Made by a program: the position numbers and the translations under genes. A stretch of DNA of 64,000 nt, taken from assembly GCA_963837925.1 (NCBI GenBank), contig CAWIPK010000006.1, positions 107,962-171,961 of the forward strand, in the 5' to 3' direction. Below, one piece after another: positions 1 to 64,000 of the stretch. The notes beneath the pieces were generated by a model that had not been told where the DNA came from, searched no databases, and saw nothing but the letters and a program-made list of their open reading frames with translations. This DNA is from an uncultured Chloroflexia bacterium. GTDB lineage: Bacteria > Chloroflexota > Anaerolineae > CG2-30-64-16. Every line of letters begins with the position of its first letter. Within the stretch, counting starts at the first letter, position 1.

Positions 1-599
1 AAAGCAGCGGAGTCAAGCGGAGATGCAGGCGAGAAGTCCTCGGTCACGCCGTTGGGGATAGTCACCACCCGTTCGGGTGGGATCCCACAGAGCGCGATCA
101 CGTCCCTACGCGTGCTTTCCGAGACGGCGATCACGCGGGCCGCGCGCCCGACAGAAGCGCGCGTGACCCACGAAAGATACCAGCGATTAAGAGGCCGGAA
201 TGCCGCAGGAAATCTCAGAAAGCTCAGATCGTGAACGGTAACTATCGTCGGACAAGCTGCCACTACCGGCGCGGCGAAGGCCAGGCCGTGCAGGAGCTCG
301 AGCTCGCGTGTGAGCGCGGCCAGGCGTGTCTGCTCCCACAGAATGCGCCGCCACGGACGCCTGGTATTCCAGCGTGAACGGCAGACGTCGAGCCAGGGGG
401 TATCCGCGGAGACGTGGAACTCGGGCTCGTAGAGATAGGCCGCATACTGGTAGCGAGCGTCCGCCGCAGGCAGGTGCCGCAAGAGCTGATAGATGTAACC
501 GTTGATGCCTGCACCGCGATATGTCTCGGTTAGCGAGAGCAGGTGTGCGTTCAGCCCGATGCGGCGACGGGCCTCGGGACCATTTGACACACGCGGCAT
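1..599 (-). CDS. Glycosyltransferase family 4 (N-terminal part; gene runs off the window 5' edge). Not in the ORF track because it has no stop inside the window.
   Basis: Manual minus-strand translation from the ATG at 599-597 gives MPRVSNGPEARRRIGLNAHLLSLTETYRGAGINGYIYQLLRHLPAADARYQYAAYLYEPEF..., a typical GT4 N-terminal domain. It is open to position 1. Confidence 0.6.
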   Translation of the reverse strand, partial: MPRVSNGPEARRRIGLNAHLLSLTETYRGAGINGYIYQLLRHLPAADARYQYAAYLYEPEFHVSADTPWLDVCRSRWNTRRPWRRILWEQTRLAALTRELELLHGLAFAAPVVAACPTIVTVHDLSFLRFPAAFRPLNRWYLSWVTRASVGRAARVIAVSESTRRDVIALCGIPPERVVTIPNGVTEDFSPASPLDSAA

Positions 600-627
600 T
601 ATAGCACGCCCAAGGCACGGATCACAA

Positions 628-1749
628 TCAACACGCGCCGCTCAACATTTGCTGATAGATGTCATAGGTGGCGGCCGCCACCTGTCTCTGGGTGAAACGC
701 TGCAAGACGCGCTGCCGCCCTCGGCGGGCCAAATCCGCCCGCCGGCTGACGTCGCCCGCCAGTTCGGTGATCGCATGGCACAAGGCCTCGACGTCACCCT
801 CCGGAAACAGGAGGCCGGCTTCGCCGATCACCTGCGGGATCTCGCCACTGCTGGAGCCGATCACCGCGACGCCGCTGGCCATGGCCTCAACCAGAACTCT
901 TCCAAACTGTTCGATCCAGTTCGGCCGGCTGACGGAGGGCAGGACCAACAGGTCGAAGCGGCGGTAGTAGTCCGGCGCTTCCGTCGAAGGGACCCGGCCC
1001 CAGAAACGTACCCGCCCGCCCAGGCCTAACTCCCGACCCAACGCCTCCAGGCGTCGACGCTCCGGGCCGTCGCCGAGTATCTCCAGCGCCCAACCTGCGA
1101 ACTGCAGACGGGCGCAGGCCCGCAAGAGGAGATCGACGCCCTTTTCAGGGATCAGAGCACCCGCATAACCGATAGTCAGCTCCGCCCCTACCTCCCGCCG
1201 CACGGCTGCCTGGCCCGGCCGGAAGATCTCCGGGTCCACCCCGAACTGAGGCACTACCGAAATGGGGCCGACAAAGCCCTTGGCACGCAGGACTTGCGAA
1301 GCTGCCTGGTTTCCGGCAATGGCGTGAAACGCCAGCATGTAGCTGGCACGCTCGAAGTAGCTGAACGGCAGCGGATAACGCCGCGGCAGGTTCTGCCAGG
1401 TGAAAAACAAGCCGCGCGCCCCGCAGGCACGTCCGAGCCGCAACGCCTGCCAGGTCGCGAGGTTGTACGGCTCCTCATCGACGTGCAAGACCTCGGGACG
1501 CAAGCTGCGCAACATCCGCCCGAGCGTCGGATACCAGTGCAAGTGGTACTGGCCGTTGAAGGCCAACGGCGCCACCAGCAGCCGGTAACCGCGGGTAAAG
1601 GCCCGTTCCAGTCGCGTCTCGCCGCGCCGGTCACGCCAGGAGGCCGGCACGATCAGCGTCAGGTCGACCCCCGGCAAGCAGGCAAGCTCCTCCAGCTTAC
1701 GCTGATAGGCACCGGCCACCAGCGCTTTCGAGAGCATCACGATGCGCAC
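628..1749 (-). CDS. Glycosyltransferase family 4 (GT4/GT1 fold)
   Basis: 373-aa ORF. The C-terminal half carries the GT4 signature (EKGVDLLL..., FDLLVLPS, E(x7)E-like EAMASGVAVIGS). Confidence 0.75.
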   Translation of the reverse strand: MRIVMLSKALVAGAYQRKLEELACLPGVDLTLIVPASWRDRRGETRLERAFTRGYRLLVAPLAFNGQYHLHWYPTLGRMLRSLRPEVLHVDEEPYNLATWQALRLGRACGARGLFFTWQNLPRRYPLPFSYFERASYMLAFHAIAGNQAASQVLRAKGFVGPISVVPQFGVDPEIFRPGQAAVRREVGAELTIGYAGALIPEKGVDLLLRACARLQFAGWALEILGDGPERRRLEALGRELGLGGRVRFWGRVPSTEAPDYYRRFDLLVLPSVSRPNWIEQFGRVLVEAMASGVAVIGSSSGEIPQVIGEAGLLFPEGDVEALCHAITELAGDVSRRADLARRGRQRVLQRFTQRQVAAATYDIYQQMLSGAC

Positions 1750-1962
1750 GTGGTGACGCTCCCCGCATGCCGGTCGGAGTAGCCCGCGACCAGCAAAGAT
1801 TGTTCTAAAACGGGCAATCTTGTAAGGAATGACAATAGCAAAAGCCTTGCATTTCGGCTGTCAGCCCTGTAGACTGGGGTCAATAAGTTCGCCGGCCCTT
1901 CGAGGGTTCCCTCCGCTACCGCATTCATCGTCTACCGGCAGTTTGCTGCCAGGAGGCCAGCG

Positions 1963-2232
1963 ATGGACCTGATCAGAGTTTCCGCTCACTCACGTTGCAC
2001 CCTGGTAGCCGGCGCCATTGCCGGCGTCGTACGCGAATCCCGACGTGCCGAGGTTCAGGCAATCGGCCCCAGCGCCGTGAATCAAGCCATTAAGGCGGTC
2101 GCGATCGCGCGCAATTACCTGATCGCCGACGACCTGCACATTTTCTGCGTCCCCGAATTCGTGAACATCGACATCAAGGGCCGGGAACGGACGGCCATGA
2201 AGCTAGTCATCGAGTGCCTGCCACCGGGGTGA
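1963..2232 (+). CDS. spoVS: SpoVS family protein (stage V sporulation protein S homologue)
   Basis: 89 aa, MDLIRVSAHS...VAGAIAGVVRE...AIGPSAVNQAIKAVAIARNYL is colinear with Bacillus SpoVS. AGGAGG ribosome-binding site 6 nt upstream. Confidence 0.8.
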   Translation: MDLIRVSAHSRCTLVAGAIAGVVRESRRAEVQAIGPSAVNQAIKAVAIARNYLIADDLHIFCVPEFVNIDIKGRERTAMKLVIECLPPG

Positions 2233-2291
2233 GCGCGCCAAACGCGCGCCGCAGCCGCCCGCCCGCCGATCGGCGGCGAGAACGCGGCGCG

Positions 2292-3359
2292 CTACTTGCT
2301 TTTGCGGCGTGAGCGACGAAGGCGCCGTTGACCGCCGGGCTCACCTGCACGCGCACCTCTGCCCTCGGCCCTTGGCTCTTCGTCGCGATCCGCCTCTCGG
2401 TCTGGCTCGACCAGCGATCTCAGCGCCATCACCTCAGCCGGCTCCTGAACCAACTCATCTCCCAGGTCCTCGTCGTCGCCAATGGACTCCGCACCATGAT
2501 CAGCGGCTCTGCCCGGGCAGTTCTCACAGGGCACTCCCTGCTGACCAGGCAGCGCGTTGGCATCGGGCACGGGCACTTCGATGAACATCTTGGTTTCGTT
2601 CGGACCCTGCACGAGAACGGTCACACTGTTGCGCAGCACGTGAACCTGCCGCACTTTGCCAGGCCCCTCAGGCGTCATCATCGTGCTATTAATGCGCGGC
2701 ATCTGCCGTCGAGCCTCGGCGTAATACTCGTCCTCGTAACTGAGACAGCACAGCAAGCGGCCACAGGCGCCGGAGATCTCGGCCGGGTTGAGCGGAAGAT
2801 CCTGCTGTTTAGCCATCTTTATCGACACAGGGGTAAACTCGCGCAACCAGCTCGCACAGCACAAGCCCAGGCCGCAGCGACCGCACCCGCCAAGGTTCTT
2901 TGCCTCATCGCGCACGCCTATCTGCCGCATTTCGACGCGCGTGCGCAGCACCTGTGCCAGGTCGTGGACCAGGGTGCGGAAGTCGACCCGCTGCTCGGCC
3001 GTAAAGTAGACCAACAGGCTGCTGCAGTCGAAGTTGTATTCGACGTTGACCACCTTCATTGGCAAGCCGAGCGCAGTCGAGCGTTCTCGGCAGATCTGCA
3101 AGCTCTCCGCCTCGCGGTGCTCGGCCTGATCTTGTTGGACCAGGTCCCAGGCGCTCGCCCGCCTCACGACGGGCTTCAAGGCTGCAGTGATCTCGGACTC
3201 CGTCACCTCTCGGGCCGCCAGCTTCACCGTGCCGAGCGTGCGGCCGCGTGAGGTCTCCACCACCACTCGGTCGCCTACCTGCAAGTCCGGCACGCCGTCC
3301 GGGTCGAAGTAATAGATCTTGGTCACGGGCTTAAAAGTCACACCCACTACCCAAGGCAT
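2292..3359 (-). CDS. ricT: PSP1 domain protein, YaaT/RicT family (stage 0 sporulation-like regulatory protein), with a charged C-terminal tail
   Basis: N-terminus MPWVVGVTFKPVTKIYYFDPDG...VVETSRG matches YaaT. It has the Cys-rich GGCGRCGLGLCC / CGRLLCC Fe-S motif of RicT. Confidence 0.8.
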   Translation of the reverse strand: MPWVVGVTFKPVTKIYYFDPDGVPDLQVGDRVVVETSRGRTLGTVKLAAREVTESEITAALKPVVRRASAWDLVQQDQAEHREAESLQICRERSTALGLPMKVVNVEYNFDCSSLLVYFTAEQRVDFRTLVHDLAQVLRTRVEMRQIGVRDEAKNLGGCGRCGLGLCCASWLREFTPVSIKMAKQQDLPLNPAEISGACGRLLCCLSYEDEYYAEARRQMPRINSTMMTPEGPGKVRQVHVLRNSVTVLVQGPNETKMFIEVPVPDANALPGQQGVPCENCPGRAADHGAESIGDDEDLGDELVQEPAEVMALRSLVEPDREADRDEEPRAEGRGARAGEPGGQRRLRRSRRKSK

Positions 3360-3479
3360 AGTCGCTCCTTATTGCCACAGAGCCGGGCGGCCCTGCTTGC
3401 ACCCTTTATAGGACATCGCCTATAGGACATCGCCAGATGCGCGGCCGGGCTTGACAGACGGCCGCGTTCCGAGCACACG

Positions 3480-4460
3480 TTATGTCGTGGCCGGCAATCT
3501 CAACGCCAAAACGTCCAGCGCCAACCGGGCGTTGACGTTCGACCTTAGCCGGCGCGCGGTGTGCAGCACATCCTGCAGCGCGCCCTCCACCTGCCGCGAG
3601 CTGTACCGCTCAGCCTGTTCGGCCAACTGGTCACGCCGATCGAGATTGACGATCGCGCCGGGCGCACCGTGCTGAATCAGCAAAATGTCTCGCCACCAGG
3701 TGGCCCAGAGGCCCAGGGTCTGCTCGAGCGTTTCCGGCTGGCGGCTGATCTGCTCGCTTAAGCCGAGACGCGCCATGCGCCCCTCACCGGTCACTGCCTG
3801 TAGTTCGTCCAGTCGCCGGGCCCGTTCATCCCAGAGCTCGTGCTGAGTGTGGGCACTCACCGCCCACCCCAGCCGTCCGGCGCTCAACCGGGCCAGCAGT
3901 TCGGCCCGTTGCGGCTGCACGTTCCAACGCTGCACCAGCGCTGCCTGGACTTGCTCGAGCGGCAATGGGCGCAAGCCAACCACCTGGCAGCGCGACAGAA
4001 TGGTCGGTAGGACCTGATCGCGCCGGACACAGGTCAGCAACAGCATCACGTGAGGGGATGGTTCTTCCAGGGTCTTGAGCAGCGCATTAGCCGCGGCTGG
4101 GGTAGCGCGTTCGATCTCGCGGATGATGAAGATCTTGCGCCGGCCTTCGAGCGGTGACAGCGCAGCATCGGCTTGCAGGCCACGCACTTGCTCGATCTGG
4201 ATCGTGTTCTTCTCAGCCATCACGAACTGCAGGTCGGGATAGCGAGCCGCGGCCAGCCGCTGGCAAGTTCGGCACACGCCGCACGGGACCCCTTCAGCTG
4301 CCTCGCACAAGAGGGCCTGCGCGAAGGCCCTGGCAAGCATCCTCTTGCCTACCTGGAGCGGGCCGGTAAACAAATAGGCGTGGCTAAGCCGGTCGCTGGC
4401 GATGGCGCGCTCCAGCAGATCCACTGCCCATTCGTGTCCTATTACCGGCCAATCGGCCAT
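3480..4460 (-). CDS. holB: DNA polymerase III delta-prime subunit
   Basis: AAA+ clamp-loader motifs: HAYLFTGPLQVGKRMLA, Cys4 zinc module CGVCRTCQR, and SRC motif (LSRCQ). holB-yaaT synteny as in Bacillus. Confidence 0.8.
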   Translation of the reverse strand: MADWPVIGHEWAVDLLERAIASDRLSHAYLFTGPLQVGKRMLARAFAQALLCEAAEGVPCGVCRTCQRLAAARYPDLQFVMAEKNTIQIEQVRGLQADAALSPLEGRRKIFIIREIERATPAAANALLKTLEEPSPHVMLLLTCVRRDQVLPTILSRCQVVGLRPLPLEQVQAALVQRWNVQPQRAELLARLSAGRLGWAVSAHTQHELWDERARRLDELQAVTGEGRMARLGLSEQISRQPETLEQTLGLWATWWRDILLIQHGAPGAIVNLDRRDQLAEQAERYSSRQVEGALQDVLHTARRLRSNVNARLALDVLALRLPATT

Positions 4461-4561
4461 CAGGCTCCCTTGAAAGCAGGATTATGGAGCTATTGTAACA
4501 TGGCATCCCATTTTGTGCCAACGATTGACGGAAGTAGCGCGGACATGCTATCATCGGAACG

Positions 4562-5989
4562 ATGCAAAACGCGAAGGCAACGTCCGCCAGGCGTACTGGC
4601 CGCACCAAGGTCGATTTGCTGATCGACAACTGCGGGCAAGTGGTGACATTGGCCGGTGACGCGGGCCCCCGCCGGGGCGCGGCGATGCGCGAGCTGGGCT
4701 CGATCGAGAACGGGGCGGTGGCGGTGGCAGGCGGCCGCGTGGTCGAAACAGGGCCGGCCCGCGACTTGCGAGCGCGTTACCAGGCCCGCACTCGCCTCGA
4801 CGCGGGCGGGCGGGCGGTTGTACCGGGTTTTGTCGATCCACACACCCATCTCCCCTGGGCCGGGGACCGCGCAGCCGAGTTCGAGATGCGCATCCGCGGC
4901 GCGACCTATATGCAGATCATGGCCGCCGGAGGCGGCATCCTGCGAACGGTGGCCGATACGCGCGCGGCGACCCTCGGCCAACTGACAAGCGAGATGCGTC
5001 CCCGGCTTGCGCGCATGCTGGCTCACGGCACGACGACTGCCGAAGCAAAGACGGGTTACGGGCTTAACCTGGCCGATGAGCTCAAGCAGTTGGAGGCGAT
5101 CGCGGCGCTGCAGACAGCGGGGCTGCAGACAGCGGGGCTGCAGACAGCGGGGCTGCAGACAGCCCGAGAGGAGGAGCGAGCGGACGCGGTCGCCGGAATG
5201 AAGCAGCCAATCGATCTGGTGCCGACCTTCCTGGGCGCCCACGCCGTGCCGCCCGAATACACGGCGCGGCCGGACGAATATGTCGACCTGATCGTGGAGG
5301 CCATGCTGCCTGCGGTGCAAGGCAGGTGGCAAGAAATGCGCTCCGGCTTTCCATCAGGCTGGCCGCTCTTTTGCGATGTCTTCTGCGAAGCCGGCGCCTT
5401 CGATGTGCAGCAATCCAGGCGGATCCTGAGCGCTGCCCAGGCGCTCGGCCTCGGCCTGAAGCTCCACGTGGACGAGTTCGCCCCGCTCGGCGGGACGCCC
5501 CTGGCGGTCGAGATGGGCGCCGTATCAGCCGATCACCTGGTCACCACCCCCGCCGACCACCTGGCCATGCTCGCAGCGTCCACGACCATCGCCGTGGCGC
5601 TGCCGGGCACGCCCTTTGGCCTGGCCCAGCGTGATTACCCAGCCGGGCGGGCGCTGATTGACCAGGGCGGGGCCCTGGCCCTGGCCACGGATATGAACCC
5701 CGGCACGTGTTGGTGCGAAAGCCTGCAGTTCGTGATCGCCCTTGCCTGTCGCTATATGCGGCTGCTGCCAAGCGAAGCGCTGGTCGCGGCCACGCTCAAC
5801 GCCGCCTATGCGATCGGACTGGGGGCACAAGTGGGGAGTCTGGAGCCGGGCAAGCTCGCCGACCTGGTGATCCTGGACGCAACCGATTACCGGATGCTCG
5901 GCTATCGGTTCGGGACAAACCTGGCCCGAGCGGTCATTAAGCGCGGTCAATTGGTCGCCGGTCCGAACGTCAGAAAAACGGAGTGGTGA
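4562..5989 (+). CDS. hutI: Imidazolonepropionase (amidohydrolase). Contains an in-frame QTAGL x3.5 tandem repeat insertion.
   Basis: HutI-like N-terminus DLLIDNCGQVVT, metal ligands (PGFVDPHTHL, KLHVDE, ATDMNPG). No hutH or hutU adjacent. Confidence 0.75.
   Translation: MQNAKATSARRTGRTKVDLLIDNCGQVVTLAGDAGPRRGAAMRELGSIENGAVAVAGGRVVETGPARDLRARYQARTRLDAGGRAVVPGFVDPHTHLPWAGDRAAEFEMRIRGATYMQIMAAGGGILRTVADTRAATLGQLTSEMRPRLARMLAHGTTTAEAKTGYGLNLADELKQLEAIAALQTAGLQTAGLQTAGLQTAREEERADAVAGMKQPIDLVPTFLGAHAVPPEYTARPDEYVDLIVEAMLPAVQGRWQEMRSGFPSGWPLFCDVFCEAGAFDVQQSRRILSAAQALGLGLKLHVDEFAPLGGTPLAVEMGAVSADHLVTTPADHLAMLAASTTIAVALPGTPFGLAQRDYPAGRALIDQGGALALATDMNPGTCWCESLQFVIALACRYMRLLPSEALVAATLNAAYAIGLGAQVGSLEPGKLADLVILDATDYRMLGYRFGTNLARAVIKRGQLVAGPNVRKTEW
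5108..5164 (+). repeat. 15-bp in-frame microsatellite (ctgcagacagcgggg x3.8) inside hutI, encoding QTAGLQTAGLQTAGLQTA
   Basis: Perfect tandem copies at 5108, 5123, 5138 and a partial copy at 5153. Canonical HutI has a much shorter segment between the flanking motifs. Confidence 0.9.
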
Positions 5990-6017
5990 CTTGCAACGGC
6001 ATCTCGGATAGGGTAGA

Positions 6018-7523
6018 ATGTGCCTTATGTATAGGAACTACATCGGGGGCGAGTGGGTCAGTTCCCTTTCCGGCGAGACGTTTCCCTCACATAACCCGGC
6101 CAACGGTGAGTTGATCGGCGAGGCGCCAAAGTGCGGGCCGCAAGACGCGGCCAGGGCCGTGGAGGGGGCAGTCAAAGCCTTCGATCGTTGGTGGCGCGTG
6201 CCCGCTCCCAAGCGCGGGGACATCCTGTTCCAGGTTGGTCAGAAGCTGGCGGTCGAAAAAGAGCGATTGGCTCAGCTCATGACGCGGGAGATGGGCAAAG
6301 TGCTTCCCGAAGCACGCGGCGACGTGCAGGAAGCGATCGACATGGCCTTCTACATGGCCGGCGAGGGGCGGCGCCTGTTTGGCTACACGTCCCCAGTCGA
6401 GCTGCCGGACAAGTTCGGCATGGCCGTGCGTGATCCGGTGGGCGTGGTCGCAGCCATCACACCCTGGAACTTCCCGATCGCGATCCCCGGCTGGAAGATA
6501 CTCCCCGCCCTGATCGCGGGCAACGCGGTCGTGTTTAAGCCCGCGTCCGATACGGCCATCCTCGGGATCGAGCTCGTGCGTCTGTTTGAGGAAGCGGGGT
6601 TGCCGGCCGGAGTGCTCAGCGTCATCACGGGACCGGGCGATTCCGTAGGCGAGGCGCTGATCAGCCATCCCGCCGTCAAGGTTGTCACCTTCACCGGCTC
6701 AACCGAAGCCGGCCGGCGCGTGTCGGCGCTCGCCGCACCGGGCTTGAAGAAGGTCAGCCTGGAGTTAGGCGGCAAGAATGCGATCACCGTGCTGGACGAT
6801 GCGGATCTGGAGTTGGCCTTGGATGGCATCATCTGGTCCGCCTTCGGCACCTCCGGGCAGCGCTGCACCGCGTGTTCACGCCTGATCGTGCAGCGTGGCA
6901 TTCATCAGAAGCTGGTGGAGCGGTTGGCCGAGCGCACCGAGGCGCTGCGCCTGGGCGATGGTCTGCTGGAATCGACCGACGTTGGGCCGATCATCAATCG
7001 GCGCTCGCTCGAACGGATCGACCAGTATGTGCAGATCGGTTGCGCCGAAGGCGCCGTGCTGCGCAGCGGCGGCCGCATTGCGGCGGAAGGCGCGCTGGCC
7101 GGCGGCAACTTCTACGTGCCGACGCTTCTCGACCAGGTCAAACCGGGCATGCGGGTGGCCCAAGAGGAAATCTTTGGGCCGGTGCTCAGCATTATCGAGG
7201 TGGCGGACCTGGACGAGGCGATCGCGGTTAATAACGCCACCGAGTACGGCCTTTCGAGCTCGATCTACACACGCGACGTGAACGCGGCCTTCGCAGCCAT
7301 GCGCGAACTGACGACGGGGATTGTCTACATCAACGCCGGCACAATCGGCGCGGAGATCCACTTTCCCTTCGGCGGCACCCGAGGGACGGGAAATGGCCAT
7401 CGAGAGGCCGGACAGGCGGCGATCGACACGTTCACTGAGTGGAAATCCGTTTACGTGGACTTCAGCGGCCGCTTGCAGCGGGCGCAGATCGACACTGATA
7501 GCATTTTCAGGGAGCTGCAGTAA
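6018..7523 (+). CDS. NAD(P)-dependent aldehyde dehydrogenase
   Basis: ALDH motifs: FTGSTEAG, catalytic ELGGKNA, and Cys in GQRCTA. 501 aa. The true start may be the ATG at 6027 (MYRNYIGGEWV). Confidence 0.85.
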   Translation: MCLMYRNYIGGEWVSSLSGETFPSHNPANGELIGEAPKCGPQDAARAVEGAVKAFDRWWRVPAPKRGDILFQVGQKLAVEKERLAQLMTREMGKVLPEARGDVQEAIDMAFYMAGEGRRLFGYTSPVELPDKFGMAVRDPVGVVAAITPWNFPIAIPGWKILPALIAGNAVVFKPASDTAILGIELVRLFEEAGLPAGVLSVITGPGDSVGEALISHPAVKVVTFTGSTEAGRRVSALAAPGLKKVSLELGGKNAITVLDDADLELALDGIIWSAFGTSGQRCTACSRLIVQRGIHQKLVERLAERTEALRLGDGLLESTDVGPIINRRSLERIDQYVQIGCAEGAVLRSGGRIAAEGALAGGNFYVPTLLDQVKPGMRVAQEEIFGPVLSIIEVADLDEAIAVNNATEYGLSSSIYTRDVNAAFAAMRELTTGIVYINAGTIGAEIHFPFGGTRGTGNGHREAGQAAIDTFTEWKSVYVDFSGRLQRAQIDTDSIFRELQ

Positions 7524-7536
7524 GGAGACACGTACC

Positions 7537-7791
7537 ATGATCAAGATGGAGACCGAGATGGAGATGGAGACGTCTGTGACACCACCCATGGTGTCCAATA
7601 GGGACAAGACGATCTCCAAGCTTTGCCAGGTGACCGTCTCAAGCGACGAAGAGATATCGAAGGTGAACCAGTTACTGGCGGACGGCTGGCGCATGATGAG
7701 CGTCGGTTATCGTACAAATGCGACCGTCTACGTGTTGGCCAGGACCGAGGACAAGCCCAGACACCGGCCCGGTTTCCTGTCGGCTGATTGA
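7537..7791 (+). CDS. Small hypothetical protein, DUF4177-like
   Basis: AGGAG ribosome-binding site 8 nt upstream. The C-terminal [29 protein letters not shown] resembles the DUF4177 core. Sits between the aldehyde dehydrogenase and nuoB. Confidence 0.4.
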
Positions 7792-7823
7792 CGACGTCGA
7801 AGCGCTGGGCGAGGGAGAGTCTC

Positions 7824-8537
7824 ATGAGTGAAACACCGCCAACCGGCATCTCGGGGGAAGGAGTTCCGCAAGGAGCCACTCTGGGGATGCGAGCTTCCCC
7901 GGACCTCAAGGGGAACGTTTTCCTGACTTCTGTCGACAACATCTATAACTGGGGGCGAGCGCGCTCGATGTGGCCGATGATGTTTGGCCTGGCCTGCTGC
8001 GCGATCGAGATGATCGTAGTCGCATCGGCGCGCTTCGACCTGAGTCGCTTCGGCATGGAGATCATGCGTGCTTCGCCACGCCAGGCGGACTTGATGATTG
8101 TGTCCGGCACCGTCACCAAAAAGATGGTCCCCAACATCGTCCGGCTTCACAACCAGATGGCCGAGCCGAAGTACGTGCTGGCAATGGGCGCCTGCGCCAC
8201 CTCTGGCGGCCCATTCAAAGAGGGCTACAACGTGGTCTCGGGGATCGACAAATTCCTCCCGGTCGACGTATACGTCCCAGGCTGCCCACCCACGCCGGAG
8301 GCCTTGCTCTACGGTCTCACGAAGATGCACGAAAAGGTCTTCACGCAGTCCGTCCGCACGGCACCCTGGTATCGCAAAGACCAACTGAACGAACCGATCC
8401 CGCTTCCCATCCTGGGGCCCGACCTGTACGACGTTCGGGACTATGAGGCGCTCAGGATCGCGGCCGCCAAAGCGGCCGGAGGGCCGGGCGGTCAGGCGCA
8501 AGAGAGTCAGCCGGTCAATAATGGGGGAAGGCGATGA
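7824..8537 (+). CDS. nuoB: NADH-quinone oxidoreductase subunit B, with a ~60-aa C-terminal extension
   Basis: [32 protein letters not shown] (N2 cluster ligands). GGGAGAG ribosome-binding site before the ATG at 7824. The track start at 7788 is TTG. Confidence 0.85.
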
Positions 8538-10282
8538 CTGCTGCAGTTGAGCTGACAGGCGCGGCACCCACCAAAGAGGCGCTGCCATATGCTGACGTGC
8601 TGCCAGGCGCCGTGCAGGAGGTGACCGCAAACGGGCTCGTAGTCGCCCCCGGGCGGCTAGTCGAGCTGGCCACCTACCTGAAAACCCGCCAAGGCTACGA
8701 CTATCTCTCCATGGTCACCAGCGTCGACTGGCCAGACTACTTTGAGGTGGTTTACTACCTTTTCGGCGTGGCGAAACCGAAAGACGGCCTGGTGCTCAAA
8801 GTGCGCCTGACCGATAAGGCCAACCCCGAGCTGCCTTCGGTCGTCTCGGTCTGGCCCGGCGCCAATTTTCAGGAGCGCGAAGTCTACGACATGATGGGGA
8901 TCCGCTTCCGGGGCCACCCCAATCTACGCCGTATCCTGCTCTGGGAAGGCTTCAGAGGCTATCCCCTGCGCAAGGACTTTCGCGAAGCGTACTACGAGGA
9001 AGAGACGAAGCCGCTGAAGAGCCGCCACCCGGACGGCAAACACTTGTGGGCCGAGGACCGTGTACCGTGGCACGATAACGTCCAATATCCCGAAGCCTGG
9101 GATCCCGACATGTGGACGCAGCCGCAGGTCCAGTATCGGAAGATCATGGGCGTGGACGAGCCGATGGTTGGGGAAGGTATCCAGACGCAGCGCGTGTTGG
9201 TCAACATGGGGCCGCAGCACCCGAGCACCCACGGTGTCTTTCGGATGGTTGTCGCGCTGGAAGGTGAGACCATTGTCGGCCTGGAGCCGGAAATGGGCTA
9301 TCTGCATCGCTGCCACGAGAAGATCGGCGAGCGCAACACCTACCTGATGAACATCCCCTTCACGGATCGGCTGGACTACATCAGCTCCATGTCGAACAAC
9401 CTGGGCTATGTCCTGGCGGTCGAGAAGCTGATGGGCGCGGAGGTCCCTGAGCGCGCGGACTATATCCGGGTGATCATGGCCGAGTTCACCCGGATTGTCA
9501 GCCACCTCATCGCCATCGGCTTCCTCTTCAACGACCTGGGAGCCTACTTCACGCCGGCCCTCTATGGCCTGCGCGAGCGTGAGCTGATCCTTGACCTGTT
9601 CGAGGCCGCTTCGGGCTCGCGCATGATGTGCAACTACATGCGCTTCGGCGGGCTGGCAGCGGACCTGCCGGAGGGCTGGGTCGAGCGCGCGCGTGAGTTG
9701 GTCAACAACCGTATGCCGCGCGTGATCGAGGAGTTCGAGCAGCTTCTGAGCGGCAACGAGATCTTCCTGATGCGCACCAAGGGCATCGGCGTGCTCAGCG
9801 CGCAGCAAGCGATCGCCACCAGCATGGCCGGCCCGATGCTGCGCGCCTCCGGCGTGCCCTATGACGTGCGGCGCGTCCAACCATACTCGATCTACGATCG
9901 TTTCGACTTCGACGTAGTGACCCGTCCCGAGGGGGACGTCTGGGCAAGGTTCATGGTGCGCATGGAAGAAATGCGCCAGAGCTTGCGCATCCTCCGGCAG
10001 GCACTGGACGGTCTACCGGAAGGCCCGATCTTCCCAGGCAAGAAACAGTACCTGGTGCGCGTGCCGGCCGGCGAAGCCTATTCCCGCATCGAGGGGCCAA
10101 AGGGTGAGTTGGGGTTCTTTGTCGTCAGCGATGGCAAGCCCAACCCTTACCGCTACCACGTGCGCGCCCCAACCTTCATCAACCTGACCAGCCTCGAGCA
10201 GATGACCGTCGGCAGCAAGATCGCCGACTTGATTGTGGTGTTCGGCGCGGTTGACATCGTGCTCGGCGAAGTAGACCGCTAG
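8534..10282 (+). CDS. nuoCD: Fused NADH-quinone oxidoreductase subunit C/D
   Basis: 582 aa. N-terminal 30-kDa NuoC domain. NuoD region has [10 protein letters not shown] with no [NiFe]-hydrogenase Cys ligands, which indicates Complex I NuoD rather than a hydrogenase large subunit. Confidence 0.85.
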
Positions 10283-10293
10283 AGGAGCAAATC

Positions 10294-11601
10294 ATGTTCG
10301 GAACCGGGATCATCAAGGGGCTGGTCGTAACGATCAAGGAGTTCGTCGAGACCTACGTTGACGACGTCAAGCAAATCCCGAGCCGCTATGCGGGCGGCCG
10401 TGGTGTCATCGACCAGACCAAGAACCTGAGCGACCAGAGCGGCCTCTTCACCATCCAGTACCCGGAAGAGCGCCGAAAATTGCCGGAGCGCTTCCGCTAC
10501 ATCCCGATGCTGATTTATCAGGCCGAAACTGGCGAGGACCTGTGTACGGCCTGCGGCATCTGTGCCAAGGTCTGCCCACCGCAGTGCATCTGGATCGTGC
10601 GCGACAAGGATGAAAGGGGCAAGCCCGTCACCCGACCGGCCGAATTCTGGATCGACGCCAGCATCTGCATGAACTGTGGGCTTTGCGCGGAATTCTGCCC
10701 GTTTGACGCGATCAAGATGAACCACGACTTCGAGATCACGGCCTACGAGCGGATGCCGCACCTGATTTACGGCTTGAAAGAGTTGCGGGTGCCGCATAGC
10801 TACTACGCCAAGATCCGCCCGACCGACTATGCCGCCGAGGAAGCCTGCCGCGCCGAAGAGGCCGCCCGCAAGGCCGCCGCCAAGGCAGGCGGGGGACGAG
10901 CCGCGGCCCGTCCGGCCCCAAGCCCGACGGCTTCGGCTCCCACGGCCGACCGAGCCGGTGGCGATGGCTCGAACGTCGCCACCGCTCCAGCAGCGGCGCC
11001 CGGGCCCGCTGCGGCCGGGCCGCGCAAGCTTAGCCCCGAAGAAATGGCACGCCTGAAGGCGGAAGCGGCCGCCCGACGGGCGGCGAAGGCTGCGGGCGGC
11101 GAGGCGGGCACGGCGGAAAGCCCGGCCGCGTCCGAAACGGCGTCTCCGGCGGCCGGACCGCGCAAGCTGAGCCCGGAAGAGGTGCAGCGCCTGCGTGCGG
11201 AGGCGGCCGCCAAGCGCGCCGCCAAGGCTGCCCAGGAAAGCGCGCCACCGTCCGCGGCGGAGCAGGCTCCCACGGCGCCGCAGGCAGCTGAGCAGGCCGG
11301 ACCGCGCAAGCTGAGCCCGGAAGAGGTGCAGCGCCTGCGTGCGGAGGCGGCCGCCAAGCGCGCCGCCAAGGCTGCCCAGGAAAGCGCGCCACCGTCCGCG
11401 GCGGACGCGTCTGCCTCCACTGCCGCCCGCGAAACCGGCCAGGCTCCAGTTCCGCCGCCGGCGGCAGAGCAGGCCAACCCTCAGCCCGGCCCGCGCAAGC
11501 TCAGCCCCGAAGAAGTCGCCCGCCTGCGGGCGGAAGCGGCTGCCAAACGCGCCGCCAAAGGAGCCACGGAGACGAAGCCGCCGGAGCCAGGCGGCGAGTA
11601 G
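10294..11601 (+). CDS. nuoI: NADH-quinone oxidoreductase subunit I (2x[4Fe-4S]) with an unusual ~260-aa Ala/Glu/Pro/Lys-rich C-terminal extension of four ~47-aa tandem repeats
   Basis: CTACGICAKVCP and CMNCGLCAEFCP ferredoxin motifs within the first ~165 aa. Then four repeats of GPRKLSPEEVxRLRAEAAAKRAAKAA.... Confidence 0.8.
   Translation: MFGTGIIKGLVVTIKEFVETYVDDVKQIPSRYAGGRGVIDQTKNLSDQSGLFTIQYPEERRKLPERFRYIPMLIYQAETGEDLCTACGICAKVCPPQCIWIVRDKDERGKPVTRPAEFWIDASICMNCGLCAEFCPFDAIKMNHDFEITAYERMPHLIYGLKELRVPHSYYAKIRPTDYAAEEACRAEEAARKAAAKAGGGRAAARPAPSPTASAPTADRAGGDGSNVATAPAAAPGPAAAGPRKLSPEEMARLKAEAAARRAAKAAGGEAGTAESPAASETASPAAGPRKLSPEEVQRLRAEAAAKRAAKAAQESAPPSAAEQAPTAPQAAEQAGPRKLSPEEVQRLRAEAAAKRAAKAAQESAPPSAADASASTAARETGQAPVPPPAAEQANPQPGPRKLSPEEVARLRAEAAAKRAAKGATETKPPEPGGE
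11014..11560 (+). repeat. Tandem ~141-bp coding repeats (4 copies; the two central copies are ~108 bp identical at 11157-11264 and 11298-11405) in the nuoI 3' region
   Basis: Identical DNA blocks ggaccgcgcaagctgagcccggaagaggtgcagcgcctgcgtgcggaggcggccgccaagcgcgccgccaaggctgcccaggaaagcgcgccaccgtccgcggcgga. Confidence 0.85.
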
Positions 11602-11656
11602 CCGGAGCGCGCTGCGACTCGACTTGACAGACAGGTTATAATACAGGCGGAATTCA

Positions 11657-11680
11657 GGGGGGCGAGAAATTCTCGCCCCC
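11657..11680 (+). terminator. Perfect GC hairpin (gggggcgaga-aat-tctcgccccc) 55 nt downstream of nuoI. No U-tract.
   Basis: 10-bp perfect stem. Lacks a poly-U tail, so termination activity is uncertain. Confidence 0.3.
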
Positions 11681-11706
11681 ACTGCTAATATCGGCGAGGT
11701 TTGTCG

Positions 11707-12387
11707 ATGGCTCTTCGCATCACGTACCACGGCCACTCTTGTTTCGCTATCGATAGCGATACGTGCAAGCTGTTGATCGACCCATATATCACGGGAAACC
11801 GCAACGCCGACGTTGGGACGGACGACCTGAACCCCGATTACATCCTGGTCTCCCATGCCCATTACGATCACTTGGGAGATACGGTGCCGATCGCGAAGCG
11901 CAGCGGGGCAACGGTGATCACGAATTTGGAGATCGCCAACTACATGGAAGAGCAGGGCCTGAAGGCGCACGCGATGCACATCGGGGGCGCACATCAGTTC
12001 CCGTTCGGCAAGGTGAAGCTGACGATTGCCCACCACGGCTCCAGCTTTGAGGGTGGCCGTTATGGCGGGAACCCTTGCGGTTTCTTGCTCTGGCTGGATG
12101 GCAAAGTGCTGTATCATGCAGGCGATACCGGGCTGTTTTACGATATGACCTTGATCGGCCAGGCCGGCATCGACGTGGCGATGCTTCCCGTCGGCGACAA
12201 TTACACGATGGGTCCGGAGGACGCGGTCCAGGCGGTGCAGTTTCTGCACCCCAAGACCATAATCCTGATGCATTACGATACGTTTGACCTCATCGTTCAG
12301 GACGAACAGGCGGTGGCGAGTTTGATTTCCAGCCAAACTGACACCCGTCCCGTCGTCATGCGGGCTGGGGAGACGATGACGGTCTAG
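11707..12387 (+). CDS. Metal-dependent hydrolase, UPF0173 family (metallo-beta-lactamase fold)
   Basis: ITYHGHSCF...LIDPY, HAHYDHLGD motif. GAGG ribosome-binding site before the ATG at 11707 (track start 11701 is TTG). Confidence 0.75.
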   Translation: MALRITYHGHSCFAIDSDTCKLLIDPYITGNRNADVGTDDLNPDYILVSHAHYDHLGDTVPIAKRSGATVITNLEIANYMEEQGLKAHAMHIGGAHQFPFGKVKLTIAHHGSSFEGGRYGGNPCGFLLWLDGKVLYHAGDTGLFYDMTLIGQAGIDVAMLPVGDNYTMGPEDAVQAVQFLHPKTIILMHYDTFDLIVQDEQAVASLISSQTDTRPVVMRAGETMTV

Positions 12388-12401
12388 ATCGAGGAGGGGC
12401 C

Positions 12402-12848
12402 ATGGACATCGGTGCGCTGGTAGTGGCCATCTTGGCACTTGGTGTGGCCTACGTTGCCCTGCGCCACGCGGCCGCAATTGACAATCGGCTGGCGCAGAGC
12501 GAGGCCGATCTGCAGCGCGCTAAGGCCCAGTGGAATGAGAGCCAAACCCGGCTGGAAGCCCGCTTGCAGGAGATCTCAGCGGACGTGCGGCGGCACGCGG
12601 GCGGGCTGAGGTTCTCACCCAGCATGACGATCGCGGAAGCGCTGCAGGTCGACCCTGGCGTAGCCCGCGTTTTGGCCAGCTTCAACCTCAGTGGGTGTTC
12701 CAACTGCTCGATCAGCGATGTCGATACCCTGGAAGGCGCTTGTCGCAGTTATGGGGTCGACCAGGCAGCCCTGATGGAGGCTCTGGGGAGCCTGCTCGAG
12801 CCAGGAGGTGGCGAGTTGCTGCAAATGGCGCGGGCGGGCCGTAACTGA
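12402..12848 (+). CDS. DUF1858 domain protein with N-terminal transmembrane helix and coiled coil
   Basis: N-terminal hydrophobic helix. C-terminal ...MTIAEALQVDPGVARVLASFNLSGCSNCSISDVDTLEGACRSYGVD matches the DUF1858 (ScdA N-terminal-like) pattern. Confidence 0.5.
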   Translation: MDIGALVVAILALGVAYVALRHAAAIDNRLAQSEADLQRAKAQWNESQTRLEARLQEISADVRRHAGGLRFSPSMTIAEALQVDPGVARVLASFNLSGCSNCSISDVDTLEGACRSYGVDQAALMEALGSLLEPGGGELLQMARAGRN

Positions 12849-12873
12849 GTAGAAACGGTGATTTGAGAAAATT

Positions 12874-13242
12874 ATGTATCCAAAGGCCGAACTCCTTTTC
12901 CCACCCAGGCTAGTGCCGGTGTTACGCAGCCTGCGCGGCCCCGAGTGGGCGGCGCTGGTGGACCGCGTGATGGCCTTGCCGGAAACCGATCCGGACAGCC
13001 TGGCTTTCACTTTGCTGATGATTCGCCTGGACGACTGCGTCAAGTGCCATGAAGGCAGCTTCAAATACATGCGTGGCTGCCACTTGTGTGCCACGCAAAC
13101 CGTCATGCAGTTCAAGGGCAGCGATGCGGACTTGCTGGAGATCTATGGCCGAGCCCGCCGCGACGTAGATGCCTATCTGGCCGGCGAACCGATCGCAGTC
13201 GTCGAGGAAGAAGAGCCCGAAACGCTCGTCGAAGAGCTCTGA
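12874..13242 (+). CDS. Hypothetical protein with CxxC-x10-CxxC zinc-ribbon-like motif and acidic tail
   Basis: DCVKCHEGSFKYMRGCHLC. GC3-rich codon usage consistent with host genes. Confidence 0.45.
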   Translation: MYPKAELLFPPRLVPVLRSLRGPEWAALVDRVMALPETDPDSLAFTLLMIRLDDCVKCHEGSFKYMRGCHLCATQTVMQFKGSDADLLEIYGRARRDVDAYLAGEPIAVVEEEEPETLVEEL

Positions 13243-13298
13243 GCTTGAAGATCGCGAGCATGCCTCAGATCCGCAGCAGAAGCGAGTAGTACCAAGCC

Positions 13299-14621
13299 AT
13301 GACAGGCAAGCGTATCGCGATAGTGGGCGCAGGCGTGGCCGGGCTGGCCGCCGCCTACGATCTGGCGCGTGCTGGGCACAGTGTGACGATCTTTGAGGCG
13401 GCGCCGGACGCCGGCGGGCTCGCGGCGGGGTTCAAGGCGGCGAATTGGGACTGGAGCCTGGAGCGGTTCTACCATCATTGGTTCGCCTCGGACAAGCATA
13501 TGCTCGGGCTGATCGACGAGCTGGGCTGGCGCGACCAGGTGATCTTTCGCCGGCCCTATACTGTGGTCTTCTACGACGGCAGGTTCCAACCCCTGGATTC
13601 CTACGTAGAAGCCCTGAAGTTCAGCTTAGGTCACTTCTCCCTCCCTGATGTGATTCGCTTCGGGGCGGTAGGCGTCTATCTACGGCTCACGCCCTGGTGG
13701 CGCCCCTTGGAGAAGTCGACGGCCGATGCCTGGATGCGGAAATGGGTTCCGGCGCGCGTGTATGACACCATCTGGCGACCGATGCTGATCGGCAAGTTCG
13801 GTGAACAGAACCTGCCCGTCGTCAACATGGCCTGGTTTTGGGCCAGGCTCAAGGCCCGCACGACCCGGCTCGGCACCTTTCAGGGTGGGTTTCAAGCCTT
13901 CGTCGATAAACTGGCCGACGTGGTCCGCGGGCAGGGGACGGAAATCCGCTTGAATTGCCCGGTCGAGAGCATCAGGAGCGTGCAGCCGGGCGGGGCCGGC
14001 CGATTGGTCGTCACGACTGCCTCAGGTCCCGAGACCTTCGACGCTGTCATCTCCACCAGTTCTCCCGCTCTGATGGCCCGCCTGGTGCCCGAGCTGCCGG
14101 CTGAATACAGCGCCAGTTTGCGCGCACTCAAGTCGATGGGTGCGGTGGTGCTGGTGATCGCGCTGAAGCACCAGTTGACTCAGTGGTACTGGCACAACTT
14201 GCCAAAAGAGGCCGGCTTCCCGTTTCTCGCTCTCGTGGAACACACGAACTTCATGGATGCGGAGCATTATGGGGGCGATCATCTGATTTACTGTGGCGAC
14301 TACCTGGGGCCCGACCACGAGTATTTCAAGCTGAGCAAAGACGAGCTGCTCGAGAAGTTCCTGCCCGCCCTGCAGCGCGTCAACCCGGATTTCGAGCGTA
14401 GCTGGGTGAGAGAGGCCTGGCTGTGGAAGACGCCTTACGCGCAGCCCATCCCTCCGGTCAATCACTCGCAGAATATCCCGGCGCTGCAAACACCCGTGCC
14501 CGGCCTCTACTTTGCAAGCATGAGCCAGGTCTATCCATGGGACCGGGGCACCAACTTCGCGGTCGAGATCGGACGGCGCGTCGCCCGGCTGGTCGTGGAG
14601 CAGTTGCCCGCGGCCGTTTGA
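13299..14621 (+). CDS. FAD-dependent oxidoreductase (amine oxidase / phytoene-desaturase / HpnE-like family)
   Basis: N-terminal Rossmann fold [17 protein letters not shown]...IFEA..GG. 440 aa. Confidence 0.7.
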
Positions 14622-14633
14622 AGGTCACAGATT

Positions 14634-14693
14634 GCAGGTTGCCAGTCCGGGCGCGACTCTTGCCAACCGGGGACTGCCGACCTGCATCTTTTT
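14634..14693 (+). terminator. Rho-independent terminator (15-bp stem, 21-nt loop, ATCTTTTT) between the FAD-oxidoreductase gene and apbC
   Basis: gcaggttgccagtcc...ggactgccgacctgc followed by a T5 tract. The apbC ribosome-binding site follows immediately, so read-through or partial termination is implied. Confidence 0.55.
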
Positions 14694-14708
14694 GGAGGAA
14701 CCAACAGT

Positions 14709-15785
14709 ATGTTTGGCAAATCAGAAACTCGTCTCACCAAGGACGCAGTCCTGGCGGCCCTGGGTAAGGTGCAGGAGCCTGAGCTGCACCAGGACCTGGT
14801 CACGTTGCACATGGTCAAGGACCTCGAGATCGAGGGCGGGGACGTCTCTTTCACCGTCATCTTGACCACGCCGGCCTGCCCGCTGCGGGCTCAGATCGAG
14901 CAAGAAGCCAAGGCGGCTGTGGCGCGCTTGCCGGGGGTGCGGCAGGTGAACATCAAGCTTGACGCACAGGTGCGTGCGGATAACCGCATTTCGGGCAAGC
15001 TTGATATTCCGGTGAAGAACATTATCGCGGTCGCCAGCGGCAAAGGAGGCGTCGGCAAGACCACGGTAGCCGTCAATCTGGCGGTGGCTCTATCGCAGAT
15101 GGGAGCGCAGGTGGGCATCCTCGACGCGGACATCTATGGGCCCAACGTGCCGATGATGATGGGTGTGCTGGAGATGCCGCCGCCGCAGGCTGAAAAGCTC
15201 GTCCCCCCGGTTGCGTTCGGGGTACAAGTCATGTCGATCGGCTTCCTGGTGCCCGACGGCGAGCCCCTTATCTGGCGCGGCCCGATGCTGCACAAGGCGA
15301 TCCGCCAGTTGCTCACCGACGTCGCCTGGGACAACCTCGACTACCTGATCGTGGACATGCCGCCCGGCACCGGCGACGCGCAGCTCAGCCTGGCCCAGTC
15401 CGTGCCGATGACCGGCGGCCTAATCGTCAGCACACCTCAAGCCGTCGCCCTGGCGGATGCGACGCGCGGCCTGGCCGCTTTCCAGCGGCTGGAGGTGCCC
15501 GTGATGGGAATCGTAGAAAACATGGCGGGCGAGATATTTGGCGTGGGAGGCGGAGAACGCGCCGCCCAGCAGCTAGGCGTCCCCTTCCTCGGTCGCATCT
15601 CGCTGACACCGGCTATCCGCGTCGGTGGTGACGCCGGCCGGCCTTCGGTCGCCTTTGAGCCAGAATCGGAACAGGCCGGCGCGTTCCGGACCCTGGCCGA
15701 GAAGGTCGCCGCCCAGGTGAGCGTGATGAACGCCAGGCGCCCCGCGCCGCAGAAGGCACCGATTAAGCTGGACCTGGGGGTCTAG
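14709..15785 (+). CDS. apbC: Mrp/ApbC family Fe-S cluster carrier ATPase
   Basis: N-terminal DUF59 domain, Walker [10 protein letters not shown], CPxC-like motif region. 358 aa. Confidence 0.85.
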
Positions 15786-15959
15786 CGAGCGTTCGCCGCG
15801 GAATTGGAAGCCAGAAGCTAGAACCTGACCGGGCCAGACCGGATACTAGGGTCAGTGTTGACGCCGTCGTTCCATTGCCAGCATCGCCGTCACCAGGCAA
15901 CATCCGATGCGGCAACGGCCTAATCTGGTGTCCGGTTATACCCTAGCCTGGTCATCGAC

Positions 15960-15999
15960 GGGCATCAGGAGCCGCGTGCGCCTCTGATGCCCGTTTTTT
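15960..15999 (+). terminator. Rho-independent terminator or attenuator hairpin 20 nt upstream of the E1-alpha start
   Basis: gggcatcag-N15-ctgatgccc followed by gtttttt. Lies in a 235-nt leader with no room for a promoter between it and the ribosome-binding site. Confidence 0.55.
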
Positions 16000-16020
16000 C
16001 ATCTGCGGAGTAATGGTCAT

Positions 16021-17091
16021 ATGCCTGCCCTCACAGTTCAGGAGTTCATCAGCCAAGATTATGCGGCTGACTTGTCGGCCGAGCAGTTGCTCGCCATGTA
16101 CGAGAGCATGCTCCTGTCACGCAAGGTCGACGAGCGCATGTGGATCCTGCATCGCCAGGGGAAAGTGGCCTTTCACATATCGGGCCTCGGGCAAGAGGCT
16201 TGCCAGGTCGGGGCCGCATACGCGATGGAACGCGGCAAGGACTGGCTTCACCCCTATTACCGTGACATGGCTTTCGTTCTCGCTCTTGGGCTGACCCCAC
16301 GCGACCTGATGTTAGCACTCTACGGCAAGGCTGAGGACCCCAGCTCGGGGGGCCGGCAGATGCCCGCGCACTACAGCTCCAAGGATCTGCGGATCATCAC
16401 CGGTTCCAGCCCTGTCGCGACCCAGGTGCCACAGGCGGCGGGTGTCGCCCTGGCCAGTAAGCTACGAGGTCTCGACGAGGTGACGGTCACTTGCCTGGGT
16501 GAAGGCGCGACGGCGCAGGGCGATTTCCACGAAGGCCTGAATTGGGCAGGCATTCACCGGCTGCCGTTGGTAGTGATCGTCCAGAACAACCAGTACGCCA
16601 TCTCGGAATCGACGGACAAGGAGATGGCGGTGCCCAACGTGGCCGACCGCGGCGACGCCTATGGCATGCCCGGCGTGATGTACGATGGCAACGACGTCAT
16701 GGAAAGTTACAGCGTGGCGAAAGAAGCCATCCAGCGTGCCCGCAGCGGGCGGGGTCCGAGCCTACTGGAAGCGAAGACCTACCGGCCGGTGCCGCATTCC
16801 TCCGACGACGACGACCGGACCTACCGCAGCCGGGAGGAGGTTGAGAAATGGAAGCGGCGCGATCCGATCCTGAACTGCGAGAGGGCGCTGCGAGAACGCG
16901 ACATCCTCGACGACGGACTGGCGAAAGACATTCTGGAGCGGGTGATGGCCAAGGTGGATGACGCCGACAAGTACGCGCAGCGCGCGCCCTACCCGCGGCC
17001 CGAAGACGCACTGCGGCCGGTTTTTGGCGACAGATCACGTCCCAGGGAGGGCGCGCCGGCCCGGGAGGTGGCGTATGCCCACCAAGAGTAA
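16021..17091 (+). CDS. 2-oxoacid dehydrogenase E1 component alpha subunit (branched-chain keto-acid / pyruvate dehydrogenase family, TPP-binding)
   Basis: TPP motif GEGATAQGDFHEGLNWA...IVQNNQYAIS. 356 aa. Confidence 0.85.
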   Translation: MPALTVQEFISQDYAADLSAEQLLAMYESMLLSRKVDERMWILHRQGKVAFHISGLGQEACQVGAAYAMERGKDWLHPYYRDMAFVLALGLTPRDLMLALYGKAEDPSSGGRQMPAHYSSKDLRIITGSSPVATQVPQAAGVALASKLRGLDEVTVTCLGEGATAQGDFHEGLNWAGIHRLPLVVIVQNNQYAISESTDKEMAVPNVADRGDAYGMPGVMYDGNDVMESYSVAKEAIQRARSGRGPSLLEAKTYRPVPHSSDDDDRTYRSREEVEKWKRRDPILNCERALRERDILDDGLAKDILERVMAKVDDADKYAQRAPYPRPEDALRPVFGDRSRPREGAPAREVAYAHQE

Positions 17092-18058
17092 CCTCGAGGC
17101 GCTACGCGAGGGGATGGCCCAGGCGCTGCGCAACGACCCGCGCGTCATTATCACCGGCGAGGACGTTGGGCCACGCGGGGGAGTTTTCCGAGCCACCGAG
17201 GGCCTTTACGCCGAGTTCGGGCCGAGCCGCGTCATCGACAGTCCGCTCTCAGAGCTGTCAATCGTAGCCGTCGGCATCGGGATGGCCCTGAACGGGCTGC
17301 GGCCGATCTGCGAGATCCAGTTTGCGGATTTCATTCATCCCGCGTTCAACCAGATCGTCAACGAGGCCGCCAAGATCCGTTACCGTTCGAACGGCGCCTA
17401 CTGCGTCCCGCTGATCATCCGTGCTCCCTACGGCGGAGGCATCAGCGGCGGCCTCTATCACTCGCAATCGATCGAAGCCATTTTCTCGCACACTCCTGGC
17501 CTGTACGTGCTCGCCCCCAGCACTCCGTACGACACAAAGGGGCTGTTCAACGCGGCACTGCAAGTCGATGACCCGGTACTTTTCCTCGAGCACAAGCGCG
17601 CCTACCGGTCGATCAAGGGCGAAGTGCCCGCGGACGACTATCTGGTGCCGATTGGCAAGGCCGAGGTCAAGCGTGCAGGCGACGATCTCACCATTATCGC
17701 TTATGGCATGATGCTGCACGAAGCGCTGAAGGCAGCGGAGACGCTCGCCGGAGAGGGCATTGCCGCCGAGATCCTCGACCTGCGCACGCTCTCACCGCTC
17801 GACAAGCCGGCCATCCTGGAATCAGTCAAGAAGACCGGCAAGGTGCTTGTCGTCCACGAGGACAACCTGACCGGTGGGCTGGGAGGCGAGATCGCGGCCA
17901 TCATCGCGCAAGAAGCCTTCGAGTACCTGGACGGTCCGATCACCCGGCTGGCCGCGCCCGATGTCCCATCAACGCCCTTCAGCCATCCGCTGCAGGATTT
18001 CTTCCTGCCTAATGCCGGCAAGATTGCCGCTGCCGCCCGCCAACTGGCAGCCTACTAA
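17075..18058 (+). CDS. 2-oxoacid dehydrogenase E1 component beta subunit
   Basis: ATG at 17075 overlaps the alpha stop by 17 nt. MPTKSNLEALREGMAQ... is a transketolase C-terminal-like protein. The track ORF start at 16958 is an out-of-context N-terminal extension. Confidence 0.85.
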   Translation: MPTKSNLEALREGMAQALRNDPRVIITGEDVGPRGGVFRATEGLYAEFGPSRVIDSPLSELSIVAVGIGMALNGLRPICEIQFADFIHPAFNQIVNEAAKIRYRSNGAYCVPLIIRAPYGGGISGGLYHSQSIEAIFSHTPGLYVLAPSTPYDTKGLFNAALQVDDPVLFLEHKRAYRSIKGEVPADDYLVPIGKAEVKRAGDDLTIIAYGMMLHEALKAAETLAGEGIAAEILDLRTLSPLDKPAILESVKKTGKVLVVHEDNLTGGLGGEIAAIIAQEAFEYLDGPITRLAAPDVPSTPFSHPLQDFFLPNAGKIAAAARQLAAY

Positions 18059-18069
18059 ACGGAGTCCCC

Positions 18070-19620
18070 ATGTCCACCAAAGTCGTCATGCCACAATTGG
18101 GTGAATCAGTGGTCGAAGGCACTGTCGGCCGCTGGCTGATCGGCGAGGGCCAGCCGGTCAAGGAATACGATCCGCTGTTGACCGTCACTACCGACAAGGT
18201 GGACACCGAGATCCCGGCGCCGGCCTCGGGCACCGTGCTGAAGATACTCGTCGCCGAAGGGCAGACTGTGGCGGCGGGAACGCCCCTGGCCATCATCGGA
18301 CGGCCAGAGGAAGCCGGCGAGGAGGCGCCCGCCGCGCCGGAGCCCGAAAGCACCGGGCACGAGGAGCACGCGGCAGACGTCGAACGGCAGGCCGGCGCAA
18401 CCCCCCTGGCCCAGCGTGTTGCCGAGGAAAACGGCGTGGACCTGCGCCAGGTGAAGGGCAGCGGACCGGCGGGACGCATCACGAAAGAGGATGTCGAGGC
18501 GCTCCTGGCGGCCGGGCAGAGTGAGACCCGATCCCGAGCAGCAGCCGACCGGGAAGGCTCCGGTCACCGACGCTCTGGCCCCAAAGGCTTCATTTCGCCG
18601 GCAGTCGCACGGCTGGCCGAGGAGTTTGACGTGGACCTCAGCCAGATGGTGGGTACCGGCGAGGGCGGGCGGATCACGAAGAAGGATATCCAGGCTTATG
18701 TCGCGGCGCCCGTGCCGCCCGGGCTGAGGGCGACCGCCGGCCGGGTGAGCTCTGAGCGCGGGGTGCCGGATGGCCAGGCCGGGCCGGTCCCCGAGCCGGA
18801 AGTGCCGGCCTGGGAACAACCGGGTACCGGGTCACTCTTCAAGCCGACGGAGGAAATGGCCCTGCCTGTCGAAGAGGGGCAGCCCGACGAGCGAACGGCA
18901 GAGGCGGACGGTGACACGGAGAGAGCGCCGTTGACGGCGATGCGGCGTAGCATCGCGAAACATATGCTGCTGAGCAAACAGACCTCCGCGCACGTGACCA
19001 CGGTCATGGAGGCCGATATGACCCAGGTCGTGCGGGCTCGCGAGGGACGGCGGGGAGAGTTCGAGCGCCAAGGGACGCGGCTGACCTTCACGCCCTTCCT
19101 GCTGCAGGCGATCGTGGCCGGCCTGAAGGCTGTACCGGAGGCCAACAGCACGCTGCAGGGCGACGATCTGCTCTTGCACCGGCGCATCCATATCGGGCTC
19201 GCCGTGGCCATCGCGGAGGGACTGATCGTCCCCGTCGTGCGCGACGCGGACGAGAAGAGCTTGCTGGGCCTGGCGCGGGCGGTAAACGACCTGGCGGAGC
19301 GGGCGCGTGCCAGGCGGTTAGCCCCAGACGAGGTACAGGGAGGGACCTTCACGCTGACTAATCACGGCACCGCGGGCAGCCTGCTCGCCACCCCCATCAT
19401 CAACCAGCCTCAGGCCGGCATTCTGGGCGCCGGCGCGATCCAGAAACGCCCGGTCGTCATCAGCCGAGGCCACTCGCTACTCCCCGACGCCGAAGACTAT
19501 CTGGCGATCCGCCCTATGGTCTACCTGAGCTTCAGCTTCGACCATCGCATCCTCGACGGCGCCCAGGCAGACCGATTCTTGGCAACTGTGGTACAATTCC
19601 TCGAGCATTTTCCGGCGTGA
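18070..19620 (+). CDS. Dihydrolipoamide acyltransferase E2 (one lipoyl domain, two peripheral-subunit-binding domains, catalytic domain)
   Basis: Lipoyl Lys in LTVTTDKVDTEIPAP. Two PSBD motifs: AQRVAEENGVDLRQVKGSGPAGRITKEDV and SPAVARLAEEFDVDLSQMVGTGEGGRITKKDI. Catalytic DHRILDG. Confidence 0.85.
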   Translation: MSTKVVMPQLGESVVEGTVGRWLIGEGQPVKEYDPLLTVTTDKVDTEIPAPASGTVLKILVAEGQTVAAGTPLAIIGRPEEAGEEAPAAPEPESTGHEEHAADVERQAGATPLAQRVAEENGVDLRQVKGSGPAGRITKEDVEALLAAGQSETRSRAAADREGSGHRRSGPKGFISPAVARLAEEFDVDLSQMVGTGEGGRITKKDIQAYVAAPVPPGLRATAGRVSSERGVPDGQAGPVPEPEVPAWEQPGTGSLFKPTEEMALPVEEGQPDERTAEADGDTERAPLTAMRRSIAKHMLLSKQTSAHVTTVMEADMTQVVRAREGRRGEFERQGTRLTFTPFLLQAIVAGLKAVPEANSTLQGDDLLLHRRIHIGLAVAIAEGLIVPVVRDADEKSLLGLARAVNDLAERARARRLAPDEVQGGTFTLTNHGTAGSLLATPIINQPQAGILGAGAIQKRPVVISRGHSLLPDAEDYLAIRPMVYLSFSFDHRILDGAQADRFLATVVQFLEHFPA

Positions 19621-19672
19621 GAAGTCGGCTGTTTTTCGTGTCACGCCGTTCCGGGAAGGAGTAAGCAGTTCC

Positions 19673-21115
19673 ATGGCTGAGACCAGAGAGTACGACATCA
19701 TCGTGGTCGGTGGAGGGCCAGGCGGTTACGTGGCCGCGATCCGGGCCGGGCAGTTGGGCCAGAAAGTTGCCATCGTCGACCGTGAGTTTTTGGGTGGTGT
19801 CTGTCTGAACATTGGTTGTATTCCGACCAAGGCGTTGCTGCGCAACGCCGAGATCATGAACTTGCTGCACGACGGCAAAGAATTCGGCTTTAGCTTTGAG
19901 AACCTGACCGTCGACTATGCCGTCGCGCAGAAGCGCAGCCGGCAGGTGAGCGATCGCCTGGTCAAGGGCGTCCAGTTTCTGATGCGCAAGAACAAGGTTG
20001 ACGTCTACCAGGGGGTGGCGAAGCTGCGCTCGCCTACGCAGGTGGACGTGACCGCGGTGCAGGATGCACCCGCCGTAAATGGGCAAAAGTACGACGGTAC
20101 GCTGCAGGCCAAGAACATTGTCGTCGCAACCGGCGCGCGCTCGCGTTCGTTTCCTAACATGCCAATTGACGGCACGAAGGTGATCGCCTATCGCGAGGCA
20201 CTCTACCTGACCGAAGCTCCGAAGCGGCTGGTCGTGGTCGGCGCGGGCGCGATCGGTATGGAATTCAGTTACGTCTTCCGCAGTTACGGCAGCGAGGTGA
20301 CGATCGTCGAGATGCTGCCGCATTTGCTGCCGCTCGAAGACGACGAGACGGCGGCCGAAGTCGCCAAAGCGTTCAAGAAGCAGGGGATCAAGGCACTGGT
20401 CAACACGCGCACCGAGAATGTCGAGACCACTGGCAACGGCGTGCGGGTCCACGTCAAGGAACAGGCCGGCAGCCAGGAGCAAACGCTGGAGGCCGACATG
20501 GTGCTGGTGGCCATCGGGGTGCAAGCCAATAGCGACAACCTGGGCCTCGAGGAGGCCGGCGTGAAGACCGACAAGCGCGGCTTCATCCCGGTGGACGAAT
20601 ATATGTGCACGAACGTGCCCGGCGTCTACGCTATCGGCGATGTGACCGGCAAGCTGCTGCTAGCCCATGTCGCCAGTGCTATGGGCATCGTCGCAGTAGA
20701 GCACGCCGCCGGTCATCCGACCAAACCAATCCACGAAGGCGACTACATTTTCATGCCGCGTGCCACCTACTGCCGCCCGCAGGTGGCGAGCATAGGCATG
20801 ACAGAGGCGCAGGCGCGCGAGGGCGGGCGGGAGATCAAGGTCGGCAAGTTCCCCTTCTCGGCCAACGGCAAAGCGTTGGGGCTGGGCGAACGCGAGGGCT
20901 TCGTCAAAATCATTGCCGATGCACGCTACGGCGAGATCCTGGGCGCTCACCTGGTTGGTCCGGACGTGACCGAGCTGCTCCCGGAGCTGGAGCTGGCCCG
21001 CACATGGGAGCTGACCACCGACGAAATTGCACGCAGCGTCCATGCGCATCCGACCCTGTCGGAGGCCATCATGGAAGCCGCCCACGCCGTGAACGGGGAA
21101 GCGATCCAGATCTGA
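19673..21115 (+). CDS. lpdA: Dihydrolipoyl dehydrogenase (E3)
   Basis: [17 protein letters not shown], redox-active [21 protein letters not shown]. Confidence 0.85.
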
Positions 21116-21126
21116 CAAGGACTAGC

Positions 21127-22071
21127 ATGCAATCGAAGGTATCAATCGACCCGATCCCGTTGAGCGCGCAGCCCAAGTCGAAGCCCGAGACGGGCCTGAC
21201 GCGGGGGCGACGGCCAGAATGGCTGCGGGTCAAGATAAACCAGAACGATGAGTATTGGAAGCTCAAACATCTGATGCGCTCGCAGACCTTGCATACGGTC
21301 TGCGAAGAGGCGCTGTGCCCCAACCTGGGCGAGTGCTGGGGCCGAGGCACGGCCACTTTCCTGCTGATGGGCGACACATGTACACGCTCGTGCCGCTTCT
21401 GCAACATCAAGACGGGCCGCCCGCCCGCGCTGGACGAGGACGAGCCGCTGCGGGTGGCCCAATCCGTGCATGAGATGAGCCTGCGTCACTGCGTGCTGAC
21501 CAGCGTCGATCGCGACGAGCTGCCGGACGGCGGGGCGCACATCTTTGCCAACACGATCCGCGAGATACGGCGTCTGCAGCCGGGCTGCACGATCGAAGTC
21601 CTGATCCCTGACTTCCGCGCCAATCGCGACGCACTGCGGTCGGTGATGGATACGCACCCCGAGATCCTGAATCACAACGTCGAGACGGTGCCCCGACTCT
21701 ACCGGCACGTGCGCCCGCAGGCCCGTTACACCTGGAGCCTCTCGGTGTTGAAAATGGCAAAAGAGATGGACCCGCTGGCATTCACCAAGACCGGGTTCAT
21801 GGTTGGCCTGGGGGAACAGTGGGACGAGATGTTGCAGATGATGGATGATCTGCGCGCCGTGAACGTCGATATCCTGACAATCGGCCAGTATCTGCAGCCG
21901 ACGAAAGACCACTTGCCCATCGAGCGCTACGTGCACCCGGATGAGTTCGAGAAACTGGCCGAAGAAGGCTACGCTCGTGGTTTCAAGTGGGTCGAATCGG
22001 GCCCACTGGTGCGTTCGTCGTATCACGCCGACGGACAGGCCCGCATGATCAGCCCGCGCGCGGACGCCTAA
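21127..22071 (+). CDS. lipA: Lipoyl synthase (radical SAM)
   Basis: [12 protein letters not shown] and CTRSCRFC cluster motifs. The track ORF 20605-22071 has a spurious 174-aa N-terminal extension. True start is MQSKVSIDP at 21127. Confidence 0.85.
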
Positions 22072-22099
22072 GAGGACATGAGGCGCCAGGCAGGCAGCC

Positions 22100-23251
22100 A
22101 TGCAGATCCTGACCGTCGACATCGGCACCGGTACGCAGGACATCCTGCTCTTCGATAGCGAGCGCGCGCCTGAGAACTGTCTGAAACTGGTGATGCCCTC
22201 GCCCACCATGCTGGTGGCCGGACAGGTGCGGCTCGCGACCTCAGCCCGCCTCGCGCTGGTCATCCAGGGACCGATCATGGGCGGCGGCCCGTGTAGCTGG
22301 GCGGTCGAAGACCATCGGCGAGCCGGGCTGCGCGTCGTGGCCACCGAGAGCGCTGCTCGCACCTTCAACGATGACCTGACCCTGGTCCGTGCCGAGATGG
22401 GCGTGGAGACCGTGAGCGATGTGGAGGCGGCGCGCCTGGCCGGGCAGCCGGGGTTCGCCAGCATCCGCTTCGGCGACTTCCAGTACGCTTCGATCCGGCA
22501 GGCGTTCGCGGCATTTGGGTTAACGCTCGCACCCGACGCGCTGGCCCTGGCGGTCTTCGACCACGGCGCCGCGCCGCCGGAGATCAGCGACCGCCAGTTC
22601 CGTATCGACTACCTGCGCGCCCGGCTGGGCCAGGACCGCCGCTTGAGCGCCTGCGCCGCACGGGCCGGCGATGTGCCTCCCATCATGACGCGCCTCTGCG
22701 CGGTGGCCGAGGCGGCCAGCACGCAGACGGGCCTGCCGGTGGTCGTGATGGACACCGCGCCGGCCGCGGTGCTCGGCGCCCTGGAAGATCCGACGGTCGC
22801 GTCACAGCCCGACGCGCTGGTCGTCAACCTGGGCAACTTTCACAGCCTGGCCTTCCAGTTCCGTGGAGGGCAGTTCGTGCGCATGTTCGAGCACCACACC
22901 GGACTGCTCAACTCGACCAACCTGGCCGGCTGGCTGCAAGCGTTGGCCGATGGGACGATCACGCACGAGGCGGTCTTTGCCGATCATGGACACGGCGCGC
23001 TCTGCCTGGACAACCGGCCGGTGCCGGTTCGCTTCATTGCCGTTACCGGCCCGCGCCGGCAAATGGCGGCGGCAATGGCGGCTGGTTCGCAGGGTGAAGG
23101 CCGTTTGCCCGTGCATTTCGCCGTACCGCACGGCGACCAGATGCTCGCCGGGTGCTTCGGCCTCTTGCGCGCCTGCGCCCGCCTGGAGCCCGCCTGGGCC
23201 GCCGCCATCACGCGCGCCCTGGGCGGACAAGTCGACCGGAACTTGTGGTGA
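22100..23251 (+). CDS. Conserved hypothetical ASKHA-fold protein (DUF1786-like, recalled from memory), co-operonic with the 2-oxoacid dehydrogenase and lipA genes
   Basis: N-terminal MQILTVDIGTGTQDILLFD is a phosphate-1 motif like acetate/sugar kinases or DUF1786. Begins 29 nt after the lipA stop. Confidence 0.5.
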   Translation: MQILTVDIGTGTQDILLFDSERAPENCLKLVMPSPTMLVAGQVRLATSARLALVIQGPIMGGGPCSWAVEDHRRAGLRVVATESAARTFNDDLTLVRAEMGVETVSDVEAARLAGQPGFASIRFGDFQYASIRQAFAAFGLTLAPDALALAVFDHGAAPPEISDRQFRIDYLRARLGQDRRLSACAARAGDVPPIMTRLCAVAEAASTQTGLPVVVMDTAPAAVLGALEDPTVASQPDALVVNLGNFHSLAFQFRGGQFVRMFEHHTGLLNSTNLAGWLQALADGTITHEAVFADHGHGALCLDNRPVPVRFIAVTGPRRQMAAAMAAGSQGEGRLPVHFAVPHGDQMLAGCFGLLRACARLEPAWAAAITRALGGQVDRNLW

Positions 23252-23356
23252 GGGGAAGGATCAGAGGACGGAGGCAAGACGCCAGACCCGTGCCGGCATC
23301 CCTGCCAGAATATCCCGGCCAGGCGCAGCCCAATCCCCAATCAGGAGGTTTCTGCC

Positions 23357-23884
23357 ATGACTCTCGACGCACCTGCCGACGTTCGCCTCGACGCGCTGCG
23401 TATGCTGTCGAATGGCGTCTACGTATTGACGGCCTGTGTGGGAGAGACGATCCATGCGGTGACCATCACCTGGGTCAGCCAGGTTTCCATTCAGCCACCC
23501 CTGGTGCTCGCGGCTTTGCGACGCAACTCGCGCGTCGCCGGGGCCGTGCGCCAGGCACGGCGCTTCGCGCTCAACGTCCTGGAAGCCGGCCAGGAATCCC
23601 TGGCCGAGCGCTTCTTCGAGCACACGACGGTGCCCGAAGAGAGCCAGGCTCTGGCCGGACTCGCCTTCCGCTCCAGCCCAGCGCGTTGTCCCTTGTTGGT
23701 GGATGCCTTGGGCTGGGTAGAGTGCCGCGTCGCCGCCGAACCGGCCGCGCCGGGGGACCACTGCCTGATCCTCGGCGAGGTCACCGGGGCCGGCGTTCGC
23801 CGCCAGGGTCGCCCCCTGGTGCTGCGCGATACACCCTGGTCGTACGGGGGGCTGAAGGTCAGCAAGCAGGCTGCTGATGAGTAA
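23357..23884 (+). CDS. Flavin reductase-like domain protein (FMN-binding split barrel)
   Basis: GVYVLTA...HAVTITWVSQVSIQPPLVLAALRRNSR pattern of the Flavin_Reduct family. AGGAGG ribosome-binding site. Confidence 0.7.
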   Translation: MTLDAPADVRLDALRMLSNGVYVLTACVGETIHAVTITWVSQVSIQPPLVLAALRRNSRVAGAVRQARRFALNVLEAGQESLAERFFEHTTVPEESQALAGLAFRSSPARCPLLVDALGWVECRVAAEPAAPGDHCLILGEVTGAGVRRQGRPLVLRDTPWSYGGLKVSKQAADE

Positions 23885-24536
23885 CCTGGTCTTGCTCTAT
23901 GGTGCTTTCATGCTCATCAGCCTCTCAGGCGCACTCTCGCCCGGTCCACTCACCGCCATGGCGATCAGCGAGGGGGCGCGCGCGGGGCGTTGGTCGGGCG
24001 CCCGCCTGGCGCTGGGCCATGGGCTGGTGGAGGTCCCGCTGGTCTTCGGTATTGCCTACGGTTTGGGCGCCTGGCTGCGGCAACCGCTGGTCAGCGGCCT
24101 GATTGGGCTGGGCGGAGCCGGGGTACTGCTGTGGATGGGCTACGGGTTGAGCGTCGGCGCGTGGACCGGACGGCTGCGCCTTTATGGCAGCGACGGCCCG
24201 GCCCCGGGCGCCCTTCGCTTCGGGCAGGTGCCCGGCGGCATGGCCCTCACCCTGTTCAACCCATACTGGGCGATCTGGTGGGCAAGCGTCGGCGCAGTCT
24301 ACGTCGGCCGCGTGAGCCTGCTCGGTTCGAGCTTACTGGCAATTGGCGGCCTGGCCTTCACCCACTGGCTGACCGATCTCGGCTGGCTAGGCGGTCTCAG
24401 CCTGGTCGCCGGCTCCGGCAGCGGCTTGATAGGAGAGCGCGCCTACCGGGCCGTGTTACTGGTGTGCGGAGTTTTCCTGCTGGCGTTTGGCGTGTACATG
24501 GCCTGGAGCGGCATCGGCTTCCTGCGCGCGGCTTAG
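23877..24536 (+). CDS. LysE/RhtB-type amino-acid efflux membrane protein
   Basis: Six predicted hydrophobic helices, SPGP motif near the N-terminus. Overlaps the previous gene by 8 nt. Confidence 0.65.
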   Translation: MSNLVLLYGAFMLISLSGALSPGPLTAMAISEGARAGRWSGARLALGHGLVEVPLVFGIAYGLGAWLRQPLVSGLIGLGGAGVLLWMGYGLSVGAWTGRLRLYGSDGPAPGALRFGQVPGGMALTLFNPYWAIWWASVGAVYVGRVSLLGSSLLAIGGLAFTHWLTDLGWLGGLSLVAGSGSGLIGERAYRAVLLVCGVFLLAFGVYMAWSGIGFLRAA

Positions 24537-24603
24537 TCCTGCCGCCGCCGGCCCCTTCACCTTCCACCGCCGGGCTCTCTCCGTGCAATTTCATTCCCGC
24601 AAT

Positions 24604-24634
24604 TTGGGGTGAAGCAGGCAGAGCGTGCTATAAT
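24604..24634 (+). promoter_or_regulatory. Putative promoter with extended -10 (TGcTATAAT at 24626-24634) driving gdhA. It precedes an unusually long ~190-nt 5' UTR.
   Basis: gtgcTATAATcgg. Weak -35 (ttgggg) at 19-nt spacing. Confidence 0.4.
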
Positions 24635-24831
24635 CGGTCCGTCTGTGGGACAATGGCGACCCTGGGCCATGTCCCGCCGCTATGTTCAGCCACCGGCTGA
24701 CTGGCGGCGTGTTCGCGACGAGGACCCGCGCTTCCGAGCCCCGGCAAGCGGCCCGCGGCGACCAGGGACGGGCACGTGTTTCTGGTACTGGAAGCATCCC
24801 GAGAAACAGATACTGCACGAAGGAGTGGACA

Positions 24832-26085
24832 ATGTCTTCTGTTAGCAATCCATTCGAGATCGCCCAGCGTCAGTTGGACGAAGCAGCCGCCATCCTGGGC
24901 CTATCGCCGGCCATGCACGCATTCCTGCGCGAGCCAATGCGCGAACTGCACTTCTCCATCCCCGTTCAGATGGACGACGGCAGCTACCAGGTGTTCCAGG
25001 GTTTCCGCGTACAGTACAACGATGCGCGCGGTCCCGCCAAGGGCGGCATTCGCTTCCATCCCGATGAAACGATCGACACTGTCCGCGCCCTGGCAGCGTG
25101 GATGACCTGGAAAACCTCCGTGGTGGACATCCCGCTAGGCGGCGGTAAGGGCGGAGTGATCTGCGATCCAAAGCACCTCTCCGAAGGCGAACTCGAGCGG
25201 CTGAGCCGGGGCTTCATGCGCCGGGTGGCCCATTTCATCGGGCCCGAGAAGGACGTGCCTGCTCCGGACGTCTACACCACCCCGCAGATCATGGCCTGGA
25301 TGATGGATGAGTACGAAGTCATCACCGGCCGCCATCTGCCCGGCGTCATCACCGGTAAGCCGCTCAACTTATTCGGGTCGTTGGGCCGTGGCGACGCGAC
25401 GGCGCGCGGCGGCGTCTACACGGTGCGCGAGGCCGCGAAGGCCATGGGCATCGACCTGAAGGGCGCCCCCGCCGCGATCCAGGGCTTCGGCAACGCCGGG
25501 CAGTTCGCCCATCAGCTTGGCGGAAACCTGCTGGGCCTGAAGACGGTGGCGGTCAGCGACACGAAGGGTGGGATTTACGACGCCAACGGCCTGGACTTCG
25601 AGGCAGTTCTGGCCTGGAAACATGAGACTGGCAGCGTCATCAATTTCAGAGGCGCGGACAATATCACGAATTCCGAACTGCTGGAGCTCCCCGTCAGCGT
25701 GCTGTTCCCGTCGGCCCTCGAGGGCGTGATCACGGCCGACAACGCTTCGCGCGTGAAGGCAAAGATCGTGGCCGAGTTGGCCAATGGGCCAACCACGCCG
25801 GAAGGTGACTGCATTCTGTATGAGAACGGCGTTTACGTGATCCCGGACTTCCTCTGCAACGCCGGCGGCGTAACCGTCAGTTATTTCGAGCAAGTCCAGG
25901 ACGCGTACAACTTCTACTGGCCGCTCGACGAGGTGCAGTCCCGCCTGGACGCGAAGATGACCAAAGCCTTCCACGCCGTGCACGATATGGCGCAGGCTCA
26001 ACACGTCCACAACCGGCTAGCCGCCTACTTGGTCTCCGTCAAGCGCGTTGCGGAAGCCGTGGCAACGCGAGGGTGGGTGCGGTAG
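24832..26085 (+). CDS. gdhA: Glutamate dehydrogenase (hexameric ~46 kDa type), copy 1
   Basis: [14 protein letters not shown] catalytic Lys box, GFGNAGQ Rossmann motif. AGGAG ribosome-binding site before the ATG at 24832. The track ORF start 24682 is upstream junk. Confidence 0.85.
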
Positions 26086-26120
26086 GAGAGCAGGACGCTC
26101 GGCATCTCAGGGCTAAGATA

Positions 26121-26154
26121 AAGCTCGCCGGGAAGTAGATCTCCCGGCGAGCTT
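26121..26154. terminator. Bidirectional terminator hairpin between convergent gdhA and korB
   Basis: Perfect 13-bp palindrome aagctcgccggga-agtagatc-tcccggcgagctt. U/A-rich flanks on both sides. Confidence 0.55.
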
Positions 26155-26197
26155 GCATTTGCTCGTCCGCGTGCGGCTTCAGCTTGACGTTCCGGCG

Positions 26198-27247
26198 CTA
26201 GAGCGTCTCCATCAGCGCCTGCAGCGCCTCGCGGCTCGGGCGCACGCGCTCCTCCTCGAGAGTGGCCAACGGATCGTCGGTCAATTGGAGTAGCTCGAGC
26301 AGGTGCGGCCTTTCTTCTTCGTTGACATAGATCAGGCCGGTGATGAACTGCTGCTTGTTGCGCGCGTCCTCGAGGACGCGGAAAGCCAGCGCCTTGTCGG
26401 TGGGATCGTAATCGGGGTCGAGCTTCTTCAAACGGATCTTCGACTTGTCGTGCATCTCCACCTCGACCTCGCCCTCATAGTCGCCGATCCTGATCTCACG
26501 TTCGGAAGGCACAAACCCCAACAGCTCGTTCAAGGGCTCCTCGTGCACCTTTCCCCAGCTATAGCTCTTGCTGGACTCCTCGTGGTTGTTGAAGGTCACG
26601 CAGGGACTGATTATGTCCAGAACAGCGATGCCGCGATGGCGCAGCGCCGCCTGCAGCAGGGCTTCAACTTGCCGCGGGTCGCCGGCAAAACTGCGGGCCA
26701 CGAAGGTCGCACCGGATGCCAGCGCCTCGACGCAGACGTCCAGGGGGGGCAAGTTGTTGACGCCGGCGTACTTCAGTTTCTGCCCCAGGTCAGAGGTAGC
26801 GCTGAACTGCCCCTTGGTCAGACCATATACGCCGTTGTTCTCGACGATGTAGACCATCGGCACGTTGCGGCGCACCACGTGCTTGAAGTGGCCGATGCCG
26901 ATCGAGACGGTGTCGCCGTCCCCACTCACGCCGATCACCTTCAGGGTGTGGTTGGCAACGATCGCCCCGGTAGCCACCGCGGGCATGCGCCCATGCACGC
27001 TGTTGAATCCGTGGCTCCAGCCCAGGAAATAGGTCGGCGACTTGCTGCTGCAGCCAATGCCGCTCATTTTGATGACTTTGGTCTGGTCCAGCCCCGCTTC
27101 CCAGGTCACATTCATGATACGCTGGCTGATGCTGTCGTGGCCACAGCCCTTGCAAAGGGTCGAAGGGACGGCCTGGTAGGCTTTCTTGTCCAGACCAAGC
27201 ACGTTCAGCTTGGGTGAACGCACGGGACTTTCAGCTATGGTACCCAT
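26198..27247 (-). CDS. korB: 2-oxoacid:ferredoxin oxidoreductase beta subunit (TPP-binding; 2-oxoglutarate/pyruvate family)
   Basis: CxGCG..S.....GC TPP/Fe-S motifs (LCKGCGHDSI, GIGCSSK). DGD TPP-Mg site GDGDTVSIG. Confidence 0.8.
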   Translation of the reverse strand: MGTIAESPVRSPKLNVLGLDKKAYQAVPSTLCKGCGHDSISQRIMNVTWEAGLDQTKVIKMSGIGCSSKSPTYFLGWSHGFNSVHGRMPAVATGAIVANHTLKVIGVSGDGDTVSIGIGHFKHVVRRNVPMVYIVENNGVYGLTKGQFSATSDLGQKLKYAGVNNLPPLDVCVEALASGATFVARSFAGDPRQVEALLQAALRHRGIAVLDIISPCVTFNNHEESSKSYSWGKVHEEPLNELLGFVPSEREIRIGDYEGEVEVEMHDKSKIRLKKLDPDYDPTDKALAFRVLEDARNKQQFITGLIYVNEEERPHLLELLQLTDDPLATLEEERVRPSREALQALMETL

Positions 27248-29086
27248 TTACCTGGCTCCTTCCTGGCGCCGGATCGCGTCGCTGATCCAGGCTGCGGCGA
27301 GAGACAAGCCATCTCCCCGGGCCACCGACCGGATATACGGAGCCCGCGCCGGCTCTTCGGTTAACAGAATCTTGTGCAACTGGCCGTCGTGGTTGTTCTC
27401 CACCACGTAGATCCGCTGGTAGCGGCCGATGAAATCGCGCACCGCCTGGCTGATGGGCAGCGCTCTCAGGCGCAAGTAGCCGGCATCGACCTGCTCGTCG
27501 CGCAGCAGATCGACCGCCTCCAACACGGCCGGGTCGTTCGAGCCCAGACTGACAATGCCAATCTGCGCCCCGGGCGCGTCGTGTATCTCCGGCGCCGGGA
27601 CCAACTCGCGCGCAGTCTCGAACTTGCGCGCCAGGCGATCCATGTTGCGCTCCCAATCGGCCGACTTCTCGGTGTACTGGGCGAACTCGTTATGACCCGT
27701 GCCGCGCGTGAAATAGGCGGCTGCGTGATTGGGATTGCCGGGCAAGGTGCGATACGGTATCCCGTCGCCGTCGACATCCTTGTACCGCCCCCAGCCATTG
27801 CCCAGCCGCTCCAGGTCCGTATCGCTCAAGACCTTGCCCCGGTCCAGCGGCTTCTCGGGATACTCGAAGGCCTCGCTGATCCAGGCATTCATACCAAGAT
27901 CGAGGTCGCTGAGGACGAACACCGGGGTCTGCAGCCGCTCGGCCAGGTCGAAGGCCTGGCCGCCGAAGGCGAAACACTCCTTCGGGCTGCCGGGAAACAG
28001 GATGACGTGACGCGTGTCGCCGTGACTGAGATAGTAGGCCGCCAGGATATCGCCCTGGCTGGTGCGGGTGGGCAAGCCGGTGCTCGGCCCGATGCGTTGA
28101 ACGTCCCAGATCACGGCGGGGATCTCGGCGAAGTACGCCAGTCCGGTGAACTCTGACATCAGGCTCAGACCCGGGCCACTGGTGCTGGTCATCGCACGCG
28201 CCCCGGCCCAGCCGGCTCCGATCACCATGCCCAGCGCCGCCAGCTCGTCCTCGGCCTGAATGACCGCGAAGGTCGCCTTGTCGTTGGCCGGATCACAGCG
28301 CACCTGGGGCAAGTACTTGTTCAGCGCTTCGGCCAGGCTCGAGGCCGGGGTGATTGGGTACCAGGCCGCAAAGGTTATCCCGCCCCAGATCGCCCCAAGC
28401 GCAGCCGAGGTGTTGCCGTCGACCAACAGCTTGCCCTCATTGAAGCCGATCATCCGCTCCACGCAGAAACGGTCCTGCTTGGTCAGATGCTCCTGGGCCC
28501 ACTTGTGCGCGCGCTCGACCATCGACATGTTGAGGGCAACCGGTTTCACTTTGCCGCCGAAGTTCCAGTCTACCGCATTCTGGATCTCGGCCAGGTCGAT
28601 ATTCAGCAAATGCGCCATCACGCCGACGTAGACCATGTTGGCGATGTAGTCCTTGAGGTCATACGGCAGGCTGGCTTCCTTGACCAACTGATTGACCGGC
28701 ATCCCGTAGTAGGTAACGTCGTCGCGACGCGCCGGGATGGGCAAGGAATCGTCGTAGAAAACGACTCCGCCTGGAGCCACGCCGGCCATATCGTCGGCGA
28801 AGCTGCGCCCGTTCATGCAGACGGCGATGTCATAGCCATCGCGACGGGCCAGATAGCCTTGCTTGCTCAGGCGGATGACGTACCAGGTGGGCAGGCCCTG
28901 GATGTTGCTGGGGAACAGGTTCTTGCCGGTAACCGGAACGCCCATCTTGAACAGCGCGCGCAACAGCACGCCGTTGCTGGTCTGGCTGCCCGACCCATTG
29001 ACCGTTGCGATGTTGATCGTAAAGTCGTTTGCGACCAACGGGCGTTCGCCAAGCCCGGCCTGGGCCTCTTGCACTGCGATAGTCAT
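27248..29086 (-). CDS. korA: 2-oxoacid:ferredoxin oxidoreductase alpha (alpha/gamma fused) subunit
   Basis: 612 aa. Its start is adjacent to the korB stop. POR/KOR N-terminal and pyrimidine-binding domains. Confidence 0.8.
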   Translation of the reverse strand: MTIAVQEAQAGLGERPLVANDFTINIATVNGSGSQTSNGVLLRALFKMGVPVTGKNLFPSNIQGLPTWYVIRLSKQGYLARRDGYDIAVCMNGRSFADDMAGVAPGGVVFYDDSLPIPARRDDVTYYGMPVNQLVKEASLPYDLKDYIANMVYVGVMAHLLNIDLAEIQNAVDWNFGGKVKPVALNMSMVERAHKWAQEHLTKQDRFCVERMIGFNEGKLLVDGNTSAALGAIWGGITFAAWYPITPASSLAEALNKYLPQVRCDPANDKATFAVIQAEDELAALGMVIGAGWAGARAMTSTSGPGLSLMSEFTGLAYFAEIPAVIWDVQRIGPSTGLPTRTSQGDILAAYYLSHGDTRHVILFPGSPKECFAFGGQAFDLAERLQTPVFVLSDLDLGMNAWISEAFEYPEKPLDRGKVLSDTDLERLGNGWGRYKDVDGDGIPYRTLPGNPNHAAAYFTRGTGHNEFAQYTEKSADWERNMDRLARKFETARELVPAPEIHDAPGAQIGIVSLGSNDPAVLEAVDLLRDEQVDAGYLRLRALPISQAVRDFIGRYQRIYVVENNHDGQLHKILLTEEPARAPYIRSVARGDGLSLAAAWISDAIRRQEGAR

Positions 29087-29099
29087 TTGGTCCTTCCTC

Positions 29100-29888
29100 C
29101 TATGGGAAAAGCTCGTTCATCGGCGTGCGGCTTTGCGCGCCGTTCGCACCCGCCACAGCTTCCTGGGTCACCCGGACCCCGAGGGCCTCGCTCAGCGGCG
29201 CTTCGTGCGAGTTGCCCATCTTATCCAGCAAGTGGTGGTGTTCGGCCAGCAAGGCCTTGCCGGCGGCAAACTCCCCAGCGCAGATGGCTGCCACGATGCG
29301 CTCATGATAGGTCCAAACAGTTTGCAGGTAGCTCAGGTCGGCGTAGGTGTTCAGCTCGACTGCTTCATAAGCGTCCCAATATGCCTCTAGCAGACCCTGG
29401 ACGAAGAAGTTTGTCAAGCGGCTGTAGATCATCAGGTGAAATTGGCGATGCTCGGCGTGGGGGATCTGAATGCGCTCGAGATTGAGCTTGGCCCAGGCGC
29501 GTGCGACCAGTTCCTGCAGGGTTCCCCGATCGGCATCCGTCAGCAAGGCGACGGCCTCGTCCCAGAATGCGACCTCGAGGTGAATGCGCAGCGTGCTGTA
29601 CGCTCTGAACATGCGCCGGTCCAAGGAAAGTGCCACCATCAGGCTGAGCCGGACGGCGGGCAGGAACTCGTAAGCCCGGCAGCGGATACCCCGCCTCGGG
29701 CTGACCTCGACGAGCCCGAGGGCGCGGGCCACCTCCAGTTGCTCGCGCAGCTTCCCGACGCTGATGCCGGTCTGCGCGCTGATCTCGTCCAGGGCGGGCA
29801 GGCGCGCGCCGACCTCGAAGCCCTGGGGCTCGGCAGCCTTGGTGAGCAGATAACGCAGAAAATCCGAGTCGATTGCGGAGAGAATCAA
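29100..29888 (-). CDS. GntR-family transcriptional regulator (FadR/FCD C-terminal domain). TTG start.
   Basis: N-terminal HTH (LPALDEISAQTGISVGKLREQLEVARALGLV). AAGGA ribosome-binding site 10 nt before the TTG at 29888. Divergent from gdh2. Confidence 0.75.
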   Translation of the reverse strand: MILSAIDSDFLRYLLTKAAEPQGFEVGARLPALDEISAQTGISVGKLREQLEVARALGLVEVSPRRGIRCRAYEFLPAVRLSLMVALSLDRRMFRAYSTLRIHLEVAFWDEAVALLTDADRGTLQELVARAWAKLNLERIQIPHAEHRQFHLMIYSRLTNFFVQGLLEAYWDAYEAVELNTYADLSYLQTVWTYHERIVAAICAGEFAAGKALLAEHHHLLDKMGNSHEAPLSEALGVRVTQEAVAGANGAQSRTPMNELFP

Positions 29889-29902
29889 GACCTCATCCTT
29901 AC

Positions 29903-29930
29903 CGATTAATCGGATTCATTCGATTAATCA
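29903..29930. promoter_or_regulatory. Two copies of palindromic CGATTAATC(G/A) spaced 18 bp apart in the gntR/gdh2 divergent region. Candidate GntR operator.
   Basis: accgATTAATcggattcattcgATTAATcagg. AT-rich palindromes are conspicuous in a 66% GC genome. Located at -5 to -40 relative to the gntR start. Confidence 0.4.
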
Positions 29931-30066
29931 GGCATGAGTCAGGATAGCAGAAAGGTGCGCAAAAGTCAACAGCAGAACGCGGCCTTTTTGTTACCGCGGG
30001 GGAAATGTCCGGGTTAGCGGCTCACGCCGAACGACACATGATCGGCGCCTTCGTAACGCAAACTGC

Positions 30067-30096
30067 TTGACTCCTGTACCGCGCGTGAAATATACT
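30067..30096 (+). promoter_or_regulatory. Sigma-70-like promoter for gdh2 (TTGACT-N18-TATACT)
   Basis: ttgactcctgtaccgcgcgtgaaatatact, 40 nt upstream of the ATG at 30136. Confidence 0.45.
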
Positions 30097-30135
30097 CTCA
30101 GCGCCGGTTGGCCAATCGACGAGAGGATTCAGGCA

Positions 30136-31401
30136 ATGGACAACGAGCAGTCGAATATGTGGACGAGCGCCCTGCACGAACTGCGCGCAGCGGCTGCCAG
30201 GCTTGGCCTGTCCGAAGGCATGCTCGCGATCCTGGAAACCCCCGAACGCGAGCTGACGGTGGCAGTGCCCATTCGCATGGACGACGAGACGATCAAGGTG
30301 TTCAGGGGCTATCGCATCCAGCACTCGAGCGCGCGTGGCCCCTGCAAGGGGGGCATACGCTACCATCCGGATGTCAACGTGGAGGAGATGCGAGCCCTGG
30401 CGATGCTGATGACCTGGAAGTGCGCCGTGGTGGATATCCCCTACGGGGGCGCCAAGGGGGGCATTCAGGTTAACCCCAGCGACCTATCGCGCAACGAGCT
30501 GATGCGGCTGACCCGCCGCTTCGCGACCATGATCCGCCCCATCATCGGTCCCCAGCGTGACATCCCGGCGCCTGACGTGAATACCAATGCGCAGATCATG
30601 TCCTGGATCGCCGACACGATCAGCATGTTCGACGGCACCACCAACCTGAGCGTGGTTACAGGTAAGCCGATCAATTTTGGCGGGTCATTGGGACGACAAT
30701 CGGCGACAGGCTGCGGCGTGGCTTTCGTGACGCGCGAGTTCCTGAAGAAGATCGGCCTGCCTATCCAGCAGACGCGCGTGGCGATACAAGGTTTTGGCAA
30801 CGTCGGTTCGAACACGGCTGAAGCGCTGCATGACATGGGCGCACGCATTATCGCGGTCAGCGACGTGAGCGGCGGCCTCTACAATCCCGACGGTCTGGAT
30901 ATTTCGGCCATCCTGGTGCACACCCGGGACCATCCTTACCATCTGCTCGAGGGTTATCAGGCGCCCGGCGTGAAGCCGATCAGCAACGAAGAGCTCCTCG
31001 AACTGGATGCGGACGTGCTGATACCCGCGGCGCTGGAGAACCAGATCACGGTGGACAATGCGCATTCAATCAGAGCGCGCGCGATCGTCGAGGCCGCCAA
31101 CGGGCCGACGACCGAGGAGGCGGACGAGATTCTCAGCGCTCGCGGCATCCAGATCGTGCCGGACATCCTGGCCAACGCGGGCGGGGTGGTGGTCAGCTAC
31201 TTCGAGTGGGTCCAGAACCGGGAGGCGTTCTACTGGGACGAGGACCAGGTTACCAGCCAACTCGAGAGGATCATGATCAGAAGCTTCGAGCAGGTTTGGC
31301 AGTACAGCCGCGAGCGAGGGGAGACGCTCCGCTCGGGAGCGATCATGCTGGCGGTACAGCGCGTCGTCAGCGTCCTGGAGCAGCGCGAGATCTTCCCCTA
31401 G
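30136..31401 (+). CDS. gdhA: Glutamate dehydrogenase, copy 2 (divergent paralogue, ~50% identical to copy 1)
   Basis: KGGIRYHP, GGAKGG, GFGNVGS. The track ORF start 30067 is an extension. ATG at 30136 (MDNEQSN...). Confidence 0.85.
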   Translation: MDNEQSNMWTSALHELRAAAARLGLSEGMLAILETPERELTVAVPIRMDDETIKVFRGYRIQHSSARGPCKGGIRYHPDVNVEEMRALAMLMTWKCAVVDIPYGGAKGGIQVNPSDLSRNELMRLTRRFATMIRPIIGPQRDIPAPDVNTNAQIMSWIADTISMFDGTTNLSVVTGKPINFGGSLGRQSATGCGVAFVTREFLKKIGLPIQQTRVAIQGFGNVGSNTAEALHDMGARIIAVSDVSGGLYNPDGLDISAILVHTRDHPYHLLEGYQAPGVKPISNEELLELDADVLIPAALENQITVDNAHSIRARAIVEAANGPTTEEADEILSARGIQIVPDILANAGGVVVSYFEWVQNREAFYWDEDQVTSQLERIMIRSFEQVWQYSRERGETLRSGAIMLAVQRVVSVLEQREIFP

Positions 31402-31431
31402 AAAGCCGGCAGTGGGTGGGGAAACGGGATC

Positions 31432-31470
31432 GGGATCGGGCGGAAACCCTGTCCGACCGAGCCCGATCCC
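31432..31470. terminator. GC-rich hairpin between convergent gdh2 and ilvD (gggatcgggc-N19-gcccgatccc). No clear U-tract.
   Basis: 10-bp perfect stem seen in sequence. Confidence 0.35.
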
Positions 31471-31487
31471 CCTTCTACCGCCGGGGT

Positions 31488-33185
31488 TTACTGCAGCACG
31501 GCGCCCTGGCTGGCGCTCGTGGCCAGGCGAGCATAGCGACGCAGCCACCCGGTCAGTGGGAGCCCAACGTGCGGCTGCCAGGCAGCGCGGCGGCGCGCCA
31601 GCTCCTCGGCAGACAGATCCACTCGCATGCTGCCCTCCGGGATGTCGATGTCGATTATGTCGCCCGTCTGCAGCAGTCCGATAGGACCGCCTTCGGCCGC
31701 CTCCGGGCTGACGTGGCCGATGCAGGCGCCGCGGGTGCCACCCGAGAAACGGCCATCGGTGATCAGGGCGACGGAGGACTCAAGCCCCATACCGGTGATA
31801 TTCGAAGTCGGCGCCAGCATCTCTTGCATGCCCGGCCCGCCTTTCGGCCCCTCATTGCGAATGACAACCACGTCGCCCGGCTTCACCTCGCCGTTGAGGA
31901 TCCCGGCGTTGGCCTCGTCGTGGCTCTCATAGACGCGGGCGGGACCGCGATGGCGCAGCATGCCTGGCAGGACGCCGGCCGTCTTCACGACTGCTCCATC
32001 GGGCGCAAGGTTGCCGAACAGGATCGTCAGGCCGCCGGTCCGGCTGTAGGGATTCTCCAAGGTCCGGATGCAGCCCGTATCCTGGCTGTCGCAGCCGTCG
32101 ATGTTCTCGCCAAGGCTCTTGCCGGTGACGGTCTTCTGCTCCAGGTGCAGCACACCGGGCTTCTTGCTCAACTCCCACAGGATTGCGCTGACGCCGCCGG
32201 CCCGACCCACGTCCTCCATGTGATAGGCCGAAGACGGGCTGACCTTGCACAGGTTGGGGACGCGCGCGCTGACTTCGTTCAGGCGGGCGAGGGGGTATTC
32301 GATGCCGGCCTCGTGGGCCAGGGCGATGGTGTGCAGGACGGTGTTGGTGCTGCCGCCCATCGCCATGTCGAGGGCAAAGGCGTTATCGATGGCTTCAGGA
32401 GTGATGATATCAAGCGGTTTCAGGTCCAGGTCGATCAGGGTCAGCACCTGCCGGGCCGCCGCCTCTGCCAGTTCCTCGCGCGCCGGATCGGTGGCCAGGA
32501 TGCTGCCATTGCCCGGCAGGGCCACACCCAGCGCCTCACACAGGCAGTTCATGCTGTTGGCGGTGAACAGGCCCGAACACGAACCGCAGGAAGGGCAGGC
32601 GAAGTCCTCGAGCTCCTTGAGCTGCACATCCGACAGGTTGCCCGCCTGATACGCCCCGACGCCCTGGAAAACGCTGATCAGGTCAACCGTCTGCCCGCTC
32701 GGCGTGTGACCGGCAGCCATCGGCCCGCCGCTAATGAAAATGGTCGGGATATTGCAGCGCACGGCACCCATCAGCATGCCCGGCACGATCTTGTCGCAAT
32801 TGGGGATGCAGATCAAGCCGTCAAACTGGTGGGCCTTGACCATGGTCTCCACGCTGTCGGCGATCAACTCGCGACTCGGCAGGCTGAATTTCATGCCGAT
32901 GTGGCCCATGGCAATTCCGTCGTCGACCCCAATGGTGTTGAACATGAACGGGATGCCTCCCGCCGCGCGCACCGCCCGGCGGACGACCTCGCCGAACGCA
33001 TTAAGGTGCACGTGTCCGGGGATGATGTCGACGTAGCTGTTCGCGATCGCGATGAACGGCTTGCCGAAATCCTCGTCGCTCTGGATGACGCCGGTCGCTT
33101 TCAACAAGGCCCGGTGCGGCGCCCTTTCGAAGCCCTTTTTGATCAGATCCGAGCGCATGTGGCGCCCATTTGTGTTCTTAGCCAT
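31488..33185 (-). CDS. ilvD: Dihydroxy-acid dehydratase
   Basis: ILVD_EDD motifs ([25 protein letters not shown]). True start MAKNTNGR at 33185 with GGAGG ribosome-binding site. The track ORF is extended to 33329. Confidence 0.85.
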
Positions 33186-33234
33186 AAAACCTCCGCGATC
33201 AAAGTCGCTACTTTGGATGTGAGAACGTGAAGGA

Positions 33235-34305
33235 TCAGAGCGCGCCGACCACGAGATCGCCCATTTCGATCGTGCCAACCTGCGGCTGTCCGGGCAGGGC
33301 CAGATCGGCCGTGCGATGGCCGGCCGCAAGTACGTTGTCCACCGCGGCCTCGACGGCGGCAGCCTCTTGCGCCAGCCCCAGCCCCGAGCGCAGCAACATA
33401 GCGGCGCTGAGAATGGTCGCCAACGGATTGGCGATACCGCGGCCGGCGATGTCGGGTGCGGAACCGTGGATGGGCTCGAAGAGCCCGGGACGGCCGCTGC
33501 CCAGCGAGGCCGATGGCAACATCCCCAACGAGCCGGTCAGCATGGACGCTTCGTCAGAGAGGATGTCGCCGAACATGTTTTCGGTGGCGATGACGTCAAA
33601 GTCGGCCGGACGACGGATCAGGTACATGGCGCACGCGTCGACCAGCAAGTCCTCGCAGGCCACGTCGGGGTAATCGCGTGCCACCTCGTGGGCTACTTCG
33701 CGCCAGAGGCGCGAGGAGGCCATCACGTTCGCTTTGTCGACAGAAGTGACCTTCTTGCGGCGCAAGCGCGCCAGGTCAAAAGCCACCCGCATCAAGCGCT
33801 CGATCTCTCCCTCGCTATAGCGCAGCGTGTCGACCGCCGAGCGGCCCTGCGGCGTGACCTCACGGCCCTGCGGTTGGCCAAAGTACAAGCCTCCTGTCAG
33901 CTCTCGCACGATTACCAGGTCCACTCCGGCCACGCTTTCCGGCCGCAAGGGGCTGGCCAAAGCCAGTGCGGGGCGAACCGTCACCGGGCGCAGGTTTGCG
34001 AACAGACCCAGCTCCTTGCGTACGCCCAGCAAGCCCTGTTCCGGGCGCACTTCGGCGCGCGGGTCGCTCCACTTGGGCCCGCCGACGGCGCCGAGCAGCA
34101 CTGCGTCCGCGGAGCGGCAGGCCTCAAGGGTCTCGGGAGGCAAAGGATCCCCGGTCTCATCGATCGCGATCCCGCCCATCAGGGCTTCGCCAAAGCTAAA
34201 CTTATGACCGAACCGGCCGGCGACCGCTTCCAACACCTTGCGGCCCTCGGCTACGACCTCCGGCCCGATGCCATCGCCGGGAAGTAGAGTGATCCTCGCG
34301 TCCAT
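33235..34305 (-). CDS. leuB: 3-isopropylmalate dehydrogenase
   Basis: [39 protein letters not shown]. 356 aa. Confidence 0.85.
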
Positions 34306-34331
34306 TTACGATCCTTTGCTCAGATTGACGT

Positions 34332-34387
34332 GTTCGGAAACCAATTTGTTCGAAAATCGCGCGTTGGAAAACTAAGCGTTCGCAAAC
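34332..34387. repeat. Four direct repeats of GTTCGnAAAC (plus-strand reading) at 15-16-bp spacing in the 107-nt cimA-leuB intergenic spacer
   Basis: gttcggaaac / gttcgaaaat / gttggaaaac / gttcgcaaac at 34332, 34348, 34363, 34378. AT-rich relative to the genome. Confidence 0.6.
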
Positions 34388-34412
34388 GTCCTTTGGTAGC
34401 TCCGGCCAGCGG

Positions 34413-35963
34413 CTAGGCGTTCAGGATCGCGTACTCCATGCTATCAGCCAGCGCGCGCCAGCTGGCCTCGATGATATTGGTGCTGGCGCCGACGGTGCTC
34501 CAGCGCAGGCCCTCGCTCTTGGTGTCGATCAGCACGCGGGTGGTCGCGGCCGTGGCCGTGTCGCTGTCGAGGATGCGCACCTTGTAATCGACCAGCTTCA
34601 CTTTCGACAGTTTGGGATAAACGTCGAGCAGTGCCCGGCGCAGGGCCATGTCCAGGGCGTTGACGGGCCCATTGCCTTCGCCAACCGTGTGCATGATCTT
34701 CGGCCCGACGCGCAGCTTGATCGTGGCCTCGGCCAGCACCCCACGACCGCGCCGCCGTTCTACCAGGACCATGAAATCGATCAACTCAAAGGGCGGCACG
34801 TAACCGGCCTGCGCGTGGCGCAGCATCAGGTTCACCGAGGCTTCGGCGCCTTCAAATGTGAAGCCCTGCGCCTCCAGCTTCTTGATCTGCTCGAGCACCT
34901 CGCGCGTCTGATTGCTGCCTGCTTCCAGGCCCAACTGAGCAGCTTTGTCGATAATATTGCCGCGCCCCGACAGCTCGGAGACAATCGTGCGCCGCACGTT
35001 GCCAACCAGTGCCGGGTCGATGTGCTGGTAGCTCGAGTCATTCTTGAGCACGGCCGCGGCGTGCAGTCCCCCCTTGTGGGCAAACGCGCTGGCGCCGACG
35101 TACGGCAGGTGATCGTCGTGGGCCAGGTTCGCCACTTCGGCCACGAAACGCGAAAGCTCGGTCAGGCGGCTCAGCTTCTCGGGTGCAATGCACGGCAGAC
35201 CCATTTTGAGCTGCAGGCCGGGGATGACCGAACAGAGGTTAGCGTTGGCGACGCGCTCGCCATAACCGTTGATCGTACCCTGCACTTGAACGGCCCCGGC
35301 GCGCACGGCAGCCAGCGTGTTGGCTACCCCACAGCCACCATCGTCGTGGGTATGTATGCCAATGGGCAGCGCCAACTCAGCCGCCACGCGGCTCACGACC
35401 TCCTCGACCTCCCAGGGCAGGGCGCCACCGTTGGTATCGCAGAGCACCAGCACCGATGCGCCATTCGTGGCGGCCGCACGGAGGGTCGCCAGGGCGTAGT
35501 CGGGATCGGCCTTGTAGCCGTCAAAGAAGTGCTCGGCGTCGTAGACCACTTCCTTGCCACCGGCTTGCATGTAGGCCACGCTCTCGCCGATCATGGCCAG
35601 GTTCTCAGCCAGCGTCGTCTCCAGTACCTGGAGCACGTGCAGGTCCCAGGTCTTGCCCACCAGGGCCACCGCCGGCGTCTCGGCATCGAGCAAGGCCCTG
35701 AGGTTGGCGTCGTCCTCGGGACAACTGTCTTTGCGCCGGGTGCTGCCGAAGGCGACCAACTTCGAGTGCGTGAGGCCCAGCGTGCGCACACGCTGGAAGA
35801 ACTCTACGTCTTTGGGATTGGAGCCCGGCCAGCCGCCCTCGATATAGTGGATGCCGAACTCATCCAGTTTGCGGGCAATCTTCAGCTTGTCATCGGCTGA
35901 CAACGAGACGCCCTCACGCTGAGTCCCGTCGCGCAGGGTAGTATCATATAGTTGTATTGTCAA
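34413..35963 (-). CDS. cimA: (R)-citramalate synthase (LeuA/HCS superfamily with C-terminal regulatory domain). TTG start.
   Basis: MTIQLYDTTLRDGTQREGVS... is typical of CimA (not LeuA, which is also present). 516 aa. GGAAGGTGG ribosome-binding site before the TTG. Confidence 0.7.
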   Translation of the reverse strand: MTIQLYDTTLRDGTQREGVSLSADDKLKIARKLDEFGIHYIEGGWPGSNPKDVEFFQRVRTLGLTHSKLVAFGSTRRKDSCPEDDANLRALLDAETPAVALVGKTWDLHVLQVLETTLAENLAMIGESVAYMQAGGKEVVYDAEHFFDGYKADPDYALATLRAAATNGASVLVLCDTNGGALPWEVEEVVSRVAAELALPIGIHTHDDGGCGVANTLAAVRAGAVQVQGTINGYGERVANANLCSVIPGLQLKMGLPCIAPEKLSRLTELSRFVAEVANLAHDDHLPYVGASAFAHKGGLHAAAVLKNDSSYQHIDPALVGNVRRTIVSELSGRGNIIDKAAQLGLEAGSNQTREVLEQIKKLEAQGFTFEGAEASVNLMLRHAQAGYVPPFELIDFMVLVERRRGRGVLAEATIKLRVGPKIMHTVGEGNGPVNALDMALRRALLDVYPKLSKVKLVDYKVRILDSDTATAATTRVLIDTKSEGLRWSTVGASTNIIEASWRALADSMEYAILNA

Positions 35964-36043
35964 TCAGTCCCACCTTCCCGATAGAGGCCTCCCTGAAAGA
36001 GGATGCCGCTTGCCGTCTGGCGCACGCCGCCTGACGTCCCACC

Positions 36044-36235
36044 TCAGCCACTCCAGGCCCCATGGTAATATGACCACTCGAAGTCGTCACCTTCGGGGTG
36101 CATGGCGGCCCGTTCCGCCTGGTTTGTCTTGTCATCGGGGTCGCCCACCACCGCTGAATGCAATCCCGCCTCCCGCGCATCCCAGGTTCCCGGCTGATTC
36201 TGGCCGGCCGGTATCAGCTGACTTTCCTGTGTCAT
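36044..36235 (-). CDS. Small hypothetical protein (63 aa) embedded in the leucine operon
   Basis: GGAGGGTGG ribosome-binding site 5 nt upstream of the ATG (36235). Sequence MTQESQLIPAGQNQPGTWDAREAGLH...EGDDFEWSYYHGAWSG. No recognisable family. Confidence 0.4.
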   Translation of the reverse strand: MTQESQLIPAGQNQPGTWDAREAGLHSAVVGDPDDKTNQAERAAMHPEGDDFEWSYYHGAWSG

Positions 36236-36248
36236 GGCTTCCACCCTC

Positions 36249-36503
36249 CTAGCGATTATAATACGCCATAAGAGCATCGTTGACGAACTGCCCCCCGCAC
36301 GCCGGCGTCATGGCCGGCGCGTTCAGGCAGTCCGCCGGTGCTTGCGAGCCTTCCACTCGGCCGACAGCCTCCCGCGCGACGGCGGTCGTGCCGATGGAGT
36401 TCAACACGTTGTAGCGTTCCATGAGTCCTATAAGGTGTCCGGCGGCTGCGTCCGCATACACCGCCGCAACAAGTTCCTCCTGGCGTTCTCGATCGCGCAT
36501 CAT
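36249..36503 (-). CDS. Small hypothetical protein (~84 aa) embedded in the leucine operon
   Basis: GGAGG 9 nt upstream of the ATG at 36503. Sequence MMRDRERQEELVAAVYADAAAGHLIGLMERYNVLNS...ACGGQFVNDALMAYYNR. A/T-ending codons are enriched relative to neighbours. Its stop is 13 nt before the next small ORF. Confidence 0.35.
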   Translation of the reverse strand: MMRDRERQEELVAAVYADAAAGHLIGLMERYNVLNSIGTTAVAREAVGRVEGSQAPADCLNAPAMTPACGGQFVNDALMAYYNR

Positions 36504-36549
36504 TTCCCTCATCCTCCGTATTTTACGCCGGCAGCCACAAAACCATAAG

Positions 36550-36599
36550 CTTGTCAGTCCCCATCAAACCTCGTCAGCCCCCGTCAGCCCTTCTCAGCC
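36550..36599 (-). repeat. Five 10-bp-phased direct repeats GGCTGAcGrG (minus strand) between leuD and the first small ORF
   Basis: ggctgagaag gggctgacgg gggctgacga ggtttgatgg ggactgacaa. TGAC recurs every 10 bp, on the same helix face. Confidence 0.55.
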
Positions 36600-36624
36600 G
36601 CTATGATACCTCGTGCAACCCTCG

Positions 36625-37227
36625 TCAGGCGTGCACCCGCGCTGGGTGCGCTTGCTCGTAGCCCTGGATGTGCGGCTCCTGGGAGACCAGGTAACCCAGC
36701 TCATCTACCCCCTGCAGCAAGCAGGCCTTGCTGAAACTGTCGATTGGGAAGTGTACCGCGCGGCCATCGGGCAGGGTAAGGCTCTGAGTGGCCAGGTCGA
36801 TCGTCAGCGTCAGATCCGTGTCCTCAGCCGCCAGACTGAATAATTGCTCATGCGTTGCGCGATCCACTATCACGGGCAGCAACCCGTTCTTCAGCGCGTT
36901 GTTGCGAAAGATGTCGGCGAACGACGTGCTCACGACAGCGCGGAAACCAAAATCGGCCAACGCCCAGGGTGCATGTTCGCGGCTGGAGCCGCAGCCGAAG
37001 TTATCGCCGGCGAGCAGTATCCGCGCCCCGGATGCGCCGGGCTCGTTCAGAGGGAACTCGGGCCGGGGCCGGCCAGCGGCGTCATAGCGCCAGTCGTTGA
37101 ACAGGTGCTCGCCCAGGCCGGCTTTGCTGGTCGTCTTCAGATAGCGGGCCGGGATGATCTGATCGGTGTCGATGTTCTCCGATGGGACGGCGACCACGCG
37201 GCCGGTGAGAGTTTTGATGGGTTGCAC
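36625..37227 (-). CDS. leuD: 3-isopropylmalate dehydratase small subunit
   Basis: LeuD/aconitase swivel domain ([13 protein letters not shown]). 200 aa. Confidence 0.85.
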
Positions 37228-37238
37228 GGCGTCCTCCT

Positions 37239-38651
37239 TCAGTCGGCCAAGGTGCGCGCGTCGGTGACGACGCCCCGCAGGGCGGTCGCAGCGGCGGTGA
37301 GTGGGCTGGCCAGGAACGTGCGGCCACCCGGCCCCTGGCGGCCCTCGAAATTACGATTGCTGGTGCTGACCGCATACTGGCCCGGTTCGAGCTGGTCCCC
37401 ATTCATGGCGATGCACATGCTGCAGCCGGGCTCACGCCACTCAGCGCCAGCCTCGCGGAAGATGTTGTCCAAGCCTTCGGCCTCGGCCTGGCGCTTGATA
37501 GCCTGGGAACCGGGGACCACCAGGACTCGGGTGGAGGCGTTCACCTTGCGGCCCCGCAATATCGCCGCCGCCTGGCGGAGGTCGCCGATGCGTGAGTTCG
37601 TGCAGCTGCCGATGAACACCACGTCCACGTGGTGTCCCAGCAGTGGCTTACCCGGCTCCAGCGCCATGTAGGCGAGGGCCTTGCGCGCCGCCTGGCGCTG
37701 GCTTACGTCGGCCAACTCGTCAGGATCGGGCACGGGCGCGCTGATCGGAATACCCATGCCCGGGTTGGTGCCATAAGTGATCATCGGCTCCAGGATGCTC
37801 GCGTCCAGCGTGACGCTGCGATCGTAGAACGCGCCCTCGTCGCTGGGCAGGTCGCGCCAGGCGGCCAGCGCCTTGTCCCAATCCTCACCTTGCGGGGCGA
37901 AGGGCCGTCCTGCCAGGTATTGCAGAGTCGTTTCGTCGGGCGCGACCATGCCGGTGCGCGCGCCGGCCTCGATGCTCATGTTGCAGACCGTCATACGCTC
38001 GTCCATCGACAGCGCACGAATCGCCGGCCCCAGATATTCGATCGCGTGCCCGGTTCCGCCGCCGACGCCGATCTTGGCTATGAGGGCCAGGATGATGTCC
38101 TTGGCACCGACGCCGGAGCAGAGCGCGCCGTCGACGTGCACTGCCAAGGTTTTCGGCTTGCGCTGCAGAAGGCACTGGGTGGCCAGCACGTGCTCGACCT
38201 CGCTCGTGCCGATACCGAAGGCGAGCGCGCCAAAAGCGCCGTGGGTTGCAGTGTGGCTGTCACCGCAGACGATGGTCATGCCGGGCTGGGTGAACCCGAG
38301 CTCCGGGCCGATCACGTGGACGATCCCGCGGGCAGGACTGTCCATACCGTACAGCCGAATGCCGAACTGCCGGCAGTTCTCCTCCATCTGCGCGATCTGC
38401 CGCGCGGCCAGTTGGTCGACGGCGGCGGAACCCGGCGGGGTGGTGGGCGTGCTGTGGTCCATCGTCGCCACCGTCTGGCCCGGGCGGCGCACCTTCAGCC
38501 CCCGCTCGCGCAGGCCCTGAAACGCCTGCGGCGAAGTGACCTCGTGCACGAGGTGCAGGTCGATGTAGAGGACAGCGGGGCTGCCCGGCTCCTCGTGGAC
38601 GACGTGGGCCGCCCAAATCTTCTCAAACAGCGTTCGCGGTTTGACGCTCAT
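37239..38651 (-). CDS. leuC: 3-isopropylmalate dehydratase large subunit
   Basis: Aconitase family Fe-S ligands (GSCTNSR, CGDSHT, PGCSMC). 470 aa. Confidence 0.85.
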
Positions 38652-40266
38652 CAGTCCCCTTTTCCTCGCGTGCCGTCAGCATCTTGTTCAAAGCGCTCAT
38701 GTAAGCGCGCGCTGCGGCGACGATGATATCGTTGTCGGCTCCGTGGCCACTGAAAGTGCGAGCGAACGATTGGCCGGTCTGCGGGTTGAAGACGCTGTCG
38801 GTATCGCCATTGTGCGGCTGAATGCGAATCGTCACCTCGCCAACGGCATCGATCCCCTCGGTGACGGCCTTGATACTGAACTCGGTCAAGGTATTGACCA
38901 CGCCTACCACACGGTTGATCGCCTTGTAGACGGCATCGACCGGGCCCGAGCCCAGGGCCGCATCCTCATAAACCTTGCCATCTGGTCCGGCCAGGTTCAC
39001 GGTGGCCGTCGGAATGCTGTGGTCACCGCAGGAAACCTGGATGTGGTTCAGGCGCCATACCTCACGCGGCTGGTAGATCTCGTCGGCGATGATGGCCTCG
39101 ATGTCCGCATCGGTAACTATCTTCTTCATGTCGCACAGGCGTTTGAAGCGTTCGAAGGCCAGGTTGACGTCGGTGTCGGACAAGTCGGCGTAGCCCAGGT
39201 CGTCCAGATGGGAGCGAAAGGCGTGGCGTCCGGAGTGCTTGCCGAGCACCAGTCGGGAGGCCAGCAGGCCGACCGTCTCCGGCCGCATGATCTCGTAAGT
39301 CAGGCTGCTCTTGAGCATGCCATCCTGGTGGATGCCGGCTTCGTGGGCGAACGCGTTCGAGCCGACGATCGCCTTGTTAGGCTGCACGACCATGCCAGTG
39401 TAGGCGCTGACCATGCGACTGGTGCGCGTGATTTGCGCCGTATCGATGCCCGTGTGCAAGCCGAAGACCTGTGGCCGGGTGGCGATGGCCATCACCACTT
39501 CTTCCAGCGAGGTGTTCCCCGCCCGCTCGCCGATGCCGTTGACGGTTACCTCGACCTGGCGGGCGCCGGCGCGCACGCCGGCCAGGGTGTTGGCCGTGGC
39601 CAACCCGAGGTCGTCGTGGCAGTGCACCGACCAGACCACCCGCTCGGCGCCCGGCGTGTGCTTGATGAGGTATTCGATCAGGGAGCCGTACTCCTCGGGC
39701 GTAGTATAACCGACAGTGTCCGGAATGTTGAGCGTGGTCGCGCCGGCCTTGATGACCTCGCCCAGCACCACGGTCAGGAACTGCGGATCGGAGCGAGCCG
39801 CGTCCTCGGGCGAGAACTCGACGTCATCGCACAGGCCGCTGGCATAGGCCACCGCGTCGATCGCCCGCTGGATGCACTCCTCGCGGTCGATCTTGAGCTT
39901 GAACTGCAGGTGAATGTCGCTGGTGGCCAGGAAAGTGTGGATTCGGTGCCGGGGCGCCGACTTGACGGCCTCGTAAGCGCGCGAGATATCCGGCTTGCTC
40001 GCGCGCGCCAGGCCGGCGATCACCATCGGCTGGCCGGACTTGCGTCCCTCAGTCAGCGGGCCGACTTCCTCGGCGATGCGCCGGACTGCCTCGAAATCAC
40101 CCGGCGAGGCGATCGGGAAACCCGCTTCGCAAATGTCGACACCCAGGCGCGACAGTTGATGGGCGATCTCCAGTTTCTCGTCGATATTCAGCGTCGCGCC
40201 CGGCGACTGCTCACCATCCCGCAAAGTGGTGTCAAAGATCAGCAGGGTATCGTCAGGATCGCTCAT
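38623..40266 (-). CDS. leuA: 2-isopropylmalate synthase (with C-terminal LeuA dimerisation/regulatory domain)
   Basis: [20 protein letters not shown], and 547-aa length that includes the LeuA_dimer domain. Confidence 0.85.
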
Positions 40267-40317
40267 AGAAGCTTCTCCCCCGTCCTAATCACTCTTGGCA
40301 TGCTGGCTGCTGCTCGG

Positions 40318-40839
40318 TCACGCGATTCCATTGTGCGCCGGCTCAGGATGATAGCCATTGCCGCGCACCATGGCCACTCGACCGGTGCGCACCATTTCCA
40401 GGATGCCGAAATTCTCCAACAGCTTGATCAGCGAGTCGACCCGATCTTCCGGCCCGGTGATCTGGATCGTCAGGCAGTCGAGTGAGACGTCGACGATGCT
40501 TGCGCGGTATATCTCGGCCAGTTGCAGGATTTCTGCCCGGTTCGCACTGCTGGCCCGGACCTTGATCAACACCAGCTCGCGCTCGACGGTTGGCTGGTGC
40601 GTCACATCCTGGATCGCGGTGACGTTGATCAACTTGAAAAGCTGCGTCTGGACCTGGCTCAGCTCTCGCTCGTCGCCGTCGACGACAAAGGTCATCCGGC
40701 TGATGCCGGGCTTCTCGGTGTGGCCGACGGTCAGGCTCTCGATGTTGAAATTGCGCCGCCGGAACAGGCTCGACACCCGGTTCAACACGCCGGGCTTGTC
40801 TTCCATCCAGGCAATCATGGTGTGTTCCATAGTTGTCAT
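40318..40839 (-). CDS. ilvN: Acetolactate synthase small (regulatory) subunit
   Basis: ACT domain [27 protein letters not shown] start/stop overlap with ilvB at 40836-40839. The track ORF is extended to 41118. Confidence 0.8.
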
Positions 40840-42557
40840 GCCTCTTCTGCGTTGAGCATGTCTGGCAGCGGCCGGCGGATCATATCGGCATTGCTTCGGC
40901 CCGGTGCCACCATCGGATAGACGTTGCTGAACGGATCGACCTTGAAATTGATCAGGAACGGGCCGTTGTGTGCACGGGCCTGCTGGATCGCGCCGTCCAC
41001 ATCCTCCTTGCAGGCAACAGTGATGGCCGGGATGGTATAGGCTTCGGCGATCTTCAGGAAGTCCGGGTTGAACAGCGGCGTCCCGGCATAGCGTTGCTCG
41101 TAGAAGATGTCCTGCCACTGGCGCACCATGCCCAGATAGCCATTGTTGATGATCGCGATCTTGATCGGCAGTCCCTCGGCCACGACAGTAGACAATTCCG
41201 GCATGGTCATCTGGAATCCGCCATCACCTGCCACGACCCACACTTCCTCATCGGGCCGGCTCATCTGCGCCCCGATGGCCGCGGGGAGGGCAAAGCCCAT
41301 GGTGCCCAGGCCGCCGGAGGTGATCAAGCTGAGGGGGTGGATGTGGGGGAAGTACTGGGCCTCCCACATCTGGTGCTGGCCGACGTCGGTGACCACGATG
41401 CAGTTGCCCTCGCCGGTCTGGTACCACAGCTCGCGGATGATGTAGGGCGGGATGAGCTCGTCCGCCTCACGCGCCAGCACATCGCGCCGGTCGGTATCGC
41501 CACGCCACTCAGCGATCTGGGCCAACCAGTCCGGGTGCTTCTTGGGCTCGGTCAGGGGGATCAGTTGGCGCAGCGTAAGCAGGGCATCGCCAATGACCGG
41601 CGTGTCGACGGTCATCGTCTTGCCGACCTCGGCGGGATCGAGGTCGATGTGGACGATGCGTGCCTTCGGCGCGAAGCTACTGAAAGCCCCGGTCAAGCGG
41701 TCGTCCAGCCGAGAACCGACGGACACAAGGATGTCGCATTCCTGGATGGCGTAGTTCGTGTATGCCTCGCCGTGCATCCCACCCATACCTATGGCAAGCG
41801 GGTGGGTGGCCGGCAGGGCGCCGATGCCCAACAAGCTGCTCGCGACGGGGATGCTTGCCCTCTCGGCCAACTCGCGCAGCTCGGCAGTCGCCTTCGCCAG
41901 CATCACCCCGTGGCCGGCGATGATCAACGGTCGTTCGGCTTCGTTGATGAGCCGGGCCGCCCGGGCGATGGCCTGCGGATCGGCTGCGCTGAGAGCCGGG
42001 TCGTAGCCCGGCAAGTGTATGGTGGTAGGATATTCCAGCTCCATTTCAGCTTGCTGCACGTCTTTGGCGATATCGACGAGGACCGGACCGGGTCGCCCAG
42101 TGCGGGCGATGTAGAAGGCTTCAGTGAGGGCGTCGGGGAGATCCTGGATCCTGGTGATCAGATAATTGTGCTTGGTCACCGGCAAAGTGACCCCCGCGAT
42201 GTCCGCCTCCTGGAAGCCGTCTCGCCCCAGCAAAGAGGTTGACACCTGGCCGGTAATGGCGACCACGGGCGAGGAGTCCATAAAGGCAGTCGCCAGCCCG
42301 GTGACCAGGTTCGTGGCGCCAGGACCCGAGGTGGCCAGGCAGACGCCGACTCTCCCACTCGCGCGTGCGTAACCGTCCGCCATGTGCGACGCGCCCTGTT
42401 CGTGGGTCACGAGGACGTGGCGGATTGGGTAGCGATACTTGGCCAGCGCGTCGTAGATCGGCAGTGTCGCGCCACCCGGCAAGCCGAAGACGACGTCGAC
42501 GCCTTCGTGGAGCATGCTCTCCCACACGATCTGGGCCCCGCTCTTTCTTTCCCTCAT
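40836..42557 (-). CDS. ilvB: Acetolactate synthase large subunit (TPP/FAD)
   Basis: 573 aa. TPP motif GDGGFQM...NN. N-terminal VFGLPGGA. Confidence 0.85.
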
Positions 42558-42660
42558 CTAGTCCCCCTATGAATCCTGGCTCAAGAAAACGCGCCCAGCC
42601 GGAACAGGGTCCGGTGGGCGCCTTTACCCAGCAGCACGCACGCTGCGAACGATATCGGGC

Positions 42661-42692
42661 ACGAAAAAGGGCCTCCCTTCTTGGGAGGCCCC
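42661..42692 (-). terminator. Attenuator terminator in the ilvB leader: GGGGCCUCCC-aagaa-GGGAGGCCC followed by UUUUUCGU
   Basis: Perfect 9-10-bp GC stem plus U5 tract, 105 nt upstream of the ilvB start and 35 nt downstream of the leader-peptide stop. Confidence 0.6.
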
Positions 42693-42726
42693 TGGCTTGA
42701 CAGCTTTGCGACGGTTACGGTCTGGC

Positions 42727-42816
42727 CTACGTCCTCCCAACGGGTAGCGGCTCCATAAGCGACAGGCTTAGGAGCACGCTAATAATAAGAACGATTACCA
42801 GGCCGTAGTGTGGCAT
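42727..42816 (-). CDS. ilv-leu leader peptide MPHYGLVIVLIISVLLSLSLMEPLPVGRT (29 aa; 15 of 29 residues Ile/Leu/Val)
   Basis: GAGGAAG ribosome-binding site 8 nt upstream. Run of branched-chain codons (VIVLIISVLLSLSL). The leader coding sequence contains GGGAGG, which can pair with the CCUCCC 5' arm of the downstream terminator (antiterminator). Confidence 0.55.
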   Translation of the reverse strand: MPHYGLVIVLIISVLLSLSLMEPLPVGRT

Positions 42817-42860
42817 CAACTTGACTTCCTCAGCTTACGTGCCTTGCGTTAACGCCGGGG

Positions 42861-42889
42861 ATGCTAACATAGTCTTTTGCATCTGTCAA
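42861..42889 (-). promoter_or_regulatory. Sigma-70-like promoter for the ilv-leu super-operon (TTGACA-N17-TAGCAT)
   Basis: Minus-strand ttgacagatgcaaaagactatgttagcat. ~45 nt upstream of the leader-peptide ATG. Confidence 0.45.
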
Positions 42890-42967
42890 ATGACGTTTTC
42901 CGCACGTCCGCCAATAACGCGGAGCGCCTTTCCCGCAAAACCGCCTGGTTTTTGCCCGGCTCTCAAC

Positions 42968-44110
42968 TCAGTCGCGCGTCTCGCCCAGCGAACGCAGGAC
43001 GCGAACCAGCACTTCAACCCCCTGGACCCACTCGTGCAAGTCGATATGTTCCTCGGGCGTGTGATCCAGGCTGCTGTCGCCGGGCCCGTAGGCCAGGATC
43101 GGGCAGCGCCAGACCGGGCCAACCACGTTCATATCCGAGGTCCCGGTCTTGAGCAGAAAGCCGGGCCGCCCGCCACCCTCACGGATGGCCTTCAGGAAGG
43201 CGCGCGCGAGCAAGCTGTCCTTCTCGGCCTGGTATGCGACCTCGCCGCCGCGAAACGCCAGCTCGACGCCCCCCGCCAGTTCTCGCAGGATGGACTTCAG
43301 TTCCTCAGGGCCCAGTTCGGGCGGCAGGCGGAAGCCGAGCCTGAGGTGCGCCTCCTCGAACAGACCGTCATCACTCGAGTCAAAGCCGGCCAAGGCGGGC
43401 AAGACCTGTTCCCAGGCACGCAGGCGTCCGGCATTCCATTGGGCAAAGTGAGCCTGCACCCGGCTCCAAAAAGCAATCGCCAGCTCAGGGGCGGTCGCCA
43501 GGCGCCCGCTGCGGTGTGAGATCGGTTGGCGCACCGTCGCGTCGACCAGCAGCCGCCCTTTGTAGCCCACCGTGACCCGCTGCCAGCCACTGGGCTCCCC
43601 GATGACGGCCAGGGCCGGCTGATGCTGCGGCGCCAGGTAGCGCGCTCCCTTAGACGTAGCCGCCTCCTCTTCCACTGCGCCGGCGACCACAATCCGCCAG
43701 CCTGGCGGCGCGCCGGCCTGCGCCGCCGCAGTGGCGAAGGCCACGAGTGCGCCCTTTGCATCCACAGAGCCCCGTCCGAAGAGCCGGCCATCCTGCACGA
43801 CCACGGGCGGGTGCCCCCGCACCGTGTCGATGTGCCCCAGCAGCACGATCTCCTTCACCCCCTCGCCTGCGAGGCCGCCGTCGTCTGCGAGGCCGCCCTC
43901 GTCTGCCGCGGCCGGGCCGCCTTCCAACACACCCACCGCGTTGCCCGCCGCATCCATGAAGGCCCGGAAACCATGCGCCGCCATCCAGTCGACCAGAAAC
44001 GCGCTGGCATCGGCTTCCTGGCCGGACGGCGAGGGGATCGCGACCAGGTCCTGCAGCAACTGCAGCCCGCCGGCGTCTCGCGTCGCCAAATCACTCCTCC
44101 AGACATCCAA
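42968..44110 (-). CDS. lysK: [LysW]-lysine hydrolase / ArgE-family M20 deacylase
   Basis: M20 motifs [24 protein letters not shown]. Last gene of the lysW cluster. Confidence 0.7.
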
Positions 44111-44154
44111 GTACTGAAGCGACGACCTGTCCGGTCGTGGCCGTGCCGCCCAGG

Positions 44155-45123
44155 TCAGGAGTTCAGCGTCCCGCCGGCCAGCGTGCGCGTCACCGCCCGC
44201 CGGACGCGCCGCGCGGCGCTATCCCGTCCGAGATGCTCGAGCAGCAGCGCCGCGCTGAGGATCGCGCCCACCGGATCAGCGATCCCACGGCCGGCGATGT
44301 CGGGAGCGCTGCCGTGTACTGGCTCGAAGACGGCGGCTGGTCCGACCCCGACATTGGCCGAGGGTGCGACGCCGAGCCCGCCGATGAGGCCCGCCGCCAG
44401 GTCCGACAGGATGTCGCCGAACAGGTTCGTGGTCACCAGCACGTCGAAGCGGGCCGGCTGCTTGACGAGCCACATGGCAGCCGCGTCGACCAGCATCTCC
44501 TCTGTCCGCACGTCGGGATATTCGGCCGCCACGCTCAGACACGTCTCGCGGAACAGGCCGTCAGTCAGCTTCAGGACGTTTGCCTTGTGTACGATCGTGA
44601 CGGTCGCGGCATTGGGGCTGGACCTGCCGCCGGCGAGCCGGGCCAGCGCGCGCCGGCGGGCCTGCTCGAAGGCCACACGCGCGATGCGTTCGCTGGCTTT
44701 GCGTGTCACTACCCGTTCAGCGACCGCCGTTTCCCCCTCTCGACGCTCGCGGCCGCTGTACATACCCTCCGTGTTCTCGCGCACGATCAACAGATCCAGC
44801 ATCGGCTGACCGGGAAGAAGCGTCTTCGCCGGGCGCAAGTTGGCATAGAGATCGAAGTCCCGCCGCAGGGCAAGGATCGGGCTGGCATAGCCTGCCACCG
44901 GCCCATTGGGCGATTGGTTCGCGCCGAAGAGCGTGGCATCGACCGACGCCACGGCGGAGCGGGTCGCCTCGGGCAGAGCGCTGCCGCTGCGCTGAAAACA
45001 GTCCCAGCCTGCCTCGGCCTCGACAAAGCGCAGATCGGGTTCGATGGCCGCCAGCACCTGGGCCGCGGCCGGTATGACCTCGCGGCCGATACCATCGCCG
45101 CCGATCAGACAAATCACTGCCAT
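44155..45123 (-). CDS. Homoisocitrate dehydrogenase (short IDH/IMDH-family enzyme, 322 aa)
   Basis: [35 protein letters not shown]. Context with hcs and homoaconitase. Confidence 0.75.
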
Positions 45124-45647
45124 GTGGCATACCTGCGCTTGAGCATAGGGATCAGCCCGCCCGCCTGGATAATCTGCAAAAGCGACGGCGACAGCGGCGG
45201 GAAGGTGAACGTGCGCTCGCCGCAGAAGACCCGGCAGGTCTTGGGGTCCACACTGACGGTCGCGCCGGCCGGGATCGCCCTGGCTGCCTCTGGGCAGATA
45301 ACGGGCAGCACGCCGTTGTTGACTGCATTGCGAAAGAAGATCCGGGCAAACGATACGGCGATGATGGCCCCCACGCCCGCCGCCGCCAGGCAGGTCACCG
45401 CCTGTTCTCGGCTCGAGCCGCAGCCCCAGTTGCGGCCGGCCACAATGATGTCACCGGGTCTGACGCCGGCGGCAAAGCCGGAATCCAGGTCTTCGAGGGC
45501 GTGCTCCGCCATCTGCCGGGGATCGGTCAGCGTGTAAGTGTACTTGCCCGGAAAGATGACGTCGGTGTTGACGTCATCGCCGTATTTCCAAACGCGGCCC
45601 GCCAGAGGACGGGGCGGTCCTTCTGGACTCTCAATCAGGCTTCCCAT
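45114..45647 (-). CDS. lysU: Homoaconitase small subunit (LeuD-like)
   Basis: [13 protein letters not shown] swivel motif. 177 aa. Confidence 0.75.
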
Positions 45648-46975
45648 TGCGCATCCTCTTCAGTATCTGTAACAGCGCGTGGGTCGACAATCCGGCCGGC
45701 CACCGCACTGGCAGCCACCACTGCCGGGCTGGCAAGGTAAACCTCACTCTCGGCGGTGCCCATCCGGCCGCGGAAATTGCGGTTAGCGCTGCTGATCGTC
45801 ACTTCGCCAGGGGCCGGCACGCCCATGTGGTTACCCATGCAGGGTCCGCAGCCCGGCGTGCCAAGCATGGCACCGGCGGCCAGGAAGGTATCGATGTAGC
45901 CCGCCGCCAGCGCCGCCCGCAGCACCTCGCTCGAGGCCGGGATCACCAGGAGGCGCGTGCCGGTCGCCACGCGCCGCACGCGACCGTCAGGGCCTCGCAG
46001 CACCGACGCTGCCAACTTAAGGTCCTCCAAGCGCGCATTCGTGCAGGTGCCGAGAAAAGCCTGGTCCACATGCACGCCGGCCAGCGCTGAGACCGGTACC
46101 ACGTTGTCCGGGCGATGCGGCGCGGCCACGAACGGCTGCAACTCACCCAGCTCGAGGCTGTGGTGGGCCATATAAGTGGCATCTGCGTCGGGGAACAGCG
46201 CGCCCTCGGCGATACGCTCCAGGCACGCGTCGGCCGGTTGGCCGGTGCGCGCGGCAACCCGGCCGGCCAGCCAGCCGTACACCGCGCGGTCCGGCGGCAG
46301 GTAGGCGTTCTTGACCCCGGCTTCGGCCATCATGTTCGGCAGGACCATCCGGCTTTCAACGCTCAGGCCGGCAATGCCGGGACCGGAGAATTCCAGCGCG
46401 CAATAGATGCCCGCCCCGGGGCCCAGCCGCTGCAGGACCGAGAGGCTCAGATCCTTGGCGCTTACCCAGGGCGGCAAGCTTCCCGCCAGGTGAACGAGGA
46501 TGGTTTCTGGCACGCGCAGCCAGAGTTCGCCGGTGGCCCAGATGGCGGCAACCTCGCTGCGGCCCACCCCGGCGCCGAAGGCGCCCAGCCAACCGAAGTG
46601 CGTGGTGTGGCTGTCTGCGCCGAGGATCAGTTGGCCAGGCCATACCAGGGCCTCTTCGCTGATAACCTGGTGGCAGATCCCACGTCCCGCCTCGTAGAAG
46701 TGCGAGATGCCCTGTTCGGCCACGAATCGACGCACCTCGGCATGGTTGGCGGCGTGCTGCGTGCTAGGCGCCGGGACGGCATGGTCGAGAGCGATCGCCA
46801 GCCGCTCGGGGTCCTTTACGCGGCCGGCCCCCAGGCTGCTAAAGATGCGCGCGATGGCCGCAGTGTTGTCGTGGCTCAACACGACTTCCGGCCGGGCGTC
46901 GACGATCTGTCCGGCCACGGCCGACGGCAGGCCTGCGGCGCGCGCCAGGGCTTTTTCGGCGAAGGTGTGTCCCAT
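45635..46975 (-). CDS. lysT: Homoaconitase large subunit (LeuC-like)
   Basis: Aconitase ligands [20 protein letters not shown]. Start taken at MGHTFAEK. Confidence 0.75.
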
Positions 46976-46986
46976 CTGACCCTCTC

Positions 46987-48189
46987 TCATCCGACACTGG
47001 CCGGCGCATCTTCGGCCAGGCTGAGCACCGCCTCCAGCCCCGCATCATGGTGGCCGTTCGCCCACAGGCGGAGCAGATCATCCACGTCGTCCAGCGTGAG
47101 ACGCTTTTCGTCGGCCAGGGCCTTAATGTGCCGCGTGAGCGCCTTGATCTGTTCGGTGCTGAGCGACAGGCCCAGTTGCTCGGCGCGGCCCTTGACCGCG
47201 TTCCAGCCGGTCAGACGATGGGCGATCGAGACGTAGCGTGTCACCCCGAAATCGTGCGGATCGAGCGCCTCATAGGTTTCCGGGGCGTTGAGGATGGCCT
47301 TCGCATGGATGCCGGCCTTATGCGTGAACGCGCAGTATCCGGTGACGCAGTTATTGAATGGAATATCGACGCCGACGAGCTCGGCCACCAGGAGCTCCAG
47401 GCCGCGCAGCTGGTCGAGGCGATACTTCTGGCGCACCGGGTCGCGATCCCAGGTATACATGCGGGCGAGGAAGCCTCCCAGCGAGGCGATCCCGTTGCGC
47501 TCGCCGATGCCAAGCACGGTCGTGTCGACGTGCGTCGCCCCGGCTTCGAGGGCGGCGAAGGCGTTGGCGACGGCACAACCAGAATCGTTATGGCCGTGAA
47601 ACTCGATGTCCGCCTGCGTCATGCGGCGCAGGGTGCCGACGATGCGCGTTACCTGGCCCGGCGAAGCGATGCCGACGGTGTCGGCAATGCCGAGACGATT
47701 CACCACGCCCAGGCGATCGACCGCCAGGTAGACCCGAAACAGGTCGGCCTCCTCGCTACGGAACGAATCCTCCGTGCTGAAGCGCAGGACGATGTCCGGC
47801 GCCTGCGCCCTGATCCAGCTCAGCACGTCGGCGGCCAGATCGATGATCTCCTCGATGCTCTTGCTGTGGCTGAAGCGGCGCAGGGCCGAAGAGGTGCCGA
47901 TGACGACGTCGAGGCCGGCTACACCTGTGTCGAGGGCCACGCGCGCGTCTTCCTTCTGGCAGCGGATGTGCGTCAGGACCTTCGCCTTCAAGCCGAGGCG
48001 TGCGATGGCGCGGGCATCTTCTGCGCTGCCGGGCGAGGCCAGCGGTGAAGTCAGCTCCAGGCACTCGACGCCGAACTCGTCCAGCGCCCGGGCAACCTCG
48101 ACCTTCTGCTCGTGAGTGAAGTTGGCGTTAATGAACTGCTCGCCTTCGCGCAGCGTCGAATCGATGATCGCATATTGTTCAAGTGACAT
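46987..48189 (-). CDS. hcs: Homocitrate synthase (NifV/HCS-type, 400 aa, no LeuA C-terminal domain)
   Basis: [24 protein letters not shown]. Its length excludes LeuA or CimA. Confidence 0.75.
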
Positions 48190-49380
48190 GACGGCCCTCC
48201 AGAGTTTGGGCTAGCGCGCCCACCACCCGCTCCAGGTCTTCCTCGTCGATGACCAGAGGCGGCAGCAGACGGAGCACCGTCGCTCCGGCCGGCAAGGCAA
48301 GGACCCCGAGGGACTGCAAGCCCTGCAAGATCGGCGTCACCTTGGTTTTGAGTTCAATTCCGACCAGCAGACCCAAGCCGCGCACTTCCCGGATCAGTGG
48401 CGAGCGTAGGCCCCTCAAGCGCTCGAGCAAGCCTGCGCCAAGTCGGGCCGCCCTGCCCGGCAGGTCTTCACGGGCCATCACGTCCAGCGTGGCCAGCGCA
48501 GCCGCGCAGGCCAACGGGTTCCCGCCAAAGGTGCTGCCGTGGCTGTGGGGGGGCGGAGGCGCAACCCGCGGGCCGATCAGGCAAGCGCCCATCGGCAGGC
48601 CGCCGGCCATTGACTTTGCGACTGTCATCAGATCCGGCTCGAGCTGATAGTGTTCGGCGGCGAAAAAGGAACCGGTGCGTCCGTAACCCGTCTGCACCTC
48701 GTCGAGGATGAGGAGCGCCCCCGCGCGCGGCAGAGCGCCTGGGCACCGCGCAAATAGGCCGGTTCGCCTGGATGGACTCCACCCTCGCCCTGCACCGCTT
48801 CGAGCAGGACCGCCGCGGTGTCACCGGTCAGCGCGCTCTCGAGAGCGGCCAGGTCGTTGAACGGCACGTGCGTGAAACCGGGCACCAGCGGCTCGAAGGG
48901 CCGGCGATAGTCCCGGTTCCAGGTCGCCGAGAGCGCGCCCATCGTGCGTCCATGAAAACCGCGCATGGCGGCGATGATGTTAGGGCGCCCGGTGCTGGCG
49001 CGCGCCAGCTTAAGCGCGGCTTCGACGGCCTCGGTGCCCGAGTTGCACAGAAAGATGCGCGCGAGCCCTGCCGGGGCGACCCCGGCCAGCGCCGCGAGGA
49101 ATTGCGCGCGCCGGTCGTTGTAAAAGATCTCCGGGCAGGAGATAAGCCGCGCTGCCTGGTCGGCGATCGCGGCGCTGATCGCCGGATGGGCATGGCCCAG
49201 GTTGGCCGCCCCCTGGCCTCCAACGCAGTCGATGTACTCGTTCCCATCGGCATCCCACAGCCGCGCTCCCTGCCCGCGCACGATCGCCAGGGGGCGCTTT
49301 GGATATACGCCGGAGGTATAGGTGCTCTCCAGCTCGATGATGGTTGGCTGATCGCTGGGCTGATCGCTCGGCCCGCCCAT
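48179..49380 (-). pseudogene. lysJ: [LysW]-aminoadipate semialdehyde/acetylornithine aminotransferase (class III PLP), interrupted by an apparent 1-nt deletion in a G5 run near 48700-48706
   Basis: N-terminal part (ORF 48628-49425) and C-terminal part (ORF 48179-48697) are in different frames. Expected ...[23 protein letters not shown]. The genome reads cgcgcgggggcgctcctc where one extra g would restore the frame. Confidence 0.6.
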
Positions 49381-50276
49381 CACTCGCCGCCCCCACCCGC
49401 ACCCTGCAGCCGAGGGAGCGACCAACTGACCGGAAATGCCAGGGCGCCGTCTGCCGTGCCGCGGGTGTTCTCGAACACCGTTCCGTCGCCACTCAATCCG
49501 GCTTCCACCGGGTGAGCGCGGCGCGAGTCCGCCAGGAAGACCGAGGGGACGCCGCCTTCAAGGGCCTCACGTGCGGCCAACACCTTTTTCTTCATCCTCC
49601 CCTGGGCCGCTTCCTCTGCCCCCGCCAGTCTTTCATAGGGCACGCGGCGCAACAGGCTGCTTTCGTCGGGGAAGTTCGCCATCAAACCGACCGTGTTGCT
49701 GAGGATCAGCAGCGCCTGGGCGCCCACCGTGCGCGCCACCAGGGCCGCCACCCGGTCGCCGTCCACGTTGAGCGGTTCGCCTTCGCTGCCGAGCGCCAGC
49801 GGCGCGATGACCGGTGTGTAGCCGGCATCCAGCAGCAGGCGCAGCAAGCCCCCGTTGGCGAGCTCGAGCTGACCGCTGTAGTCGTCGCGCACCACACGTT
49901 GGCGGCCGTTTTCGACCACCCGCAGAGCACTCTTGCGCCGCGCCTGCAGCAGGCGCCCGTCTACCCCGGAGAGACCGAGGGCGTTGCAACCCAGCCTCTG
50001 GAGCATGGCGACCAGAGTTTTGTTCACCTGACCGGCCGCAGCCGCCACATACAGTTCCAGCATCACCGGATCGGTGTAACGGCTGACGTGGCCCGACGGC
50101 GAAACCAACTGCCGCACCGGCACGCCGGCGCGGGTCGCCAGGGCGTCGGCAGCTGCCGAGGTTCCGTGCACCAGGATGACCGGGAGCCCACGCGCCGTTA
50201 GCCCGGCGACGTCAGCGCAGACCGCGGCGCTGTCGACGCCTGCCGCCCCACCTACCTTCACCACGATCGGATTCAT
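49380..50276 (-). CDS. lysZ: [LysW]-aminoadipate kinase (acetylglutamate-kinase family)
   Basis: AAK family MNPIVVKVGGAAG..., GDRVAAL. 298 aa. Confidence 0.75.
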   Translation of the reverse strand: MNPIVVKVGGAAGVDSAAVCADVAGLTARGLPVILVHGTSAAADALATRAGVPVRQLVSPSGHVSRYTDPVMLELYVAAAAGQVNKTLVAMLQRLGCNALGLSGVDGRLLQARRKSALRVVENGRQRVVRDDYSGQLELANGGLLRLLLDAGYTPVIAPLALGSEGEPLNVDGDRVAALVARTVGAQALLILSNTVGLMANFPDESSLLRRVPYERLAGAEEAAQGRMKKKVLAAREALEGGVPSVFLADSRRAHPVEAGLSGDGTVFENTRGTADGALAFPVSWSLPRLQGAGGGGE

Positions 50277-50341
50277 GATTGCTCCTCGCTCGACAATTGC
50301 GGTTCCGAAATGCAGCCGGGCTGGCCGGCCACTGGCCCGAC

Positions 50342-51415
50342 CTAAACAGGATGCAGGCCCATGAACTCAAGGCCCGCGCTCTCGTCCCAACCCAGCATGA
50401 GGTTGAGGCATTGGACCGCGCTGCCGGCCGCGCCTTTGCCAAGGTTATCGATGGCCGCCAGGGCCACCAGGCGGCCGGTGCGCGTATCCACATCCCAGCC
50501 CACATCCGCCAGGTTCGTGCCGGCCAGCAGTTTCGGCTCCGGATGGCGGTAGATTCCCCCCCGCTCGTGGACGATGCGCACGAACGGCTCGGCGGCATAG
50601 GTGTTCCGGTAAGCGCGCCACAAGTCCTTGTCGCTCACACCCGGCTCGACCCAGGCATGAGCGGTCGCCAGCACGCCGCGCACGAGCTCGATCGAAGTCA
50701 CCGACAGGAAAACGTCAGGGCGCCCCAGGGCCTGTACCACCTCGGCCTCGTGCCGATGCCCGGTGGGGGCAAACGAGCGCACTGCGCCGCTGCGTTCCGG
50801 GTGATGGGAGGCCAGGCTGGGAGAGGCGCCGCTTTCGGAAGAGCCGGCCTTCAGGTCCACCACCAACGGCTGCTCCGGCCGGAGCAGCCCGGATCGGACC
50901 AGCGGCAGCAGGGCCAGGATCGACGCCGTGGCATTGCAGCCGACGCCGCTGACGTAGCGCGCCCCACGGATAGCCTCCCGATTCAGCTCGGGCAGCCCGT
51001 AAACAAAACGCCCGAGCCAATCGGGCGTTCTGTGGGGTTCGCCGTAGTATTGTTGGTAGACCTGGGCGTCGCGCAGCCGAAAGTCGGCCGAAAGGTCCAC
51101 GATCCGCTCGGCGAGCGCGGCGAAGTCGGCGATCCGGGTCTGCGCCTGGCCGTGTGGCAGGGCCAGGAACAGAACGTCGCACGGCGCCAGCTCGGCCGAG
51201 GTAGTGAAGCGCAGCGGCTGCGCGGCACCGGCGCCCTGCGGCCGACCGGAAACCGGCCGCAAGTTCGGATGCAAGCTGTGAACGTAGTTGCCGGCCTGCG
51301 ATTCCGAGCTCACCTGGGCGATCTCGACTTCCGGATGTCGCAGCAGCAGACGGAGCAGTTCGCCGCCCGTGTAGCCGGAGCCGCCGACGATCGACACACG
51401 CGCGCGATCGGTCAT
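50342..51415 (-). CDS. lysY: [LysW]-aminoadipyl-phosphate reductase (ArgC family)
   Basis: [18 protein letters not shown], catalytic Cys in [12 protein letters not shown] overlap with the lysX stop. The track ORF is extended to 51703. Confidence 0.8.
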
Positions 51416-52305
51416 AGGACCGGCTCCGGCACGGCCTCGAGCGTTACCCCCTGGCGCGCTTGCTGCAGCACATAGTCGACCATCCTGGCCGGGATATCCA
51501 CGCCCGTCGGCGCGATGCTGTTGCGAAACTCCATCGTGTGATTGACCTCGTTGACCAGCAGGCCGCGCTCGGGATCCTCCATCAGGTCGAGGGCCAAGAC
51601 GCCGCCGCCAACCGCCCGCGCGGCTCGCTGGCACAGGGCATTGATTTCGGCGGTCACCTCGCAGCGACTGGCGCTGCCGCCGCGGGCAGTGTTGGTGATC
51701 CAATGGGCAGATTGGCGATAGATGGCGGCCACCGTCTCGTCGCCGATGACGAATGCGCGGATGTCACGGTCGGGTTTGGTCACGTACTCCTGGATGTAGA
51801 AGACGCTGTGTTGGTAGGAGCCCAGCGTTTGCTTGTGCTCCAGGACGGCCTCGGCCGCGTCCCGATCGTTGATGCGGGCCAGCAGGCGGCCCCACGAGCC
51901 GACGACCGGTTTGAGCACTACCGGATAGCCCAACTCCTCGATCGCGTTCAGCGCGCTCTCCGCCGTAAAAGCGATGCGAACCCGGGGCTGGGGCACGCCG
52001 GCCTCGGTCAGGGCCGCCGTGGTCAGCAGTTTGTCGACACAGGTCGCAGCCGTAGCGTAGCGATTGACCGTAGGAATCCCGGCCAGTTCGAGCAGTCGCA
52101 GCGCATAAAGACCGCGCGCCGCGCTCAACGATCGTTCGAGCACCACGTCCGCTTCCAGGGCCGGACGTCCGTCGCCCAAGGGGAAGACCTGGGCGCCGTC
52201 CTCTACCAGCTGGACGGCCGCCCCGGCGGCCTCGAGCGCCGACAGCAGCAGCTTCTCCTCGACGCGGATGCGCGACAGGATAACTGCGACCCGGATGGCA
52301 GTCAT
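51412..52305 (-). CDS. lysX: Alpha-aminoadipate--LysW ligase (RimK/ATP-grasp)
   Basis: ATP-grasp motifs, [16 protein letters not shown]. Overlaps the lysW stop. Confidence 0.8.
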
Positions 52306-52472
52306 TCTCCCCAATCCTCCTCCACTTCGGGTGCCATCTCGAGCTGGAGCGGGTCCAGCGAGGTAACCTCCAGATCGACGCCACAGAAGGCGCAGGGAAG
52401 GATCTCCCCGACCATCGGGTCCTGCAGGCTCAGATCACCTTCACACTCAGGACAGACAGTTTGATACGACAT
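52302..52472 (-). CDS. lysW: Amino-group carrier protein LysW (56 aa, zinc ribbon, C-terminal EDWGE)
   Basis: [16 protein letters not shown]...[10 protein letters not shown]...EVEEDWGE. CxxC..CxxC plus the acidic tail ending in Glu, the attachment site. The track ORF is extended to 52517. Confidence 0.8.
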
Positions 52473-52501
52473 GCTACAAGTTTCCTTTCCGACTGAGATA
52501 T

Positions 52502-52540
52502 AACACAAAGCCCCCACCCGCCGGACTGGCGGATGGGGGC
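52502..52540 (-). terminator. Second intrinsic terminator in the lys leader (13-bp stem GCCCCCAUCCGCC/GGCGGGUGGGGGC, loop AGUCC, UUUGUGUU), 30 nt upstream of lysW
   Basis: Seen in sequence. One G-U wobble, otherwise perfect. Confidence 0.5.
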
Positions 52541-52574
52541 TTGCGTTGACCGGTTTAGGGTGCGCGCGAGCCGC

Positions 52575-52652
52575 CTATCCGGACCTCCAGTCCGGCAGGT
52601 TGGTGCTCTGCTTCTTAGCGCGCGGCGCAACGGCCAGTTGGCTATGCATCAT
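52575..52652 (-). CDS. Candidate second lys leader peptide MMHSQLAVAPRAKKQSTNLPDWRSG (tandem Lys codons AAG AAG)
   Basis: ORF between terminator 1 and terminator 2. Contains a KK pair. Weak ribosome-binding site (gaaag). Confidence 0.3.
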   Translation of the reverse strand: MMHSQLAVAPRAKKQSTNLPDWRSG

Positions 52653-52681
52653 CTTTCGTGACCCATTCTGCAGACTGCCAG

Positions 52682-52720
52682 AACTAAAACGCCCCGCCGG
52701 GACCTTGTCCTGGCAGGGCG
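52682..52720 (-). terminator. First intrinsic terminator/attenuator in the lys leader (9-bp stem CGCCCUGCC/GGCGGGGCG with G-U wobble, then UUUUAGUU)
   Basis: Located 23 nt downstream of the leader peptide 1 stop. Its 5' arm is complementary to CUUGGCAGGGAC inside the leader coding region (possible antiterminator). Confidence 0.5.
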
Positions 52721-52742
52721 CTGTGCTCGACGGGTGTTGGCG

Positions 52743-52820
52743 TTACCCCAGGCACAAACAGCCGTCCCTGCCAAGGGAAGGCTTCTTGCACTTAGGGAAC
52801 TTCGGTGACACCAGCATCAT
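52743..52820 (-). CDS. Candidate lys leader peptide MMLVSPKFPKCKKPSLGRDGCLCLG (4 Lys codons in 7 residues, including tandem KK)
   Basis: Begins ~28 nt downstream of the predicted transcription start site of a consensus promoter. Followed by terminator 1. Confidence 0.45.
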   Translation of the reverse strand: MMLVSPKFPKCKKPSLGRDGCLCLG

Positions 52821-52853
52821 AAGGCACAAATCTCTCTGAAAAGAATGTGCGGC

Positions 52854-52881
52854 ATTATAACCCGATGTGGCCAGATGTCAA
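52854..52881 (-). promoter_or_regulatory. Consensus sigma-70 promoter (TTGACA-N16-TATAAT) for the lysW cluster
   Basis: Minus-strand ttgacatctggccacatcgggttataat. Both hexamers are perfect consensus. Confidence 0.55.
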
Positions 52882-52919
52882 ATCGCGCTAAGGCGCGCCG
52901 CGCGGCTCCCGGCTCCCGG

Positions 52920-53357
52920 TCAGGTGGCCGGAGGATGCCCGGCGAGGGCAGCCAGCCCGAGGAGATAGCTGTCGGCGCCGAAGCCACTGATCTGCCCACG
53001 GCAGACAGGCGCGAGGACAGACGTGTGCCGGAAGGACTCGCGGGCGTGGATGTTGCTCAGGTGCACCTCGACCGTCGGGATGCTGGCGCCGGCGATGGCG
53101 TCGCGCAGCGAGTACGAATAGTGCGTCAGCGCGCCCGGATTGATCAGCAGCGCATCAGCCCACCCGCTCGCTTGCTGGATCGCGTCGATCAACGCGCCCT
53201 CGTGATTGGACTGCAGGATGCGCAGGACGAGGCCCCGCTCCTGCGCGCTGGCCTCCAGCCGCTCGTTGATCTCTTCCAGAGTCAGTGTGCCGTAGATTCC
53301 GGGCTCGCGTTTGCCGAGCATATTCATGTTTGGGCCATGCAAAACAAGGACATTCAT
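52920..53357 (-). CDS. aroQ: 3-dehydroquinate dehydratase type II
   Basis: [19 protein letters not shown]..., HLSNIHARE. 145 aa. Confidence 0.85.
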
Positions 53358-54995
53358 CGCGTGCTTACCCTTTGATCTTCGCCGCTGCCGGATGGGCGGT
53401 TGTCGGGCAAGCTGATGCTTGCCAGCGCGCGCGCCACTGCCTCGGCCGGCACATCCTCGACCAGCGTCACCTCACCGATGCGCAGCGGCAGAACGAAGCG
53501 CAGGGCACGCCCGCGCCGCTTCTTGTCGGTGCCCATCGCCCCCAACACTTCCTCGAGATCAAACTCGTGCGTAAGGGGCAGTCCGAGACGCCCCACCGCC
53601 TCGCGGATGCGGAGCACCAGGCCCGCATCACAGCGGCCGAGCTCCGCGCTCGAGTTCCGCTGCCGCCACCAGTCCCAGGGCAACACCCTCACCGTGGCGC
53701 AGGCTGTAGCCTGAGACCAACTCGAGGGCGTGGCCGAAGGTGTGGCCGAGATTCAGCCAGCTCCGATCGCCGGCTTCGTAGGGATCGCGTTCGACAATCG
53801 TGGCCTTGACTCGCACCGTATCGGCGATCATCCCGGCCAGAGAATCCGGACCCGCGCCGGCGAGCGCCTCAAACAGCGCCGGGTCGCCGATGACGGCCGT
53901 CTTGAGCACCTCCGCCAGGCCTGAGCGGAACTCACCCGCCGGCAGCGTCGATAGGACGGCCGGGTCGATCAGCACCAACGCGGGCTGCTTGAAGGCACCG
54001 ACCAGGTTCTTGCCCTGTGGCAGGTCGACCGCCACTTTGCCGCCCACGCTGGCGTCGACCATCGCCAGCAGGCTGGTCGGCACCTGCACGAAGGGCACGC
54101 CGCGCAACCAGGTGGCCGCGACAAGGCCGGCCATGTCGCCGACCACTCCCCCGCCCAACGCGATCACCGCCTCATCGCGGCTCATGCGCGCCTCAGCCAG
54201 CCGTTCATAGAGGTCGCCGGCGGTCTTCAGCGTCTTGTACGCCTCGCCATCCGGGACCTCGCAGATGACCGGCTCAAAGCCGGCCTGCGCCAGGGCAGCG
54301 CAGAAGGCGGCCCGATGATGCTTTGCGACGGCGGGATTGGTCACGACGGTGCAGCGCCCGGGGCCCAGCCTGGCGGCCAGCAGACGAGCGCCCGCCTGCG
54401 GGAGCAGGTCCTCGGCGATCAGGATATCGTAGGCGGAGGCGGCCCCGTCCCCCATCCTTGCCACCAGCCGATGCCCTCCGTCCGGCAGATCTACCACCGC
54501 CCCTAGCACCCTCTCCGCCGCGGCGGCCACCGAAAGATGGCCCGTGTCCAGGTGCTTCGGGACGGCTGCGTAGGCCGCCTCGCGCTCGGCCAAGAGGGCC
54601 AGCATGCGTGCCGGGCGATCAGAAGCCCAAAGCATCGGCCGGTCGTGGCGGCCGGCTAACCGCTCGAGGAGTATATCAGGCTCGGCTTCCAGGCAGATCA
54701 GCATTCCACCGGTTGCCAGCGCATCTCGGTTGGCGGCATTGACCACAGCGCCACCACCCGTCGCGACCACCAACCCGGCCGGCTCGCCGAGCTGACGGCA
54801 GGCCTCGGCCTCCAGCGCGCGAAAGGCTGCCTCACCATCTTGGGCAAAGATCTCCGTCACCGGCTTGCCGGCCCGCTGAACGATGAGGTCGTCCAGGTCG
54901 ACGAACCTGCGTCCCAGGCGTTCCGCGACCACGCGCCCAACACTCGTTTTCCCGGTCGCCATAAAGCCCGTCAGCACGATATTTCGCTCAGGCAT
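53354..54995 (-). pseudogene. aroB: Bifunctional shikimate kinase / 3-dehydroquinate synthase (AroK-AroB fusion) with an apparent frameshift at ~53628-53692 separating the last ~105 codons
   Basis: Upstream frame ends ...LVAAAELERGARPL*. The overlapping ORF 53354-53692 encodes the AroB C-terminus (...[19 protein letters not shown]...). The shikimate-kinase P-loop GFMATGKTSVG is at the N-terminus. Confidence 0.6.
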
Positions 54996-55006
54996 CCATC
55001 CCCCGT

Positions 55007-56188
55007 TCAGTCCTCGTAGCCGAAGTGCCACTCGGCGTTATCCATGGGCAGGTCCTTGACCCGCGCACGCGGTAAAGCGGCGAAACGCGGCTTCTGTTCG
55101 GCGAGCGAATCGCCACCCAACTTGCGGATCAGTTCGCCGGCCAGCACCCAGGCGACCATCGCCTCGCCGACGACGACCGCGCGCGGCACCGCACAGAAAT
55201 CCGAGCGCTCGTATCGCGTCGGCGCCGGTTCTCCGCTGGCAAGATCCACGGAGCCGAGCGGCGTCAAGGTGGTGCTGATGGGCTTCATCGCCGCCCGCAA
55301 GATCAGCGGCTCGCCCGTCGTCATGCCGCCTTCCAGTCCGCCCGCCCGGTTGGAGGCCCGCCGCAAGGCCCCATCCTCCCCCACGATCGCGTCGTGCACG
55401 CGCGTGCCGGGCAGGCGTGTGTTGGCGAAGGCCGGCCCGATCTCGGCGCCCTTGATGGCCTGAATCGAACCCAACGCGCCCAACAGGCGGCCACTCAGGC
55501 GCCGGTCAAAGTGTACGTGGCTGCCCAACCCCGGCGGCAGGCCGAGGGCGATCACCTCGAAGACGCCTCCGATGGTATCGCGCGCCTGCATGACATCCCA
55601 GATGGAGCGATGCATCGCCTCGGCGGCCGCCGGATCGGGACAGCGCACGTCGTTCGTCTCGGCCAGCGCGAAACGCTCGGGGTAGGGCAACTCGTCCGGC
55701 AGGTCACACTCCACCTCGCCGATCGAGATCACGTAGCCGCCGACTTTGATGCCGAACTCGGCCAGGTAGGATTTGCAGACTGCGCCGACGGCCACGCGCG
55801 CCGCGGTCTCCCGGGCGCTGGCGCGTTCGAGGGCCGGACGCAGATCGCGGTAGCCGTACTTGAGCGCCGCGGTCAGATCCGCATGGCCGGGCCGGGGCAC
55901 GGTCATGGGCGGGATTGCCTTGTCCGCCCAGGCCTTGTAGTCCCGGTTATCGATCTCCAACGCGACCGGCGCCCCCGTCGTCTTGCCGGCCAGCACTCCA
56001 GCCGTTATACGTACGTGATCGTGCTCGATGCGCATCCGCCCGCCCGAGCCGTAAGACTGCTGGCGGCGCGCCAACTCCCTGTCAACCGTTTCGGCGGTCA
56101 GGGGAACGCCGGCAATCATGCCCTCCAGCAGGGCCGTCAGTCTTGGACCGTGGCTCTCGCCGGCCGTGAGAAAGCGTAGTAGCGGCAT
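55007..56188 (-). CDS. aroC: Chorismate synthase
   Basis: MPLLRFLTAGESHGP, GGRSSARETA-like motifs. 393 aa. Confidence 0.85.
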   Translation of the reverse strand: MPLLRFLTAGESHGPRLTALLEGMIAGVPLTAETVDRELARRQQSYGSGGRMRIEHDHVRITAGVLAGKTTGAPVALEIDNRDYKAWADKAIPPMTVPRPGHADLTAALKYGYRDLRPALERASARETAARVAVGAVCKSYLAEFGIKVGGYVISIGEVECDLPDELPYPERFALAETNDVRCPDPAAAEAMHRSIWDVMQARDTIGGVFEVIALGLPPGLGSHVHFDRRLSGRLLGALGSIQAIKGAEIGPAFANTRLPGTRVHDAIVGEDGALRRASNRAGGLEGGMTTGEPLILRAAMKPISTTLTPLGSVDLASGEPAPTRYERSDFCAVPRAVVVGEAMVAWVLAGELIRKLGGDSLAEQKPRFAALPRARVKDLPMDNAEWHFGYED

Positions 56189-56189
56189 T

Positions 56190-57089
56190 TCAGTTCCTTC
56201 GGACCGCAGCGCGCATCACGTCTATGGGGGCCGGTTGCCCGGTCCACAGCTCGAAAGACTTCGCTCCCTGGTAGACGAGCATATCCAGGCCGTCGATGGC
56301 CTGTGCGCCGGCCGCGGCGGCCAGGCGCAGGAACGGCGTCGGCCCGGCCACCTGTTCGCCCGTCCCCGGTGCGTAGACCAGGTCGTAGACGACCTGGTCT
56401 GGGCGGAAAGCGACGACGGGATCCCAGGGTAACGGGTCACTGTCAGCGTGCAAGCCGAGACTGGTGGCGTTGACCACCAGGTCGGCCTCCTCGGCCAGCC
56501 TTGCAAGGCCCGCCGGGAACGGGTACGTGGCGATGCGCGCCGAGGGCAGCGCGGCCAGGACCAGGCGGCGCAGCGCCGCGGCGTGCTCCGCGCTCCGGTT
56601 GGCGACCGTCAGGGTAGCGCCACAGTCGGCCAGGGCATAGGCGATCGCCTTGGCGGCGCCGCCGGCGCCGATCAGCAGAACACTGCGCCCCGCCGGCTCG
56701 CAGCCGTGCGCCCGCAGGTCCTCCAGGAAGCCCACTCCATCCGTGCTGTCGCCCAGCAGCGTGCCGTCGGAGCGGACAACGATCGTATTGACTGACGCGA
56801 CCGCAGCCGCGATCGGGGCCAGGGCGTCGAGGACGGGCAGTACCGCTGCCTTATGCGGCACGGTCACGTTCACGCCGGCAAACCCGAGGCCGCGCAAGGC
56901 CCGCACAGACGCAGGTACGTCGGCGGGCGGCACCGGCAGGGGCACGTACACATAGTTCAAGCCCAGCGCGGCAAAGGCGGCGTTGTGCATGGCCGGGCTG
57001 CGGCTGTGCTCGACCGGCCAGCCCATGACCCCGACCAGGCGCGTGGAGCCGTCGATACGTGGCGAGAACCGTGCGCTGCCCCCGAGCAT
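56190..57089 (-). CDS. aroE: Shikimate dehydrogenase
   Basis: True start MLGGSARFSPRIDGSTRLVGVMGWPVEHSRSP. The track ORF has a 137-aa spurious extension. GAGGAAK Rossmann motif (LLIGAGGAAKA). Confidence 0.8.
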   Translation of the reverse strand: MLGGSARFSPRIDGSTRLVGVMGWPVEHSRSPAMHNAAFAALGLNYVYVPLPVPPADVPASVRALRGLGFAGVNVTVPHKAAVLPVLDALAPIAAAVASVNTIVVRSDGTLLGDSTDGVGFLEDLRAHGCEPAGRSVLLIGAGGAAKAIAYALADCGATLTVANRSAEHAAALRRLVLAALPSARIATYPFPAGLARLAEEADLVVNATSLGLHADSDPLPWDPVVAFRPDQVVYDLVYAPGTGEQVAGPTPFLRLAAAAGAQAIDGLDMLVYQGAKSFELWTGQPAPIDVMRAAVRRN

Positions 57090-58417
57090 CACGCCCACCG
57101 GATATCCGCCCCCAGCGCCTGCATCGTTTCCACAAACCCCGGGAAAGAGTCGTCGATGAAACCGGCGTCCTGCACGACTGTCTCGCCGTCGGCGACAAGA
57201 CCGGCCACGGCCAGCGCCATCGCCAGCCGATGGTCGTGATGGCAATCGACGCGCGCGCCGTGCAAACGGACGGGCCCGTGGATCAGCATGCCGTCCGGCT
57301 GCTCGTCTATGCGCGCGCCCATTTTGGCCAGTTCGGCCGCCACGGCGCCGATGCGGTCCGTCTCCTTCACCCGTAACTCGCTCGCGTCGCGCAGCGTGGT
57401 AGTGCCAAGCGCCTGGGTGGCGGCGACGGTGAAAATCGGGAACTCGTCGATCGCCCTCACCACCAGCTCGCCCCCGACCGCAGTCGCGGTGAGCGAGCAA
57501 GCCTGCGCTAACAAGTCCGCGACCGGTTCGCCGGCATCGTCAGCGCCGGCGGCTCTATCCGGCGATAGCGCCGTCAGACACTGGCCCATGCCCGCCAGCA
57601 GGTCGCTCAGCCCGGTGCGGGTGGGGTTGACACCGACCCCTTGCACCTGCACTTCTGAGCCCGGCACAAGGGTCGCGGCGATCAGCGGGAAAGCCGCCGA
57701 CGAATAATCCGCGGGCACGCTGATCTGTCCCCCGTGCGGCCTTTGCAGGCTCTGCCCGCCATCCAGACAGATCGTCGCCCCATCGACCCGCACGTCCAAA
57801 CCAAACGAGCGCAGCATACGCTCCGTATGATCGCGCGCCGGACCCGGCTCACGAATGACGGTCTCGCCCTCGGCAAACAGGCCGGCGAGCAGCAGGGCCG
57901 ATTTGACCTGGGCGCTGGCGACAGGCATGTTGTATTCGAAGCCATGCAGGCCCGCGCCCTGGATGGCCAGCGGTGGCAGCCTGCCGCCCTCTCGTCCCAG
58001 GACCATTGCTCCCATCTGGCGCAATGGTTCGGCCACCCGCGCCATCGGGCGGCGGCGCAGAGCCTCGGTGCCGGTGAGAACGCTCAGGAACGACTGGCCG
58101 GCCAGGATCCCTGCCAGCAGGCGCATGGTGGTGCCCGATCCCCCGCATTGCAGCACATCGGCCGGCTCGCTCAGCCCGTGCAGGCCCACTCCGTGTACCA
58201 GCAGATCGCTGGCGCCCGGCTGCTCAACTGCGACTCCCAGCGCCCGAACGCAGCGCAGCGTGGCCTGGCAGTCCTCGGCTGCCAGCCAGCCGGAGAGCGC
58301 GGTATCACCCTCCGCCAGTGCACTGAGCAGCAAGGCCCGGTGGCTGATCGATTTGTCGCCCGGCACGCTCACTCGGCCGCGCAGCGGTCCAGAGCGGCGC
58401 ACTCTCAACTCACGCAT
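57089..58417 (-). CDS. aroA: 3-phosphoshikimate 1-carboxyvinyltransferase (EPSP synthase)
   Basis: LRGRVSVPGDKSISHRALLLSALAEG. Start taken at MRELRV. 1-nt overlap with aroE. Confidence 0.85.
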   Translation of the reverse strand: MRELRVRRSGPLRGRVSVPGDKSISHRALLLSALAEGDTALSGWLAAEDCQATLRCVRALGVAVEQPGASDLLVHGVGLHGLSEPADVLQCGGSGTTMRLLAGILAGQSFLSVLTGTEALRRRPMARVAEPLRQMGAMVLGREGGRLPPLAIQGAGLHGFEYNMPVASAQVKSALLLAGLFAEGETVIREPGPARDHTERMLRSFGLDVRVDGATICLDGGQSLQRPHGGQISVPADYSSAAFPLIAATLVPGSEVQVQGVGVNPTRTGLSDLLAGMGQCLTALSPDRAAGADDAGEPVADLLAQACSLTATAVGGELVVRAIDEFPIFTVAATQALGTTTLRDASELRVKETDRIGAVAAELAKMGARIDEQPDGMLIHGPVRLHGARVDCHHDHRLAMALAVAGLVADGETVVQDAGFIDDSFPGFVETMQALGADIRWA

Positions 58418-58486
58418 GTTCACCCCGCGATCGGCTGGGGCCCTCAGGCAAGAACTCGTCCCGCCGGATAGCCATCCCCGGCCCAA

Positions 58487-59391
58487 TTATGTGGGAGAAT
58501 GGTCACTGCGGTCAATTTCCAACGCGTCGCGCAAGGCGGAGACAAAAGAGCGGGCTGCGGCCGCGGCCGCGCTCTCCTGCCCCGGCCCGGCACCCAGCCC
58601 CGAGCTGGCTTGCTCGACCACGTCGATCAGCTTCGAACCGACGATCACGCCGTCGGCTGCGCGGCCCACCCTGGCTGCCTGCTCGGGCGTCGAGATGCCG
58701 AACCCAACCGCCAGAGGAATGGCGCTGGCAGCGCGCGCGCGGGCGATGAAGGCCTCGACGTCGGTGGAGAGGCTTGCCCGCGCACCGGTGACCCCGGTCA
58801 AGGATACCAGGTAGAGGAAGCCGGTGGTGCGGCCCGCCACCTCACGGATGCGCTCGGCGCTCGCGGTCGGCGCCAGCAAGTAGACCAGGGCGCAGCCCAG
58901 GGAGCGACAGGCGGCCTCGATCTCGCCCGCCTCCTCCGGTGGCAGATCCGGAATGATCAAGCCATCAGCGCCGGCCGCGACCGCATCCGTCACAAAGCGA
59001 GTGGGCCCATAGGCCAGGATGGGATTGACGTAGCCCATCAGCAAGAGCGGCTGGCGGACGCCGTTCCGACGCAGCCCGGCCACGACGGCAAGGCAGCCCC
59101 GCACGGTCATGCCCTGGCGCAGAGCGATCTGCGTGGAACGCTGGATCGTCCGGCCATCGGCCAACGGGTCTGAGAACGGCACGCCCAACTCGATCAGGTC
59201 CGCACCGGCCTCGGCGATGGCACGCACGACGTGCGTCGAGGTCTCCGCATCAGGGTAACCCAGCGTGTAGTAAGGCATCAATGCGGCCCGACCGGCACGG
59301 TGCGCAGCCGCGAAAGCCTCGGCGATACGCTCAACGCCCGCCAGGCGGCTTTCACTGCCTGCCGCACCGTCCTGCCGCTCAACTGTCACGC

Positions 59392-59395
<4 letters not shown>
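58487..59395 (-). CDS. trpA: Tryptophan synthase alpha chain
   Basis: [29 protein letters not shown]. Confidence 0.85.
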
Positions 59396-60641
<1,246 letters not shown>

Positions 60642-60645
<4 letters not shown>

Positions 60646-61313
60646 GAGTCGACCTCTTCCCTCCGAACAGCGGCAACAAACTCGAACATTTTGGCACGAT
60701 CCTTTCTGCCTGGCGCAGATTCCACGCCCGAGGCCACATCTACTCCCCACGGACGGACGAGGCGCACAGCAGCGGCGACGTTCTGCGGCGTCAGGCCGCC
60801 GGCCAACAAGATGGGATAGTCCGCAGCCAGGCTTGCAGCCAGACCCCAATCGGCGGCCTGACCCGTGCCGCCATATAGACCCGGCTGGGCGGCGTCGAGC
60901 AGTAGGGCCGGCGCGCGCGACCGGCGGTCGCAACCGTAGCGCGCCAGGCTGGCGCGGGCGGCAGCCGGGGACGATGGGCGGATGGCCTTGAACGCCCGCT
61001 CCCCCAGTCCCGCCAGCAGCTCGACCGGCTCGTCGCCATGGAGTTGGGCCAGGTCCAGGCCGCACTCGTCCAGGGTCGCCCGGATCTCCGCCAGCGAAGC
61101 ATTCACGAACACGCCTACGGTCGCCGCGGTGCTGCCCCGGCTCCGCAGGGCCGCCAGAATGCGCGCGCAGCCGGCGGGCTCGACGTAGCGCGGGCTTGTC
61201 CGGTAGAAATTGAAGCCCAGCAGATCCACCCCGGCATCGAGCGCCGCCAAGGCGTCGTCCAGTGTCTTCAGGCCGCAGATCTTGACGCGCACGCGGTCTA
61301 CCATCTCTTCCAT
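60642..61313 (-). CDS. trpF: Phosphoribosylanthranilate isomerase
   Basis: [27 protein letters not shown]. Start at [10 protein letters not shown]. Confidence 0.8.
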
Positions 61314-62098
61314 TCCGATCCGGCCAGGTCCCGCACCGCCGCGGCCACATCCGGTGCGGTCACGAGCGCCTCGCCCACGAGCACAGCGTCGATGCCGGCT
61401 CCGCTCAGCCGGGCCACATCTGCCGCAGTGTGGATCCCACTCTCGGCGACGACGCACACGCCGGCAGGGATGCGCGGACGCAGACGTAGCGCAGTCTCCA
61501 GATCAACGGAGAAGTCGGCCAGGTCGCGGTTGTTGATGCCGATCAGCCGGGCTCGGCAGTCGAGCGCGCTTTCGAGCTCGACCACGTTATGTACCTCGAC
61601 CAGGGCGGCCATCCCCAATTCCTCGGCCAGCGCGCGGAGACTTGCGAGTTGTGCCCGTGACAGGTGCGCGGCGATCAGGAGCACGCTATCGGCGCCGGCG
61701 GCGCGAGCTTCATAGACCTGGTAGGGGTCGGCGATGAAGTCCTTGCGCAGCAGTGGCAGGCGCGGCCGGCAGCCGGCGATCTGGCTGAGATGTGCCAGGG
61801 AACCACCGAAGTAGCGTTCATCGGTGAGCACGCTGATCGCTGCCGCCCCGTTCTCGGCGTAGATGCGCGCCAGGCGCAGCGGGTCGAAAGCGGGCGCGAG
61901 CAACCCGCGCGAGGGCGAAGCGTGCTTGACTTCCGCGATCAGCGCCGGGTGGGGCCGAGCGGCGCGCAGGGCGGCCACGAAATCAAGCGGCGGGTCGGCT
62001 TCTGCGGCGCCGGCCTGCACTTGCTTGAGTGGTACGGCCGCCTGGCACTCTTCCACCTCTTGACGCTTGTGCGCGAAAATATCGGCCAGAATACTCAT
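61298..62098 (-). CDS. trpC: Indole-3-glycerol-phosphate synthase
   Basis: [21 protein letters not shown]. 266 aa. Confidence 0.85.
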
Positions 62099-63141
62099 TG
62101 CAGGACCGGTGCGGTCTGCTGAGCTGCCAGCTGCTGGCTGAGCGCGATCAGGCCGTCGAGTTTCGCCAGGGCCGCCCCGCCATCCAGCGACTGGCGGGCC
62201 TCCCGCAGGCCTCGCCCGAAGTCCGCGTCCTCGAGGGCCAGTGCCGCGGCGGCGTTGAGCAGCACCACGTCGCGGCGAGGGGTCACGTCCTTGCCACTCA
62301 GGAGCGCGCGCAGCATCCGCGCGTTCTCGGCCGGTTCCCCGCCGTGCAGATTGCCGTTGGCGGCCGGGCGCAACCCCAGATCACGCGCGTCGAAGGAGAA
62401 CGTCGAAACCCGCCCGTCCTTCAGATAACTGACCGTGTTCGGCCCATCGGTCGTCAGCTCATCCAGGCCGCCATGGCCGTGAACGACGAAGGCCGCTTGC
62501 CCGCCCAGCTCGCCCAACACCTCGGCCAGCGGCCGGGTGAGTTCCGGGGCGTAGACGCCGATCAGCTGGTGCCCAACGGATGCCGGGTTAGTCAGTGGTC
62601 CGAGCAGATTGAAGATCGTCCGCTGGCCCAACTCGCGGCGTACGCCCGCAGCGTGTTTCATCGAGGGGTGGAACTTCAGCGCGAACAAGAACCCGATCCC
62701 CACTTGCTGGATGCAGGCCGAGACTTGCTCCGGCGTGAGCTCCATGCTCACCCCGAGGGCGGCCAGGACGTCGGCGCTGCCACACTGTGAGGACGCAGCG
62801 CGATTGCCGTGCTTGGCCACCTGGCGCCCGGCACCGGCGATAACGAAGGCGGCGGCGGTCGAGATATTGAACGTGTGTGCCCCATCGCCCCCCGTGCCGG
62901 CGGTGTCAAGCAATGGGTGCCCGTTCGGCGGTACGTGTACCGGGCAAGCCTCGGCGCGCATGGCGCGCGCGCTGCCCGTGATCTCCTCCACCGTTTCACC
63001 CTTCATGCGCAGGGCGATCAGGTAGCCGCCGATCTGCGCGGGGGTCGCTTCGCCGCGCATGATGATCCCCATGGCCTCCTCGGACTCGGCAGCAGTCAAG
63101 CTGCGCCCCTCTGTCAAGCGGGCCAGATATGGCTTCAACAT
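62095..63141 (-). CDS. trpD: Anthranilate phosphoribosyltransferase
   Basis: DTAGTGGDGAHTFNISTAAA, GNRAASSQCGSADVLEALG. Confidence 0.85.
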   Translation of the reverse strand: MLKPYLARLTEGRSLTAAESEEAMGIIMRGEATPAQIGGYLIALRMKGETVEEITGSARAMRAEACPVHVPPNGHPLLDTAGTGGDGAHTFNISTAAAFVIAGAGRQVAKHGNRAASSQCGSADVLAALGVSMELTPEQVSACIQQVGIGFLFALKFHPSMKHAAGVRRELGQRTIFNLLGPLTNPASVGHQLIGVYAPELTRPLAEVLGELGGQAAFVVHGHGGLDELTTDGPNTVSYLKDGRVSTFSFDARDLGLRPAANGNLHGGEPAENARMLRALLSGKDVTPRRDVVLLNAAAALALEDADFGRGLREARQSLDGGAALAKLDGLIALSQQLAAQQTAPVLQ

Positions 63142-63143
63142 GG

Positions 63144-63719
63144 CTAGAGCTCCTTCATCTGCAGGAAATTGCGCAGGATGCGTTTGCCGTGCTCGGTCAG
63201 CACGGATTCGGGATGGAATTGCACCCCGTAGACCGGATAACGGCGGTGGCGCAAGGCCATCACCTCACCCTCTCGGGTGAAAGCCGTGACCTCGAGCTCC
63301 GGCGGCAGCGGCTCTGCGACGATCAGCGAGTGGTAGCGGGTGGCCTCGAAGGGACTGGGAACGCCCTGGAAGAGGCCGGCGCTGTAGTGGTAGATGGCCG
63401 AAGTCTTGCCGTGCATCAGGCGCGGGGCGCGCGTCACGCGCCCGCCCATGGCTTCGCCAATGCACTGGTGGCCGAGGCAAACGCCCAGGATGGGCTTGCG
63501 CGGGCCCAGACGCCGTATGAGTTCAGTGGAAATGCCGGCCTCCGCGGGGGTGCCAGGTCCCGGCGAGACGACAATGTGGGTCGGATCGAGAGCCTCGATC
63601 TCGTCCACCGAAACGGCGTCGTTGCGAAAGACTTGCAGGTCGGCGCCCTGCTCGCCGAGGTACTGGACCAGGTTATAGGTGAACGAATCGTAGTTATCGA
63701 TTACGGCGATCATGCTCAA
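63144..63719 (-). CDS. trpG: Anthranilate synthase component II (glutamine amidotransferase)
   Basis: Catalytic triad context [27 protein letters not shown]. Confidence 0.85.
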
Positions 63720-64000
63720 ACCTCCTCCGCCCGCTGGACTGCCGTCGCCAAAGCCTGGGCCTTGTTGACGGTCTCCTGGTACTCACGCTGGGGATCCGAG
63801 TCGGCGACGATGCCGGCGCCTGCCTGCACGGAGACCACATCACCGCGCATGACCAGCGTCCGGATGGTGATACAGGTGTCGAGCGAACCGTCATACGAGA
63901 AGTAGCCGACGGCGCCGGCATAGGGCCCCCGCGACCCGGGCTCGAGATCGCGAATGATCTGCATTGCCCGGATCTTGGGGGCACCGCTGACGGTGCCGGC
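63716..64000 (-). CDS. trpE: Anthranilate synthase component I, C-terminal fragment (gene continues beyond the window)
   Basis: ...[34 protein letters not shown]... is the chorismate-binding C-terminal motif. Open at the window edge. Confidence 0.8.

Follow-up and report, generated by a model that had tools for sequence, protein, structure and literature searches.

Organisation of the ilvB locus and its leader

The window analysed in the current work, being the whole stretch of 64,000 nucleotides from an uncultured Chloroflexia bacterium, carries on its minus strand a set of branched-chain amino acid biosynthetic genes, which is preceded by a short leader region (Table 1). An initial annotation described the elements of this leader, each of which was confirmed, and had counted nine genes in the operon, of which eight are recognisable as enzyme genes (ilvB, ilvN, leuA, leuC, leuD, cimA, leuB and ilvD). 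The gap between leuD and cimA measures 660 nt and contains two unassigned small ORFs, and no ilvC is present in the ilvB-ilvD gene set (31488..42557). No terminator-like site was retrieved on the minus strand within 31488-42000, and the genes from ilvB to ilvD are presumably borne on one transcript.

Table 1. Coordinates of the leader elements and of the downstream genes in the window
Feature	Position	Strand	Description
Promoter, sigma-70 type	42861..42889	-	10/12 positions match
Promoter -35	42889-42884	-	TTGACA
Promoter spacer	between 42884 and 42866	-	17 nt, TG before -10
Promoter -10	42866-42861	-	TAGCAT
Shine-Dalgarno-like sequence	42827..42831	-	GAGGA (sequence reading)
Leader ORF	42727..42816	-	ATG 42816, TAG 42729-42727; 29 codons + TAG; peptide MPHYGLVIVLIISVLLSLSLMEPLPVGRT
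Region 1 (anti-antiterminator strand)	42787..42793	-	CGUUCUU, codons 8-10; from MFE folds
P1 hairpin	42750..42775	-	GCUCCUAAGC, loop CUGUC, GCUUAUGGAGC; codons 14-23, inside leader ORF; -17.9 kcal/mol
Region 2 (antiterminator strand)	42733..42740	-	UUGGGAGG, codons 26-28; ends 3 nt before stop codon
Intrinsic terminator T1	42664..42692	-	hairpin -22.5 kcal/mol
T1 5' arm	42692-42683	-	GGGGCCUCCC
Region 3 (partner of region 2)	42688-42681	-	CCUCCCAA, within T1 5' arm and loop
T1 loop	42682-42678	-	AAGAA
T1 3' arm	42677-42669	-	GGGAGGCCC
T1 U-run	42668-42664	-	U5
T2 hairpin	42583..42621	-	GCGCCCACCGGACCCUGUUCCGGCUGGGCGC (42621-42591) + GUUUUCUU (42590-42583); -22.5 to -24.1 kcal/mol
ilvB	42557-40836	-	NCBIfam equivalog match above cut-off
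ilvN	about 40830-40318	-	NCBIfam equivalog match above cut-off
leuA	40266-38623	-	NCBIfam equivalog match above cut-off
leuC	38651-37239	-	NCBIfam equivalog match above cut-off
leuD	37227-36625	-	NCBIfam equivalog match above cut-off
cimA	35963-34413	-	NCBIfam equivalog match above cut-off
leuB	34305-33235	-	NCBIfam equivalog match above cut-off
ilvD	about 33160-31488	-	NCBIfam equivalog match above cut-off

The TTGACA-N17-TAGCAT promoter proposed in the initial annotation is the sole promoter-like site on the minus strand of the interval 42000-43500, and scanning of both strands of this interval retrieved two sites as compared to 0.2 +/- 0.5 in shuffled sequences. Transcription would start near position 42854, approximately 38 nt 5' of the leader ORF; by sequence reading, TATACT/TATAAT-like -10 boxes are found in relatives 35-45 nt 5' of their respective leader ORFs. 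The Shine-Dalgarno-like sequence is positioned 10 nt from the ATG codon and 7 nt from an alternative in-frame TTG start at 42819. The 10-nt gap is slightly long, an observation which is counted against an attenuator. As in a classical attenuator, the leader combines its own promoter with a short ORF whose start codon lies behind a ribosome-binding site, the translation of this ORF being predicted.

An intrinsic terminator, designated T1, separates the leader ORF from ilvB, and its U-run is situated 106 nt from the ATG codon of this gene (42557). This terminator was overlooked by a simple terminator scan, in our reading because a G-U/A-U extension of the stem uses up two of the five U residues. 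Termination at T1 is predicted from these features.

The leader ORF is exceptionally rich in Ile, Leu and Val codons

Codons 6-20 of the leader ORF constitute a run of Ile, Leu and Val codons (6 Leu, 3 Ile and 3 Val), and two further codons of this type occur at positions 24 and 26. When compared with the other 629 of the 630 six-frame short ORFs (12-60 aa) of the window, the best 15-residue stretch of the leader ORF contains 12 Ile/Leu/Val residues, the next best ORF reaching 8, and its Ile/Leu/Val content is therefore far above chance expectation. Rare Ile/Leu/Val codons are enriched in the leader ORF, namely CTT (4%), CTA (1%), GTT (7%), GTA (7%) and ATT (12%), where rarity is expressed as the share of the synonymous set in the operon genes, and many of the codons from 6 to 16 are rare. 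The codons of the leader thus match the amino acids made by the operon, with an Ile/Leu/Val ORF being placed before genes for Ile, Leu and Val enzymes. Scans for short ORFs and for the pairing pattern retrieved no further copy of such an attenuator in the window.

Predicted mutually exclusive RNA pairings in the leader

The leader RNA folds more stably than its shuffled versions (z = -4.84, 0/200). A GGGAGG-CCUCCC complementarity between the last codons of the ORF and the 5' arm of the terminator, noted in the initial annotation, proved to be real and longer, extending to UUGGGAGG (42740-42733) paired with CCUCCCAA (42688-42681), and the corresponding pattern GTTGGGAGG-N(20-50)-CCTCCCAA has a single occurrence in the window, as opposed to none in 100 shuffles. 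The resulting antiterminator conformer (-22.8 kcal/mol) is isoenergetic with the terminator (-22.5 kcal/mol) and excludes it, while its upstream strand lies where a ribosome that terminates translation would cover it.

In the predicted minimum free energy (MFE) fold of the untranslated RNA, region 1 pairs with GGGAGGACG (42738-42730), thereby forming a 1:2 protector helix of which P1 is the tip and which, P1 included, amounts to -44.3 kcal/mol. P1 may in addition represent a pause hairpin. In equilibrium predictions for the full-length leader the terminator is invariably the favoured structure, and the switch must therefore be kinetic, as in textbook cases. When the RNA underneath a stalled ribosome was masked, as suggested in the initial annotation, the prediction switched from terminator to antiterminator: with the ribosome stalled at codons 8-16 the nascent RNA folds into the antiterminator, and with the ribosome at the stop codon the terminator is formed.

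Conservation of the leader before ilvB in Anaerolineae

An Ile/Leu/Val-rich ORF which is followed after 25-45 nt by a GC hairpin is present 5' of ilvB in 25 of 27 loci of Chloroflexota (class Anaerolineae), in line with the expectation that the peptide would be conserved in relatives. A pattern scan of metagenomes added one true member, a contig (L081) with the same layout before ilvB, and one chance match (L082). Outside Chloroflexota, the ilvB loci examined, among them those of Acidobacteriota and Sorangium, do not carry the leader. Since the genes located 5' of the leader vary between loci, the element travels with ilvB. All 20 relatives that were folded have an equivalent terminator hairpin behind the leader, which in 18 of these is directly succeeded by a U-run (L002 and L046 lack a U-run directly after the stem).

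The 2:3 antiterminator helix is maintained across the relatives, with 79.6% of cells paired as compared to 69.0% when shuffled (0/500), a covariation score of 0.274 against 0.130 (0/500) and of 0.03-0.08 in slid registers, and both sides changed in 8 of 13 pairs, and P1 behaves similarly (92.4% of cells paired; score 0.397 against 0.208 when shuffled, 0/500, and 0.10-0.14 when slid; both sides changed in 6 of 8 pairs), it being noted that these covariation controls remove phylogenetic relatedness only in part. Compensatory 2:3 pairs in relatives include CUGUUGGG:CCCAACAG, CGGUUGGG:CCCAAUCG, CCGGUUGGAAGG:CCUUCCAACCGG and GCUGGGAG:CUCCCAGC. Five loci outside the set used to define the helix (L004, L016, L020, L021 and L041), as well as the metagenome contig, fit the 2:3 helix by eye, and cognate duplexes of regions 2 and 3 are on average more stable than permuted ones (-19.3 versus -15.6 kcal/mol, p = 5e-5). 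For the 1:2 pairing, cognate duplexes surpass permuted ones in the GC-rich clade (-26.1 versus -20.8 kcal/mol, p about 1e-4), whereas in the AT-rich, Ardenticatenales-like clade the two are indistinguishable (p = 0.31).

Proposed mechanism

The mask folding, the 2:3 covariation, the recurrence of the element before ilvB and the lack of a T-box or other Rfam family support the geometry of classical ribosome-mediated attenuation put forward in the initial annotation. We consider it highly probable (roughly 85%), judging from sequence and predicted structure, that the leader is such a transcription attenuator, by which expression of ilvBN-leuACD-cimA-leuB-ilvD would be tied to the availability of charged tRNAs for Ile, Leu and Val.

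According to this model, transcription would begin about 38 nt before the leader ORF and, as long as no ribosome occupies the Ile/Leu/Val run, region 1 (codons 8-10) would pair with GGGAGGACG of region 2, with P1 at the tip of the helix. When Ile, Leu and Val are ample, the ribosome would reach the stop codon located 3 nt past region 2 and cover the latter, so that regions 3 and 4 would form T1 and transcription would stop at the U5 run. A shortage of charged tRNA for any one of them would stall the ribosome within codons 6-16, where it would mask region 1 and leave region 2 free; UUGGGAGG would then capture CCUCCCAA once the latter has been transcribed, T1 would be blocked and RNA polymerase would enter ilvB. 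The model presupposes that termination responds to tRNA charging and that transcription and translation are coupled in the source organism, both of which are predicted here.

A second terminator-like hairpin between T1 and ilvB

A second strong hairpin followed by a U-run, designated T2, ends about 30 nt from the start of ilvB. Its equivalent is present in about 20 of 26 leaders as well as in the metagenome contig, and is absent from six (L005, L006, L008, L004, L016 and L002). Across the GC-rich clade, T2 stems with a GACGCCUC/GAGGCGUC-like base recur, and in L017 and L018 the apical part differs with retention of pairing. An efficient T2 that is free of regulation would stop expression even in transcripts that have passed T1 by antitermination, which is counted against an attenuator.

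Several explanations for T2 were considered and rejected. It is present as a single copy in the window, and is thus not a dispersed palindromic repeat. A second leader ORF between T1 and T2 was not retrieved: no ORF is conserved there, Ile/Leu/Val codons are not enriched and the stop positions are inconsistent. A relay, in which the 3' arm of T1, once freed by antitermination, would pair with the 5' arm of T2, performs no better than shuffled sequences at most loci (-9.4 versus -10.2 +/- 2.5 kcal/mol in the window), and the low permutation p-value obtained for the relay duplex is most likely an effect of base composition.

The recurrence of a strong hairpin with U-run at this position, together with the recurring stem base and the pairing kept in L017 and L018, would be in keeping with a two-stage attenuator in which T1 is the ribosome-sensed switch and T2 a further regulated checkpoint, which either answers another signal or proofreads leak-through at T1, such that expression requires passage of both; tandem attenuators are known from Salmonella mgtCBR (PMC3641672). 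We regard this as an unlikely extension, given that no sensor, conserved second ORF or Rfam match was found for T2, that the relay pairing gave no support for most loci including that of the window, and that T2 is missing from six leaders and has a weak U-run in the metagenome contig. If true, T2 would serve to separate ribosome-driven antitermination at T1 from accidental read-through, or to integrate a second signal, a mechanism not yet described for amino acid operons.

Alternative roles of the leader ORF and leader RNA

The leader ORF may instead code for a true membrane peptide, small and hydrophobic, and possess a terminator of its own, in which case the adjacency to ilvB would be incidental or the peptide would act in trans. 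The peptide resembles a single transmembrane helix (LVIVLIISVLLSLSL), the peptides of relatives have a common C-terminal '(K/R)(E/D)xxPVG(R)' pattern, and trans-acting leader peptides exist, as exemplified by peTrpL of Sinorhizobium (PMC7298713). However, the conserved 'KE' and 'PVG' residues coincide with strands engaged in RNA pairing (AAGGAG in the 3' arm of P1 and GUUGGG in region 2), which covary with their partners, and the UGGGAG motif is kept in L008, L012 and L002 though in a different reading frame, and thus is conserved at the RNA level. Furthermore, length and sequence of the peptide otherwise vary freely, rare codons are employed, the element is always placed before ilvB whatever the upstream genes, and the window peptide has no match in Pfam or NCBIfam. 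Such an explanation is accordingly given very little credence, although the leader peptide may have a secondary role in trans.

Equally improbable is a leader RNA that itself senses a tRNA or metabolite, be it as a T-box, a riboswitch or an attenuator bound by a protein, with an irrelevant ORF and a ligand that stabilises the antiterminator. T-boxes do occur in Chloroflexi, such as on ileS and trp genes of Dehalococcoides (PMC2494555), and alternative terminator/antiterminator structures alone do not reveal the sensor. Yet, as anticipated in the initial annotation, no T-box (RF00230) was matched, nor did any other Rfam family reach its gathering score in the window, and 14 related loci were likewise negative at gathering score. 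When the interval 42450-43050 was searched at E <= 10, the T-box was again absent, and of the amino acid operon leaders (Leu, Thr, His, Trp, Phe and ilvB-OMG) only Phe_leader was retrieved (16.6 bits against a gathering score of 55, E = 5.2), its match being limited to the hairpin of the terminator. Moreover, conservation from promoter to terminator comprises only the Ile/Leu/Val-coding run and the pairing strands, leaving no room for an aptamer or specifier-loop domain, and an unrelated sensor would leave the Ile/Leu/Val codon enrichment in more than 25 divergent loci unexplained.

Significance of the proposed attenuator

The preferred reading, that of a ribosome-mediated attenuator, equips the main branched-chain amino acid operon with a well-supported regulatory annotation, in a poorly studied phylum the members of which are here mostly uncultured. 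A leader ORF of 29 codons is skipped by gene finders and is covered by no RNA or protein family library; the only match was that of IlvL (NF007744) to the leader peptide of one relative (11.1 bits, E = 0.22, with a cut-off of 59 bits). On sequence grounds, the leader represents a new family, though of a known kind, which Rfam, Pfam and NCBIfam do not contain; about 27 examples have been aligned, and these could serve as the seed of an Rfam entry. In the literature, no ilvB leader-peptide attenuator was found to be reported for Chloroflexi or Anaerolineae, though an earlier description may exist. The odd conserved "residues" of the peptide (Ser, Lys/Arg-Glu and Pro-Val-Gly) are explained as RNA pairing strands. 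The family would further imply transcription-translation coupling of attenuation grade in Chloroflexota, and thus provide indirect evidence of ribosomes that follow closely behind RNA polymerase. As the mechanism is that of the textbook, the conceptual gain is modest, and the tandem terminator is the only part that possibly holds something new.

Comparison with known systems

A T-box leader is found on the ilv-leu operon of Bacillus subtilis. The Chloroflexota leader shares with T-box leaders (RF00230) a choice between terminator and antiterminator which is predicted here to be decided by tRNA charging, whereas T-box RNAs are themselves the receptors of uncharged tRNA and require about 200 nt for the domain involved; no T-box signal was obtained here.

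The initial annotation cites a usual assumption of T-box or CodY regulation for branched-chain operons found beyond Proteobacteria and Corynebacterium. This view is dated: leader-peptide control of ilv/leu genes has been described or predicted in Actinobacteria, S. aureus and Listeria, and predicted for Leptospira and the ilvB-OMG motif; the present family widens the known range of leader-peptide attenuation. In Staphylococcus aureus a leucine-rich attenuator peptide precedes the ilv-leu operon (PMC5794164), and an ilv leader is known from Listeria (PMC5864092). These leaders have in common with the present one ribosome-mediated attenuation, which is predicted for the latter, a combined ilv-leu operon and an occurrence outside Proteobacteria and Actinobacteria, while they differ in working with CodY, in their Leu- or Ile-biased peptides and in their unrelated sequence. 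The ilvB-OMG and Leptospira ilvB motifs, which have been reinterpreted as predicted uORF attenuators (PMC10272879), similarly represent conserved RNAs before ilvB with a uORF rich in branched-chain amino acid codons and predicted attenuation. Their peptides are also threonine-rich, unlike that of Chloroflexota, and in Rfam 15 no match to such motifs was obtained for the window leader at E <= 10 or for 14 related loci at gathering score.

Among Actinobacteria, across which attenuators have been predicted (PMC1262725), the ilvBNC attenuator of Corynebacterium glutamicum (ilvB-II motif) is a leader-peptide attenuator before ilvB (PMC10272879, PMC11857589). Actinobacterial ilvB leaders, for which a model with three hairpins has been proposed, resemble the present leader in that they adjoin ilvB on its 5' side and belong to a high-GC lineage other than Proteobacteria; they differ in their unrelated sequence and other peptides, in controlling ilvBNC only and in that none has been reported from Chloroflexota.

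The ilvGMEDA attenuator of E. coli and Salmonella encodes the 32-aa leader peptide IlvL and exerts multivalent control by Ile, Leu and Val, while the ilvBN attenuator encodes IvbL. The Chloroflexota leader resembles both in its short ORF packed with Ile/Leu/Val codons, in the intrinsic terminator before the first biosynthetic gene, in its 2:3 and 3:4 pairings and candidate 1:2 pairing, which are predicted to exclude one another, in a stop codon that adjoins region 2, and in its predicted response to all three amino acids. It differs from them by the lack of any sequence relationship, by phylum and by operon content (ilvBN + leuACD + cimA + leuB + ilvD), as well as by the covarying P1 hairpin inside the ORF and the second terminator-like hairpin downstream.

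Leader elements upstream of ilvB

The promoter, ribosome-binding site, short ORF and GC hairpin followed by U5 that the initial annotation had placed ahead of ilvB are each present on the minus strand (see table), with a 34-nt spacer between the leader ORF and the terminator hairpin T1, and an in-frame TTG (42819) 5' of the leader ATG. The promoter (score 10/12) is the sole minus-strand promoter-like site returned by a scan of 42000-43500, and the whole leader folds much better than its shuffled versions (z = -4.84; 0/200 as good). T1 was not returned by a consensus terminator scan, which we attribute to an A-U/G-U stem extension that uses up two of the five U residues.

Features of the ilvB leader and its surroundings
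Feature	Position	Strand	Description
Promoter	42889-42884 (-35); 42866-42861 (-10)	minus	TTGACA, 17-nt spacer with TG, TAGCAT; promoter scan
Shine-Dalgarno-like	42831-42827	minus	GAGGA; read from sequence
Leader ORF	42816 (ATG) to 42729-42727 (TAG)	minus	peptide MPHYGLVIVLIISVLLSLSLMEPLPVGRT; sequence, ORF translation
T1	42692-42669; U5 42668-42664	minus	GGGGCCUCCC-AAGAA-GGGAGGCCC; ViennaRNA, -22.5 kcal/mol
T2	42621-42591 (whole 42583-42621)	minus	GCGCCCACCGGACCCUGUUCCGGCUGGGCGC, then GUUUUCUU; ~ -23 kcal/mol
ilvB start	42557	minus	ATG
ilvN-leuA junction	40267-40317		51 nt
leuD-cimA gap	35964-36624	minus	660 nt
Gap ORF	36512-36249	minus	87 aa
Gap ORF	36235-36044	minus	63 aa
Lysine cluster	42968-48189	minus	[LysW]-lysine hydrolase, homoisocitrate dehydrogenase, homoaconitase small and large subunits, homocitrate synthase
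GntR/FCD-family regulator	29888-29100	minus	pair with next spans 27248-29888
2-oxoacid:acceptor oxidoreductase alpha subunit	29086-27248	minus

Against the background of this window (65% G+C), the best 15-residue stretch of the leader ORF holds 12 Ile/Leu/Val residues, the runner-up among the 630 ORFs of 12-60 codons in all six frames holding 8. Its rare codons CTT (twice), CTA (twice), GTT, GTA and ATT (twice) have synonymous shares of 4%, 1%, 7%, 7% and 12%, respectively, in the operon's own genes, a bias to be expected of a sensor that works through ribosome speed. The proposed GGGAGG/CCUCCC complementarity is likewise present, the pattern GTTGGGAGG-N(20-50)-CCTCCCAA occurring once in the window and in none of 100 shuffles.

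As had been anticipated, no T-box was found: with Rfam 15, nothing in the window reached a gathering score, and at E <= 10 the sole match in the leader was Phe_leader (16.6 bits, threshold 55), aligned to the T1 hairpin alone. The leaders of 14 related loci were also without any Rfam family. The leader peptide had no match in Pfam or NCBIfam; the nearest approach to a peptide model was by a relative's peptide, to E. coli IlvL (E = 0.22).

Conservation among relatives

The nearest IlvB matches, none above 74% identity, belong to metagenome-assembled Chloroflexota genomes labelled Anaerolineae, Ardenticatenaceae, Promineifilaceae or Caldilineales. Of 27 Chloroflexota loci retrieved through IlvB, 25 encode the Ile/Leu/Val-rich peptide sought in relatives as a short ORF upstream of ilvB; a GC hairpin follows 25-45 nt later, with a U-run directly 3' of its stem in all but two loci. 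A metagenome contig (L081) provides one more leader, with a TTGACA-17-TATACT promoter. Gene content on the upstream side of the leader is not conserved, and the lysine cluster is found there in no relative, so the element belongs to ilvB. It is absent from the non-Chloroflexota ilvB loci examined (Acidobacteriota, Sorangium and others).

Seven Acidobacteriota (Terriglobales-like) loci (L026, L030, L035, L040, L044, L055, L072) carry another conserved element of ~110 nt, ~60-300 nt upstream of ilvB, which ends in a terminator-like hairpin (...GGGUGAGCUGAGAAAC.GGAAAUCGUAAGUGCUCCCGAAUCCCACCCGCCAGA...GGUGGGUUUUG), lacks an evident Ile/Leu/Val-rich ORF, matches nothing in Rfam at gathering score, and may be an undescribed cis-regulatory RNA.

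Mutually exclusive pairings

In every relative, the 3' end of the ORF (region 2) is complementary to the 5' arm and loop of T1 (region 3), both strands changing together: UUGGGAGG:CCUCCCAA in the window, CUGUUGGG:CCCAACAG in L005, L008, L009 and L015, CGGUUGGG:CCCAAUCG in L007, CCGGUUGGAAGG:CCUUCCAACCGG in L011, GCUGGGAG:CUCCCAGC in L012 and CCGUUUGGGAG:CUCCCAAACGG in L046. In a MAFFT alignment of 20 leaders, 79.6% of cells of this antiterminator (2:3) are paired versus 69.0% when shuffled (0/500), the covariation score is 0.274 versus 0.130 (0/500) and versus 0.03-0.08 for slid registers, and 8 of 13 pairs show both-sided changes. Mean duplex energy is -19.3 kcal/mol for cognate and -15.6 kcal/mol for leader/terminator-permuted strands (p = 5e-5), and by eye the helix also fits five loci outside its definition set as well as L081.

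Within the ORF, Leu codons CUCCUN pair with downstream AAGGAG or CGGGAG to form hairpin P1 (92.4% paired; 6/8 pairs compensatory; covariation score 0.397 versus 0.208). In untranslated RNA cut before the terminator, region 2 folds back on the Ile/Leu/Val codons (the 1:2 anti-antiterminator) in the window (CGUUCUU:GGGAGGACG) and in nearly every relative, commonly as UUAGCCUCC:GGGAGGCUA, a strand that accounts for the conserved Ser codon within the hydrophobic run. Cognate 1:2 strands are favoured in the GC-rich clade of relatives (-26.1 versus -20.8 kcal/mol permuted; p about 1e-4); in the AT-rich (Ardenticatenales-like) clade they are no better than permuted (p = 0.31). The apparent peptide motifs "K/R-E/D" and "P-V-G" coincide with RNA strands, the 3' arm of P1 and region 2, respectively, and UGGGAG is kept in another reading frame in L008, L012 and L002; selection thus acts on RNA rather than on peptide.

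Predicted attenuation mechanism

Folding was performed with nucleotides under the ribosome blocked and nascent RNA extending up to the T1 loop. An A site at codons 8-16 yields the antiterminator, one at codons 18-26 lets the 1:2 helix form again behind the ribosome, and a ribosome on the stop codon leaves the full leader to adopt the terminator fold. These folds answer the masking check suggested earlier. At -22.8 kcal/mol the antiterminator is isoenergetic with the terminator (-22.5 kcal/mol), and the 1:2 protector, counted with P1, reaches -44.3 kcal/mol. A stall within codons 8-16 would favour the antiterminator. The stop codon lies 3 nt past region 2, so a ribosome terminating there covers region 2 and would favour the terminator.

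Folds, covariation and conservation agree with the ribosome-mediated attenuation initially proposed, and the modelled leader follows a classical, multivalent logic. Its regulatory codons (seven Leu, four Val, three Ile) fit an operon in which common steps (ilvBN, ilvD) are joined by ones specific to Leu (leuABCD) and to Ile (cimA). We infer that the terminator works in vivo, that it responds to tRNA charging and that transcription is coupled to translation.

The second hairpin

An equivalent of T2, the second strong hairpin plus U-run, between T1 and ilvB, occurs in about 20 of 26 leaders and in L081 (carriers: L001, L003, L007, L009-L015, L017-L021, L038, L041, L045, L046, L081), its stem base in the GC-rich clade being GACGCCUC/GAGGCGUC-like. 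If an efficient terminator, T2 must itself be controlled; no sensor for it was found. A relay, in which the 3' arm of T1, once freed, would pair with the 5' arm of T2, was no better than shuffles, no second leader ORF is conserved, and T2 is single-copy in the window, against its being a dispersed repeat.

Between T1 and T2, five Promineifilaceae-like loci (L001, L003, L009, L010, L015) carry, once or twice, a perfect palindrome of 16 bp, GGAAACGGCCGTTTCC, or near variants of it, which could be an operator or hairpin; the window lacks its 10-nt core AACGGCCGTT. In L015 (about 3800-3980), ~9-nt tandem repeats (CCTAATTAC/CCCAATTAC) fill the 5' untranslated region between T2 and ilvB.

Operon and surroundings

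NCBIfam equivalog models recognise eight same-strand genes downstream, one fewer than the nine first counted: ilvB, ilvN, leuA, leuC, leuD and, after the gap, cimA (citramalate synthase), leuB and ilvD. A GGAGG-like Shine-Dalgarno sequence precedes each of the two gap ORFs, neither of which matches a Pfam or NCBIfam model. Since a scan found no minus-strand terminator-like site inside the cluster, a single transcript is plausible. At the ilvN-leuA junction, relatives have a ~340-aa gene (L003, 6289-7317), presumably ketol-acid reductoisomerase IlvC judging from its GYGSQGHAHSLNL motif; tblastn found no ilvC in the whole 64 kb. The lysine cluster, of the LysW-type alpha-aminoadipate pathway, adjoins the ilvB promoter on its upstream side, and the GntR/FCD regulator and oxidoreductase subunit lie downstream of the ilv-leu cluster.

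Comparison with known systems

As of 2010, leader peptides were stated to be known solely from Proteobacteria and Actinobacteria (PMC2965389); later examples came from Firmicutes (PMC5794164, PMC5864092), and uORF attenuation became the new reading of the ilvB-OMG and Leptospira motifs (PMC10272879). Searches of full-text literature, the survey of Lopatovskaya et al. 2010 lying outside them, turned up no such attenuator for Chloroflexi or Anaerolineae. Functionally, the leader corresponds to the ilvGMEDA and ilvBN attenuators of E. coli and to actinobacterial ilvB leaders (PMC1262725, PMC10272879, PMC11857589). Given this match and the lack of a Chloroflexi report, we rate the Chloroflexota ilvB leader, with solid comparative support, as a new sequence family within a well-known class of regulator, T2 being its one conserved add-on.

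Follow-up and report, generated by a model that had tools for sequence, protein, structure and literature searches.

The window, the whole 64-kb stretch of DNA that was analysed, carries on its minus strand an operon for lysine biosynthesis by the LysW/alpha-aminoadipate (AAA) route, whose genes were assigned with NCBIfam profiles. The first structural gene, lysW (52302–52472; TIGR01206, 68.1 bits), encodes a 56-residue carrier protein with the motif CxxC...CxxC...EDWGE and is preceded by the Shine-Dalgarno sequence GGAAAGGAAA (52490–52481). It is followed by lysX (51412–52305; TIGR02144, 346.6 bits), whose stop codon is overlapped by the ATG of lysY, the gene of an ArgC-like reductase (50342–51415; TIGR01850, 369 bits), and then by lysZ, encoding [LysW]-aminoadipate kinase (49380–50276; NF010659, 330.6 bits), and lysJ (48179–49380). 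Downstream lie hcs (homocitrate synthase, 46987–48189; TIGR02146, 439 bits, with further matches to PDB entries 2ZTJ and 3IVS at E 1e-137 to 1e-143), lysT and lysU (homoaconitase large and small subunits, 45635–46990 and 45114–45647; TIGR01343, 456.6 bits, and TIGR02087, 168 bits), hicdh (homoisocitrate dehydrogenase, 44155–45123) and lysK ([LysW]-lysine hydrolase, 42968–44110; NF003367, 402.5 bits). Both hicdh scores (NF040626, 360 bits; TIGR02088, 354 bits) fall below the equivalog cut-offs, so this gene was assigned by family and context. All ten genes listed by an earlier note on this DNA are present, but the cluster needs one correction, as lysJ is not intact: inspection of the three reading frames revealed a 1-nt deletion at a run of five G (48722–48718), which splits the gene into two ORFs matching NF042418 at profile positions 3–210 and 218–385.

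The operon leader

Between the aroQ stop codon (52920) and the lysW ATG (52472) lies a 447-nt leader (52919–52473, minus strand) that holds a sigma-70 promoter, two ORFs of 25 codons that include Lys codons, and two strong hairpin/U-tract terminators. The promoter (52881–52854) combines a TTGACA hexamer (52876–52881) with a TATAAT box (52854–52859) across a 16-nt spacer, a 12/12 match that bears out the consensus promoter claimed earlier; transcription would start about 7 nt past the TATAAT box. Chance expectations were 0.2 for such a promoter (1 found) and 0.6 for terminator-like sites (2 found), the fold of the whole leader has a z-score of -6.2 with none of 100 shuffles equally stable, and conservation of these elements in relatives rules out a chance origin. 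Even at E<=10 the leader has no match among 4227 Rfam families, and its identity as a lysine riboswitch or T-box was rejected on this basis; the lysine riboswitch model RF00168 likewise has no match in the window.

Two units with alternative RNA pairings

The first unit is built around ORF1 (52743–52820, minus strand, as are all features below; 25 codons plus stop, MMLVSPKFPKCKKPSLGRDGCLCLG), which has the four Lys codons that had been ascribed to it, all AAG. These regulatory codons (AAG uuc ccu AAG ugc AAG AAG, 52782–52802) are invariant columns in alignments A1 and A3 and provide the 5' arm of a hairpin, 1:2 (52746–52797, -28.1 kcal/mol), that is also recovered as the RNAalifold consensus and that we propose to be an anti-antiterminator. 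Terminator 1 (52682–52721) consists of a hairpin at 52721–52691 (-22.5 kcal/mol) and the U tract GUUUUAGUU, which is short in the window; its stem, predicted in the earlier note, carries compensatory changes at 5 of 11 pairs across 19 sequences. In the terminated state (hairpin 1:2 plus terminator) 97% of alignment cells are paired, against 32–53% in slid controls, and six pairs show double changes. The competing pairing, antiterminator 1, joins CUUGGCAGGG (52766–52775), inside ORF1 and downstream of the Lys codons, to the complementary 5' arm of the terminator, CCCUGCCAGG (52718–52709). This duplex has an energy of -23.1 kcal/mol and is conserved (93% paired, both sides changed in 3 of 6 pairs). 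When a ribosome was masked on the last Lys codon, the ORF1 tail paired with the terminator 1 5' arm in 18 of 19 sequences, compared with 4 of 19 for the free RNA.

The second unit contains ORF2 (52575–52652; 25 codons plus stop, MMHSQLAVAPRAKKQSTNLPDWRSG) with the tandem AAG AAG that had been noted (52616–52611), the only two Lys codons of this ORF in the window. Segment A (52611–52624), the CGC GCG CUA-AG AAG region of the Arg-Ala-Lys-Lys codons, pairs with segment A' (52570–52562) right after the stop codon (81% paired, both-side changes in 3 of 8 pairs). Segment B, CUGCCGGACUGG (52587–52598), pairs with B' (52585–52571, including the UAG stop; B' and A' together span 52562–52585) in hairpin B:B' (93% paired), and the closed structure of A:A' plus B:B' (-31.7 kcal/mol) is 88% paired with six double-change pairs. 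Terminator 2 (52498–52542, -32.3 kcal/mol) follows immediately before lysW, as had been described, although its stem (52542–52508, followed by the U tract UGUGUUAUAU) has 15 bp and not 13; an equivalent of -17 to -30 kcal/mol with a U tract is found in 19 of 19 aligned sequences including the window, and the pair types vary. Segment B is also the 5' strand of antiterminator 2, the 3' strand of which comprises the terminator apex and 3' arm (52529–52518). This pairing is 90% paired across the alignment, against 21–51% in slid controls, with double changes in 4 of 12 pairs, and one column of segment B covaries with both alternative partners. Overall, the terminators and the antiterminator pairings of both units show compensatory changes, slid controls giving 9–55% in all four cases.

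In the window, the minimum-energy fold of unit 2 in the stalled state lacks the terminator although the whole 3' arm is available, and when unit 2 was cut before the terminator 3' arm the expected antiterminator was clear in 11 of 19 sequences, partial in 5 and absent in 3. In most relatives, however, both terminators remain in the thermodynamic optimum when a ribosome is masked on the Lys codons, so any switch must be kinetic, and the order of folding would decide its outcome.

The aroQ gene lies on the same strand, lacks a terminator of its own and ends 39 nt before the -35 box. One might therefore take the two hairpins for terminators, constitutive or partial, which shield the operon from transcription running on from aroQ or set its expression level, with no sensing role for the Lys-rich ORFs. 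We give this explanation almost no weight: placed after the operon's conserved consensus promoter, both terminators would throttle the operon itself, and neither the conserved, covarying antiterminator pairings nor the precise placement of the Lys codons in the competing arm would be accounted for.

Conservation and the reading-frame signature

Each unit is present once within the window; among related Chloroflexota, nhmmer (E 1e-20 to 1e-32) found unit 1 at 22 further loci and unit 2 at 19, with homologues of ORF1 (ending in SKCSKSKKPSLACRDGRLCLG) in 22 relatives and of ORF2 (ending in LKRAKKQxTSLPDWRSG) in 19. The earlier note had set the absence of the Lys-codon ORFs from related genomes against its own idea; they are in fact conserved in about 20 species-level relatives, and the two successive leader-peptide/terminator units that it had recognized are each conserved as a unit in about 20. 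A promoter of the form TTGACA-16/17-TAnAAT (11–12 of 12 positions) lies upstream of unit 1 in 21 of 23 loci, its -10 hexamer aligned in A1, the unit-1 alignment of the relatives.

An ATG precedes the Lys codons in the ORF1 frame in 21 of 23 sequences (GTG or TTG in the remaining two) and in the ORF2 frame in 20 of 20, compared with 2/23 and 1/23, and 0/20 and 2/20, in the respective other frames. Although the 5' parts of the ORFs are otherwise unconserved, indels between ATG and Lys codons are multiples of three (alignment A1), and nothing in the 5' half is invariant but the cluster of AAG codons, which are kept across relatives. The Shine-Dalgarno-like elements that precede ORF1 are weak or distant (10–14 nt), and none was found upstream of ORF2 in the window. 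In some relatives the ORF1 start appears leaderless or nearly so.

Strong conservation and structure at the RNA level, together with the weak Shine-Dalgarno signals before some ORFs, could also be read as the mark of a ribosome-independent sensor (a new lysine riboswitch class, or an element binding tRNA or protein), the ORFs being by-products of conserved structure. This is highly unlikely in our view, given the start codons kept specifically in the Lys-codon frame, the indels in multiples of three, the invariant AAG cluster, the lack of any Rfam match and the simple alternative hairpins, which form no multi-helix ligand pocket. The more distant Anaerolineales argue in the same direction: they have one homologous leader with tandem Arg codons beside the Lys codons, and the Arg-Arg pair of these single-leader relatives occupies the same AAG-CGC-GCN context, as expected if codon identity is the sensor. 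Their sequence hints at multivalent control by lysine and arginine.

By codon position, ORF1 shows identities of 0.90/0.90/0.88 and ORF2 of 0.83/0.85/0.84, whereas lysW shows 0.84/0.89/0.68; in the leader ORFs the third positions are as conserved as the first and second, indicating constraint on the RNA and not on the peptide. In three loci (L007, L011 and L015) a 2-nt loop deletion shifts the ORF2 frame and moves its stop, with all helices kept. These values bear on the possibility, which we regard as unlikely, that a single unit works as an attenuator, the other being a decaying duplicate, or unit 1 being mainly a stand-alone gene for a small transcript or small protein that feeds the operon by read-through. 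Unit 1 is indeed laid out as an independent gene with promoter, ORF and terminator, the tail of the ORF1 peptide seems conserved (KKPSLACRDGRLCLG), the terminator 1 U tract is short in the window, and no ORF2 can be recognised beside the second terminator-like hairpin of three loci (L006, L012 and L016), which the tandem-attenuator model does not explain. Yet at least 19 species keep both units, either antiterminator carries compensatory changes, the third-position values speak against selection on the peptide, and no promoter-like site lies in the ~30 nt between terminator 1 and ORF2, so that lysW is transcribed only through both terminators. In a further locus (L008) each unit stands in front of a separate gene, and both therefore serve as gene-proximal control modules.

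A putative tandem attenuator and its known counterparts

On the evidence of the sequence, we consider it likely that the leader comprises two ribosome-mediated transcription attenuators in series, both reading charged tRNA-Lys and together gating lysW-X-Y-Z-J-hcs-lysT-lysU-hicdh-lysK; it most likely passes transcription only when lysine is scarce. With Lys-tRNA plentiful, the ribosome would run through ORF1, hairpin 1:2 would (re)form and terminator 1 would fold, ending transcription at about 52682–52690. On reaching the ORF1 stop codon, a ribosome leaves the antiterminator strand uncovered, and lysine-excess termination therefore needs the refolding of hairpin 1:2. A ribosome stalled on the AAG codons would instead leave CUUGGCAGGG free to pair with the terminator 1 5' arm and prevent termination. 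Polymerases past terminator 1 would face the same logic at unit 2, where pairing of the K-R-A-K-K stretch (A) with A' would lock hairpin B:B' and allow terminator 2 to form. Stalling on AAG AAG would free A', making B and B'/A' available for pairing with the apex and 5' arm of terminator 2, while a ribosome reaching the UAG would cover B/B' and let the terminator form. Read-through of both units would accordingly depend on lysine.

The amino-acid operon attenuators of Proteobacteria (trp, his, leu, thr, ilvGMEDA, pheA) follow the same four-segment logic, with regulatory codons in segment 1, alternative 1:2, 2:3 and 3:4 hairpins and an intrinsic terminator, and their multivalent leaders (thr: Thr and Ile; ilv: Leu, Val and Ile) parallel the Lys+Arg leaders of distant Anaerolineales. 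The leader in the window differs in phylum, amino acid and pathway, and in having two complete attenuators in series. Leader-peptide attenuation for lysine has, to our knowledge, been reported previously only in Thermus, where such an attenuator reportedly controls the lysine (AAA) gene cluster of T. thermophilus. Direct comparison with the Thermus-type leaders (loci L082–L084, from Thermus and Oceanithermus) fits this statement, which the earlier note had also made. The Thermus leader reads MLAREKKLGRRGLG, a stop codon, then CCGGCCCGAGUUCGGGCCGG-UUUUCG, and the Oceanithermus ORF encodes MKYREAKKLYAGGAG. Like the window, these leaders precede genes of a LysW/AAA cluster and have a short ORF with tandem Lys codons, a tail complementary to the terminator 5' arm and an intrinsic terminator. 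They consist, however, of one unit of ~110 nt with a 14–15-codon KK ORF using AAA AAA and one terminator, before hcs, whereas the window has two units of ~125–170 nt each, with 25-codon ORFs using AAG, before lysW, the first gene; the doubled unit thus sets the window apart from this known case. HMMs of both Chloroflexota units found no detectable sequence similarity in the Thermus and Oceanithermus leaders, and hcs of Deinococcus maricopensis has no such leader.

Tandem attenuators are present in the Salmonella mgtCBR leader, in which mgtM and mgtP sense different signals (ATP and proline), an arrangement its authors called 'singular' (Lee & Groisman 2012, PMC3641672). In the window, by contrast, Lys codons occur in both ORFs, either unit carries a canonical intrinsic terminator of its own, and the units appear paralogous. 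Tandem riboswitches and T-boxes also place two complete sensors and terminators for one signal in series, although there the RNA senses ligand or tRNA directly and here the proposed sensor is the translating ribosome. Such tandem arrays (tandem TPP and glycine elements; B. subtilis thrZ) are thought to be tighter or more switch-like. The lysine riboswitch (L-box, RF00168) is a functional analogue, in which lysine ends transcription prematurely upstream of lysine genes; its typical targets are genes of the DAP pathway or of transport, and it works without translation.

Judged from its sequence, the leader appears to represent a new and conserved form of classical leader-peptide attenuation in which the unit is doubled. 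Its serial checkpoints should multiply, so that basal read-through into the operon would be very low and the response to lysine steeper.

Lysine gene cluster and its leader

Scans with NCBIfam profiles identified ten contiguous and mostly overlapping lysine genes, all on the minus strand and in the order lysW-X-Y-Z-J-hcs-lysT-lysU-hicdh-lysK that the earlier note had read from the sequence. The LysW-pathway set is represented by LysW (52472-52302; TIGR01206, 68 bits), LysX (52305-51412; TIGR02144), LysY (51415-50342; TIGR01850), LysZ (50276-49380; NF010659), LysJ (49380-48179; NF042418, matched in two pieces) and LysK (44110-42968; NF003367), and the AAA-forming set by HCS (48189-46987; TIGR02146, 439 bits), the large and small homoaconitase subunits (lysT, 46990-45635, TIGR01343, and lysU, 45647-45114, TIGR02087, both above cut-off) and a homoisocitrate-dehydrogenase-type enzyme (hicdh, 45123-44155), which scored below the equivalog cut-offs and was assigned by family and context. 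Although all ten genes of the proposed cluster are present, lysJ is not intact: one base is lost in its G5 run (48722-48718, minus strand), leaving one ORF for profile positions 3-210 and another for 218-385, and the reading CRARG followed by ALLILDEVQTGYGRTG requires one extra base. Either the homopolymer was misread in sequencing or lysJ is a real pseudogene, the operon being otherwise intact. Upstream of the leader lie aroQ (53357-52920, minus strand) and, directly beyond it, an aroK-aroB fusion gene (53354-55031, minus strand) that is also broken, with aroB profile positions 1-266 on one ORF (55031-53628) and 264-342 on another in a different frame (53692-53354). Because this second frameshift falls within 6 kb of the first, indel errors in the assembly are suggested behind both, and the leader too could therefore be wrong in single bases; that it agrees with 19-22 relatives speaks against a serious error.

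The leader itself spans 447 nt between aroQ and lysW (52919-52473, minus strand, as are all its elements). Its first element is the perfect-consensus promoter that had been predicted (TTGACA-16-TATAAT, 52881-52854; 12/12 positions, with one such site found against 0.2 expected). Two successive modules follow, each consisting of a leader ORF and a terminator, here called unit 1 and unit 2. In unit 1, a 25-codon ORF with an ATG start (ORF1, MMLVSPKFPKCKKPSLGRDGCLCLG, 52820-52743) carries four AAG Lys codons within seven codons (52802-52782); the Lys-codon stretch forms the 5' arm of a hairpin (52797-52746, -28.1 kcal/mol), and terminator 1, a hairpin followed by GUUUUAGUU, lies at 52721-52691 (-22.5 kcal/mol). 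Unit 2 repeats the layout with a second 25-codon ORF, also starting at ATG (ORF2, MMHSQLAVAPRAKKQSTNLPDWRSG, 52652-52575; tandem AAG AAG at 52616-52611), and terminator 2, a hairpin with a U-rich tract (52542-52508, -32.3 kcal/mol), and the lysW ribosome-binding site is the last element of the leader, 3' of terminator 2. Both ORFs with their Lys codons, as well as the first hairpin and U-tract, agree with what had been described from the sequence; the second hairpin is likewise in place before lysW, but its stem has 15 bp rather than 13. The fold of the whole leader is far more stable than that of shuffled sequences (z = -6.2). A consensus scan of the ~30 nt between terminator 1 and ORF2 found no promoter-like site, and lysW would therefore be reachable only through both terminators.

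No Rfam family matched anywhere in the 64-kb window at the gathering threshold, the lysine riboswitch (RF00168) and the T-box (RF00230) included, and a search of the leader at E<=10 returned only noise, with no relevant match, which rules out both.

Conservation and coding of the two units

To place the leader among its relatives, we collected 80 loci by a LysX scan, keeping one genome per species. Almost all are labelled Chloroflexota and nearly all are metagenome-assembled genomes (MAGs), the best at 78% identity; 64 of them resemble the window in having lysW immediately before lysX. Both leader ORFs recur in the closest group (L001-L022 and L029), with the consensus SKCSKSKKPSLACRDGRLCLG at the end of ORF1 and LKRAKKQxTSLPDWRSG at the end of ORF2. 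HMMs built from the alignments detected exactly one copy of each unit in the window, and also unit 1 in 22 loci and unit 2 in 19 (E 1e-20 to 1e-32), so that the Lys-codon ORFs, whose absence from related genomes the earlier note had named as grounds for giving up its reading, are in fact kept. The Lys AAG codons of both ORFs are invariant columns and the hairpins are conserved (alignments A1-A4, 19 sequences), and a near-perfect TTGACA-16/17-TATAAT precedes unit 1 in 21/23 cases. In three relatives (L006 175-316, L012 1570-1675 and L016 2660-2830) a second strong terminator-like hairpin follows unit 1 with no recognisable Lys-codon ORF2, a bypass that the two-unit model does not explain; since L012 and L016 still have this second terminator-like hairpin, we gave up the idea that they manage with unit 1 by itself.

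The reading frame of the Lys codons is marked by its start codons. An in-frame ATG, with no intervening stop, precedes the Lys codons in 21/23 copies of unit 1 (GTG or TTG in the remaining two) and in 20/20 copies of unit 2, against 2/23 and 1/23, and 0/20 and 2/20, respectively, in the other two frames. Sequence conservation is lacking in the 5' portions of the ORFs, but their lengths differ by multiples of three. Shine-Dalgarno-like motifs stand before the leader ORFs in many relatives, although the signals before ORF1 are weak and the motif was looked for before the window's ORF2 and is absent. In four loci (L001, L002, L010 and L020) only ~10 nt separate the -10 box from the ATG of ORF1, and in three of the four no Shine-Dalgarno-like motif precedes it, which suggests leaderless or nearly leaderless initiation of their leader peptide. 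The in-frame ATGs, the length differences in threes and these near-leaderless starts together indicate that the leader ORFs are translated in the Lys-codon frame.

Downstream of the Lys codons the constraint is of another kind. The conserved peptide tails might be taken for functional small proteins, yet identity by codon position (1/2/3) is 0.90/0.90/0.88 in ORF1 and 0.83/0.85/0.84 in ORF2, compared with 0.84/0.89/0.68 in lysW of the same genomes. Moreover, a 2-nt deletion in a hairpin loop of L007, L011 and L015 alters the frame of ORF2 and shifts its stop codon by 6 nt, with all helices retained. Since third positions are as conserved as first and second ones and the frame-shifted variants keep their helices, we rejected the small-protein reading; by these patterns, selection 3' of the Lys codons is on the RNA and not on the peptide.

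The two units also look like paralogues, as their lengths are equal and their parts are arranged alike, the unit-2 HMM matches unit 1 weakly over its full length (E 0.0016 in L019, 0.0088 in L003), and an alignment of their consensus sequences scores z = 8.7 relative to shuffled ones, a value inflated by the shared Lys codons and G+C-rich terminators. In one Caldilineales MAG (L008, 990-1994) a gene for a 207-residue LysE-family translocator (PF01810, 88 bits) lies between units 1 and 2, so that each unit precedes its own gene; control of a putative basic-amino-acid exporter by a lysine-starvation-type attenuator seems paradoxical.

Alternative pairings and a two-stage attenuation model

Both terminators are conserved with compensatory changes, and each competes with an alternative pairing. 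In the terminated state of unit 1, the terminator forms together with hairpin 1:2, the anti-antiterminator; 97% of these positions are paired across 19 sequences (32-53% in slid controls), with changes on both sides of six pairs. Antiterminator 1, which joins the tail of ORF1 (52775-52766) to the 5' arm of terminator 1 (52718-52709), is 93% paired (9-55% in slid controls) and shows both-side changes in 3/6 pairs, such as CACCUGG/CCAGGUG in L002 and L010 against GGCCUGG/CCAGGCC elsewhere. A control duplex with swapped partners discriminated poorly (-15.0 matched, -13.9 swapped), because the arms of antiterminator 1 are too conserved. In the window the two states are about equally stable (-23.1 kcal/mol for the antiterminator 1 duplex, -22.5 kcal/mol for terminator 1).

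In unit 2, an RNAalifold consensus of the MAFFT alignment was poor because indels misalign the terminator arm, and we replaced it with explicit helices (A4) and per-sequence folds. Segment A, which contains the K-R-A-K-K codons, pairs with A' just 3' of the stop codon and encloses the hairpin B:B'; 88% of the combined structure is paired and six of its pairs show both-side changes, and the one conserved Arg codon (CGC) that unit 2 retains also belongs to helix A:A'. Antiterminator 2, formed by segment B (52598-52587) with the apex and 3' arm of terminator 2 (52529-52518), is 90% paired (21-51% in slid controls), with both-side changes in 4/12 pairs, and one column covaries with its partner in each of the two alternative pairings. 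Terminator 2 occurs in 19/19 aligned sequences, that of the window included, at about -17 to -30 kcal/mol and with varied pair types.

The influence of a ribosome was explored by masking. When, in unit 1, a ribosome was placed on the last Lys codon of a transcript ending before the 3' arm of the terminator, the 5' arm of terminator 1 paired with the ORF1 tail in 18/19 modelled folds, compared with 4/19 without a ribosome; in the same model, a ribosome parked at the ORF1 stop leaves the antiterminator strand uncovered. Masked folds of unit 2 gave a clear antiterminator in 11/19 sequences and a partial one in 5/19, and with a ribosome on AAG AAG the minimum-energy fold of the window's unit 2 lacks the terminator altogether. 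In most relatives, nevertheless, the terminators remain the thermodynamic optimum of full-length minimum-energy folds despite the masked ribosome, so that the switch is not evident from thermodynamics alone; folds of truncated transcripts took their place, and we infer from this modelling that the decision between terminator and antiterminator is kinetic, as in classical attenuators.

Judged by sequence, both units have a leader ORF, a Lys-codon cluster, a terminator and a covarying antiterminator, the features of an attenuator, while the dependence of the antiterminators on ribosome position is a modelled one. The leader-peptide lysine attenuation that had been proposed is thus supported by the conserved units, the Lys-codon frame and the covarying alternative pairings, and the leader would be a new, conserved tandem variant of this known type of regulator. 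We propose two ribosome-mediated attenuators in series, both reading Lys-tRNA. With lysine plentiful, ribosomes would pass the Lys codons, hairpins 1:2 and A:A'/B:B' would form or be covered, and both terminators would fire; with lysine scarce, ribosomes would stall on the AAG codons, freeing the downstream ORF segments to sequester the terminator arms. Terminators acting in series would multiply, giving low basal expression and a steep response.

Related leaders and a possible origin of the tandem

To our knowledge, most work on leader-peptide attenuation concerns Proteobacteria, lysine leader-peptide attenuation has been described before only in Thermus, and almost no RNA regulation has been characterised in Chloroflexota; a literature search on Chloroflexi attenuators returned no relevant text. 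For a comparison by sequence with Thermus, which the earlier note had named as the reported case, we proceeded from T. thermophilus HCS (PDB 2ZTJ) to its homologues and their contigs. Between uppS and hcs, two Thermus loci (L082 and L083) carry a promoter, one terminator and one leader ORF with tandem Lys codons, ATG CTG GCC CGT GAG AAA AAA CTC GGT CGC CGG GGG TTA GGA TAG (MLAREKKLGRRGLG). Oceanithermus (L084) has MKYREAKKLYAGGAG and one terminator before hcs, and hcs of Deinococcus maricopensis has no such leader. Thermus and Oceanithermus therefore each offer one ORF of 14-15 codons and one terminator before hcs, whereas lysW of the window is preceded by two ORFs of 25 codons and by two terminators; the window's leader also differs from the Thermus attenuator in the Lys codon used. 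The HMMs of units 1 and 2 (nhmmer, E<=10) matched none of the leaders of L081-L084, so that the window's element would work like the Thermus attenuator but a common sequence family is not supported. We also observed a hicA/hicB toxin-antitoxin pair on the opposite strand between the hcs and homoaconitase genes of Thermus (L082 3634-4054, L083 3634-4060), neither the pair nor the homoaconitase genes being found at that place in L081, and, upstream of the Oceanithermus hcs promoter (L084 1700-2330), two copies by eye of a ~300-nt repeat (..gtgtggg..ccttcggctt..ccctcccc.aagggagggcg..actgcc.cgaagaa..).

In function, the closest analogy is offered by tandem riboswitches and tandem T-boxes. The Salmonella mgtCBR leader likewise has two ORFs, and these respond to different signals, an arrangement its authors call 'singular' (PMC3641672). 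Both modules of the window carry Lys codons, and unit 2 has its one conserved Arg codon in addition.

At least 17 loci of more distant Anaerolineales have a single leader ORF and terminator before lysW. Next to the Lys codons, about 13 of these ORFs (80-220 nt upstream of lysW in L023, L033, L036, L038, L039, L042, L044, L047, L052, L053, L054, L057 and L059) have one Arg codon repeated in tandem, either CGT CGT or CGA CGA, as in LKRARRLPKKP (L023), LKRARRSPKP (L033) and PLKRR (L038). Their 5' part aligns with unit 2 of the window clade, where TTG AAG CGC GCT AAG AAG corresponds to TTG AAG CGC GCN (CGT CGT nnn CCG) AAG AAG in L023, and the operons keep the lysW-X-Y-Z-J order. Three such MAGs have a second LysX paralogue (contig pairs L038/L069, L040/L051 and L057/L071), which in the two examined adjoins AAA-pathway genes: hacA-hacB-hicdh-lysX' in L069 and hicdh-lysX'-lysJ'-lysK in L051. 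In Sulfolobus and Thermococcus, a LysW trunk common to lysine and arginine is known biochemically, and the split of the paralogues, one LysX in leader-lysW-X-Y-Z-J and the other beside the AAA genes, recalls LysX and ArgX of Sulfolobus. The Arg-Arg leaders, together with this gene arrangement, would fit multivalent Lys+Arg attenuation of a shared LysW trunk. More tentatively, and with rather less than even confidence, units 1 and 2 could be non-redundant descendants of an ancestral multivalent Lys+Arg attenuator of a LysW trunk operon, turned by duplication in the window clade into a two-stage, multiplicative lysine gate. If so, the codons in the AAG-CGC-GCN context, Arg-Arg (with Lys) or Lys-Lys, would track whether lysW-X-Y-Z-J serves arginine and lysine or lysine alone; the second LysX paralogue in genomes with the Arg+Lys leader is indirect evidence for the former, and in the window clade unit 2 retains a single Arg codon. 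Separately, L079, a distant Anaerolineaceae MAG, carries a pair of successive Lys-only leader ORFs (MNSNPVTKKAKKTEPNR and MIKFVESKKKQVKKPALRSG) in the region 40-320 nt upstream of lysW, and a terminator-like hairpin follows each of them; the doubled arrangement is therefore seen in a more distant lineage too.

These leaders would constitute a well-conserved family of leader-peptide attenuators in Chloroflexota (Anaerolineae/Caldilineales-like lineages) for which Rfam currently has no model, of interest to specialists in RNA regulation and amino-acid pathways. For annotation, two small ORFs and two attenuator terminators should be entered in the 447-nt gap, which would otherwise stay blank. The family would provide a natural example of two ribosome-dependent attenuators placed in series for the same signal, where the sole published tandem leader-ORF case found by our literature search, mgtCBR, involves two different ones, and it could serve as a test bed for the effect of serial attenuators on dose-response. 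If the Lys/Arg codon pattern holds, the leader peptides could also be a cheap genomic indicator of LysW clusters that make arginine as well, in uncultured bacteria.
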